A stretch of DNA of 64,000 nucleotides. It comes from Callorhinchus milii. Taxonomy: Eukaryota. The DNA lies in the NCBI RefSeq assembly GCF_018977255.1, contig NW_024704742.1, forward strand, positions 95,296,001 through 95,360,000. The letters are read 5' to 3'. The position numbers and the translations under genes were made by a program. The notes under the pieces were generated by a model, which saw only the letters and a list, made by a program, of their open reading frames with translations, ran no database searches and was not told the DNA's origin. Below, one piece after another: positions 1 through 64,000 of this stretch. How positions within the stretch are numbered: the first letter of the stretch is position 1; each line of letters starts with the position of its first letter.

Positions 1-590
1 CACGCACGCACACACAGCCAGTGACACGCACACACAGCCAGAGAGGCTCACTCACACACACATAGCCAGAGAGAGGCTCACTCACACACACATAGCCAGA
101 GAGAGGCTCACTCACACACACATAGCCAGAGAGAGGCTCACTCACACACACATAGCCAGAGAGAGGCTCACTCACACACACACAGCCAGAGAGACACGCA
201 CGCACACACAGCCAGAGAGACACGCACACACACAGCCAGTGACACGCACACACAGCCAGAGAGGCTCACACACACACATAGCCAGAGAGAGGCTCACACA
301 CACACAGCCAGAAAGAGCCTCACATGCACACACAGCCAGAGAGAGCCTCACACACACACACACACACACAGCCAGAAAGAGCCTCTCGCATACACACTCA
401 GCTAGAGAGAGCGTGACACAAAACAAAAATGTAGAGCCAGAGAGAGAGACGCCACACACAAGCTGACAGAGCCAGAGAGAACTTAAGACATGCACACCCA
501 GATAAATAAAGACAGAGCCTCACATACACACACACAGAGCCAGAGAGCCTGACGAACACACACACACAGTTAGAGACAGCCTGACACAAG
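1..590. repeat. CA/GA-rich minisatellite; 30-bp unit CATAGCCAGAGAGAGGCTCACTCACACACA, degenerating rightwards (presumed UBQLN1 intron 1)
   Basis: Four exact units at 61-180, with variant units on both sides. Confidence 0.9.
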
Positions 591-650
591 AACCTGTTTG
601 AAATGCGTAGGATACTATGCAGATACATCACTAACTTTCTTGAATCTGTA

Positions 651-950
651 AATAATAATCCTTGCATTTGATACAGCACCTTATCATAATAATAATAATA
701 ATAATCCTTGCATTTGATATAGCGCTTTTCACGTCGGGAGGGCGTCCCAAAGCGCTTCACAGAACACACTGTAAAGTGAATTGACTGTATATTTGTGGGC
801 GAACGCGGCAGCCAATTGCGCACAGCAATGTCCCACAAACAGTCGTAGATTGAAAATGACCAATTTATTATTGTTTTTGGTGGGACTATTATTATGTAGT
901 CGAGACATATCAAAGCGCTTCAATGGAAATCCTGTGAAGTGGTGTGACTT
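651..950 (-). mobile_element. Young SINE 3' half (about 685-885) nested in the tail of an older SINE
   Basis: (TAA)n-TCCTTGCATTTGATATAGCGC tail plus GGCAGCCAATTGCGCACAGCA core; older tail at 651-684 resumes near 890. Confidence 0.8.
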
Positions 951-1679
951 GTATATTTTGTACACGATCGTGTGAATTACAGTGTCTGATTACAATATGG
1001 TGTATTTTGTCAGGTGGGGTAGGTTGGGAAAAGAAAGATGATCTGATTTTATTTTGTTAGCAGAGATCAAAAATGTAAGTATGTATACCATGGATGCATA
1101 CTTTATAATAATCCTTGCGTTCAGTATAGCACCTTATCACACTCAAAATGTTTCAAAGTGCTTAACAGGAATTTATGGTGAACTGTAGTGACTGTGTGTT
1201 TAACTTTACAGGGAGAAGGAAGTTTCTTATTTCTGATAGATGTTAGGGTAGTTAGAATGAGTTGGGAATATGCTATAGCTGTATAACTGTTTTTCTCTTA
1301 GATGTTTTGGAATTTGCAATTATTGTCTGGTTATTGAATTTTTTGCAACAGAATAGATCAAGTCACTGCATACTGTCTCACAATTTCCTTTTGAAAGTGA
1401 GTTTACAGTTAGAATATGTTCAAATGGGTGAGTGCTGTTGAGACTTTTGGAGCTGAAGTATTTGAAACTGTGTGCCGCAACTAAACCATGTTGGTTTGCT
1501 GATTGACACTTGCCAATAGTGTTATGAACAGGGCTCAGGTGGTGTAAATGCTCATCTTGTTGCTTTAAAAAGCTCAGAAATCTGCTTGGGGAATATTTAT
1601 ACCACACCTGTGCTATAGGCAATGTATTTAACCTCAGCCAATCTTCCAGTTAAATTTGAAGTTCACTTACTACTGAGAA

Positions 1680-2035
1680 TCCCCCAGTGGATCAAGTTCA
1701 AAATCCCTGTTCTCAATTTTAAATCTCTCCAAGGCCTGCCTGCCCACGCGACCTTCTTCAACTCTACCATCCTGGCTGCTCCTTTCACCCAACGAGCAGC
1801 AGTCTGCTTTATACCCCCTACCCCATCATCAGCAGACGGGCTTTCAACCATTCTGCCCCGTTCTATTGAATGGAATCCCTCCTGCTTTCTCCCTCCCTAC
1901 CTCTTTCAAGGCTTGTTTCAAATCATACCCCTTTGACCACACTTTTAATCGTCTTTACCACATCTAAGGCCCGTGAAGGTGCTTCGAGACATTGTCCAGA
2001 GGTGAAAGAGTATGTAAATGTAAATTTGTATTGTG
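1680..2035 (+). mobile_element. Degraded LINE2 3' fragment
   Basis: Translates IPQWIKFKIPVLNFKSLQG, like the other L2 ORF2 C-termini here; decayed tail. Confidence 0.65.
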
Positions 2036-3358
2036 ACGCTACACTGGAATGTCTGACTGGACTGTGACCTCAAAATACTGATGTGGGGCTTCAACTCACA
2101 AACTGCTGACTTCCAGGTGAGAGTCCCGCCAACTGAGCCAGGCTGACACCATATTGGGGTACACAGAAATACAATTGCAATTGTTTAGCCTTGCTTGCTA
2201 TATTTGTCAGAAAATAAGTTTCAGCAAAACTACCCCTCCAGTTTTGCTTTCAGTTTAAAATAATAATAGTTGGATACCACGTTATCTTTCACCTTCAATC
2301 CATATATATCATATCATTTTTGTAGTGATTCTCAATCCATAACACTGATGTATTTAGTAATTCCTTTATTCTCAGCTCACAACAATCTAATAGTCCAACC
2401 ATCCATCCACCCACCCACCCCAAATACCTTCCCAGAATCTGTTATACTTCCTGTTCATATCTCCTTAGCTCCTTCTTAATTGCCCTTTATTTCTTAAAGG
2501 GATATCCTACAATGTACATGCCCAATATGACTTACTGATGAAGCAATCTTCAAATAACTTTTTACACAAAATACAGTATGGTGGACTGTGAGTATTATAT
2601 TGAAAGCCAAACAGAGAATATCCTGGGCAGCACACAGCAAAACAAAAGTACACCTCAGCTTCTGTTTGCATCATGTGCTGCTGCCCCCATTGTCACTGGA
2701 AAGGTCATAATTCTGTAAACTGTACACTTTAGGAACAAAACCGGAGGAAAGTGGTAGAAAATAGTATTATACCACATACTGCAAAACACACAAAGATGAA
2801 TACCTTTGAGAGAGTGCTCCTTTTTCACAAAGTATTTCCACTTCCAATACTGGGTTATAATGTTTTAGCAATCTTTGCAAAGCCGGAGTAATTTATTTGA
2901 ATAAATTCAATTGAGTTTTGCAGGGTACACTTTAAGTTGACACCTGTTGTGCTTTGAGTTTAGCATTTGGTAAATGCTTCCAATAGTAGAGGGAAATCTG
3001 TACAATACAATATTATGGCTCAGGCAACTTTATAAACCGCTCAAACTTTGCCCTCTTACCTTGACATCTGAACAGCTATGTGCAACTATGTAATATGATG
3101 TAATCCAATATGTAAGTAATCCATGTTTGCTTTTCTGTTTTAATTACATTAATATTGTGTAACATACAGATGGTTTTAAATGCAGTCAAAGAGCTAGTCC
3201 CACACATAATCATTCGGGCAATGCAGACAGGAAGGGAATAGAAGAGTTGGGCATATGTAAACTTAAGGGAATGCCTTGGAGTTGAACTGGTTTCAAGGTG
3301 ACATGTCTGGCAACGGAATGTCAGAATTGAGCCAAACCTCTGCAGCCAATTTGTGTAC

Positions 3359-3880
3359 AACAACAAAACTACATTTGTATAGAGCCTTTCACGTCGGCAG
3401 GACGTCCCAAGACGCTGGACAGAAAGAGTTATGGACCTGAGCTGAGGGTCAGGGTGAGGGCGGGGTGGGGGGGGGGGGGGGAAGCAGGGAAATCGAAAGC
3501 ACGGTCGAAGACTAGGGTCTTGAAGGCGGCGAGGGAGGAGGCGAGATGGAGGGACTGCGGGATGGAGTTCCAGAGCATGAGTGCAGATAGGGGTGTACCT
3601 CAATATCCCACAAACAGCCGTGAAGTGAATGACGAATTTTATCTGGAGGATTCTTGGTTTGGGCACCAGGGAAAACTCCTTTTACTTTTTGAAAACAAAT
3701 AGTCGGGACCTTAGTTTAATGTCTCATCTGAAGAACGGCACCTCCAACAATGACACCTTCCTCAGGATTGCCCTGGAGTATCAGCCTACACAATGAACCT
3801 AAAGTCACAATTTGAGGCTTGAACCCACAACCTTCAGACTCAGAGACAAGAGGGCTATCAACTGAGCCAGGCTACTACCT
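3359..3880 (-). mobile_element. LINE2 3' end (about 3359-3590) followed by an old Deu-type SINE fragment (about 3600-3880)
   Basis: (CAA)n tail with CCTTTCACGTCGGCAGGACGTCCC; SINE body and head similar to 45130-45560. Confidence 0.7.
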
Positions 3881-5849
3881 TAATCCTTCTATATGAAAAT
3901 ATTAACAATGTCTCTTGTATTTATGCTGTTCTAATGTTAGTATATATTTTTTGTGCCCTGAAACCTTAATATTACAGAACTAGGCATTTTATCAAAAACT
4001 TTACCAAGTCACTTTCAGGTATTAACATTTGCAATCCCAGGCCAAGGATCTAACCTGATCTCTGTCCTGGAATCACATAGGATGCATTGTGGGCAATTGC
4101 TATATATAATACTTAAGGTTATAAGAGACTGCTAACATAACGTTAGTATAGATGCATTTAAGAGGAAGCTAGAACTTCACATGAAGGAGAAGGGAATAGA
4201 AGGTATGGGAGAGAGTAAGGAATGGAGGAAGATTTGTGTGGGTTATAAACATCAGTATGGACTGGTTTGGCCGAGTGGCCTGTTTTTGTGCTGTACATTC
4301 TTCGTGAATAATTTGCATACAAGAAATTGAAGAGGTTAGTCAACTGAGAGATGGCACAATCTTCAATTGAGTGGCATAATCCTTTTCCTAGCACAGTATA
4401 TCTGCTTAATAAAAAGCCCTATAAAAGTACATGTGAGTTTTTTTTAAAAACTATATGATTGTAACCAGTTAACCTCCAGCAGTCGTTACTGGCTGAGGGG
4501 GTGGTGGTGGGGGAGGTTACTGTACTGGTTTTGCACTTATGAGCTTGGGTTCTCCAAAACCCTACACTGGACTGATCCCAAATTTCAAGCTATTGTCCCA
4601 TCTCCAATCTTGCCCTTTCCTCTACAGTGCCTCGATTAGTGCTGTAATAGTAAGGTCTCAGGCTACACAAACATTATACCAATGAGTTGCTGCCTTTCAG
4701 CTTTGTTCCTTTCTCTCCTACCATTCCTTATATGTGTCCCTCTAATCTGAATTCCACGCTGCCCACATTCTTGGTAATTCACAACCGTCATCTCTGTCTG
4801 TGCCTTGGGCTCTCCGTGCCTCCTTGTAAGGATTATTATTTGTCCTTTTGATTTCAGCTGCCTTTGACACCAAGACACCATCTGGCGTGAAGGGCTCTAT
4901 ATAAATGCAAGTTGTTGTTGTTGACCATTCTATCCTTCTCCACCATCTCTCCCTGATTCACTTTCCTGGTTTCATTACCTACTTCACCCAGTGTCCATTT
5001 TATTTTGCCCGATGACTTCTTCTGTACAGTCATATGAGTTTCCCAGGGACTTATCCTTTTCACCATTTACACGCTCTCCCTTAGTGACGTCATCCAAAGG
5101 CATGCGGTCCACTTCAATATATAGGTGGATGACAGTCGACCTTTCTACCTCTACCCTCAACTGTTTTGACAGATTGCAGCATCAAGTCCTGAATGAGACA
5201 TAACTTACTCCAATTTAGTGTCACCAAAACTGCCCTTCTTGGAACTTGCTCCCCGACTCCCTCTGCTTCAACCCCGCTTTCAAATTCTGCTTGAAGACCC
5301 ACTTTAACTTTGCTTTAGATCACTTGCACTGAGCACTGGCCTAATGTTCTGGGCCTGAACCAATGTTCAAGGTCTGAATCAAATTTTAATTGTGACTATT
5401 GGAATGTGTTTAAACTGTATTTCAACTGACTGATCAGAGATGGAAACAACGGGTGAGCATACAGTCATAACACTACGTAAAACTACTAAGATAGTGTTCT
5501 GATGCAAGAATAAGAAATTATTTTCAGGTCCTTTGATAAGTAGTGTTGACCTAAAATGCTTGGTAAAGTTTTGTGGTAGTCTTGTTTTGTGCTTCATTTA
5601 CTTGCTTCTGAGAATCAGTTTGCTTCCATACTTCCTTCACTATAGTTTAACTGGGTTATCAGAGATGCTCGACAAATATACGTTGACAGGTGATAGCATA
5701 ATTTTGTAAAGAATAGGTCATACCTAATCAATTTAATAGAATCTTGGTGTAGAGAAATCATAGAAATTTACAGTGCAGAAGGAAGCTATTCAACCGATTA
5801 AGTCTGCAGCAGCTCTCAAATTGTACTTTCAATCCCTTAAAATTAGGTG

Positions 5850-7380
5850 TAAGCCCTTTTGCACTAAGTTGAGGAAAAACTTCTTCACTCAGAGGATAGT
5901 GAATTTATGAAATTCTGTACCCCAAAGGGCTGTAGATGCTCAGACCTTGAACATATTCAAGACTGAGATTGATAGATTTCTTGTGAATGAAGGGACATGG
6001 GGATAAGGCGGGTAGGTGAAGTTAGAATAGATCAGCTATGATCTTATTGAATGGCGGGGCAGGCTCGAGGGGCCGAATGGCCTACTCTTGCTCCTAATTC
6101 TTATGTTCTTATGTCCAGCCCTATCCCCATACACTTTCAAGCCTCTAACTTTCATATATTTGTCTACTTGCCTCTTGAAACCCACAACGCATTCTTCCTC
6201 TACTGCCTTATTCGGCAGGGTATTCTGCATCCCAACAATTCTATGGGTCGAAAAACCTCTTGAACTCTTCTTTTGCTGTTCTTGTGGCTATATTAAATTT
6301 ATTTCTCCTTGTCACTGACTCCAAACAGTATAAATAATTTCTCCCTATTCACCCTGTCAAAATCCCTCATAATTATATATGCCTCTTATCAGATCCCTCT
6401 CAAACCTTCTCTGCTCAATGAAAATGGATCCAGTCTCTCCTCATAACAATAACCCCTCATCCCTGGGCTCATTTTTGTAAATCTCCTCTGCACCCCTTCC
6501 AATGCCTTACATCCTTCTGGAAGTGAGGTGACCAAAACTGAAGGCAGTGCTCCAGTTGCTGTCTTACCAATGTTTTGGACGAACTTAGCATATTGCTTTA
6601 CTGTTGTACGTTCTGTCCCTACGTATAAAACAAAGAATATCATTAGCGTTTTTCACAGGGTACAAGTCATTGTAAATCACATTCAGTTCTTCATGGGTAT
6701 GGAAGTGATTATAAGATCAGCGCCTTAGGACGTCCTCCCGACGTGAAAGACACTATACAAACGTAATCTTGTTCTTGTTAAGAAGAAAAATTGGAAGCTT
6801 GGCTTTATAACAGGTACAGAACATAAGATCAACGCAGCGCTGTGGCGGTAGTGTAAAATGCTGTGTAAGAATGTTGGTTGGACATAATTTGGAGTATTGT
6901 GTACAGGTTTGGGTGTCCCACCTGAGAAAGGATATGGTTTTTTGGAGGAAGTGGAGCGATGATTCCTGGGATGAAATGACTTAACTTTGATTAGAGACTA
7001 AGTGAACTGGGGTTATATTAGTTGGAGTTTGAGATTGAAGAATTATCTGAGCAAGGTGTTTCCATTAATGAAGCATACACAAAATAAATGAGGAATAACT
7101 CTTCACCCTTGTTAGGGAATCCAGGACAAACAGACATCAATTTAATATTAGACCTAAAGTGAAAAGGTAGTCCAGTAAAAAACATCTCTGCACAAAGATT
7201 TGAAGAATGAGCGTTTCAGAAAACCATTGATCGTGAATTGAGGCATTCAAGCGAGAAAGACGGTTACTTTATAAGTAATAATAATAAATTATATGGCGAA
7301 AAGGGGGGAAAATGGAATTAAAGTTGCCGTTAGATGTAATAGTGGAGAAAATGTAATGGTATATTCCTGTTCCTGTCTTT
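5850..7380. mobile_element. Cluster of CR1 3' fragments (about 5850-6110 +, 6110-6560 -, 6800-7380 + degraded)
   Basis: GGGCCGAATGGCCT..CCT and TTCTTATGTTCTTATG 3' end; ALEGVQRRFTKMSPGMRG on the - strand. Confidence 0.75.
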
Positions 7381-7490
7381 TACATTCATTGCTGGACAAC
7401 AGATTGCAATGTTTTCTCAATCTTTGCACCATTCCAGTAGGGACTGAGAAGTTGTGCAATATTCAATGTTTTTCTCCCTTTTTTGAACAG

Positions 7491-7642
7491 TTCAAGGAAG
7501 ATATCTCGAAACGTTTCAATACACAGCCTGAGCAGCTCGTGCTGATATTTGCTGGAAAAATCCTGAAAGATCAGGACACGCTTGCCCAGCATGGCATACA
7601 TGACGGACTTACAGTTCACCTGGTCATCAAAACTCAAAACAG
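7491..7642 (+). CDS. UBQLN1: Ubiquilin-1 exon 2 (UBL domain); exon 1 lies upstream of the window
   Basis: gaacag|[50 protein letters not shown](R)|gtaaag; 152 bp. Confidence 0.95.
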
Positions 7643-8171
7643 GTAAAGTTTAGTTAAAGCAATAACTAGCAATATTTGGATGTTAAGATAGAAGTATTAG
7701 GCTGAAGTACAGTTAAATAAAAAGTTAAGAATATGAAAACTGCAAATACATTTTTGGGTTGTTTGTAATTGTCATCTGCTGCTTAAATGATGTGTTTTTC
7801 TGCAAATTTTATTTGAACTGGAATCTTTCTGACAAATGGAGTAGTGAAAGACTATGCCCTTATGTAGGCTATTGTCTATGTCATTTAATTGAAGGGTCCC
7901 TCTCAATGTTGCCACTAGTTATAAAATGAGCATTCAGAGACAATAAATATAGATTAAAAACAGAAGCATTTGCTGATAACATGATAATTTTAAGTATTTC
8001 TTCATCTTTGATGCAGGACAGTATGGCAAGCCTAAACAGTTTGATCAGTAAGCTACTTCTGTAGAATTCATTCACTCTTTATTCCTCCTCCCCTATTTTA
8101 GGCCTGCCTTTATTTTATAATATATGCATTTTTTTAAAAAAAGTTAAATCATACTCTTATTTAATTCTCAG

Positions 8172-8293
8172 GGCTCAGGAGCAGCCGGCTCAGCCTGCGA
8201 ACAGTGGTGACACCACCACAACTACAACTACAACCACACCCCCACTCAGCAGCACTGCTTCAACCAATGCCACCAGTAACCCCTTCAACCTCG
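8172..8293 (+). CDS. UBQLN1: Ubiquilin-1 exon 3 (S/T-rich linker)
   Basis: ttctcag|AQEQPAQPANSGDTTTTTTTTTPPLSSTASTNATSNPFNL|gtaag; phases 2/1 fit the neighbouring exons. Confidence 0.9.
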
Positions 8294-8689
8294 GTAAGAT
8301 TCAGCTACACCAGGTATCAACCTACCTTCTATTTGTGGACCGTGATAGCTCATGTGCTCTCAGTCTGTCCTGGCTTAATCTTGTCACAAACTCTGTCCCC
8401 TGATTGTGGATGAGTTCAACTTGACTTGCTCAGCTTGGGCACCTGCAAGGACGATATTAATGCTACAAGATTTGAGTACTTTCTCACAAAGAAGTCACAG
8501 TTCCGGTCTAATTTCGAGACTCTTGTAATTATGGAAACTGAATTAATCATTGGTTTCCCACTGGATTTTTAATTAATAAACTCCACAGATAATCATAGAG
8601 ATGGTAGATTTTACAGTGCGTCTTTGATACAGGAGCTAGAACAAAAAAGATTAACCGTTACAGGTAGAGGTGATGATACTTAGTCTCTT

Positions 8690-10170
8690 TGTTGATCGCT
8701 GCCCTTATCAAACGCTTTTATAATTTTAAACACTTCTATTAGGTCCCACCTTAAATTTCTCCTCTAGCAGAAAAAGGTCTAACTAGTCCAGTCTATCCTG
8801 TTAGCAGTAACCTGCAGTATCATCCTTGTAAACCTACCCTGTACTCTTTCCATTGCTGCTATATTCTTCCTATAGTGTGGAGATCAGAATTGGACACAAT
8901 ACTCCATAAAGATTTTGTATAAATTCAGCATCACCTCCTTACTTCTCAAAGCCAGTCAGGAACCTCGGTGTTCTGTTCGACCCTGAGCTGTCCTTTCTCC
9001 CTCATATCCGCGCCACAACTGGCACCGCCTTCCATCGCCTCCGGAACATCGCCAGACTACGGCATTACCTCACCCCTCACGCTGCTGAAACTCTGGTCCA
9101 TGCCTTTATCACCTCAAGGCTGGACTATGGGAACTTTCTCCTCGCCGGCCTTCCCGGCACCTCCCTCCACACTGCAGGTCATTCAGAACTCTGCAGCTCG
9201 TGTACTGTCCCGCACCAGGACCACATCACTCCCACCCTCGCTCGCCTCCACTGGCTCCCCATCCCCTAGAGGATCGAATTCAAGATCCTCATCCTCACCT
9301 ACAAGGCCATTCACGGCCTTGCTCCCTCCTACCTCTCCGAACTACTATCCCCCTACCTACCTGCCCGTACCCTCCGTTCCTCTGGCTCCGGTCTGCTCCA
9401 CATCCCTCGCCCCAACCGCCCTACCATCGGTGGCCGGGCCTTCAGCCTCTCAGCCCCGAGGCTCTGGAACTCCATCCCCCAGTGCCTTCGCATTGCCTCC
9501 TCCCTTTCCTCCTTCAAGGCCCGTCTCAAGACCTTTCTCTTTGACTGTGCCTTCAGCTCCCCTCTCGACTCTCTATCCCCTTCCCTTCCCTCACCCTGAC
9601 CATTTCCCCCCTGCTCGGGTCCTGACCGAACTATACAGCGCCTTGGGACATCCTCCTGACGTGAAAGGTGCTCTATAAATGGAATCTTGTTGTTCTTACT
9701 TCTATATTCTCTTCTATCCCTCTGGATATAAAGCCCAAAACCCCATTGAATTTTTTAAAAGCTGGGTCTACTGTGTAGCTAGAGATTTGTGGATCTGACT
9801 CCCAGATCTATTAGCTCCTTTACTCTTCTTAGGTTCATACCATCCAGACCAACGGTGGCCAACCTTTTTGGTCGGCCATCAAGATACATTCTCTTTATTG
9901 AATATTTCTTGATTCATGCCATAAATCAAGAAATATTCAATCAAGAAAAAAATGGAACCCAAAATAGGTATTACATTGGCCATTCTCCAGTCCTCTGACA
10001 CGATTCCTTTCTCTGCAGAGTTCTTAAATATAAATACTAGGGCCTCAGCTGTCTCATTACTAGTTTCCCTAAGGATCATTGGGTGTAGTCCACCTATGCC
10101 TAGTGCCTTGTCCTCCTTAAGCTTGTGTAATTTATTTAATACCTCCCTGTTCCCTATCTTAACTGGATCT
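8690..10170 (-). mobile_element. Fragmented CR1, interrupted by a LINE2 insertion
   Basis: CR1-like segments at about 8690-8946, 9695-9850 and 9960-10170 (ILRETSNETAEALVFIFKNS..GIVSEDWRMANVIPI). Confidence 0.7.
8947..9694 (+). mobile_element. Young 5'-truncated LINE2 with a 9-bp target-site duplication
   Basis: Frameshifted ORF2 C-terminus (ETLVHAFITSRLDY, LQVIQNSAARVL); (TTG)n tail; CTTACTTCT at 8938-8946 and 9695-9703. Confidence 0.9.
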
Positions 10171-10422
10171 CAAAGAAAAATGAACTTCTCATTGTTTTTC
10201 AAGGTTATATTCCCTCCTCATCCAAATTCCACAAAGAAAATCTATTGGCTACTCATTTCACCTTTTTGCCACATATTTCTGGTGCAAGTAGGATGCCACG
10301 ATTGCCTCCGTAACATTCACTTCAATTCTAATTAATTTCATCCTGTAGTGTTGTAAGAAGTCCCTTTTACATGAAAGTTGTTGTCATTGGCAGGCTGTTT
10401 CATGAAGTCCATTGTGTTTCAG

Positions 10423-10685
10423 GTGGATTGGGAGGTCTCGCAGGCTTGAGCAGCATGGGTTTGAATTCTGCCAACTTTATGGAGTTACAGACTCAAATGC
10501 AACGGCAGTTGATGTCAAATCCGGAGATGATGTCTCAGATCATGGAGAACCCATTTGTGCAGAACATGCTATCGAATCCAGATCTGATGAGACAACTGAT
10601 TATGGCCAATCCACAGATGCAGCAGCTGATCCAGAGAAACCCAGAGATCAGTCACATGCTTAACAACCCAGATATCATGAGACAA
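10423..10685 (+). CDS. UBQLN1: Ubiquilin-1 exon 4 (STI1 region)
   Basis: tttcag|[23 protein letters not shown]...[16 protein letters not shown]|gtaagt; 263 bp. Confidence 0.96.
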
Positions 10686-11160
10686 GTAAGTTCTTAAAGA
10701 ACAGGGATGTCCATGTAAGATGACTGTTGCATGAAAGCAAATGCTCTTGTGTACCTTGCAGGGAGAAAATGGGATTCTAATGTTGGTCTTGAATTTCTAA
10801 ACTTTGGAACTAGATGTGAGAGTGCTGCCAACTGAGTGAGCCAAGCTAACCGTTTCTTTTCTTGCCCCATGTTTAATGTTGTTTTGTATAAACATTCATT
10901 TCTTAAATGTTTTCCAACTTCCTTCTGTCTTTTGCCACCTTCTCTGGGCTGGCCAGTCCTTTTGTTTGCCGATGTATTTAAGACAAAATCAATAAAATAA
11001 TCTAAATGTTAACTGAATTTATTGATCAAAGTTTAAGTGAGAATGAAGCCCCATTTGTTGCTAATGAGAGCTGAAGATTGAATTACATGTTAGGTTGTAT
11101 TTTCATAAAGTTTGTACTCCACATATAGTCATATGGTTCTCAAGTTTTCAACTTCTTTAG

Positions 11161-11361
<201 letters not shown>

Positions 11362-11380
11362 TAAATCATCTTCTGTTAAA

Positions 11381-11745
11381 ATAATAATAATAATAATCTT
11401 GCATTTGGTATAGCACCTTACCATGTCTTCGAGACATTTCAAAGCGCTTCACAGAATATACTGTAAAGTGAATTGACTGTATTTTGTGGGTGAAACGCAG
11501 CAGCCAATTGCACGCAGCAGTGTCCCACAAACAGTTGTGAATTGAGTGACCAATTTAGCTTTTTTTGAAGGAATTATTACCCCCAGAAAAGCAATCCGCC
11601 CATCAACTACCTACCAGGTTCCTACTTACTGCTGGGTAAACAGGAGTGTGGAGTAAGGAAACTTGCCCAACGTACTGCCCTGCTGGAAGTCGAACACGGG
11701 GTTTCTCGCTTGCGAGGCAAGTGCGCCAACCTAGGAGCTATTAGG
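11381..11745 (-). mobile_element. Near full-length tRNA-derived SINE
   Basis: (TAA)n tail, core, GGAGTAAGGAAACTTGCCC and a tRNA-like head. Confidence 0.85.
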
Positions 11746-12189
11746 TTATTCTACTCAAATGGCCCAAATTCTGTTTTTTATGGTTAAATCATTACACTTC
11801 TTGTGCAATAGGTATTGAGCACTTTGGGGTGTTGTCCTGGAGTGAAAGGCATTATATAAATGTAAATTGTAGGTATGGGCTGCAATTAAATTTAAACCCA
11901 GTCCAATACAACTGCTTCATCTTTGCCAATTGCATTTGAGATTAAAAGAATTACATTTAGATTCAAGATAGATACAGATTTTAAAAGAAATTTGAGAAAC
12001 ACACTTGTTCAAAATCAAAACTTTATGTATAATTCCCAAGGAAGCAGTTCCTTTCAATAAACCAGCTCTCATGTGATTCAATGAAACTTGTTTTCCCTCT
12101 CAAAAATGTACTCATTGTGTGCAAAGACCAGAAATCTTTTATACTTGTAAAAACCTATAATTACTACATAGTTTAAAGAATTTATAATC

Positions 12190-12882
12190 AATAATAATAA
12201 TAATCCTTGCATTTGATATAGCGGTTTTTCATGTCTTCTAGACATCTAAAAGCGCTTCACAGAATAGACTGTAAAGTGAATTGACTGTATATTTGTGGGC
12301 AAAATACGGCAGCCAATTGCGCACAGCAGTGTCCCACAAATAATCAAATCATGTTATCTTTTGCCATTTATTTCCAATGTGTATATTCTAAAATATCTAC
12401 TTATTGTCTGTGGTGTGTTTAGGTTCTTTGTTGATTCCAGTTGCATTTGCTTTATTTCCTCTGACCTTTTTAACATTATTTTATGTTTACTAAATACTTT
12501 AATAACCGCTACTAAACAACAACAACAAAATTACATTTGTAAAGCGCCTTTCATGTCGGGAGGACAACCCGCTAATAAAGGAGGCCAACCAATGGTTTGT
12601 CTTCTCATATGAATTGTGTCTGCCTTGCTTGTTTGATATTCAACACAGAGACTTCAGATGCCAGCAAATAAACTCATCAGATGAATGGAATTATTTCCTC
12701 AGACAAAAAAGGGTTGTTGCACTTGTTACAATCATTTGCATCGATGTTCAACAGTATGTTAGGCACAACCATTTGAAAGTTCATGATCGCCCACAAAACA
12801 TACACTGTACAGTATATTCTGTGAAGCACTTTGAGATGTCTAGAAGACGTGATAAGGTGCTAAGTCAAATGCAAGGATGTTA
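12190..12882. mobile_element. SINE 3' fragments (about 12190-12342 -, 12785-12882 +)
   Basis: Same tail and core motifs as the other SINE copies. Confidence 0.75.
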
Positions 12883-13109
12883 TATATCTCTTTCTTGGGG
12901 GGCTTTGATCTCTCTCCTAATTACTTCAAGAGCTTTGGCAGTCATAGGGTTGAAAATGGAATGAACTCCCTATAACCTGCTTTATGTACCTATGTATTTT
13001 TTTGATAGACTTTCCCCTCTCCAGCATCACACTGGCCCATCTTTGAAAGCCTGGATCGTGAAATTGTCAATAAAATAATTATAGCAATATAATATAATTA
13101 TAGCAATAT

Positions 13110-13325
13110 AGCAAATCTGGAATTCTCTCTCCCAAAAAGCTGTGGATGCTGGATCCATCCTTCAAGAGTGAGGTTGATAGATTTTTGGTAGGTCAGGGTA
13201 TCAAGGAATATGGAGAAAAAGTGGGAAATTGGAATTGACAGAATTAGTGGAGGTACAGATGAGCCATGATCTAATTGAATGGTGGAACAGGTTCAAAGGG
13301 CTGAATGGCCTACTACTCTTCCTAG
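13110..13325 (+). mobile_element. CR1 3' end
   Basis: TGGAATTCTCT..AAAAGCTGTGGATGCT...GGGCTGAATGGCCTACT. Confidence 0.75.
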
Positions 13326-13514
13326 TTAAGCTAAGACTTCTTTACCCATCTTTGATTTGATTTAAGGACGTGTCTACACCTCTAGTCTTATTGATGAGAT
13401 GACAGGTTAATTCATTAATAATTATTAATCTGTTAGTGACAGTGCCTTGGATCACTGTGGACCTTCCTGTTTTTTCAGATGTGCTTCAAAATCCATTCAC
13501 TTTCAGGAAAAAAA

Positions 13515-13586
13515 ACTCAAATCCAAAATCCCCAATTTAGTCAGCAGCACAGTTAACAATTATAACTGACTTATAAAACAAACACT
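13515..13586. repeat. Left arm of a perfect 72-bp inverted repeat (partner at 15243-15314)
   Basis: ACTCAAATCCAAAATCCCC...TATAAAACAAACACT is the exact reverse complement of 15243-15314. Confidence 0.95.
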
Positions 13587-13795
13587 TGTGCCTTGCAGCC
13601 AAATGCTTTCAGCTTGTTAAGAATTTGAATGCAGTAAGTGGATAATTGAGATATGTGATTTAACTGGTGAGCAGCAGCAGACTATGGGTAAAAGAAACTG
13701 TTAGCACACAGTACAAGAATGTACACAACCTATCTCCTTTAGCAAACACGATGGTGAATGGGTATTTCAGAATTGATATTTCCTGTCCTCTGCAG

Positions 13796-14003
13796 TTCGG
13801 CGGCAACCCTTTTGCATCTTTGGTGAGTAATTCTGACGGGGGCAACCAACCATTGCGTACAGAAAATCGAGACCCTTTGCCCAACCCCTGGGCTCCACCA
13901 CCATCCAGTTCACAGTCTTCTACCACCAACACCAGCACCTCCACCAGTGGCAGCGGAACCACAAGTCAGCCTACCATGCCAGGCCTGGGAGCTGGATTGG
14001 GAG
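13796..14003 (+). CDS. UBQLN1: Ubiquilin-1 exon 6
   Basis: ctgcag|[35 protein letters not shown]...GLGAGLG|gtaact; 208 bp. Confidence 0.95.
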
Positions 14004-14378
14004 GTAACTATTGTTTATGGTTTAATGAGTTGTGGAAATCCAGGAAACCCCCTTTTGTTCTAGTTGTGCAATACTAGCAACCCTTCAGTACTTACAATTA
14101 GAAAAGGCAATGTGTTATGCGAAATTAAGAACCTCAGAAGGTCGTATTACAGATTCTTCCTACCAGTATATTGCTGAGGAGTATGATACAATTCAAAAGC
14201 CATGGGAGAATTGTGTTTGTACTAACCAATGTCCTGGTTTTGGGGTTGCAACTATTTCAACCTTTGTATTACACACAGGAGAAGCTGTCTTCAGTAATAT
14301 GCTTCCTGTTGTTTGAATTTTTCATCATATATAAATAATATATATATATATATACACACATATTGGTTTCTCTCTCAG

Positions 14379-14527
14379 CAGGATCTGGAATGTTCAATAC
14401 ACCGGGTATGCAAAGCTTGTTGCAACAGATCACAGAAAACCCACAACTGATGCAGAACATGCTCTCAGCACCTTACATGAGGAGTATGATGCAGTCTCTG
14501 AGCCAGAACCCAGATCTTGCATCACAG
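14379..14527 (+). CDS. UBQLN1: Ubiquilin-1 exon 7 (alternative tandem-acceptor start at 14382)
   Basis: ctctcagcag; [49 protein letters not shown]|gtacag. Confidence 0.94.
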
Positions 14528-14714
14528 GTACAGAATCATTTTTAAATTCAAATTTAAATTCAAGGTCCATGACCCACAATGCAGGATACTTCCAAGCTTG
14601 AAAGGAATAGGAGATAATTCAGGGTTCTGGGCCGATGATGAAAAGCTTGGATTTTAAAAGCCTGTGGATTGTAGGAGGAAGAAAGACTGAGGCAACAAAG
14701 AAATTTCAGTCTTG

Positions 14715-15055
14715 CTTTAGGTCAGTCAGGTGTCTGACATGCAGAAGGAAACCCATCACCACGGTTAAGAGCAGCCAAGCCAAACTACTGAGTCCCACAT
14801 ATATATGTTTTCATTTGTATGGAGTAGAGTGCGCACTCATTGAGTGGCCACTTTTAATTGGTGCAGCCAGGATCACCCTGTCCATTAGAGCTTTGGCTTG
14901 CAAGGTCAACTGCAGCTAAGTGGATAAATTCCTATCTCCAGGACCTGGTCTTCTCCAAATACTGTTGATGTGACACACGGACCGGCCTGGCTCAGGGACT
15001 GGACTACCAAGTCCACCACAGAGTATTGACTCGATTCTGATATTCCATTGTCACA
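14715..15055. mobile_element. Unclassified old interspersed repeat, copy 1 of 4
   Basis: GGTCAG..GGTGTCTGAC..GGAAACCCATCACCA start and GACTACCAAG..CCACAGAG end, shared with copies near 24625, 37460 and 57143. Confidence 0.7.
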
Positions 15056-15242
15056 CACATCACGTTGGGGCCAACTCAGCCCAAATGAGAAACACCATGC
15101 AAAATAAAATCATAATGAGACCTAAGCCAAATGAGATTCTGCTTACAGTTTCAGACTTGAAGTCCTCGGAAAGAGCAACATTAAAATATTTATTTGTAAT
15201 TACAATATTGTAAAGCATGATACTTATGATAATTGATACCTG

Positions 15243-15314
15243 AGTGTTTGTTTTATAAGTCAGTTATAATTGTTAACTGTGCTGCTGACTAAATTGGGGA
15301 TTTTGGATTTGAGT
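15243..15314. repeat. Right arm of the perfect 72-bp inverted repeat
   Basis: Exact reverse complement of 13515-13586. Confidence 0.95.
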
Positions 15315-15477
15315 GCAGTAATCCCATCAAAGGCCTTAAAACCATTCAGCTTGTGCAGAACAAAAGTTTGGATAAGTTATTTTTGGTTGCTGTAGCAAAC
15401 CACCTTTGGAATTTAAAACCAATTTTTGTAATTCTGCATTTCTGCATGATATATTCTACAGTGGAAGCCTTCATATT

Positions 15478-15542
15478 AGAGGGTGATTTGATAGCTTTCT
15501 ATTCATCTATCATGAGCAATGTCATGCCTAGGTAAAATAGAG
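15478..15542. repeat. 65-bp perfect direct repeat, copy 1 (partner at 17044-17108)
   Basis: AGAGGGTGATTTGATAGCTTTCTATTCATCTATCATGAGCAATGTCATGCCTAGGTAAAATAGAG. Confidence 0.95.
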
Positions 15543-16040
15543 GAAGAGTTTTGCATATATGCTGTTTGAAAAGTTATCGAGTAAAATTCCTGATGAGTAT
15601 TTCTGAATCTGCATCCCTCCCCCCACCCCCCGCAGGATTCAAACTTGCTCTCCACAGACAGCATTTCATTCAGAGAGGGTCTTCTGTTAAGAATTGGTTG
15701 CACAGAGAGATGTACAGTTGAGTCAAAGACCAGAACAGCATAACTGGGCAAACACTTGCAAAGTTTTAAAGACTAGGGGAAAGGTGAGGAAATGGGTTTA
15801 AAAGATCTGCTGTGATTTAATAAACTCACAAGACATGCTCGGTTGGTTATATGGCCTATTTCTATTTTTCTAAGGCAACTATCTTAAGGCGAAGACTGTA
15901 AAGACTTTTAAGGCCTTGGTTGACAGATTTCTCCAAATAAGATCGCCCTGCAACAGGAATTTGAGAAACTGAGTTAAATCTGTTGTATTGTTTCACAACC
16001 TATTCTTCCAAACAAACTAATAGAGATCTGTACATTGTAG

Positions 16041-16124
16041 ATCATGCTGAACAATCCACTGTTTGCTGGAAATCCTCAGCTACAAGACCAAATGAGACAA
16101 CAAATCCCTAATTTTCTGCAGCAG
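16041..16124 (+). CDS. UBQLN1: Ubiquilin-1 exon 8 (84 bp, symmetric)
   Basis: ttgtag|[28 protein letters not shown]|gtaaga. Confidence 0.95.
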
Positions 16125-17043
16125 GTAAGAGTTTTTAAAAAAATGTTTCTTCCCTTGCCCCCTACACCTTACAGTAAACCATGTGAAGCTCTTTGAGGCA
16201 TCTTGGGATGTGATGAGGCACTATATCAAATGCTAGGATTATTATTATAAATTACTTGAGTTTCAGTGTTCATTTATTGCTGTCAACCTTATTTGCCCTC
16301 TGGAGCTTTTATATATATGAAAGGACCATTGGTCTTTGTATCCACAAAATAAACTATGTACTTTTCAGGTTTTATCAGGGTCTATGTTTTCTATAGTGAA
16401 GGAAACAATCGAGGGACGGAGGGTTCGGCTGAAATTTAACATTTTTAAAAAAAAATGAAAAATCCCAAAATTTATTTTCGGGTACCCACTTTTTGCAGAC
16501 ATCTCAAAATCCACCTCATTGCTCCAGAACTATTAGTATTGCAGTAAGGTGAGTTTCGAGGTGGGCATATGCTAGCATGGATGCTTAAAAACAGTTGGTG
16601 AATTTATTTTTAAAACTTTGCATGCACTCCCACTTGAGCTTACTTTACAAATGACATTCCCCGTCAAACAACATCATTGTAATAAATCTTTTTATCTGAT
16701 TTGCACTGATAAAATATCAATTTTTCACTTGATTTAAAGTTTTAAAAGGAGGAGCTTTCCAGACCGGCTTGACAGAGGTGGTTAGGTTAGCTTCGGGGAC
16801 TCCCTAAGACAGTGTTTGAGAACCCCTGATGTAGAGAGATCTGCTTCATTCCTGGCTAACTTTCACACAATCTTCCTGGTTCACAGGAAGTGTGAACGTC
16901 ACTTCATGGTAAACCCCTGCTTTTAACTGTTTGTTTGGCTTTTCTCCTCCAATAGAAGTTGTAGTTGGACACTTAAGGGAAAAATAGACCTCTTCTGGGA
17001 GTCTTTTGATGTTTTGAAGTGCACCAGCTGGGGTTTTCATACC

Positions 17044-17108
17044 AGAGGGTGATTTGATAGCTTTCTATTCATCTATCATGAGCAATGTCATGCCTAGGTA
17101 AAATAGAG
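17044..17108. repeat. 65-bp perfect direct repeat, copy 2
   Basis: Identical to 15478-15542. Confidence 0.95.
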
Positions 17109-17669
17109 CCCTTATAAAGTGAGGGGTATTCTCATGACTCTTGCCTTAGGTTCATCTTAGTCCTATATAAAGGATGTTTCATTTATAGACTTCCTTTGTA
17201 AACTATGCGTAAGGGTAATTGTTGCCCTTGCCCTCCTCCCCAAACAAATGCAGTACTAAGGGCTATGGAAAAAAGGTGGGGAAATAAACTGGTGCAACTG
17301 ACTCAAAGGGGTGAATCGTCTCCTCCTTTTCCCATGTACCAATATAACTGGCCTTTGAATGTCCTTTAGCTATATAAATGCCATTTTGTTGTTGGCTTGA
17401 AAAGCATCCAACTAAATCTGGGATGATGTACTCACATTAAACTGTCACCTTTGTAAGGGAGCAGCTGGCTTTTTGTAAAATTTGTACATTTGAAGAATGA
17501 AGAATCCTCAGTACAAACTCCATTGGAAGTGCTAGTCCTAGCTTCATATTTCAGAGTCTGGCTGCAACATGGATGTAAGAACCAGTCATGTATCTGTAGA
17601 AGTATATATAGTAGCAAAATAATAACTGAAATCCAACCTTTTTAAACTAAGTGCCACTTTTCTTTTCAG

Positions 17670-17785
17670 ATGCAGAACCCTGAAACACTGTCTGCTATGT
17701 CAAACCCGAGAGCCATGCAGGCTTTGCTCCAAATTCAGCAAGGTCTGCAGACATTAGCTACAGAGGCCCCTGGGCTTCTACCAGG
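17670..17785 (+). CDS. UBQLN1: Ubiquilin-1 exon 9
   Basis: tttcag|[38 protein letters not shown](G)|gtaagt; 116 bp. Confidence 0.96.
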
Positions 17786-18282
17786 GTAAGTGTGCATTGT
17801 AGTGAAGCGATTCCCAGACAATTTTGCTCTTTGCCTGATTGCCAGAAGCCTGAATCTCTTGGGTTTGCACTAATCCCAAATGCTGCTTGCAAGTTGTAAG
17901 CCATACTGCTGTCATTTACTTTCTGCAAGAACTTTCTGTTTTAGCAAAGGTATTCATTGTAGTCACTCTATGGAGTTCTGTAATATGTCCTACTCCCTCT
18001 TGGAGTAAACATACTACCAGAGGGAGGGATGCATTTACTGAAGGGAGAAAGGTCCACTAAGTCAATTCTCTTAATACATCAAGTAGAGAACTTGTTAATG
18101 GACAGACTAATTCATGACCTTTAATTGTTTCTGAGGGTCAAGCAGTCTAGGCGTTCCGTTTAAAATTGTACTTAACTGCAGGCAGAGTTGTAAATCTCCA
18201 AAACTGTGTGGAAATCTCCAGGGAGGTGTCATATATCAGATGTTTGCTGCCTGGTTTGAGCTGTTTTGTGTTTGTTTTAAAG

Positions 18283-18430
18283 GCAGGTTAACAGTCCTGG
18301 AGAGTTTGGCACCACTGCCTCCAGCACAACTGACAGTACTAGTGCAACAGGTGGTCTGGGTACAACCGAGGCTGGACAGCAGCATTTCGTACAGCAGATG
18401 TTGCAGGCGCTAGCAGGAGCTAATTCACAG
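18283..18430 (+). CDS. UBQLN1: Ubiquilin-1 exon 10
   Basis: ttttaaag|QVNSPGEFGTTASSTTDSTSATGGLGTTEAGQQHFVQQMLQALAGANSQ|gtacac; this acceptor keeps the frame. Confidence 0.88.
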
Positions 18431-19277
18431 GTACACACAGAAACTTCTTGAGTAATTATTCTGGGGAAGGAGCGGGATGTTTGTGGTGCTGGTCTTGAAC
18501 TCAGACACGCTTGTTCAACGTACATTGAACAAATACATTATTTGTAAACTAGAAATCTTACAAGTTCCTTGCAAACTTGCTTGCAATCCCTAATTAATCT
18601 ATTTCTGTAATTTAAAATACTTGTCTGAAACCTGAAAATTTTAGTGTAGATTCTTGTTGTGAGATTTACTATTTATACAAGGTGATGGGAAGACGTATGA
18701 CAGTACAAGACAAGAGTGTAGGTATCCATAGAATTACTCTTGCCAGTAATCCTGGGCAACTGGAGCACAGAAAGGCTGTCATTTCATATATGCCCAAAAT
18801 ATATGGAGAAATTATGTTGGGAGTTGAGACTTAAAACAATGAGATAAAAAGCAAATTAATTTTTTATAATCATTTAAAAAAACAGCCTAATGGCTCAGTT
18901 AATAATTGCATTGTTAGTTATGGTACTAAATCCCAGATGAATCTTGACTGCTCAGTAAGGGCCAGGGTTTTATGTAGCATCAGGATGAAGTTTTCGTTGT
19001 CCATTGGGTTTGTACTTTTCAAAGCCCATGAGCTTTGAATCATGACTAGAGGTTTGAGAAGATTCACATGATTTCAGCCAGCGCATGTCCTGAGAGCAGA
19101 AGAACTAACTTTTGTCTCATTGATTGCCAGGCCATTTGAAGGTATGTAGACAGTGAATCTTTATTTACAGTTGCACAATTCTGGCTGGAAAAGCAGCAGG
19201 CTATTTGTTTTTACCATGATCTCATTATGCTCCAGTAAAGTCTCATTTGGTTCATTATTGAGGGTGATAGCTGGTGA

Positions 19278-19475
<198 letters not shown>

Positions 19476-19836
19476 CAACCTTCCTCCAGCTTGCAAAGAA
19501 ATTGTAATTTATTTTTGATATAACAGCAGTTAAATCTTTAAAAAAATGCTTTTTTCAGCTTGATTTTTGAGATTGGGTCTTGTATTTGGAGAGTGAGATA
19601 ATTGATGCATTACAATAGTGAATGCAGTGAGGCTGTTGTACAGTACTGAGTCCTGGGATTTGGTCGGAGATGTTGCATGCATCAAAATTTTCGTTCTCCG
19701 TTGCGTTTGTGCTTTTCAAAACCCATTTGAGCTTTTCAAGTCATGTGAATAGTTTTTTTTTGGTCTGACCTGAAAATCTGTTTAAATCTCAAGTCTTGCT
19801 GTTTAAGCAGTAGCATCTCGATAGTAATTTGTATAG

Positions 19837-20373
19837 AATAAAAACTATAAAAGCAGAACAAACTGATCAAAGCTGCAGTGACTGATCATCCATTGTGTAT
19901 TGTGAACGAAGCATGCATTTATGGCAAACAAATAGCACCCAAAAAATAAACTAAATGCAGGACACCATTGAATCTAATATTTATTATTTGCTTTATCTGC
20001 AAAATAAAATACACAAATGTACTGCATTCGATATAATTTCACAGAAAAGTATCCCAATACAGTATCTTTCTTGTCTGTTAAGGCAGTTGCAGTGGTTTTG
20101 AGCTTCCTAATTCTGGATAACTTAAAATATTTGTGCAGCTTAAATGAGCACCTTATTCATAAATGTGTGCTTTTGACTACCGCAGACTGACTTTGGCCAG
20201 CTGATTCCTAGCATAAATTGTATGTGCATTATGATTTGTAATTTGAGATGTCTTTTCTTTTAAAGTGTCTCTTGTAATATTAATCTAATAATTTCTCTGA
20301 ACTGCCTTGTACAAAAATATTTAACCCTTCAGTTTTTATCATTAGTATTTACTTATGTGCACAGGTCATTAAA
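19837..20373 (+). terminator. Candidate UBQLN1 polyadenylation signals
   Basis: AATAAA at 19837, 19945 and 20003; ATTAAA at 20368; which is used is unknown. Confidence 0.5.
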
Positions 20374-20889
20374 CTGAATTAGAAATGATGTGTGATTTCT
20401 TTTTTAAAGTCAGAAGTCCCAATGAATAAGGCTGCTACAAAAAGATTGTTCAGATTCCAATGGTTATCTGAGAAAGTATGGAATGCATCAACTATACAAT
20501 TTCCCTTCATTGTGAGGAGGGTAGGGCAGAGGTAGGGAGGCAGAGTTCTGCAAACTAAGCTAGACCACAGAAACCACGGGCTGCTTTTACTGTAAAGTAC
20601 ATGTTGAATTCAGTATGTTAATGGTCTCTGTAGAAATACCATCTCCAATGGTAGCTAGAAAAAATAGTAAATTACTTGTAGCTTTATTTCTGCCGCTTGT
20701 GTGCCTGGATTATTTTCATCACAATAGTACTTTGGATGCGATTTTTTACATGTATTTTGACTCGCCAAGCAAAAACATATCGGGGGGGTGAGAGAGAGAA
20801 AAAGCTACAATCAAAAGAGCAAGCTAGAATTCAAAGACTCCCAAGGGGAAGTAAAAATATACAAGGAAGATGGAAGACTTATTAATACA

Positions 20890-21060
20890 TAATAATCCTT
20901 GAAATTGATATAGTGCCTTATCACGTATTTTGAGACGTCTCAAAGCGCTTCACAGAATATACTGTAAAGTGAATTGACTATATTTTGTGGGTGAAACCCC
21001 GCAGTCAATTGTGCACAGCAGTGTCCCACAAACAGTCATGGATTGAGTGACCAAATTATT
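20890..21060 (-). mobile_element. SINE 3' half
   Basis: Tail and core motifs. Confidence 0.8.
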
Positions 21061-21479
21061 AATGAAGTACATAATATGAACCCTTTGATTTTTTGACCGT
21101 GATTACAATGTTTTATAACATTTATTCAATTTTCTTTGCTGTATGTTTTCAATTATTTTCACACTGTTCCATCCATGTTCACGCTCCCTTCTCATCTCCA
21201 TGTTTTAAGATTTATAAACAATTCAAAAGTGTTGAAGCTCCCCCACTTTAATAGTGGTTCGTCTTCCTCCACTACGCACATCCAAAACCAGCTGCAGATT
21301 TCCAGCATTTTCTATCTAATCCAGATTTCCAGTATTTACAGTTTCTCTTTTATCTATATTGACTCAGACAACTATTTGTGTTTCTAGAGTGTTCCGTCTA
21401 CATTGCACAAGTTACACTGGTATTGTCAACCGCACTAGGTATTGCAGCACTTATTTTTTGTATTTATTCCATTTTAAAA

Positions 21480-22270
21480 ACTAAGAAAAGTGTGCAGTGG
21501 TACATTTTGGTAGAAGGAATAAGTCACATACATCCTGGAAAATAAAAACCTAAATGGGGTAGAGGACCTAGGGGTACACATACACAATTCACTAAAAGTA
21601 CAACGCAAGTTAATAAGGCCATAAAAAAGGGAAACCCAGGCCTTGGGGTTCATTTCTAGAGGGATAGAAATGAAAAGCAGGAAGTTATGGTAAACCTCTA
21701 TAAAACTTTGGTTAGACCACACTTAGAATACTGTGTGCAGATCTGGTCCCCACATTATAGAAGGGATGTAGAGGCACTGGAGACGGTGCAAAGGAGATTC
21801 AGAGAGATGATCCCAGAACTGAGAGGTTATACCCATCAGGAAAGGCTGAACATACTTGGACTCTTTTGAAAAGAGGGTAAGGGGTGACCTGATAGAGATC
21901 TTTAAAATTATGAAAGGTTTTGATAGGGTAGACATAGAGAAGATGTTTCTACTTGTGGGGGAGACCAAAACCAGGAGTCATCAATATAAAATAGTCACGA
22001 ATAGCTCAAATTGGGAAGTTAGAAGAAATTTCTTCACACAGAGAGCAGTGGGAATGTGGAATGTGCTATCACAAGGCGTTGTTGAGGCAAATAGTATAGA
22101 TGTATTTAAGGGAAAGCTAGAGAGTTACATGAGGGAGAAAGGGATAAAAGGTTATGCTTGAAGGCTTAGTTGAGGAAGGGCAGGAGGAGGCTCATGTGGA
22201 GCATAAACACCGGCATAGACCAGTTGGGCCGAATGGCCTCTTTCTGTGGTGTATATTCTAATGTATGTAT
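21480..22270 (+). mobile_element. CR1 LINE 3' fragment
   Basis: LYKTLVRPHLEYCVQIWSPHYRRDVEALETVQRRF and RGDLIEIFKIMKGFD, frameshifted; CR1-type 3' UTR. Confidence 0.9.
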
Positions 22271-22937
22271 TCGAACTGCAGTTTAAAAATAGTTAAAACA
22301 TATTTGCACAGCAAATTGCAACATAGTCCAAGAATATTCAGACATTTAATCTTTACAGTTTCCTCATTGAAAACACTCAACCATCCATTTTAATGTTGTG
22401 CTTTGAAGAAATGGATTTACAAGCCTGATAATTTTACTTAGAATCTTTCTGGGAGGTACATTAAAATTACTGAGAAAATGTCAATATTGAAAGAAAATGC
22501 AAGCAACATCAGAATGGAGTTTTGATTAGAAATTTATCTATAGATCAATCGGCAGAGAATTTAAGAGCACACCTTAAATGTTGGAGGGGCGGGATGGGGG
22601 GGAACGGGGTCCCAGTAAAGTTTGTTGTAATTAGAATCAATGGTTTGAACCTTTACGACCTGCGGGGAACTTTCAAACCAAATGTAATAAACATTTATGT
22701 TTAAGTGCATGCTTCAGGAGACCAGGCACCAAAGAGATGGCTATTACAGTGACATCACCCTTTTAATATAGGCTGGAGGTCTGACTTGAAACAAGCAGTG
22801 AAGTAATAAAAAGGAGGAGAAAATTCTACTTTAATACAGTAAGTAGCTTTTCATAAAAACTCTTTGACACCTGAGGGCAGAGTGTCTACATTATGCATTT
22901 CATATTAGTTATTACTGTGATGGATGCTAACTAGCTG

Positions 22938-22943
22938 TTTATT
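22938..22943 (-). terminator. Candidate IDNK polyA signal
   Basis: AATAAA on the - strand about 300 nt past the stop codon. Confidence 0.4.
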
Positions 22944-23238
22944 ATCCTAAGGTTAAAAAAAAGTGACAAAGCCAAAGTGAGTTATGACTATCTCGTGTAG
23001 ATGTCAATCATGTTTGACATTTCTATTTCTGACGGTTATTTCAATTGAAAACATTTAAATAGCTTTTAGTAGCCCAAAAATAAATCACCTGAAGTTGTCT
23101 CATGGTATTAATTTGCCCTAACATACCTGTGCAATAGGAATTTGATGCACATGGATATTTCTCCACTGGAATAATTATATCTGTTGGACACAGTTTTCCG
23201 ACCATGCCTTGGCAATAACTCATATGGTCTTACTAAAA

Positions 23239-23602
23239 TCAAAGATTGCAGTTCAACCTTTGCATAATCTCTGTTACTATCTCCAGGATGTTTTTCTCAA
23301 CACTGATGCTCATAAAGTTCTCTGTCTTATCTGGAGGTTCTAGAGTATCAAATTGAGACTGCAATAAAGATGGTGACATAAAATGTCCCTCTCTACTCTC
23401 TAATCTCTTGGAAATCAGCTCCATGGAACCATGCAAGTACACAAACAAGATCTCATTCTTGCTGGAGGCAGGTGCTGCATATTCCTGGTTCTGACTTGTC
23501 TCGGTATCGGTGGCTGCACTCTGCTCGCCAGTCAAGACTCTTCGATACATTCTCTTCAGAGCAGAACATGCTAGGATCATATTTTTCCCCAGCAACTTTT
23601 CT
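23239..23602 (-). CDS. IDNK: Gluconokinase exon 5 (last)
   Basis: ctacag|EKLLGKNMILACSALKRMYRRVL...LFVYLHGSMELISKRLESREGHFMSPSLLQSQFDTLEPP...NCNL*; hallmark ACSALK and GHFM..LL.SQF..LEPP motifs. Confidence 0.95.
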
Positions 23603-24144
23603 CTGTAGTTAAAGAAATTAATCATTAATTTAAAAAGACTTGATAATTTTACAATACCCCAGGAAAAATGAACAAATATAAAGGAAACATTGAGCAAGTA
23701 TTTTAGTTTGAGTTATCACAAAACTGTATAAACAAAGTGTATACTTGAATGATGTATGATTATTTTGTAATTTTTAAGAACAAACTGATCGCTGAATAGT
23801 CAGGGAAAAACTGAATATGGTATTCTTGGGCAAGAGTAATTTTGGCTTCAGGAAGTAGTGTTCCTGATTGGTCAGGACCACTGTGGTCATTTGAAATTAC
23901 GCAAGAAAGTGGATTATTTAAAAGTATTGTAATCATTTACATTGCTCACTGGGTAAGCACAATGCTTTCAGTTTGAATTCGGTCCAGAATGATGGGACAA
24001 AGCTTTTCTAAGCTGCGTTATGGAGAAACAAATTCCGACTGATAGTCAGGTCCAAGAAGGTAGGGATTCACAGCACAAAGCTGCCCACAACTTGGTTTTC
24101 AATTTTTATGCACAAATTTCTCTCAGCCACCCCACCCTCCCTCC

Positions 24145-24300
24145 AAGCACACGGACACACACGTTACAGCAGGGGGTCACTGGATAGCAATCTGGAACAT
24201 GAATGCAGACTTAATTTTTTTCTAACTCAGGGTGCTGAGGCCAATTATAGTACTTTTAAATCCTGTCCGGCTGAGATTGGCTAACCCTGCACAAAACAAA
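24145..24300 (-). mobile_element. Ancient SINE fragment (AmnSINE2-like from memory); second copy at about 46115-46265
   Basis: CAGCAGGGGGTCACTGGATAGC...GGTGCTGAGGCCAATT..CTGAGATT; similar motifs at 46115. Confidence 0.45.
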
Positions 24301-24624
24301 TTCCTGTACACGTCTAATTTATTTGAAGGGGTTATAAAAACTGGCTGAAAATGTCAGGCATTCAAGAGTCACACACTTTTCAGGATCTACAAAAACGATG
24401 TATGCATCATGTGATGCAAGTCTGTGTCAGCTGGGACACTTGCAAAACCACTTGCTGTGCTTTAACAGTCACCGTCTCCAGAAGCTTACTTTCTATTTGT
24501 CAGTTATGGTGATTGCAAGCACTCTGTGGGGGGAAGAAAATTCAACTCAAATACCCTGTTTCAATATGCCTGGAGATGACAGGCTTAGGTGCTAAAGTAA
24601 AGCTACGAGTGATCTTAAAGTTAA

Positions 24625-25010
24625 AATTTTTTTAGTCAGTTGGATGTCTGACACATGCAAAAACTCATCAATATGTTTAAGATTACTGCAAACTAGACTA
24701 AAAGTTCCACATTTCTATGCTACCCACTTGGAAAATGTCCTTTGTCTGGAGGGATGCACTCTGCTTTCCTAATTTCAAAGAGTATTAGGCACAGGTTGAC
24801 TAGAGCCAAGGATTGGGGACCCCAGAGTGTGCATTAGGGTCCTGCTGGAGTTTAACCAACCAAAACTACACAGGTTGCCATTGAGAACATTGTCTGGCAA
24901 GCTTCCTGCTGCTTGTCCAGCTTAGACAACCATATCCATTTAGTGCTTTGGTTTGCAGGGTTACGCCACAGAGGATTGACTTAATGCCGACATTCCATTC
25001 CAAGCACAAA
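24625..25010. mobile_element. Unclassified interspersed repeat, copy 2 of 4
   Basis: Colinear similarity to 37460-38550. Confidence 0.75.
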
Positions 25011-26392
25011 GTGAGCAATAGCAAAAACTGGGGTTTAATCAGCTAGGAGAATTTCAGTTCCAAGAACAAATCTACTGCAAAGTCCCATTTGATGAGCCAC
25101 GAGGCAAGTTTGTCAATCATTATCAGTGTCCTGTAGTAGGATCTATGGATCAACTTTTCAAAGGGAGACTGACTGAATTATTTGTTTAGTCACAGTCCTA
25201 GCTAATGGAGAAGGTGAAGATAAGTAAAAAAAATAAAGAATGGGGACTAGAATCCATATTTTTGTAATGTTAATAGATGGGGGGGGGAATTGCACTGGTT
25301 GTTTCATGAAGATACTGAAGTTTGGGATGGGGATGGGATGATTTTTTTTAAATCTACTGTGAAGTAGAGGCTCAGGCCTTAATAAGTCTAGTAAATATCG
25401 CTCCTTCCTCTTTTTTTATTTAGCATGCGTGAGATGATGCCATTGGTGATCGACCCATTGGAGACCCCGGTTCTAAATTGTCACCCTGTGTCAGTGATGT
25501 AACTCAAGTGTGGTTTGCTTGTAATTCTAACTCCGCAGAAATCTCCTGGGTAGTGATTAGACACTAGTTACTACAGTTATAAATTGCAATTCCTGTTGAG
25601 TAACAGTACACAGCTATTGGAATTTGGACTTTCAAATGCCAGTTATTTCAATGGTTTTAAGTGTCAGTGAGTCAGGATAGTAATCAGGTGAGTTATCTAA
25701 TTAACCTATTTATCACATGGTGCTATTGGGTCTCGTAGCAAATTATAGGCGATGTCTTGATAGTTGTAAATAGCTACAATTGATCCTACTAGAATTTTTT
25801 TTCTCTCCTAACCTATTGGACGTAACCAGACTCATGTAAAATGTTTATGATTTCTCCATACCACAGGGAGAAATTTAACTAGAGTTCTGGAACTGATGAA
25901 GTTTCAGCTCATAGTCTACAAAGATACTCCAGTGTGGTGCTGGGGAAATACTGTATTTTCAGAGATCCTGTCTTTCAGATGAAATGTTACACCTTTTCCA
26001 GTTCAAGTGGATGTTAAAAATCCCATGGCACCATTCAAAAGTGAAGGGAGTATCTACCAGTCTCCTGGCCAACAATCGTCCAGACAGTTTACAGAAGAAG
26101 AATTCTTGCATTTCAACATTTCATATCTAAACAGCTGATTTGAACCACATATGATATTTTTTCTTAAACCCTACATTCCTTACACCTCTCCTTTGTAATG
26201 TAGTAACATTAAATAGTTCAGATTTATTAATCCTAAACTTCAGAGGGACATTATATCCCTCAAGCCAACTGTACTACTAGTATATTAAGGATATCAGCAA
26301 ACTGTCATTTTATTATTTTAATAACAGGTTTTTATATATACCATTGCAGTCTATTTTACTGGTTAATAACTGGTGCATTAGATCCAGCTTAC

Positions 26393-26436
26393 CTCACTAG
26401 TATGTCTCGTAAAATGCACAACCAGGGGAGACGGTC
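26393..26436 (-). CDS. IDNK: Gluconokinase exon 4
   Basis: ttcatag|DRLPWLCILRDILV(R)|gtaagc; 44 bp. Confidence 0.92.
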
Positions 26437-28954
26437 CTATGAACAACAGAAACAAATGCTTAAGAAGAAGATTTACAGAAATTATTTCCTCAGCTCACCT
26501 CCCCAAGTTAAAAATCCTATCCACATCAGTACAGAAGAGCCCCTGAAATGATGGATTCATTCCAATTTTCCATCACTCCCCATGGAAAAGTACTTCCCTT
26601 ACGACTTTCCTCAGGCAGCCAAATGAAGATTGAGCAATCTCTACAGATATACGTATCACAAAAGATTGCTCAATCTCAGCTGGCTTTCTGAGGAAAGTAG
26701 TGAGGTGTTAACTTGCATCCTACCAGCCTGTGGCATAGTTCATCATCACCAACTCTTCTCTTTAAAAAAAACTATAAAAAGATTTATACACCTGCTTATG
26801 TTTGCTCATGGGTTCTTGTCCAGCTGATTACATTACTAATTCCCACAGGTACATATTCTCACAATATGTCATTGCAGTGAAACATTTATAGCATCAGCAC
26901 AATCTTGTGCACTTTTTCTCAATTCTGGTTCTAGGAGGCAAGTTTTACATAAAAAATACTGTAACTAACTGACTGACTGACTGACTGACTAACAAGCCTT
27001 GCCTTTGGCTCATATTGCAGGTTTTGAACAAATCTACTTGTTCAAGAAGACAGTGAGTTAGCACTTGTCCCCATCAGTTCTGGGAAATGGGATAACATTC
27101 AACCCAAATGGATGTACTAAAAATATCCTCTCTGTTTGGTGGAATTCTACATGAAAACTCAGCGATTTGGTCGTTTCACAAATAGTGAAATTTGCAATCT
27201 CACAAATAATGGGCTTCCTGGCCACAAGGAGATAGATTACAGCCATTGAAAGAAACTAGACTGTCCAACCTGTCCAGTCAAGCAAACCTGTTTTGTTATT
27301 TCTTTAACTATTTTTTTCCCATTACAATTAGAAACTATTGTATAGGCCACCTGTATAAATACTGAAGACTATTCGGCTTCCCACTTTGCTAGAAAACAAA
27401 TATTTTATTGTACATTTTATTTCGTGTTTTGTTTCAGTTAAATTTAGGCTGAGTCTCAACTACTTTTTTTTTGGTCAGCTGAGTGTAGTTGTTCTGATGA
27501 AAGATCATCAACCTGAAACATTAACTCACTTACTTCTCTCCATAGATGCTGCCTGTCCTGCTGAGTGTTCCCAGCGACTTCTGTTTTTATAGCAGTTATT
27601 GTATGTTTACAGTATTTTGCATTTTAATTCCTCCTCCACATAATAAGGAACAATGTATATAATAATGAATTACAAAACCTTTGCTTTCATAGTATAAATA
27701 ATGTTAAACGACATTGTTAAAAAAATTCTAAAAAATAAGTTAAATCAAAATTCAGCTGTATTCCTATACAAATTTATAAGCAACTTCTAATGTATCAGCT
27801 TCAAATGCATTCTATCAAATGTTTAACACTGTCTTTTAAAAAAATGTCTCCTTATAGTCAGTATGAAAAATACTTCCAAGTGTTGATATGAATTGTCAAT
27901 GGATTCGGATACCAAGCGAATTTGGACATTCGCTCACAGCGACATTTGTGTCTGCCTGTCTGTACAATTAATACTGCAAAAGTTTATTGCAGTATTAATT
28001 GTGCAGAAAGGCATAATTACCAATCCGGAGAACAGAATAAGTAGTTACAGGAGTTTCTTCTTTCCCAGATCTGTTCCGACTTTTCGTTGTCCTCTTTACT
28101 TATTTATGCACCCAAATAAAAAAGTCCCTCATGTGGTCTAATAACATTAATAATAATCCTTGCAATTGGTATAATAAACCTTGCATTTGATATAGCGCCT
28201 TATCACATCGGAATGAGTCAAAGTGCTTCACAGGATTTATTGTGTATTGATAGTTTAGAAACTCATCTATTCATCCAATGAAACACTTGAAGTTGATATC
28301 AATCTTTTGTGGTCAACTGTCCACACCAACCATTATCCAATCACATTACATCTTTTGTGTCTCATTACCTTACAAGTATTGACTTACTACATTCCGGACC
28401 TATCCATAACCACAAGATTATCTGGTTATCACACACACAGAAACATTTTCCCTGTCTTCTGTATACAAAGACCATCTGGTTATACCTCTCCTTTTCTATG
28501 CAGTTGAAACAGAAAAATGTTAGATAACTAAAAGCATGTTAGATAATCACAAAACAGACATTATTCTTTCAAAGAAATGCTGTCACTCACATTTCACAGG
28601 TACAAATGTTCAGTCATTTTCATTGTGCTGCTTAGCAAAAGCTACATTCCCACAATACATTATTCTTATGCCAAGAACAACTCACCCATAGTGCTGCACA
28701 GGTTAATCATGTCTGCTTCACAGGTCTCTGCTGATGTCCCTTTCTGTCAGAAGTGACAACAGTGGCGACCTGCTGACCATTTGGCCATTTTTGAGCTCCA
28801 GGCAGTCCGCTGGAAGCCAAAGTGTACTACACTTGCCTTAACCACAGGTTCCCAGGGCATCCACATTAAAAACAGACCATGCTCTAACGAGATGCATAAT
28901 AGCAAGATTGGCCTGTCAATGGCAAAATAATAATAATAAAAACAGCTAATGTAC

Positions 28955-29041
28955 CTCATCATTTAATGGTATTCCTTTAATCATCTTTTCTTTATTTTCT
29001 TTAGGGTGATAGTCATCTGCATCGTAGAGTTCCCATCCCAA
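28955..29041 (-). CDS. IDNK: Gluconokinase exon 3
   Basis: taatag|[29 protein letters not shown]|gtacat; 87 bp. Confidence 0.95.
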
Positions 29042-29464
29042 CTATTAAAACAAAAAGTCACATTTTTTTTTACAACATTAAACAAATTGTTATATCATTA
29101 TAAACTAGCGTTATATTCATTGTTGCTTAACCTTGGAAGTTGGAGTAGTTCAACTACAGATTATGCAACCTTCTGTTTGTGTGCTTAGTGTTCTTGTTAC
29201 CTTTACCGAGCTGCACAGACCTGAGGGTTGCTATTTTTGAAGTCGATTCACAGTATCATGAAGAGTAACCTAGGGGACTTGTCCTACACTCTTCCCTATT
29301 TCCTTCACTCAAGGCTCTCACCAGAAAACAACTCAACACCAGGAATAAGGAATTGCAGGCGTGACTATTCATTACTGTTGAGCTTTGTCAGAATACCATC
29401 CTGTCTTCCCTCTTCAGCTTTTTCAGTGCTGCCTCTTAACATAACTTCTTTATTAGTGGGCGGA

Positions 29465-29765
29465 TAATAATAATCCTTGCATTTGGTATAACACCTTATC
29501 ATGCCGTCGATATGTCTCAAAGAGCTTCACAGGGAATACTGTAAAGTGGATTGACTGTATTCTGTGGACGTATGTGGCAGCCATTTATTTGCGCATAGCA
29601 ATGTCCCACAGACAGCTATGGAGTGAGTGAACAATTTTATTTGGGGGATTGTTAGGCCAGGACAGCGGGTGAAACGCCCTTCTCTTTTCGAATGGGGCTA
29701 CGTGTTTGGGACGTCTAGAAGATGTGAAAAGCGCTATATCAAATGCAAGGATTATTATTATTATT
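29465..29765. mobile_element. SINE fragments (about 29465-29680 -, 29700-29765 + tail)
   Basis: Tail and core motifs in both orientations. Confidence 0.7.
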
Positions 29766-29871
29766 ACCTCATCAGTGAGGGAAATTAAACTTGAGTTGTG
29801 ACTGCATTTCAGATGAAAGAAAATGAAGAATTTCATGTTACGAATGATTGTCAGAAGCTGTTGATGGTTAC

Positions 29872-29902
29872 CTTATCTGCAAGACATGAACCCACAGCAG
29901 TC
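29872..29902 (-). CDS. IDNK: Gluconokinase exon 2
   Basis: ctcctag|(K)TAVGSCLADK|gtaacc; 31 bp; completes the P-loop GVSGSGKT. Confidence 0.9.
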
Positions 29903-30063
29903 CTAGGAGGAAAATACAGTGAAATATAAATCTGCTGTCTAAACATTTCAAAGCACGTCTATCCAAACAACTCCCTCAGAAGAAGCCTCAAACTGAAACT
30001 ACTATAAAATGAATTTCATAATTCTCCTTCTGCAGCAAATAAGATTTGATAAAATAATAAAAG

Positions 30064-30415
30064 ATAATCCTTGCATTTGAGATAGCACCTTATCACGTCT
30101 CCTAGACGTCTAAAACCCTTCACAGAATATACTGTAAAGTTAATTGATTGTATATACTTTGTGGGCGAAACGCGGCAGTCAATTGTGCACAGCAGTGTCC
30201 ACAAACAGCCGTGGATTGAGTGACCAATTTATTATTATAATTATTTTATTGAAGGAATTATTACCCCCAAAAAGCAATCCGCCAATCGACTATCAACCGG
30301 GTTCCTATTTACTACTAGGGAAACAGAGGTGTGTGCAATAAGGAAACTTGCCCAATATTCGAACCCAGGCCTCTCGCTTGTGAGCCAAGTGTTCTAACTA
30401 CTGAGCTACAGGATT
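30064..30415 (-). mobile_element. Near full-length tRNA-derived SINE
   Basis: Tail, core and head (TTCGAACCCAGG...ACTGAGCTACAGGA on the + strand). Confidence 0.85.
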
Positions 30416-31634
30416 ACAATGCACAAATTAGTAACAGTCATGATTTTAGTTGCAGCACAATGTACTTAAGAATCCATAGTCTGCTTCATATGGGGCCTAT
30501 TATTTCACTGGCAATTTGGGATTTGCTGAATATATTGTAGTACAACGCTCTTGGAGTTAGAAAATTAATTGTGCAGTTTCCTTTGCTTCATGAAAAGTTT
30601 TTAATGCAGTGAGCAATTCTCAAAACTCTTTAAGAGAAAGTCATAATAAGTCTTAGTAACATGGTCCTAAATACACATAGATTGAATACATCTGTAACCA
30701 GATCTTAGGTTTCAGTGTGACAGTGGTTCTAAGCCACAACTTGTTTAAATATTTCCCTAAAGCTTGCGTTAAGATAGTCGTCTTTCTACAGCAGACAAAT
30801 GTCTTAATATAATGTTACCAGCAGTTAAAGCACAACTAGCTCAAAAATTACATTTTCTTGTTTGGATTTAGACATGTGTGATCTCTGATTTCCAACAAAT
30901 TTTGCATTTTACGACATCCTGGATGTTATTCTGCACCATTTATATTGTGAATCTACTAAATTGTGAACAAATTACTAGAACAAACACAATCGTTTGCGCT
31001 TTGCAGAGTGCAGTGAGCGACAGAATCAGCGAGGACATGGGTGTTTCACTATTAGGTGTGCGACAGCTGACAGATGGCACAGCACATATTGGACACATGT
31101 TACTGTGGTCTCCGGCGGAAATGTCAGCTGTTGAGCTCCATAACACAGCTGTTTGGATTTTTTTTTGTTCAACTACTAGTGTTTTAGGGGAAGTAGTGAC
31201 ACATGGGCTGTAATCTCTCATCCTGAGTAAATGACATGGGTGCACAGAATTAAGATTAGTTAGATCCAGGGGAGGCACTGGTACCAGCATAACAACAACA
31301 ATAATCCTTGCATTTGATATCACGTCTTCAAGGTGCCTCAAAGCACATCAAAGGATATAGTGTAAAGTGTAGTGACTGTGTACTTAGTGGGTGAAACTGT
31401 ACGGGATACTGCAAAACGGCTTCATTTTGCAATGCAATTTGTGGATTTTAGACAATGATATATGTGCTTAAAATCAACTTTTTTTTTTGCAAATCTAGCG
31501 CTAGCAATCTACCAGACAACATGGGAGCTCTGTATTAAAAATATTCGAATACTGATAAAAGGTGCAGAACAGAAATGCCGGAGGACCACGGAAAATACTG
31601 TAAAAGAAAAACAAGACGGGTAGAATAAAACATA

Positions 31635-31835
31635 ACAATAATTTGGTCACTCAATCCACGGCTGTTAGTGGGGCACTGCTGTGCGGAATCGGCTGCCGCG
31701 TTTCGCCCACAAGACACACACACACACACACACACACGAGCCATTCAGGTTACAGCCTTATCCTGTGAAGCGCTTCGAGACGTCCCGAAGACCCGATAAC
31801 GGCGCCGTATCAAAACGCGAGGATTATGATTATGA
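31635..31835 (+). mobile_element. SINE 3' half with an internal (CA)n
   Basis: TTGGTCACTCAATCCACGGCTG core and a degenerate tail. Confidence 0.65.
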
Positions 31836-31869
31836 TTTGCTTCTGTCCCTGAGCTCCACAGGTCATCCC

Positions 31870-31899
<30 letters not shown>

Positions 31900-31902
<3 letters not shown>

Positions 31903-32240
31903 GCCTCTGAACATCCGCAGAAGCGGCCGCTGCGCCTCTCACGCACAGCGCGGGCGCGGCTCGCGGGCGCGCGCGCGCGCTCTCTGTGTGTGACTCACTT
32001 GCCGCTGCCGCTGACCCCCATTATCACCACCAGCATCTCCTCCCCCTCCCCCTCCCCCTCACACACAGCAGCAGTAGCGGCGGCTGCGGGGAACCGTCAC
32101 CGACCCGCTCTGCCCGCGCCCGCGAGGACACCAGCGCGAGAGCCTTTTGTAGCCCAAAAAGTAGCCCGATATGACGCGTGGCCGCCTACGGGCCGCCGCA
32201 GCGGCCAATCCGGTTGAGCGCTTTTGAAACGGAGTGTGAA
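31900..32240 (-). promoter_or_regulatory. CpG-island promoter and first-exon region of IDNK
   Basis: High GC and CpG density; CCAAT at 32205-32209; TGACG half-sites near 32095 and 32172; (GC)7 at 31967-31980. Confidence 0.75.
31999..32036 (-). CDS. IDNK: Gluconokinase exon 1 (start, Walker A)
   Basis: gagATG MLVVIMGVSGSG(K)|gtgagt; five exons total 564 nt = 187 aa plus stop. Confidence 0.93.
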
Positions 32241-32441
32241 AAAAACTCTTCAGAGAGAGAGAGAGAGAGAGGAGGGGGGGGGGAGGAGAAGGGGGGAGTA
32301 AAAGGTTTTTTCAGGTTTCATTTGAAATGTTAAAAGTTACTGTGTTTTTCTTTCACGCACAACCACGAAACACACCCAGTCCGGCCACGTTGCTGGATTT
32401 TTCAACCACAGACTTTTCAACTATTTGCTCCTCAAAACAAT

Positions 32442-33403
32442 CGACCCGACCCGAACCGACCCGAACCGACCCGAACCGACCCGACCCGACCCGACCCGAC
32501 CCGAACCGACCCGAACCGACCCGACCCGACCCGAACCGACCCGAACCGACCCGACCCGAACCAACCCAACCCAACCCGAACCGACCCGAACCGACCCGAA
32601 CTGAACCGACCCGACCCGACCCGAACCGACCCGACCCGAACCGACCCGAACCGACCCGACCCGAACCCGAACCAACCCAACCCGAACCGACCCGAACCGA
32701 CCCGAACCGAACCCGACCCGAACCGAACCGACCCGACCCGAACCCGACCCGAACCGACCCGACCCGAACCCGAACCGACCCGAACCCGAACCGACCCGAA
32801 CCGAACCCGAACCCGACCCGAACCCGAACCGACCCGAACCAACCCAACCCAACCCGAACCGACCCGAACCGACCCGAACTGAACCGACCCGAACCGACCC
32901 GAACCGACCCGAACCGACCCGACCCGAACCGACCCGAACCGAACCGACCCGACCCGACCCGAACCGAACCGACCCGAACCGACCCGAACCGAACCGACCC
33001 GAACCGACCCGAACCGACCCGAACCGACCCGACCCGACCCGAACCGACCCGACCCGAACCGACCCGAACTAACCCAACTCGAACTGACCCGAACCGACCC
33101 GAACCGACCCGAAACGACCCGACCCGACCTGACCTGACCCGACCCGACCCGACCCGACCCGAAACGACCCGAAACGACCCGAAACGACCCGACCCGAACC
33201 GACCTGACCCGAACTGACCCGACTCGAACTGACCCGAACTGACCTGAACCGACCTGACCCGAACCGACCCGAACTGACCCGAGCCGAACCGACCCGAACT
33301 GAACCGACCTGAACCGAACCGAACCGTCCTGACCCTACCCTACCCGACCCTACCCGACCCGATCCGACCCGAACCGACCCAAACCGACCCGAACCGACCC
33401 GAC
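32442..33403. repeat. About 960-bp CpG-rich pentanucleotide satellite (CCCGA/ACCGA)n
   Basis: Directly visible tandem array. Confidence 0.97.
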
Positions 33404-33409
33404 GTTAAC

Positions 33410-34395
33410 ATGATGCAAGATGACATTTGCAAAGCGCCTTTCGCGTCAGGAGGACGTCCCAAGGCGTTGGGCAGTCAGGGATTTGGACTTGAGCTGGGGG
33501 TGGATTCGGGGAGGGTGGGTGGGAGGGTGGAGGGTAGGAGTCCTGTAGCTCAGTGGTTAGAGCACTCGCTTTACAAGTGAGAGACCTGAGTTCAATTCCA
33601 GGCACAGGGCGAAACCTTGGGCAAGTTTCCTTACTCCACACAGAGCCTAATAATAATCCCTCCAAAACAAAAAACAATAATTAAATTGGTCATTTTCAAT
33701 CTACGACTGTTTGTGGGACATTGCTGTGCGCAATTGGCTGCCGCGTTCGCCCACAAATATACAGTAATTCACTTTACAGTGTGTTCTGTGAAGCGCTTTG
33801 GGACGTCCTCCCGACGTGAAAAGAGCTATATCAAATGCGCGTTCGGAGAGGAGTGTCTTGAGATACGCCTTGAAGGAGGCGAGGGAGGGAGCAAGCCGAA
33901 GGGACTGTGGGATGGTGTTCCATAGGGTGGGGTCAGAGAGGCTGAATGCCCGACCACCGATGGTGGGGTGGGCCGGGCGGGGGAGGTGGAGTTGGTCAGA
34001 GCCTGTTGAGCGGAGGGAGAGCACAGGTTGATATGGGATTCGCAGGTCACAGAGGTAGGAAGGAGCCAGGCCGTGGAGGGCCTTGAAGGCGAGGGCGAGG
34101 ATTATGAACTCGATCCTCTGAGGGATGGGGAGCCAGTGGAGCCGGGCGAGGGTGGGGATGATGGGGTTATGGAGTCTGGTGCAGGGGAGAACACAAGCTG
34201 TAGAGTTCTGGATGATCTGCAGTTTGTGGAGGGAAGAGTTGGGGAAGCCGACAAGCGGGGGATTGGCGTAGTCAAGCCTAGATGTGATGAACATGTGAAT
34301 AAAAGTTTTGGCAGCCTGAGGGGTGAGGCAGTGGCAGAGCCGGGCGATGTTGCGGAGGTGGGGCCAAGGCAGAGAGGGTCATGGCACGGATGTTA
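33410..34395 (-). mobile_element. 5'-truncated LINE2 interrupted by a SINE
   Basis: FITSRLDYAN..LQIIQNSTACVL..LARLHWLPIPQRIEF at 33840-34294; 3' tail at 33410-33536. Confidence 0.88.
33537..33838 (+). mobile_element. tRNA-derived SINE nested in LINE2
   Basis: A box TAGCTCAGTGG, B box GTTCAATTCC, core, and an L2-like tail lacking the terminal repeat. Confidence 0.88.
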
Positions 34396-35399
34396 AGCAC
34401 TGTTTAAAACCTATAGCATAGTCCTCCACACAGGAAAAAAATATAAAATATGTGCTTACTCACTCATACTGTCCTAATCCAACAACTGTACAGGGCATTC
34501 ACAAAGTCATGTTACCCCTTATTTTTTTTTCTTATAATGAAACTTTATTTTCTGTTGCAAATGAGTCGAGTATATTAATGTCTGATACCAGTAGGCAGCT
34601 GCACCATCGAGGAGCGTGTTGTGGTCAGTACTTGGGTCCATGAATGACCAAGGACCAGAAAGACAATGGAAAATGTCCATAGTGATTTTAAGGAACGGTT
34701 CCAAAAAGTGCACCCCCAAATATTACTCTGTTAATTACGTACTTCTAAATATGATTATCATCATTCTTCCACATGTTTCAGTTGTTGATCAATGCACTGT
34801 AGAAAAAAGCATGGGGTTGCAGGACTTTGCGGACACCCTGTAGTTAGACATAGATATAATTAATCGCACAATTGAATTAAATTCATACCACTTAGCTCCA
34901 CAAGAGTAGCTCCACTCAAAACGTCACCCTTCACGCCAAACAAAAATTGCTTATTTCTCATGTACCTTTCACCTGAAAATCTTCGACAATGACTGTGCTA
35001 CACTTTCCATCTGAATTACTTATACACAGATTCAGCTGTGGGCACACAAACTCACAATTAGCATTTCAACGCAGAGAATTCTCAGCCAGATAGCATTACC
35101 CTTTAACTTTGGGAAGACTGCAACGGTTCCCATCTCTAACCTGGATTCCTAGTACCACATATCCTCTTTACTTCTAGAGTGCCATTTTAGGGCTACATCA
35201 CATCATGGTGCTGATTGGATGCACTGTATCTTTTTAAAACTGACAACCATGGTTAGACGATTCAAGCTCAATCAAGTGCATTCTTATTAAAACAAGCCCT
35301 AAAATACAAACTGCGATTCCCCCAAAATGATCAAGCGATTGAAAAAAAGAAGCACAAATCCACGGGAAATACACCAACTTGGCAACCTTGGGGGAAGGT

Positions 35400-35590
35400 G
35401 TCAGCCTTCCGTAGTTGGTAGCACTCTCAGCTCTGAGTCCAAAGGTTGTGGGGTCAAACCCCATGATGAGACTTATATTCACAGTGGACACTCCAGTGCA
35501 GTGCTAGGGGTGTGCTGTATTGTTGGAGGTGATGTTAAATCGAGGTACCGTCCGCCTGTCCAGGTGGACGCTAAAGATCATTGAGTGTCT
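35400..35590 (+). mobile_element. Old Deu-type SINE 5' part
   Basis: GTTGGTAGCACTCTCAGCTCTGAGTCC.AAGGTTGTGGGG head. Confidence 0.6.
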
Positions 35591-35849
35591 TGAGCAGCAG
35601 CTTCTTTAAGTGCTGAGTATTGAGAGATTCAAGTATAATCTTAAAACATTCAGTGAATGTGGGTGAGATATTCAACATGTCTGAATTAAGTCGGGTGTAG
35701 AAGAAAGGTTTTAATAGTAATATTGTCCAATAAACTGCATTCACACAGTGTAAACAAAGCACAAAGAGACATATGACGTGCTGGGTTTCACCACGTGTCC
35801 AGTGCTTATGATGTGTTGCATTGTTGGAAGGGCTGTCCTTTGGATGAAT

Positions 35850-36600
35850 AGATAGAGCCCTTCACGTCGGAAAGATGTCCCAGGGAACTGGACAATCAGG
35901 GGTTTTGGACCTGAGTTGAGAGTTGGGATCGGAAGGAGAGGAGAGCAGGGGGTGGGAGGGTGGCCGAAGGCACGATCGAAGAGGAAGGTCTTCAGACGGG
36001 ACTTGAAGGAGGCAAGAGAAAGTGTGAGGTGAAGGGATTGTGGGATAGAGTTCCAGACTGTGGGGGCAGCGATGCTGAATGCCGGATCACCAATGGTGGG
36101 GCGGGAAGGGCGGGGAACCTGAAGCAGGTCGGTGTCCGCTGAGCAGAGGGAACGTACAGGCTGATATGGGGTAATGAGGTCGGAAAGGTAGGGGGGAGCA
36201 AGACCATGGAGGGCATTGAAGGTAAGAATGAGGGTTTTGTATTCGATTATCTGAGGACTGGGGAGCCAGAGAAAGCCGAGCAAGAACGGGGTTGATAGGT
36301 TTCCAAAGCCTGGTGCGGGAGAGGACACGAGCTGCAGAGTTCTGAATAATCCACAGCTTGTGGAGTGAAAAGTTGGGAAGTCCAGTGAGCAACAACAACA
36401 ACAACAACAAGATTCCATTTATAAAGCGCCTTTCACGTCAGGAGGACGTCCCAAGGCGCTGGAGCAGGCAGTTGACATAATCAAGCTGAGGTGGAATGAA
36501 AGTATGGATGAAGTCACTGCGGTGAGAGGCAGTAATGGAGGCGGGCAATGTTGCGGAGGTGTGGAAAGGGGAACATGTCATGGCACGAATGTGGGGTTTG
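35850..36600 (-). mobile_element. LINE2 fragments (about 35850-36388, plus a second tail at about 36390-36465)
   Basis: KTLILTFNALHGLAPPYLSDL..APTVWNSIPQSL; (CAA)n tail. Confidence 0.85.
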
Positions 36601-36619
36601 AAAAATAGCTAAAATCACC

Positions 36620-37075
36620 AAAATCTCCAACAAAAGGCTGTGGATCCTGGATCCATTCATTTTTTTAAAGAATACTTCAATAGATATTTGTTAGGTAAGG
36701 GTATCAAGGGATATGGGCCAAAAGCAAGTAATTGGAGTTGCGGTACAGATCAGCCATGATTTTATAGAATAGAGGAACAGGCTCGAGGGGTTGAATGGCC
36801 TGCTCCTGTTCCTATGTTTCAGGGTTTCTATTAAAGAATAAGTAAATAAAAAAATAATAACTTGGTCCCTCAATCCACGACTGTTTGTGGACACTGCTGT
36901 GCGCAATTGTCTGCCATGTTTCACTCACAAAATATACAGTCAATTCACTTTCTGTGAAGTGCTTTGACCTTATAAGGCGCTATATCAAATGCAAGGATTA
37001 TTATTATTATCCTGTGAAGCACTGTGAGATGTCCTCCCAACATGAAAGCTACTATACCAAATGTAAGGATTATTA
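36620..37075 (+). mobile_element. CR1 3' end (about 36620-36820) and a SINE 3' half with tandem tails (about 36860-37075)
   Basis: Family-diagnostic end motifs. Confidence 0.7.
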
Positions 37076-37459
37076 AGCAGGAAATGTCTATGAATAAAAA
37101 TTGCTGAGAATGCCATGGCTAATTTATAGAGGAATAAACTTATACCTTGGGAGAGAAACTGAATGAATGAATTTTCAATAAAAAGGAAAGCATTCTGGTA
37201 CTCCGTCATTAAATCACTAGATGGAGCTACAGGATGGCAAAGAGCCCAAATATCACAGGGACAATTTACAATGCAGTAACACAGAATGAATAAGTTGCTG
37301 CCAGAAGTCAATACAGATTAGAGAAGCTGTACAGATGCTAATTCATCCAGCACAGATGGTGACTAAGTTCATGCTATGTATCATGCTATACTGTACACAC
37401 CTATGAAAGTAGTGATAGCCTCCAGGGCAAGTGCAACCCTGTTGAATACTGAATGGAAA

Positions 37460-38264
37460 TTGTTTTTGGTCAGCTGGGTGTCTGACGCATAGGGAAACCC
37501 ATCACCATGCTTCAGAGTATCCAAACTGAGAATTCCATGCATCCCACCTACACATGGAAATCCCAGAGATAGATTGTTAGGCATGGAATGCACACTGTCT
37601 CCCTGGAGGGAATCATCCTGTTCCCCTAATTCCGGAAAGTAATTAGGTGCGGGTTAGCAAGAGACAAGGTTTTGAGACCCCAGGGTATGCGTTAGGGCAC
37701 TGCTGGAGTCCAATCAGCTAAAACCACATAGCTTGCTATTGATACTGCTGTCCAGCAAGCTTTCTCGCTGCTTGTGAGGCTTCGCGACCACATCACTCCC
37801 ACCCTCGCTCGCCTCCACTGGCTCCCCATCCCCCAGAGGATCAAATTCAAGATCCTCATCCTCACCTACAAGGCCATTCACGGCCTTGCACCCTCCTACC
37901 TCTCCGACCTACTATCTCCCTACTTACCTGCCCGTACCCTCCGTTACTCTGGCTCCGGTCTGCTTCACATCCCCCGCCCTAACCGCCCTACCATTGGTGG
38001 CCGGGCTTTCAGCCTCTCAGCCCCTAGGCTCTGGAACTCTATTCCCCAGTGCCTTCGCCTTGCCTCCTCCCTTTCCTCCTTCAAGGCCGGTCTCAAGACC
38101 TTTCTCTTCAACCGTACCTTCAGCTCCCCGCTCGACTCTCTACCCCCTCCTCGCTTCCTCCCCTCCCCTCACCCTGACCATTTCCCCCTTGTTCAGATCC
38201 CGACCCAACTGCCCAGCACCTTGGGATGTCCTCCCGACGTGAAAGGCGCTCTATAAATGCAATC

Positions 38265-38295
<31 letters not shown>

Positions 38296-38550
38296 GCAGC
38301 TAGAGCCACCTTACTGTTAGGGCATTGGCTTGCAGAGTTATCAGGAGCTGAGCGGGATGACTCCCTACCCTCAGTGACTGGTGTGTCCTTCCAGGTCCTG
38401 CCGATAAGCCAGGCTGGCTGTACTGTCATCAGCAGTGCCCTGGAATACTGTGGATCCGCCTGCCTCAGGAACCAGACTACCAAGACCGCCACAGAGGGTC
38501 GGCTCGATTCCAACATCCCGTTGCCAGGTATGTCACCTTGGAACCAGTTC
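37460..38550. mobile_element. Unclassified interspersed repeat, copy 3 (longest), split by LINE2
   Basis: The halves rejoin as GCTGCTTGTG|CAGCTAGAGCC, resembling the uninterrupted copy near 24910. Confidence 0.75.
37776..38295 (+). mobile_element. Young 5'-truncated LINE2
   Basis: Open frame RDHITPTLARLHWLPIPQRIKFKILILTYKAIHGLAPSYLSDLL...; long (TTG)n tail; very similar to 9220-9694. Confidence 0.92.
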
Positions 38551-38789
38551 ACAACAACAACTTACATTTATATAGCACCCTTCACAAAGGATAGTATCAT
38601 GGAGTTCAGCTTACTTAGACCCCTCTTACCTCACACCCATGAATCATGGCTAGGAGACAGCATTTGAGCCAAAACTCATTTAAATAAGAAGTTCAGTTTT
38701 CAAAGAAATGCTGCCCACTTTTATAGCAACAATCTCACTTGCTTACTGAATCCTGTGCAGACTTGCATTTGCTGGGAATACACTCTGCC

Positions 38790-39442
38790 TTCCCCTGCCT
38801 CTGCAACACCATCCGGCTTCACCACTGCCTAACACCTCAGGCCACTGAAATCCTCATACACGCATTTTTAACATCCAGGCTTGACTATGCAAACTCCTTG
38901 CTTGTCGGCCTCCCCAACTCCTCCCTCCATAGGCTGCAGATCATCCAGAATTCTACAGCCCGTGGCCTCTCTCGTACCCATCACCCCCATCCTCACCCGA
39001 CTCCACTGGCTTCCCATCACACAGAGGATACAGTTCAAGATCCTGGTCCTCACCTTCAAAGCCCTCCATGGCCTCACTCACCCCTACCTCTGTGACCTCC
39101 TAACCCCCCACCATCCTGCTCGCTCCCTCTGCTCAGTGGGCTCCGCCCTGCTTCATGTTCCCCGCCTCACCCGCCCCACTATTGGTGGGCGAGCCTTCTG
39201 CCACTCTGCCAGCACCCTCTGGAACTTCATCCCACAGTCCTTCTGCCTCACCTCTTCCCTTCCCTCCTTCAAAACCATCTCAAGACCCTCCTCTTCGAAC
39301 GTGCTTTTGATCACCCTCCTTCCCAACTGCCCTCCCCTCCCCGATCCCAACCCTTAGCTCGGATCCAAAACATTGCCTGTCCGGGGCCTTGGGACGTCCT
39401 CCCAACTGAAAGGCGCTATACACATGTAATTTTGTGTTGTTG
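38790..39442 (+). mobile_element. LINE2 3' fragment
   Basis: LIHAFLTSRLDYANSLL..LHWLPITQRIQFKILVLTFKALHG; tail present. Confidence 0.88.
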
Positions 39443-40129
39443 CAAATGGGGGAGAATAACCTCATAGAGAATTGCTCACAAGTATTTTATGAACCTGTTC
39501 CATTTGGGGCTTTATACTCATTCACGTCAATGAAAACTCTTGTGAAAATTGTAAAATCTGTCAGTAAACACAATCCACAGTTGTACACAAATTTGCAGTA
39601 TTCCTTTATGTATTCCTTGTGCTAATTAAGACATTAACTGTACTATTTCACTTCTTTCATTAAGATCAGTGTTAATTAAGACATGGAATGCTGCAATCTT
39701 TGCCCCACTATTCCCACTATTGAAGTCAAAATGGACAATGAAAAAGGTTTAAATTCTTTCAATCGAAAGAATTTAAACCTTTTTCTTATTACCTTGATTT
39801 CAGACTCAGAACTTGCTATTCCTGACAAGATTGCACCATATTGGCCCAAAGTTACACATCATTGATTCCAGTACAGATAAATAATAAAATGATCCTTATA
39901 TTTGATATAGAACCTTGCTGAAAAAGACTGTTTTGTAAAACTGCTGCTACCCTTGAATCATTGACCGGCAACCTTATGGCCAGCCAAGAAATAAATTTTT
40001 CTTTATTGAATTTTTCTTCATTTATGGCAGCAGTGTGGATATCATGGCTTGGTAGCTACTGGAACTTTGGCGTGGACTTGCCTGGACTGGTTGATGGGCC
40101 ACTTCTTCACACAAGAAGTCGATTCCAAT

Positions 40130-40815
40130 CATGTTGTTGAGACATCTCAAAGACTTCACACAATATATTGTAAAGTGTCAAAATTGCTCACAAGTCTTTT
40201 GTGTATTTTGCAGATGAAACTTGGCAGCCAATTGCGCACAGCAGTGTCATAAAAAGGTGTTGTGGAAAGGTGTAAAAATGTTTACTGTGCAGCATCTGAT
40301 TAGATTTAATTACAAGTAATAATAATAATAATCCTTGCATTTGATATAGCGCTTTTCACGTCGGGAGGACGTCCCAAAGCGCTTCACAGAACACACTGTA
40401 AAGTGAATTGACTGTATATTTGTGGGCGGACGCGGCAGCCATTTGCGCACAGCAGTGTCATAAAAAGGTGTTGTGGAAAGGTGTAAAAATGTTTACTGTG
40501 CAGCATCTAATTAGATTTAATTACAAGTAGCTAAGTAAGTAGGTAAGTAGCTCAGTGGTTAGAGCACTCACCTCGAAGTGAGAGATCTAGGTTTCAATTC
40601 CCAGCAGGGCAAAACCTTGGGCAAGTTTCCTTACTCCACACACCTGATAATAATCCCTCAAGAAAAAAAACAATAATTTGATCACTCACTCCAGGACTGT
40701 TTGTGGGACACTACTGTGCGCAATTGGCTGCTGCGTTTTGCCCACAAAATATACAGTCAATTCACTTTACAGTATATTCTGTGAAGCGCTTTGAGACGTG
40801 CAAGGATTTTTATTA
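40130..40815. mobile_element. SINE cluster: old - fragment, young - copy (40319-40458), + copy (about 40548-40815), with a 96-bp duplication
   Basis: Family motifs; 40223-40318 matches 40434-40529 with 2 mismatches. Confidence 0.85.
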
Positions 40816-42749
40816 TCTAATCTCCTGGAGAATTTATGTTTATTTCAAATCTGTGAATGGAGCTTTTTATTTTAAAATACAAAATCAGGTTAGCACTTAA
40901 AACAACAGGCCATATACAGTACTTCTATTGACGTCTAAAATTAATACAACCTGTAACTGGATCCTGATATGCATCTAGCTGCTTGTGTAAGGTTTAGTTC
41001 AATGAACTGTAAGAAAACATCGTGCAGCATCCAACAACTGGGCAACCTAATTGTGACAGAGTTACACATCATTGACTCCAGTAGGTAAATGATAAAATAA
41101 TCCTTGCATTTGATAAAGCGCATTTCTCGCCAGGAGGACATCTCAAAGAGCTTCACAGGATTTAATGTACAGCTCAGTGACTATGTGCTTTGAAGGTGAA
41201 CAAGGCTGAATCAGAAAAACATGAGAAAAAGAGACTGAGCATGTATTAGGGGTTATTCTGCTCCATTCACTAAATGTAATAAATTAATGAGTGTGCGCTG
41301 AGTTATTTCACTTCTTTCATTAAGATCAGTGAACTTGCTGCTATGCTCTTATAAATAACTTTAAGCAAGTTTTAAATTAGGAATAAAATTAAATTAAAAT
41401 TGTGAAATGTCATTACAGTTATTTAAATGAGGATAGCAGCAAATTTGCAAACAGCAATTGAAACACAATGCAATAATAATAATCCTTGAATATTGATATC
41501 GCGCCTTATCACGTCATTGAAACATCACAAAGTGCATCACAGGATGTGACTGTATATTTATAGGTGAACACTGCAACCAATTTGCGCACAACAATATCCC
41601 GAAGTGAATGGCTAATTTTATCTGGTGGATTGTTGGCTAGGACATCGGGAGTAACTCCTACTCATTTTTGAACAAGCTATCGTCTAAGGAAGAAAATCAA
41701 TGTTCTTTTGTACTTCAATAACTGTTTTAAATTCCTGTAATTAGATCCTCTCCAAACTGTCATTTGCCGATTACCAAAGTTGAGTGAACAGTGAGGACAC
41801 ATTAGTGTTCACCTCTCCTCTCATTTGAGTGTTTTTGTCTTTTGCACTTTGTTCATCTGTGTCTACATTTCAATAGTTGGTGTCAATGTTCAGCATAATC
41901 TCACTGGTGTGCCATTACTGCATTATCTCATGATGTGTACACTCTGCAAATGTAAAATAATAATTTTAATCTAAGATTTCAAAACAATAATGGTAATATT
42001 GTTTAAAGTATAGTTTTTCAGATCCAAGATGTTTACTGAATAGGGGTCTAAGATGCGAAGGATTTTATTGATGCAGTCATACATTGCGTTGATGCTCCCA
42101 CATCTTTCACCGCAGAGCAAAAAGATGTCTATGCTTTTTTATTTAGAAATTTCCTCTGGCCAACTGTGAGGCCAGCGGTGGTCCAGAAAGGAGACCAGGG
42201 AATTCTCTGAGGGAAAAGAAACCAGAGGGTTTAACATATCTTGATTGAACAGATCTGGCACAATAAGTCCAAAGGGCTGTACTTGCAGCAACAACAACAA
42301 CAGCTTGCATTTATATAGCACCCCTCATGCAGGGCAGTGCCCCAGAGCACTTTCATTTGAATCAAAAGAGTGATAGGAACAGGTTCAGTAGCTAGTCCCC
42401 TATCGTGGGACCCAGGAAGACCTAAGAGGGAACAATGTACATCAGGGCAAAGATGGTAAAATTTGACCAATTAAATCAATATGATAAATTGCACATCAAA
42501 TGCAAGGAGTATTATTACTAAAAACATCTAATTTGAAAAACATCTTATTTAATTGAAAAGCTTCACTTTTGGGTCTATAGAACCCAATGGAACGAGTTAA
42601 TAGTAATTAACTCTTTGCTCTGGCTGCCTACAACATTTAGACTGTATGTTACGACCTCATGTACATTAAAATAAACATTGCTATTTAACAGTTCTATCTA
42701 ACAAAAGCAGAACAGAGAATCACAGATTTGAGCCCCGACTCTGGTGAGG

Positions 42750-43925
42750 TCACACAAATTTGACAAAGTGCCACATGAAAGACTTGTAAGAAAGATAGAA
42801 GCCCATGGTATAAAAGAAACAGTGGCAGCATGGATCCAGAACTGGCTGGGAGACAGAAAGCAGAGAGTTGTGGTGAACGGCTGCTTTTCTAACTGGAGGG
42901 AAGCGTACAGTGGCATCCCCAGGGATCGATATTAGGACCACTGTTCTTCTTAATATACATAAATGACCTGGACTTGGGTATAGCAAGTACCATTTCCAAG
43001 TTTGAGGACGACACAAAGTTAGGTAGGGTGGTAAACAGTGAGAAGGATAGGAGCCAACTGCAGGAAGACATAGACAGAATGGTAAAATGGGCAAACATAT
43101 GGCAGATGAATTTCAATGTAGAGAAATGCGAGGTAATGCATTTTGGTAGAAAGAGTGAGGGGAGGCAATACAGGCTGGTAATACAATCTTAAGGGAGGTG
43201 AAAGAACACAGAGGCCTGGGGGTGCAGGTAAATGAATCCTTGAAGGTGTCAGGACAGATAGATAAAGCTGTAAAAAGGGCAAATGGGATTCTAGGCTTTA
43301 TAAATAGGAGCATAGAGTACAAGAGTCAGGAGGTTATGATTAACCTATGTAAAACACTGGTTAGGCCTCAGTTAGAATAGTGCGCCCAGTTCTGGGCACC
43401 ACACTATAGGAAGGATGTTAAGGCATCGGAAAGGGTGCAGAGGAGATTTACGAGGATGGTACCAGGAATGAGGGACCTTGATTATGAGGAAAGGCTAGAG
43501 AGGCTGGGATTATTCTCATTGGAGCAGAGAAGGTTACAAGGAGACCTAATAGAGGTCTTCAAAATCATGAGGGGATTTGATAGGTTAGAAAGGGAAAAAC
43601 TGTTTCCACTGGTGGGTGTGTCGGTGACTCGAGGTCACAGATTCAAAATAGTATCTAAAAGAAGCAGAGGGGAGATGAGAAGAATTTTTTTCACGCAGTG
43701 AGTTGTTCGAATCTGGAACGCATTGCCTGAAAGGGTGGTCGAGGCCTATTCGATAACTACTCTTAAAAATGCAATGGACGGGTATTTGAGGAGGACAGGT
43801 TTGCAGGGTTATGGGGAAAGGGCTAGGAATGGGATTGACATTACATTGCTCTTTTCAAAGAGCTGGCACAGACTCGATGGGCCGAATGGCCTCTTTTTGT
43901 GCTATATGATTCTATGATTCTATGA
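42750..43925 (+). mobile_element. CR1 LINE 3' portion (RT domain, disrupted)
   Basis: FDKVPHERL, WIQNWLGDRKQRVVVNG, ISKFEDDTKLG, QRRFTRMVPG; stops and frameshifts; TATGATTCTATGATTCTATG tail. Confidence 0.93.
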
Positions 43926-45129
43926 AATTCACACATAAGAAGGGGTTAGTAGTGACCAGGCAAGTAATATATGAAAAGGGGGAAAGATAAATAGGAAGGG
44001 TTGTTTTCCCATCCCTCTAACCTACCTTACACATCTGCAGGTAATTGTCCAATTGTACAGAATTGAATGATTCAAATTCAGGCAAGTCTTAGCTTTGCAT
44101 GCATTGTGATACACTACGACCATCAGCAATTTCTTTTTTAAAACAATGTGCAGTAACATACCTGCTATCCCACCACAAGTTGCATTTGCACGTGCTTGGC
44201 TGAGCAGAATATATCTGCGTGTTTCACTCAGCTGCAGCTTGACCCAGTTTCCCAGCGAGTATGTGATTCCATGAAAGATATGGTAGTCTCATTATATTGG
44301 ATGGAGTCTTTTACTCCACCCAACCTGAAGGAAGTGGAACCAACTGAAACAGGGGATTTATTCCTTAATTGGTGAAATCTAAAATATTATGTTTTTTTAA
44401 GTATCCTCATGCGTAAAGAGAATACATTAAATTTACATTTTACAAAATAAAAAATTAATGCATTCAGCTCCTTTATTGCTGTATTTATACCAATGGAGAA
44501 ACATGATTGTCTTTGACACAGAAACAGGAACTGCGAAGCAATTAAAGTTGTTTTGTGCTCCAATTCATCTGTCCCTCAGAAGAGTTGAAAGGGATCTTAT
44601 GCAACACAACGGATGAAGTCCTCGAGAGCAGTAGTTTCTACTAAAAAGTAAAATGTTCCAAATGTGATCTTGTGAACACTGTTGTCTAACATTATATCAC
44701 TTGTATTACTAGAAGTTCCAAGACTAAAGCATTTTGCTTGTCCGAAGCTAGTTTCCTCCTCTTCAGTTATAAAAGTTATAAAAGTTATATGTATAAAAGT
44801 TATATATTCTGTTGGTCAGACATTAGTTTCATAACTATGCCTAATTACCTTGTGGCGTTCGACCAAACTTCACAAGATCTCAAGATTGGTTTGGATGAAG
44901 AGACTCATATGAAGTATAAACACTAGATTGACTGAGTGGCCTGTTTCTGCGCTGTCCGTTCTTCAACCCATTTGATCTTATCTTTCCATAATGCCCACCC
45001 TACGACCCTTATATCGTTTTAAAATCTATTTATTTTTAAATGTGTTCAGTGTCCTAGCCTCAACCAAAACTCCTTGCCATTTACTTCCGATTTCCTGTAA
45101 TTTTACCCAAATAGATAAGAAAATATAAA

Positions 45130-45560
45130 TTATCCTAAATTAAATTTAGCACCTTTCACATCTGAAAGACATCTCAATGCCTTTCATGTAACTTTATTTT
45201 CTGTAAAGTTTAATAATGACTGTGTATATTGCAGGTGAACGTGGCAGCCAATTTGCACAATGTCTCACAAACAGCTGTGAAGTAAAGATCAATTTTATTT
45301 GGAAATTGTTGACCAGGACATTGAGAAAAAAACTACCTTCTCTTTTTGAGTTGTGTCATGGGATCTTTAACAGCCACCTGAACGGGTGGTTGGGACCTCA
45401 GTTTAATGCCTCATCTGAAAGACTGTATTTCCAACAATGCAGGACACGCTCATCATTGCATTGGAATGTCAGCCTCGACATACACATGTTCAACGTCCCA
45501 ACATTGGCCTTGAACCGACAGCCTTCTGACTCACAGACAAGAGTATTACCAACAGGCTAG
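45130..45560 (-). mobile_element. Old Deu-domain SINE (SacSINE1-like from memory)
   Basis: GGCAGCCAATTTGCAC core, CATGGGATCTTTAAC..CACCTGA and CCTCAGTTTAATGCCTCATCTGAAAGAC. Confidence 0.7.
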
Positions 45561-46279
45561 AGCAGATTGACACACCCAGCTAAGCCAAACTGACACATCA
45601 AAGACAATTATGAGTTCATATATAATTATTAGATCACGCTCTCCTCCCAGAATCATTTTTGTTTCATTTAAAAGTATATACGAAATATGACAATTACAAA
45701 AATAATATTTTCTAATTTATTTAATTAATATTTCAATTGACAATTAAATATATTTTATCGTTTATAGTATAAGAGTGAAACAGATTTACAAATGTAAAAG
45801 TATGCCTGGATAAAACGTATGCTAACTTCGATTTATCTCTTTTTTATTGTATCTTTGAAGAAAATATATTAAAATGTACTACAACTGGATCATTTGTGAG
45901 GACTCATAATTTGAAATGAACAATAGGACGATTGATATTAAATTGATTTTGTTTTTTTTCTGGTGGATTACAAAATTATTTTATTGTGTATTGCACAAAA
46001 TGTCAAATGCTGTATGTGTTATGCGAGAACTTGGACAATTCGTACTCGCAGACTATCTGTCTCTTTGAGACATCACAACCAAGTTTGTCCTTGTCCTCAC
46101 CATTGTTCCACATATGTGTCCCTCCAGCAGAAGTCACTGGAGAGTGATCAGGAGCCGGACTTCTGTCTCTCTTTGCTCTCACCCAGGGGTGCTGAGGTTC
46201 ATTGTACCATCTCCTGTTACCGTCTCAGATTAGATTCTTTCTAACTCCAGACTTGAACCTGGAAGCACTCTGTTCACAG

Positions 46280-47150
46280 TCATAGGAATATAGAAACTGG
46301 AGTAGGCCATTCAGTCCCTTGAGCCTGTTCCGCCAATAGATCATGGCTGATCTGTACCTCAACCCTAAATACAGTATGCGTCTTGGTTGACTTGGATAAA
46401 CTCCAATTCAGCCTGCGTCTTTTAGGTGATATGTTAAACTGAGGTCCCTTCTCCCAGTTCAGGTGAACATTAACGATCTCAGGGCACTATTCAAAAAGAG
46501 AAGGGAGGTTTCTCCTGCTGGTTTGACTAACAATCCCCCAAATAAAATTAGCCATTGACTTCATGGATCTTTATGGGACATTGCTGTGCACAAATTCGCT
46601 GCTGTCTTCACGTACAAACTACACGGTAAAATTCTGTGAAGCCCTTTGAGATGGGCACCCAAAATGATTGAGCAACTGGACTATGAGGAGTGATTAAGTA
46701 AACTGGGTATGTTCACCCTGGAGAAGAGAAGGTTGAGGGGCGATATGATTACGGTCTTTAAGATTCTGAAGTGACCAGATAATATAAATCATGATAAGCT
46801 GTTTTATCTTGCACTGAACAGTAGAACCAGAGGGCACAGCCTGCGATTGAAGTGGGTGAATTCAGAACAAATCTGGGGAGACACTATTTCAGTGAGAGAG
46901 TAGTAAACTTATGGCTCTCTAGGGAGACAGTGGAAGCAGAAAGCAGTGGAAGTAAACAGGTTCCCTAGGGAGACAATGGAAGCAGAAAGTGTTGTTTGTT
47001 TCAAGAATAAATTAGATAAATTTCTGCAAGAAAATAATATCTCGGGATACAGTATATAGTTTGGGACAAGGCATGTCAAGCGACTACCAGGATGTGGAAG
47101 GCAAACTAGAATGAACTTGGTCTTCTTTCGCCTAGCAAATTCTTATGTTC
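46280..47150. mobile_element. CR1 end (-), old SINE (+, about 46410-46655) and CR1 3' fragment (+, about 46655-47150)
   Basis: CTGGAGAAGAGAAGGTTGAGGGGCGATATGATT (LEKRRLRGDMI); TTCTTATGTTC end. Confidence 0.7.
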
Positions 47151-48109
47151 ATATATCCTCCTGACATGAAAGGTACTATACCAAATCAATTATTAATATT
47201 GTTATTATAACTGCGAGATCAGGAGAACCTATGGATATTATGCATAAATAATCATTTTCCATAACATTTTTGTTCCTATATCAACAATCTGTGGGACAGA
47301 AAATTAGCATTAAATGGTCAGCATTAAACTTGAAGAAATAATGGAATTTTGATTAAGGACGTCCTAAACATTTGTGATATAGTACACAAAGAAGATACAC
47401 AATGTTAGTGTTCATGTTCATCCTCTCGCCCTTCACTAAATGAATAGCTCTTTGAAGTTCATAAACTTGATGTTCAATGAAAAAGGGCTGTCACATTTGC
47501 ATGGTTTGTTAAAGTTCAAAGAAGAAGATTAGAGAACTGACTGTTTGTTCCAATTGGACCATGTTGTTGAAACCACACTTTGAAACTTGTAACTTTTGTA
47601 TTTAGTTTTCTGTTATTTATTCACTCCTGCATATTCCTTGTTGTACAAATATTACCATATATATCAATTAAAATATAATTAGACAGCAATATTGAGATTG
47701 CTGATATTTTAGCCTCCAATACTTGAGGCTGAGAAACACAATTTTGTTTTGTAAATTTTTCAAACAGATCTAGACCTATCAGTTTTACGAATTGTAAAGT
47801 AGCACAAGCCTCAACAGGCTCAAGAGGAACACAACTGTGGGCAGCTGAGATTCAAAAGTATTTTGGAAGTTTGTTGGACTACAGAGGGCATTCAATATAA
47901 AATTGAGACAAGGTGATAAATCTCATAACGAATGAATGATGAAACCAAATGGAATTACTGTACACTGAGATATAGGTCACCTCTCACAGTTTTTTGATGT
48001 ATTCTATGTTTATTATGCAAATAGCAAGGGTTTCATGAAATTTTCTTATTGTAACATTTCACATTGTAGACTGCGATTCCTAAATTAATACAATTAATAA
48101 GTTCAGCAG

Positions 48110-48710
48110 ACTCTGGCCTACTTCATGTCTCTCGCCCGACCCATTCTACCATTGGTGGCTGGGCTTTCAGCCTCTCTGCCCCCACTCTTTGGAACTCCAT
48201 CCCAGAATCCCTTTGCCTTGCTCCCTTCCTTGCCTCCTTCAAGACATCACTCAAGACCTTCCTTTTTGACCGCCCTCCTACCTCTCTGCCCTCCGTCATC
48301 CAAACCCTGCCCCTCCACGCTTGGGTCCTGATCCCTGACTGTTCAGCGCCATGGGACATCCTCCCGACATAGAAGGCGCTTTACAAATGTAATTTTGTTG
48401 TTGTTGTATCTACTTGTTCAGGAGGACACAAAAGATCCCGTGCACTATTGCAAAAGAGAAGGGAATTTCAGTGGTCCTGGTTTTCTGGTCAGTGATCTAC
48501 AGACAAAATAAGTAGCGTCCCGGAGCGCTTGACATTGATGGAGTCTCACACTAAGCCAGGAAGAGAGGGAGCAGGGAGGTGACCGTAAGCACGATCAAAA
48601 AGGGGGACTTTAGGTGGTATTTGAAAGTCGGGAGGGAGGGGGCAAGGTGGAAGGATTGAGGGAGAGAGTTCCAGACCTTCGGGGCGTAGTGGATGAAGGC
48701 ACGACATTGT
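48110..48710. mobile_element. Two LINE2 3' ends (about 48110-48407 +, 48510-48710 -)
   Basis: APTLWNSIP and APKVWNSLP motifs; tails. Confidence 0.75.
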
Positions 48711-49914
48711 TGATGGCTGCTACAAATACACAATTACTGCACTCTACAGTAAAATCCTGTGAAGCGCTTTGAGACATATTGACGATATAAGGTGCTAGAC
48801 CAAATGCAAAAATAATTATTATAAGAACTGCAGAAATCCAATTTCAATGTTAACACTGAATTCCACAATTTGCCAAATTCCCAATGCTCCAGATTCACAT
48901 AAATAGACTACAACTAGACCTTGGCTAAATTCCCCCTTTTCATCCTCACAGCCAACATGTTTGAATATTGCACTGCAGAAAGTTTCCTATTTTCCTATTC
49001 GCACTTGAGATTTTAAGTCATTAGAAAGATGGGAGTGTCGGCACTCAGCAATCCGGGTTGTGTTGAGTCATTCTGTTTGTCAGCTGCTGCAACCATCTTC
49101 TTTGGTAGGTTTGCAAAACGATAAACCATTGTTTAGTCAGCAATTTGCTCTAAGGTCTGATTTGCGGTTTGAATGCCTTCTCTTTGCTGGAACATCTGGA
49201 CAGTGAGATTAAAGGAACCGAGTTGGTTTTCAGGGCTCTGATTACTTACATTTTGATTACTTTTTGGCTGGTGGTCCTGTTTAGGGCTATTTATGCAAAG
49301 CTGCATGTGCAGCATCAGTATATCCCCCAAAACAGAATTACAAGGAGAGTTAGAATGGGTTGAGAGATTTACTCCATGGGGCCTTACATTTGGCATTTAG
49401 GAAAGTAAACCATGTTCTTTGCTATATGCTCTCGATAGCCTAGTTTTCTCTTTTTTAATGTTTACCCATAAAACGTGAAGTGAAATATATCAACATTTCT
49501 CTCAATATCCTTCATAGCCCAGTTACACAATAGCCATTGGCTTAATAGAGTGAAGCAGGCGGCCAGCAAGCTCCTATATTACTGGCTCTGAGTTGTCCTC
49601 ACCCTGGGTTGAGTGTATGCAAAGTTGAGCCTGGCATATGCATACCAAACAAAATATCCAACATCTGAATGATGGTTCACTTCTTAACGTTAGGGAAGAG
49701 CTGACAGGGCTTTTGTGTTTTACCAATTACACATTTTACTCTTGGCCCAACAAACTTCCTGAGAACTTTGCAAATTTAAAAATTTGGTGAAAAGTTTCCT
49801 TCAACGATGGAGCACGAGGCCCCAGCACTGCACTGGCGTGTCAGCTGAGGCTATGGCTGAGATTCAGCAGCAGGAGTGCAACCGACTGAGCCAGGCTGAT
49901 AAAGTACTGCATGA

Positions 49915-50400
49915 TAACAATAATAATAATAATAATCACTTGCATTTGATATTATGGCTTATTACTTAGTTGAAACATCTCAAAGCGCTTCACAGAATAT
50001 ATTGTAAAATGGATTGACTGTATATTTTGTGGGCGACATGCGGCAGCCAGTTGCGCACAGCAGTGTCCCACAAACAGTCGTGGATTGAGGGACCAAATTT
50101 TTTTTTGAGGAATTATTACTCCCGGAAAGCAATCTGCCAATTGACTAACAACCGGGTTCCTACTTACTGCGCTTTCAGCCACTACTCCCCAAAACTCTGG
50201 AATACTCTCCCTCCGCCACTATTATGCGCTCTGAGACGCTACCGTGGGTGGAGGGCGCTATATAAGTGCAAGTTGTTGTTGTTGTTGTACTGCTAGATAA
50301 ACCGAGACATGTGGAGTAAGGAAACTTGCCTGAGGTTTTGCCCCGCCTGCCCGGGAATCGAACCCAGGTCCTCTCTCTTGTGAGGCGAGCGCGCAAACCA
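49915..50400 (-). mobile_element. SINE carrying an antisense LINE2 insert (50171-50287)
   Basis: TACTGC duplicated at 50165-50170 and 50288-50293. Confidence 0.85.
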
Positions 50401-50428
50401 TAATTATAATTATCAGTGTATATCCATA

Positions 50429-52873
<2,445 letters not shown>

Positions 52874-52974
52874 ACTGTCAGCTCCACGTTGCTCTCGGAT
52901 GTGAGTGACAAGTGGGTGAGGAGTTGGGCTATTGGCTCAGCGGGAGTCTGAGTGTGTGGGGACCAGAGCAGCGC

Positions 52975-53746
52975 GTGAGTGGGGGCAGTGGGTGTGAGTG
53001 GGGGCAGTGGGGGCAGTGGGTGTGAGTGGGGGCAGTGGGTGTGAGTGGGGGCAGTGGGTGTGAGTGGGGGCAGTGGGGCAGTGGGTGTGAGTGGGGGCAG
53101 TGGGTGTGAGTGGGGGCAGTGGGTGTGAGTGGGGCAGTGGGTGTGAGTGGGGGCAGTGGGTGTGAGTGGGGGCAGTGGGTGTGAGTGGGGGCAGTGGGGG
53201 CAGTGGGGCAGTGGGGGCAGTGGGTGTGAGTGGGGGCAGTGGGTGTGAGTGGGGGCAGTGGGGCAGTGGGGCAGTGGGTGTGAGTGGGGGCAGTGGGTGT
53301 GAGTGGGGGCAGTGGGGCAGTGGGTGTGAGTGGGGGCAGTGGGTGTGAGTGGGGGCAGTGGGTGTGAGTGGGGCAGTGGGTGTGAGTGGGGCAGTGGGTG
53401 TGAGTGGGGGCAGTGGGTGTGAGTGGGGGCAGTGGGGGCAGTGGGGGCAGTGGGGGCAGTGGGTGTGAGTGGGGGCAGTGGGGCAGTGGGGCAGTGGGTG
53501 TGAGTGGGGGCAGTGGGTGTGAGTGGGGGCAGTGGGGCAGTGGGGCAGTGGGTGTGAGTGGGGGCAGTGGGTGTGAGTGGGGGCAGTGGGGCAGTGGGTG
53601 TGAGTGGGGGCAGTGGGTGTGAGTGGGGGCAGTGGGTGTGAGTGGGGGCAGTGGGTATGAGTGGGGGCAGTGGGGGCAGTGGGTGTGAGTGGGGGCAGTG
53701 GGGGCAGTGGGGCAGTGGGGGCAGTGGGGCAGTGGGTGGGTGTGAG
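52975..53746. repeat. G-rich minisatellite of GTGGGGGCA and GTGGGTGTGA units
   Basis: Directly visible; dense G3-G5 tracts. Confidence 0.96.
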
Positions 53747-53828
53747 CACAGTGTGCACACTGCCCGGCAGCCACACAGCCACAGCCACAGCCCTCGTCCG
53801 CCTGACCTGCAAAATAATATTAAACAGC

Positions 53829-55514
53829 AGGAGGGGGAGAGAGGGAGAGAGGAGAGGAGAGGGAGAGGGGAGAGAGGAGAGGAGAGGGGGAGAGAGGAGA
53901 GGAGAGGGGGAGAGGAGAGGGGGAGAGAGGAGAGGAGAGGGAGAGGGGGAGAGAGGAGAGGGGGAGAGGGGGAGAGGAGAGAGGGGGAGAGGGGGAGAGG
54001 AGAGAGGGGGAGAGAGGAGAGGGGGAGAGGGGGAGAGGAGAGAGGGGGAGAGAGGAGAGGGGAGAGGGGAGAGAGGAGGAGGAGAGGGAGAGGAGAGGGG
54101 GAGAGGAGAGGAGAGAGGAGAGGAGGAGAGAGGGAGAGGAGGAGAGAGGAGAGGAGGAGGGGGAGAGGAGAGGGAGAGGAGGGGAGAGGAGGAGAGAGGA
54201 GAGGAGAGGAGGAGAGGGGGAGAGGAGGAGGAAAGAGGAGGAGAGAGGAGAGGAGGAGAGAGGAGAGGAGGAGGGGAGAGGAGAGGAGGAGAGAGGAGAG
54301 GAGGAGAGAGGGAGAGGAGGAGAGAGGAGAGGGAGAGGAGAGGAGGAGAGAGGGAGAGAGGAGAGGAGGAGAGGGAGAGGAGGAGAGAGGGAGAGGAGGA
54401 GAGGAGGGGGGGAGGAGAGGAGGAGAGAGGAGAGGGAGAGGAGGAGGAGAGAGGAGAAGGGAGGAGAGGAGGAGAGAAGGAGAGGAGGAGAGAGGGAGAG
54501 GAGGAGAGAGGGAGAGAGGAGGAGGAGGAGGAGGAGGAGAAGAGGAGAGGAGGAGAGGAGGAGGAGAGGAGAGGAGAGAGGAGGAGAGGAGGAGAGAGGA
54601 GAGGAGGAGTGAGGGAGAGGAGGAGAGAGGAGAGGAGGGGGAGAGGAGGAGAGAGGGAGAGGAGGGGGAGAGGAGAGGAGGGGAGAGGAGAGGAGGAGAG
54701 AGGGAGAGGAGGAGAGAGGAGGGGGAGAGGAGAGGAGGAGGAGAGAGGAGGAGGAGGAGGAGAGGAGGAGAGGAGGAGGAGGAGAGAGGAGAGAGGAGGG
54801 GGAGAGGAGAGGAGGAGGAGAGAGGAGGAGAGAGGAGGGGAGAGAGAGAGGAGGAGGAGAGAGGAGGAGGAGGAGGAGAGGAGGAGAGGAGGAGGAGGGG
54901 AGAGGAGGAGAGGAGGGGGAGAGGAGAGGAGGAGAGGAGGGGGAGAGGAGAGGAGGAGAGAGGAGAGAGGAGAGAGGAGGAGAGAGGAGAGGGAGAGGAG
55001 GAGAGAGGAGAGGAGGAGAGAGGAGAGAGGGAGAGGAGGGAGAGAGGAGAGGAGGAGGAGGAGGAGAGAGGAGGAGGAGGGGGAGAGGAGAGGAGGAGAG
55101 AAGGAGGAGGGAGGAGAGGAGGAGAGAAGGAGGAGGGAGGAGAGGAGAGGAGGGGGAGAGGAGAGGAGGAGAGGAGGAGGAGGGGGAGAGGAGGAGGGAG
55201 GAGAGGAGGAGGAGGAGAGGAGGAGGAGGGGGAGAGGAGAGGAGGAGGAGGGGGAGAGGAGAGGAGAGGAGGAGAGAGGAGAGGAGGAGGAGGGGGAGAG
55301 GAGAGGAGGAGAGGAGGAGGGAGGAGAGGAGAGGAGGAGAGAGGAGAGGAGGAGGAGGGGGAGAGGAGAGGAGGAGAGGAGGAGGAGGGGGAGAGGAGGA
55401 GGGAGGAGAGGAGGAGGGAGGAGAGGAGGAGAGGAGGAGGAGGGGAGAGGAGGAGGGGGAGAGGAGAGGAGAGGAGGAGAGAGGAGAGGAGGAGGAGGGG
55501 GAGAGGAGAGGAGG
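53829..55514. repeat. About 1.7-kb polypurine (GGAGA/GGA)n tract
   Basis: Only G and A, apart from one T that I noticed at 54610. Confidence 0.96.
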
Positions 55515-55632
55515 CACTCGGGCGCTGCTCTGCCGCTGGAGTTTGACGCCTTTGCTCTGTGCATTCGGTGTAAACGTTAATGAAGGTGTGAGGCTGTCAG
55601 AGGGGGAGAGAGAGCCTCTGGACACCGCCTGA

Positions 55633-56499
<867 letters not shown>

Positions 56500-57142
56500 T
56501 GAGGATAATGTGATCAGAGCCGCTGCTTTACAATCTGTCCTTTCCACATAGAGAGTAATATTGAGAAGATGCTGTAAGTGTACACTGTGTCCTGTTACAG
56601 CAATAGGCTGTAGAGGCTCAGGGTACTGTACTTCCCATTCAAACTGTTGTCAGGGATTTGCGACTCCAAATTGTTATTGCACTTTGTTTCAAACAGGAAT
56701 CGTGATGCTGAATTCTTGAAACTGTGACAAATTGACCTGCTTAGGATTTAAAGTGCGTGTGTTCACACAGCCCTCGCCCTTACCTGATACAGTGGTATTG
56801 TTTTTAAGTCGTAAAGGAAGAGGAAGGTGGTCCAGTATTGGTGTGTTTACCTTGTGAGAAACATACACACACACACACACACACACGTGCAGCGTTTGTG
56901 GGTTCCCTATAAATCGCAATTTTGTGTTCTTACAGTTTAAAGTAAACAATAATATTTTATAGCGGAATTTCTCTGTGTGTGAGAGAGAAACAGGGAATTC
57001 GTTCCAAATTTGTCTTTTGAGCTTAATTTACAGGTATGTTTTCATATAGCACCCTCTGGTGAAAATGATGAATCCTGAATTTAAAATACATGTTTGAGTG
57101 CCTACATATAATTTTGGCAAAATTTGCTGATGCACAAATGAT

Positions 57143-57560
57143 TTTTTTGGTCAGTGGCTGTCTGATACATGTGGAAACTCATCTCTACTCGTAAAGATGT
57201 ACAAACCAAACCGAGTTGCATGCATTCCACCCACATGTGGAAATACCCTTGTACAGGAATGGAATCCCTGCTCACTCCCTGGAGGAATGCATCCTATTTA
57301 TGAAGACCTTAGACTCAGACTAGCAAGAGCCAAGATTTGGGGACCTGTTTGGGCTTGCGGGATTAACAGGAGCTGAGTGGGAAGAAGCTCTGCCCCCAGC
57401 GACTAGTCTGCCATCCAAGACCAAACAATAAACAAGGCTTATGTGCTATCATCAGCAGTGCGCTGGTGAACTGTGGACCTGCCTGGCTCAGCACCCAGAC
57501 TATTGAGACCACATCAGAGGGTTGACTAAATTCTCACATCCCAAGCCAGTTCAGATCCAA
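57143..57560. mobile_element. Unclassified interspersed repeat, copy 4
   Basis: TTTTTTGGTCAG..TGTCTGATACATGTGGAAACTCATC start; CCAGACTA..GACCAC..CAGAGGGTTGACT end. Confidence 0.7.
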
Positions 57561-57578
57561 AGAGAGCCCACTTACCTA

Positions 57579-58260
57579 CAACAACAACAACAACAACTTA
57601 GATTTATATAGCGCCCTCCACACCGGAGGGCGTCTCAGAGCGCTTCACAGTAACGGATCCTGGGGCCGAGCCAGGGGGAGGGGGAGGAAGGTGACCAAAG
57701 GCGCGGTTGAAAAGAAAGGTCTTCAGCAGAGATCTGAAAGTGGGAAGGGAGGGAACGAGGTGAAGGGAGTGAGGAAGGCAGTTCCAGAGCCTCGGGGCAT
57801 AGTGGCTGAAGGCACGGCCGCCGAGGGTGGAGCGGAGGACTCGGGGGACGAGGAGGCCAGACCTGAAGGAACGAAGGCAACCGGTGTTGTTTTGAGGAGA
57901 GAGGAGGTCAGAGAGGTAGGGGGTTACAGAGGAGTGCAGGAATACGAGGGTGAGGATCTTGAAGTCGATCCTCTCTGGGACAGACAGCCAGTGCAGTCTG
58001 GCAAGGACTGGGGTGATCGGGGAGCGGAGTTTGGTGCGGGTGAGAATGCGGGCGGCAGAATTTTGAATGATCTGGATTTTATGGATGGTAGTGGATGGGA
58101 GACCGGCGAGGAGGGTGTAAGAGTAGTCCAGCCGAGAGGTGACATAGGCATGGACCAGAGTTTCAGCGGCTTTTGGGGAGAGGAATTGGCGGACACAGGC
58201 AATGCGACAGAGGTGGAAAAAGGCGGTGCTGGTAAGGGACCGGATGTGGGGGAAGGAAGG
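57579..58260 (-). mobile_element. 5'-truncated LINE2 (second subfamily)
   Basis: AAETLVHAYVTSRLDY..IQNSAARILTRT..LARLHWL..GGRAFSHYAPRLWN; (CAA)n tail. Confidence 0.9.
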
Positions 58261-59079
58261 ATAATTGGGGGTTGAAATTTCTGTGAAGTGCAGTGACTGC
58301 GTATTTGTAGGCAAAAGCTAATTTACACACAGCATGCCCCACAAGCAGTCTTGAAGAGAATGACCAATTTATTTGGAGGATTCCTCGTCAGCAAGTATAT
58401 TGAGTCTAGACCCTTTTTCCCAGTATTTTTGAGATGAGAGATCTATCACTCTGCTTTCTTTCAGAAGTCTCAATTGAACCATAAGGATCATCTAATAATT
58501 GCACAAGGCCCATCTCTTTTTAGGCACAGATTGGTGCTGTACATATCAAAAATAAGTGCTTCTTGAATAGTATGGGATAAATATCTTTGCTTTATTGTCA
58601 TCACTTTATTGTCATCGCACTTTTATGGAATGATTTAATAGAAGCAGAAAGTGCAGGAATAGCACACGGGTTTTCTCTACTTTGGACTCTGACTTTAACT
58701 TAGACTCTAAGACTGTCTTAGAGGATTGTTACTGCTTTGAAAATTTCAGTTGATCTGTAATTTGTGTACCAGGTACTGAAGGCAAATATATCTGTCAAAT
58801 AGCTGATGAGCAAACTTTGAGGCTTGGAATGACAACTGCTTTGAAGGCATTACCTGGGGTCTGGGTTCGGGAATACAGTACACGCTCATATCTCATATCT
58901 CTTGTTTTTCTGCACAATCGAGATGTTGTTTAGCTATACTGAACATGGAATATGGATTCCTAGAAACATCACAAAAATATATTACAATCAAGGCATTTAG
59001 ATTGTAGATTACATGAAGACAGTTTATAACATCATCTGTGTATCAGTTATAATAATTGTTGTGCTTGACATGATGCTTA

Positions 59080-59470
59080 ATCACTTTGTAGCAATGTATC
59101 AAATTGCTTCAAAGCATTTACTGTAAAGTGGTGTGACTGAATTTGTAGGTGAATGCAGCAACTAGTTTGCAAATAAACAATATCCCACAAACAGCCATAA
59201 AGTGAATGATTCATTTTTTTCGGGGATTGTTGGCCAGGACACCAAGAAAAACTCCTTTCTCTTTTCAAATAGCGTTCATCTGAACAGGCAGGTAGAACCT
59301 CAACTTAGCGACTCATCAGAAGGATGACACATCCAACAATACAGCACAACCCAGCATTGCGTAGAATATCAACTGAGACTGTACGAGTTTCGAGTCTGGC
59401 CGTGGAGCTTGAACCCACAATCTTCTGACTCACAGGCGAGAGAACTACCAACTGAGCGAGGTTGACATGC
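59080..59470 (-). mobile_element. Old Deu-type SINE
   Basis: Similar to 45130-45560, including the CTTGAACCCACAATCTTCTGACTC head. Confidence 0.65.
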
Positions 59471-61001
59471 AGCCTGGACTGTGATCTCAAAAGTAATTGT
59501 ATTATTGAGAAGTCGATGAATGGAATCAGGTTGTTGGTAGCTGTTATATGTGCGTGGGTACCTTATCAACTTATGTTAAATTATTAATGTCTGGGATAGA
59601 ACAATAGTAGGCCTCCTTTGTAACATTGTTTGCTTAGAAGTAATATAAAATACAGAATTAATTCACATCTGTTGTTGATCAATCAATCAATTGAATGATG
59701 TTTAAAATCACATGTTGTTTGACTTCATGCTCACCAAGATGGTAGCCTACTCTTCTTCAGTCATTGTCAACTTGTGTGATCTCAGACACTGTGTCATCAG
59801 GCGCTTAAAAGCACAGATTCAGGCAGAGCCTATTCAGTCCATCGAGTTTGCTCCGATAGTTGATAAGATCAAAGAGAATCTTTTAATCTATTTCCCGCCT
59901 TTTCTCTGTATCCCTTCAACCCTTACTTTCCAGCTATCTGTCTTACATGCCAATTGATTGTGCCTCTATGGCTTTCTAGGGAAACCACATGATCCATCAA
60001 AGCTGAGCCTGTCCTTCCCTAAGAAAGCTGATGCATTGCTGGGCAATATCAACTGAAAGCCAATGTAATCAACTAATTCCCTTTTATGGGATGGATCTTT
60101 GGAATCACCTGTAATGATTTGCTTTGGCTGCTGCAGGAGTGTATTAGAACATGCCCCATCTCCATGTCATTCTGCTGTTGATATTGATTATGCCATAGAT
60201 TTGGCCATGGGTGTTTAAGTTGCCTTGAACTGAATGTGGTTTGGCACCAAATGCAGAGCCAACAAAACAAGGCAACATTGCATCCTGGAATGAATGATTA
60301 ATGGTACTGTACCATATTATCACTCTGAGCTCATCCTGTTTTTTCCTTCACTCACAACCCCCACCCCCGCCTCCAGCCATCCAGTCCATCCAAGATAATT
60401 GGCAGATCAATATTCAGGTACCAAATGCTCATAAATGTATTCTGGATGAGACATCCAGTCAGCCATGGTGCCACTGTGGAATGTCTCTGAGTGCTTTATG
60501 GCTTAACAGTTATCTGACATTATTGAAGAAAACATCTTAAGTACTGAACAAGGTGACAAATGAGAGTAATAGATGCCTGATTCTTTTTAAAACAAATAGT
60601 GTAAGTCCTTTCCCACCAATTTACCAGGTCATTGATAATATTGTGGTTTAGTTTGATGGTGCTTATGAAACAAAGAACATCCTTTTGTTTTGTGAAATAG
60701 ATGGCTATTGTGTCACACTTTGATGTTTATTTAGTCCAGAGAACAACATTTTGGCTGATTTTTCTTCCTTGTTATTTCAAAAGTTTTGCTGATAAGAAAT
60801 AATAATGAAATTCTTTATTTGTTTTGCATTACATTACATACTAGACTATAGTAACAAAAAATGTTTGTATTTGTTTTAGTGAATAATGCTTTGGCATTCT
60901 TTCCCAGTGTTTTATTAAATCACCTGCTCAGCCCAGTTTTAGCCTTAGGTGTTTGTAGAAGCGCACAGTGGGGAAATATCAAGAGAGACTTACTTTCTAT
61001 T

Positions 61002-61550
61002 GGAGTCCCGTAGCGTAGTGGTTGGCGCGCTCGCCTCCTAAGTGATAGGACCTGGGTTCAATTTCTGGGCAGGGTGAAACCATAGGCAAGTTTCCTTACT
61101 CCACACGCTTCTGTTTAACTAGCAGTAAGTAGGAACCTGATTAGTCGATTTCCTGGGGTAAAGATCCCTCCCCCCAAAAAAAATTGTCACTCAGTCCCTG
61201 ATGGTTTGTTATGGACACGCTCTGTTGTGTGCAATTGGCTTCCGTGTTTCGCCCATAAAATACACTGTCAATTCACTTTACAAAATATTCTGTGAATTGC
61301 TTTGAGATGTCTCAACAATGCGATAATAATAATAATCCTTGCATTTGATTTAACGCCTTATCACTTCGTCCACACGTCTCAAAGCGCTTCATAGAATATA
61401 CTGTAAAGTGAATTGATTATATTTTGTGGGTGAAATGCGGCAGTCAATTGCACACAAACAAGTGTCTGACAAAGTCGTTGATTGAAGTGACCAATTTATT
61501 ATTATATTATGAAAAGACACTATATCAAATGCAAGGATTATTATTATTAT
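61002..61550 (+). mobile_element. Full-length SINE (+) with an antisense SINE 3' half (about 61325-61505) inserted in its tail
   Basis: A/B-box head at 61002; host tail resumes near 61510. Confidence 0.85.
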
Positions 61551-62009
61551 AGCCTTATCCCAAAGGAAAGCTGTTGAATTTATTTTTTGGCGAAACCCAG
61601 ATATGTAGTGTGAATTTTTGCATCTAACATTGTGGTACTTGCTTTTGGCACAAGGTGTCATTTTTGTTTAAGATGTGCTTGAAATAGTTGTGACGTTTCC
61701 AAAGGGAAGACAAGCGCAGCCACTGACAAGTTTTCTCTGCTAAGGTGGGGTTTTTGTGATTTTTTTTCCCCTAGTGCAGCTAATTTTCACCTATAAAGTT
61801 TATTTTCTGTAAACAAAATCACAGGGCATCATTATTGAAGACATGTCATAATAAGTACAACTGTATCATGTAAACAGTGGCACTGCTGGGATAATAGTGG
61901 TTAATTGCAGTTATTTTCTTGCAGGAATGAGTGGAGGAAAGAGTAACATTGAATCTCAGCCGTTTATGTGAAGTTCTGTTGTAAAATTATATATAGTGGT
62001 GTGATGAGA

Positions 62010-62367
62010 ATAACAATAATCCTTGTATTTTGATAGAACACCTTATCCCTTCATTGAGATGTCTCAAAGTGCTTCACAAAATATACTCCCTAAGTGAATT
62101 GAGTATTTTTTGTAGGCGAAACGCGGCAGCCAGTTGTGCATAGCGGTGTCCCACAAACAGTTATGGATTGAGTGACCAAATTTTTTTTTGAGGAATTATT
62201 ACTCCCGGAAAGCAATCTGCCAATCAACTAAAAACCGGGTTCCTGCTTACTGCGCTTTCAGTCACTACTCCCTAAAACTCTGGAACACTCTCCCTCAATC
62301 CGTCCACCTTGCCCTCCTCTCTCCCCTTTTTCAAGTCCCGCCTGAAAACCTTCCTCTTCAACCCGTG
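62010..62367 (-). mobile_element. Truncated SINE/LINE2 composite with the same junction as at 50170
   Basis: ...CCGGGTTCCTGCTTACTGC|GCTTTCAGTCACTACTCCC... Confidence 0.85.
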
Positions 62368-64000
62368 ACAAAATTATTATTATTTTATATTTTATTTTGA
62401 AGGGATAATTAATTATCCCCAAATCAGGTGGAGAAAAGGAGGAGAGAGAGAGAGAGAGAGCGAAGAGAAAAGGAGGAAAGAGAAAAAGTGAAGAGAGAAG
62501 GAAATTGAGGGGGTGGGGGGAGAGAGAGAGAGAGAGAGAGAGAGAGAACAAGGGGCAAAATACAAGGATCTGAAATTCCTTCAGGCCTTCATGTCAGTAA
62601 TGCCACTATTGTTAATAAAAAACGAGAAAGCGGTTAGTGAAGAACATAGCAGCTTCCATTCATCTGGACTGTTCTCTGTTCCTTTACAAACTGAATAAAA
62701 ATTGTCACTGTACAAAATAACAACTCTCTGTGGTATAAATACAGTATTCATAGACTTTTAAACAGTTGCAAAAGTTGACAAAAATATAGATTTAAGGCAA
62801 AAATTGTTCGACAATTCTACCCCCAAAATAATATACCTTTCCCCAGATGAATTATCCTTTTCTATAATTTAGCAATCAATTGATAGACTCCAAGATGCTC
62901 TTGTCGATGCGAGTGATTATGGACATTATGATGGCAATGGAGAGATTAGAAGCAACCTCTTCTAGTTTTTCATCCTCATTCAGCAAGACGGCTGAATATG
63001 AAAATCAGTTTCATTGTGGATATAATCAACTTCTGGAATGTCTGTAGCTAACATGCATTTCTGCCTTTGGCATTTGGAGAATATTGTGTTAGCTTTGCCT
63101 TCATTTCTGGTTTATAGAACTATTCTTGTTTGACTGATAGTGCAAATAATTGCATAGCACCAACGAATTATCACTTTCCTTTTATTTGATTATTTTCCAA
63201 TGAATAAATGCTGTGTTTGTAAATCATAAGTGAAACTACACAAAGGTAATTAAATTGATGAATAATAGTTTGAGGCGATTTGTGATTATTAGTATGTAAA
63301 TACAGTCTTGCTCATAGCAGCATAATGAACTGAAATGAGAACAGAACAGGGATGTAGAAATGAAGATTTAGGCTTTTGTCCATTTCTTTTCGTACAGACC
63401 AAGGAAACTTTAAAAGCTTCAAATATTGCTGGACGTACACATCCAGCTTGTGCTGGTTTCTTTTCAACAGCTTAGCCCTCCTGAAGCTGTGTGCCAGCTT
63501 GCTATAGATGTAGGAGCTGTCTTTATTTCTCATTTCCTTTGTTCCATTTCATGCAAAATAACTGGTTCATATTTGATTCAGAGAGGAAAGCCCGGGTGAC
63601 AAAAGCATACACTGAACAATAAGACAAGGGGTTGCAAACATATAGAGGATTGCAACAGAATAAACCAAATGAGCTAATAAAATAAGTGTGCCAAGGTTGC
63701 TTAAAGGTTTGGTTCTGTTGAAAAGTGCTGTTGTGACTTTGGTTGACTCCTCAAAGGTAAATGAATAAAAATCAGAGGAACATTTGGTTAATTGTTGGGA
63801 AAGTGGCAAAACAATGTTTATTTGATATTGGGTAAAAAAAAGTGTAAGGCTTGCAATGGCATATTGTGGCCCAGTATGAAGCTAAACTGCTTACATATCC
63901 TTGTTGACTATGCAGGTGTTCGAAGCAGGAGCAATATGTTTGCAGACTGGCCCATAGCTTTCAAGATAAATGGTACTAATGCCTTGACATCCTATTTTCC

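What the first reader, a model, noticed from the sequence alone, without database searches (positions are those of the whole stretch)
13515..15314. Perfect 72-bp inverted repeat brackets UBQLN1 exons 6-7, an in-frame module: circRNA or exon-skipping candidate
Seen: 13515-13586 (intron 5) is the exact reverse complement of 15243-15314 (intron 7) and resembles none of the SINE/LINE families here. The enclosed exons total 208+149=357 nt (354 with the alternative acceptor) and are phase 0 at both ends. Established: complementary flanking-intron sequences promote back-splicing and exon skipping, and can be ADAR substrates. Inference: pairing could give an in-frame exon 5-8 mRNA lacking 119 aa. It could also give an exon 6-7 circle with AUGs and no in-frame stop, i.e. 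an endless rolling-circle ORF. Perfect identity means either a recent origin or selection.
Basis: partly seen in the sequence, partly recalled or inferred. Interest (0 to 1): 0.75.

Follow-up and report, generated by a model that had tools for sequence, protein, structure and literature searches.

The report
Young inverted micro-duplication around ubiquilin exons
A 72-base piece of one intron of a ubiquilin-1-like gene is present a second time, flipped and letter-perfect, two introns further on; it looks like a recent copying accident that could make the two exons in between form a circular RNA, which has not been shown.

Summary
13515-13586 and 15243-15314 are 72/72 complementary, and they are the only two copies found in the 991-Mb genome. 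They bracket exons 6 (208 nt) and 7 (149 nt) of a UBQLN1-like gene, a 357-nt phase-0 module with no stop codon around the circle. Contigs from a public DNA-like run break exactly 30 nt inside both arms, with about double depth on the arm. So the repeat is in reads and is not an assembly artefact.

A related species' contig is collinear across the locus and carries the intron-5 arm with 3 substitutions, so that copy is old. Zero differences between the arms therefore points to a recent inverted copy in intron 7. A second perfect 65-nt duplicate (15478-15542 = 17044-17108, direct) starts 163 nt after the right arm. That suggests template-switch repair.

The arms should form a 72-bp RNA stem (-120 kcal/mol), well above the 30-40 nt shown sufficient for back-splicing elsewhere. 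No back-splice or skipping evidence could be obtained: only contigs were available and repeats swamped the output. My verdict is a real, young, probably neutral structural mutation. It is a credible but untested circRNA or exon-skipping candidate. Interest is modest.

The parts
13515..13586 (+). Left arm, in intron 5, 209 nt upstream of the exon 6 acceptor. Probably the ancestral (template) copy.
   Evidence: It is present with 3 substitutions and a 1-nt gap in the collinear contig of a related species (X13 record 12). Its inner junction lies in X1 contig 13557-14324.
15243..15314 (-). Right arm, in intron 7, 715 nt downstream of the exon 7 donor. An exact reverse complement of the left arm and probably the derived copy.
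   Evidence: Its inner junction lies in X1 contig 14368-15272. It is not inside the interspersed repeat of intron 7, which spans about 14861-15100. Derived status is inferred, not seen.
11161..11319 (+). Exon 5 (159 nt, phase 0 at both ends), the upstream partner in a possible exon 5-8 skip.
   Evidence: RNA-like contig X8 record 20 joins 11316 to 13793, the canonical 5-6 junction.
13796..14003 (+). Exon 6 (208 nt), which encodes a low-complexity Ser/Thr/Pro-rich linker.
   Evidence: No Pfam hit for this piece.
14379..14527 (+). Exon 7 (149 nt; alternative tandem acceptor at 14382), which encodes the start of an STI1-like / ubiquilin repeat region.
   Evidence: Weak Pfam hits below the curated cut-offs: STI1-HOP_DP 24.1 bits and UBQLN1 17.3 bits.
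16041..16124 (+). Exon 8 (84 nt, phase 0 at both ends), the downstream partner of a possible skip. It is itself flanked by the second, direct duplicate.
15478..15542 (+). Copy 1 of a second perfect 65-nt local duplicate, in intron 7, 163 nt after the right arm.
   Evidence: Only 2 genome matches. X1 contig 15513-16239 starts 30 nt inside it.
17044..17108 (+). Copy 2 of the 65-nt direct duplicate, in intron 8.
   Evidence: X1 contig 17079-17300 starts 30 nt inside it.

Best explanation
This is a real, evolutionarily young local micro-duplication. A 72-bp stretch of intron 5 of a UBQLN1-like gene was copied in inverted orientation into intron 7, 1.66 kb away. A 65-bp stretch shared in direct orientation between intron 7 and intron 8 lies 163 bp further on and probably arose in the same repair episode. 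The most likely mechanism is polymerase template switching during replication or break repair (MMBIR-like templated insertion). As a by-product, the pre-mRNA can now form a perfect 72-bp stem that loops out exons 6-7. That is the arrangement known to favour back-splicing and, less often, exon skipping. I expect low-level exon 6-7 circles or skipped mRNA as a side effect, not a selected function. Shown: the repeat, its uniqueness in the genome, its support in reads, the exon geometry and the old age of the intron-5 copy. Inferred: the direction of copying, a single event, the mechanism and every RNA consequence.
For: The repeat is perfect and limited to two copies. A second perfect unique pair has one copy in the same intron 163 nt away, and the 163 nt between them is unique in the genome. 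Both pairs produce k-1 (30-nt) contig breaks in run X1, and the arm has about twice the flank depth (19.3 against 7.1-9.4), so they exist in reads. The relative's contig (X13 record 12) is collinear in all 5 listed pieces from 13484 to 16603. It carries the left arm with changes at 13534, 13544 and 13566, and overall intron divergence is about 11% (31 of 281 letters). If both arms predated that split and evolved independently, the chance of 0 differences is 0.056 (at the arm's own 4% rate) to 0.0007 (at 10%) for 72 nt. For the 137 nt of both pairs it is 0.004 to 1e-6. Perfect local inverted pairs of 40 nt or more are rare: 0 in 20 control stretches of 10 kb from the same genome. The predicted RNA duplex is -120.3 kcal/mol. 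The minimum-energy fold of 13400-15450 pairs 72 of 72 arm bases with their mirror bases and is 84.7 kcal/mol better than with the arm held open. Inverted repeats of 30-40 nt were sufficient for circularization in minigenes, and non-annotated complementary sequences are expected to work (PMC4201285: abstract and sections 14-15 read). Inverted templated insertions close to their template are the described MMBIR signature (PMC8421209: passages read).
Against: Whether the relative lacks the right arm could not be read, because the tables were cut. The relative does have 506 nt where the window has 919 (15060-15978), which fits an insertion here but does not place it. Microhomology at the junctions cannot be assessed without the pre-insertion allele. 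The template lies 1.66 kb away, much further than the 100 bp within which the MMB-TI tool of PMC8421209 looks. The left arm is somewhat better conserved than its flanks (3 of 72 against 28 of 209 differences, Fisher p=0.03), which could hint at constraint. One contig of an RNA-like run (X5 record 15) joins the arm to the 'wrong' flank, which a simple static duplication does not predict unless it is a mis-join. There is no RNA evidence for or against any splicing effect.
Confidence: 0.6

Rival explanations
1. The inverted repeat is a selected cis-element. It is kept perfect because it drives a useful exon 6-7 circRNA (possibly translated from its endless frame) or a regulated in-frame isoform lacking 119 residues.
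For: The stem is perfect and is the strongest of 17 inverted pairs across the gene. The module is in frame and the circle has AUG codons and no stop. The left arm differs less from the relative than its flanks do (p=0.03). Human UBQLN1 appears in lists of circRNA host genes (passages of PMC5663837 and PMC7031184; the exons are not given).
Against: No back-splice or skipping junction was seen in what one search printed. A second perfect duplicate lies next door in direct orientation, and direct repeats cannot pair in RNA; that argues for a mutational process rather than selection for pairing. Perfect identity is what a young neutral copy gives. PMC4201285 (sections 14-15) stresses that the mere presence of a repeat pair does not guarantee circles.
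Confidence: 0.1
2. Both arms are old, predating the split from the related species, and are kept identical by gene conversion between them.
For: The left arm is old. The mean depth of the relative's run over 15220-15430 (59) is close to the depth of its collinear contig (62.1), so something of the relative lies there.
Against: 72 nt is a short substrate for conversion (my own knowledge, not tested). That depth can equally come from the flanks plus the left-arm piece laid twice. The relative has 413 fewer letters in 15060-15978. A second perfect pair would need the same explanation.
Confidence: 0.1
3. The arms mediate, or are the footprint of, a polymorphic inversion of the exon 6-7 segment, with some chromosomes carrying it flipped.
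For: X5 record 15 (1147 nt, depth 12.6) runs 14506-15243 on the + strand and then 13585-13177 on the - strand. That is exactly the junction a flipped segment would give. Staggered-break inversions are known to leave inverted duplications at their ends (recalled, not looked up).
Against: The same path arises when a 31-mer graph collapses a 72-nt repeat and the other two flanks are uncovered. X5 has depth 0 at 13642-13654 and a mean of 2.56 over 15220-15430. The reference orientation matches the relative's contig and the mRNA contig. X1 shows both reference inner junctions.
Confidence: 0.07
4. It is an assembly or polishing artefact: one arm does not exist in the animal.
For: Perfect identity and sharp edges are what a mis-assembly could also give. 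X1 might come from the same individual as the assembly (warning).
Against: X1 contigs contain both inner junctions with 0 other letters, break 30 nt inside the arms as a true repeat does in a 31-mer graph, and show doubled depth on the arm. An RNA-like run of another study (X5) also has a contig running from intron 7 into the arm.
Confidence: 0.03
5. The arms are terminal inverted repeats of a DNA transposon or MITE.
For: Inverted termini of tens of bases around a 1.8-kb unit look superficially like a foldback or MITE element.
Against: Only 2 genome matches, both the arms. The outer flanks show no target-site duplication (GGAAAAAAA before 13515, GCAGTAATC after 15314). The interior consists of host exons collinear with the relative, and the left arm alone sits in aligned orthologous sequence.
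Confidence: 0.02

Closest known systems
Exon circularization driven by intronic complementary sequences (mouse Sry; Alu pairs at human ZKSCAN1, HIPK3, EPHB4; Liang and Wilusz 2014, PMC4201285)
   Same: Reverse-complementary sequences lie in the two introns that flank exons with canonical splice sites. At 72 nt the stem exceeds the 30-40 nt found sufficient. The arms are not an annotated repeat, a case that paper expects to work (section 15).
   Different: No circle has been observed here. The arms are a unique two-copy duplicate rather than transposon copies. They are perfect, whereas Alu pairs are diverged. The organism is a cartilaginous-fish-type genome (per earlier unchecked notes), where I found no circRNA catalogue ('Callorhinchus' plus 'circRNA': 4 papers in the listing, none on the subject by title).
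Templated insertions from template switching (MMBIR-type MMB-TI, PMC8421209; short-range template switches, PMC7954356, seen in the search listing only)
   Same: A short insertion is identical to a nearby sequence, in inverted orientation, and is clustered with a second templated piece.
   Different: At 72 and 65 nt these are long for the class, and the templates are 1.5-1.7 kb away rather than within about 100 bp. Junction microhomology and the pre-insertion allele were not seen.
Foldback / MITE-type transposon inverted termini
   Same: Two short inverted arms around a unit under 2 kb.
   Different: It is not multi-copy, has no target-site duplication, and its interior is conserved host exons.
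Human UBQLN1 as a circRNA host gene and its exon-8-skipped transcript
   Same: It is the same gene family with the same 11-exon layout. UBQLN1 is listed among human circRNA host genes (PMC5663837 and PMC7031184, passages).
   Different: Those lists give no exons. The exon-8-skipped human variant is recalled, not looked up successfully (one search found nothing relevant). Nothing links either to an inverted repeat like this one.

Membership tests
Locus with circRNA-promoting intronic complementary sequences | Reverse-complementary stretches of about 30-40 nt or more in the introns on either side of the exons | tested here: met
   72 of 72 nt complementary, one arm in intron 5 and one in intron 7. 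Duplex -120.3 kcal/mol. All 72 bases pair in the minimum-energy fold.
Locus with circRNA-promoting intronic complementary sequences | Canonical acceptor before the first enclosed exon and donor after the last | tested here: met
   The acceptor reads ctgcag before the first base of exon 6 (13796). The donor reads GTACAG after the last base of exon 7 (14527).
Locus with circRNA-promoting intronic complementary sequences | No stronger competing pairing of an arm within its own intron | tested here: met
   Neither arm has another partner among the 17 inverted pairs in 3000-21000. The other strong pairs (85%) lie wholly inside intron 5.
Locus with circRNA-promoting intronic complementary sequences | Back-splice junction (14527->13796) present in RNA | tested here: inconclusive
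   Only contigs were available and no run is on record as RNA. 15 of 9366 joints were printed, all at interspersed repeats.
Locus with circRNA-promoting intronic complementary sequences | Circle production depends on the pairing (arm deletion or mutation) | not testable with these tools
   This needs a minigene experiment.
Templated insertion by template switching (MMBIR / TMEJ type) | Inserted stretch identical to a nearby template, direct or inverted | tested here: met
   72/72 inverted at 1.66 kb and 65/65 direct at 1.5 kb. No other exact match of 14 nt or more between 15050-15750 and nearby sequence.
Templated insertion by template switching (MMBIR / TMEJ type) | Insertion absent at the orthologous site of an outgroup (polarity) | tested here: inconclusive
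   The relative has the left arm and 413 fewer letters in 15060-15978, but the listing does not show the right-arm site.
Templated insertion by template switching (MMBIR / TMEJ type) | Microhomology at the switch points | not testable with these tools
   It would be hidden inside the ends of the 72-mer, so the pre-insertion sequence is needed.
DNA transposon / MITE with terminal inverted repeats | Multi-copy family in the genome | tested here: not met
   2 matches in 991 Mb, both the arms.
DNA transposon / MITE with terminal inverted repeats | Target-site duplication outside the arms | tested here: not met
   The outer flanks are unlike each other.
Ubiquilin-1 (UBQLN1) gene | N-terminal UBL, central STI1-like repeats, C-terminal UBA, best match to ubiquilin-1 | tested here: met
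   UBA best matches 2jy5 ubiquilin-1, 85.4 bits. UBL best ubiquilin match is 2klc ubiquilin-1, 91.3 bits. Exon pieces hit Pfam UBQLN1 and STI1-HOP_DP at or just below the cut-offs. The margin over ubiquilin-2 and -4 is small, and orthology by synteny was not tested.

The most novel reading that the evidence does not exclude
A newborn, letter-perfect 72-bp intronic stem has created a lineage-specific UBQLN1 product. One form would be an exon 6-7 circle with an endless 119-codon frame, which could yield a repeating linker/STI1 polypeptide by rolling translation. The other would be a flip-flop inversion allele that removes the same in-frame module; the one contig with the flipped junction would be its first trace. 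Comparison with a sister species that lacks the arm would then be a natural before-and-after experiment on how a single template-switch mutation gives birth to a circRNA.
Probability: 0.08. Interest if true: 0.6.

Novelty: new member of a known kind. Interest (0 to 1): 0.3.

Why it matters
If the right arm is indeed a recent insertion, the locus is a clean natural test of a textbook model. One small, datable mutation creates a perfect cross-exon stem in a conserved housekeeping gene. Sister species without it would serve as the control for its effect on back-splicing, exon skipping and RNA editing. The locus also documents unusually long (65-72 nt) and distant (1.5-1.7 kb) clustered templated duplications in a vertebrate germ line. 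Otherwise it is an ordinary neutral intronic mutation with no demonstrated consequence.

Tried and rejected
RNA evidence: the look-up of sequencing runs listed no RNA holder. The four runs laid (X1, X5, X8, X13) are all contigs. The joint table printed 15 of 9366 rows and the piece table 32 of about 263,000, dominated by interspersed repeats at 11400-12900. So neither back-splice, skipping nor editing could be judged. X8 shows only the canonical exon 5-6 join.

Rfam on 11000-18000: 1 match (Ysr49, E=0.19, 24.5 bits against a cut-off of 95), which is chance. So the arms are not a known small RNA.

Transposon reading: rejected.

Extension of similarity beyond the arms, in either orientation: none. 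A word-7 BLAST of the flanks gave only matches of 17 nt or less.

Further templated pieces in 15050-15750: none of 14 nt or more apart from the two duplicates, a C-rich run and a 14-nt palindrome.

Earlier notes near the locus, by sequence and in relatives: nothing.

The background rate therefore rests on 200 kb only.

Literature: 'UBQLN1' plus 'exon 8' plus 'splice variant' gave 1 irrelevant paper.

Full report
**1. The observation**

The sequence at 13515-13586 is the exact reverse complement of 15243-15314 (read). The repeat finder reports 72 nt, 100% complementary, 1656 nt between the arms. It is the best of 6 inverted pairs in 11000-17000 and of 17 pairs in 3000-21000; the next best are 90% or less. 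A 71-nt pattern allowing 3 mismatches matched only these 2 places in the window, and none of 100 dinucleotide-preserving shuffles gave any match.

In the window's own genome (991.5 Mb, 1762 contigs) the 72-mer matched 2 places, both being the arms. The tool warns that its counts are lower bounds. So the repeat is not part of an interspersed family. Similarity stops sharply at both ends of both arms in either orientation.

**2. The gene and the exons**

Stop-to-stop frames on the + strand show a ubiquilin gene with about 11 coding pieces between roughly 7.4 and 19.5 kb.

- Its UBA end matches PDB ubiquilin-1 best (85.4 bits, against 80.7 for ubiquilin-4 and 80.5 for ubiquilin-2).
- Among ubiquilins, its UBL piece also matches ubiquilin-1 best (91.3 bits).
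- The margin is small, and orthology by synteny was not tested.

The exon coordinates are:

- Exon 5: 11161-11319.
- Exon 6: 13796-14003, 208 nt.
- Exon 7: 14379-14527, 149 nt, with a CAGCAG tandem acceptor that allows 14382.
- Exon 8: 16041-16124, 84 nt.

Exons 6+7 total 357 nt (354 with the alternative acceptor). Frame 0 has no stop when read three times round the circle and contains Met codons. The exon 5-exon 8 join is in frame. Exon 6 encodes a low-complexity linker. Exon 7 encodes the beginning of an STI1-like / ubiquilin repeat, with Pfam hits below the curated cut-offs.

**3. Is it in the animal or only in the assembly?**

Four coded public runs were laid on 11000-17300 (after). All are assembled contigs. 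X1 has 963 million letters of contigs, about genome size, so it is DNA-like.

- One X1 contig covers 13557-14324 and another covers 14368-15272, both with 0 other letters.
- They begin and end exactly 30 nt inside the arms. That is what a graph of 31-letter words does at the edge of a true repeat.
- Each contig contains an inner junction.
- Depth on the arm (19.3 at 13544) is about twice that of the flanking contigs (7.1-9.41).
- The outer junctions are not among the pieces printed.

X1 might be the assembly's own individual (warning), but it is read data, so I reject an assembly artefact. X5, from another study, also has a contig that runs from intron 7 into the arm.

**4. Age**

X13 belongs to a different organism label.

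- Its 3849-nt contig (record 12, depth 62.1) lies on the window in five listed pieces: 13484-13764, 13763-14035, 14370-14628, 14884-15059 and 15979-16603. All are on one strand and in order, so the locus is collinear and exons 6-7 are not inverted relative to it.
- Further unlisted pieces of the same depth reach back to about 13300.
- Intron divergence is about 11% (31 other letters in 281).
- The left arm is inside the aligned block. It carries three substitutions (13534, 13544, 13566) and a 1-nt gap at 13515. The intron-5 copy therefore predates the split of the two organisms.

If the intron-7 copy were equally old and free to drift, I would expect 3 to 7 differences between the arms. The probability of none is 0.056 to 0.0007. 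The simplest reading is that the intron-7 copy is recent.

Between 15059 and 15979 the relative's contig has 506 letters where the window has 919. That fits extra sequence in this genome but does not locate it. Whether the right arm is absent in the relative could not be read from the truncated tables.

The left arm differs from the relative less than its flanks do (3/72 against 28/209, Fisher p=0.03). This is a weak hint of constraint that I do not lean on.

**5. A second duplicate next door**

A self-comparison of the window and an exact-match scan found a second duplicate. 15478-15542 in intron 7 is identical to 17044-17108 in intron 8 (65 nt, direct orientation). A further 6 shared letters lie two mismatches upstream.

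- This pair is also unique in the genome (2 matches).
- It also gives 30-nt contig breaks in X1 (contigs 15513-16239 and 17079-17300).
- It flanks exon 8.
- Its intron-7 copy starts 163 nt after the right arm, and those 163 nt are unique in the genome.
- The interspersed repeat of intron 7 lies at about 14861-15100 and does not reach the arm.

In 20 control stretches of 10 kb from two other parts of the genome there were 0 perfect local inverted pairs of 40 nt or more. There were 3 direct pairs, 2 of them near-tandem.

Two perfect, unique, sharp-edged copies of 65-72 nt, one inverted and one direct, within 300 nt of each other point to one repair episode with template switches. Inverted templated insertions near their template are the described MMBIR signature (PMC8421209, passages). 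Here the templates are much further away (1.5-1.7 kb), and microhomology cannot be judged without the ancestral allele. A direct repeat cannot pair in RNA, so its presence argues that the process was mutational and not selection for an RNA stem.

**6. What it would do**

- As RNA the arms form a 72-bp perfect duplex (-120.3 kcal/mol).
- In the minimum-energy fold of 13400-15450, all 72 left-arm bases pair with their mirror bases.
- Forbidding that pairing costs 84.7 kcal/mol.
- Neither arm has a competing partner.
- The arms lie 209 nt before the exon 6 acceptor and 715 nt after the exon 7 donor.

Liang and Wilusz showed that 30-40-nt inverted repeats with the splice sites suffice for circularization, and that non-annotated complementary sequence should work. 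They also showed that pairing strength alone does not decide the outcome, that slow flanking introns and exon features matter, and that ADAR may oppose it (PMC4201285: abstract and sections 14 and 15 read). The locus thus has the anatomy of a circRNA-producing unit, but anatomy is all that is shown.

The only transcript evidence is a 2580-nt RNA-like contig (X8 record 20) with the canonical exon 5-6 join. Human UBQLN1 appears in lists of circRNA host genes (PMC5663837 and PMC7031184, passages) without exon details.

**7. An unexplained contig**

X5 record 15 (1147 nt, depth 12.6) runs 14506-15243 on the + strand and then 13585-13177 on the - strand. That joins the inner flank of the right arm, through the arm, to the outer flank of the left arm, which is the junction expected if the exon 6-7 segment were flipped.

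X5 behaves like RNA: exons have depth 169-390 and introns about 10. It has no depth at 13642-13654 and a mean of 2.56 over 15220-15430. The two reference continuations are therefore simply uncovered. A word graph would then thread the collapsed repeat into the only remaining path. I judge a mis-join most likely. A real inversion allele or a strand-switch product is not excluded (about 7%).

**8. Verdict**

The finding is real and correctly described. It is most likely a young, neutral templated micro-duplication, with copying from intron 5 into intron 7 inferred but not seen. It happens to create a strong circRNA / exon-skipping substrate in a conserved gene. It is a new member of known kinds, both as an intronic complementary pair and as a templated insertion. 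Nothing yet shows an RNA consequence. Earlier notes of this scan call the genome chimaera / elephant-shark-like (unchecked here). I found no circRNA study for that group (listing only).

Noticed in passing
window 15478-15542 and 17044-17108: A second perfect local duplicate (65 nt, direct; 73 nt at 97% if 6 more letters and 2 mismatches are included). It is unique in the genome and flanks the 84-nt exon 8. One copy lies 163 nt after the right arm of the inverted repeat.
   Followed up: yes
window 13177-13585 and 14506-15243 (run X5, record 15): One contig of an RNA-like public run joins intron 7 through the arm to the reverse complement of intron 5. This is the junction of a flipped exon 6-7 segment and is most likely a mis-join through the collapsed repeat.
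   Followed up: partly
window 14376-14381: CAGCAG tandem acceptor at exon 7, allowing a 3-nt (one residue) alternative.
   Followed up: partly
window 14325-14367: AT/AC microsatellite in intron 6, just before exon 7. Contigs of the public runs appear cut there.
   Followed up: no
window 40223-40318 and 40434-40529; 39740-39785: A 96-nt direct repeat at 98% with 211-nt spacing (66 nt perfect) and a 46-nt near-perfect palindrome.
   Followed up: no
window 690-881, 33667-33838, 40317-40459, 29721-29766: Copies of a young interspersed element at 96-98% identity to each other. The same tail motif (ATAATAAT...) occurs at 12191-12223 and 16221-16248, on either side of exons 6-8.
   Followed up: no
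window 1-460: A long imperfect tandem array whose translation repeats 'HTHSQREA' (CA-rich units) at the start of the window.
   Followed up: no
window 21660-22158 and 8910-9600: Open frames resembling the C-terminal part of a LINE reverse transcriptase / CR1-like 3' region downstream of and inside the gene. The naming is from recall and was not tested.
   Followed up: no
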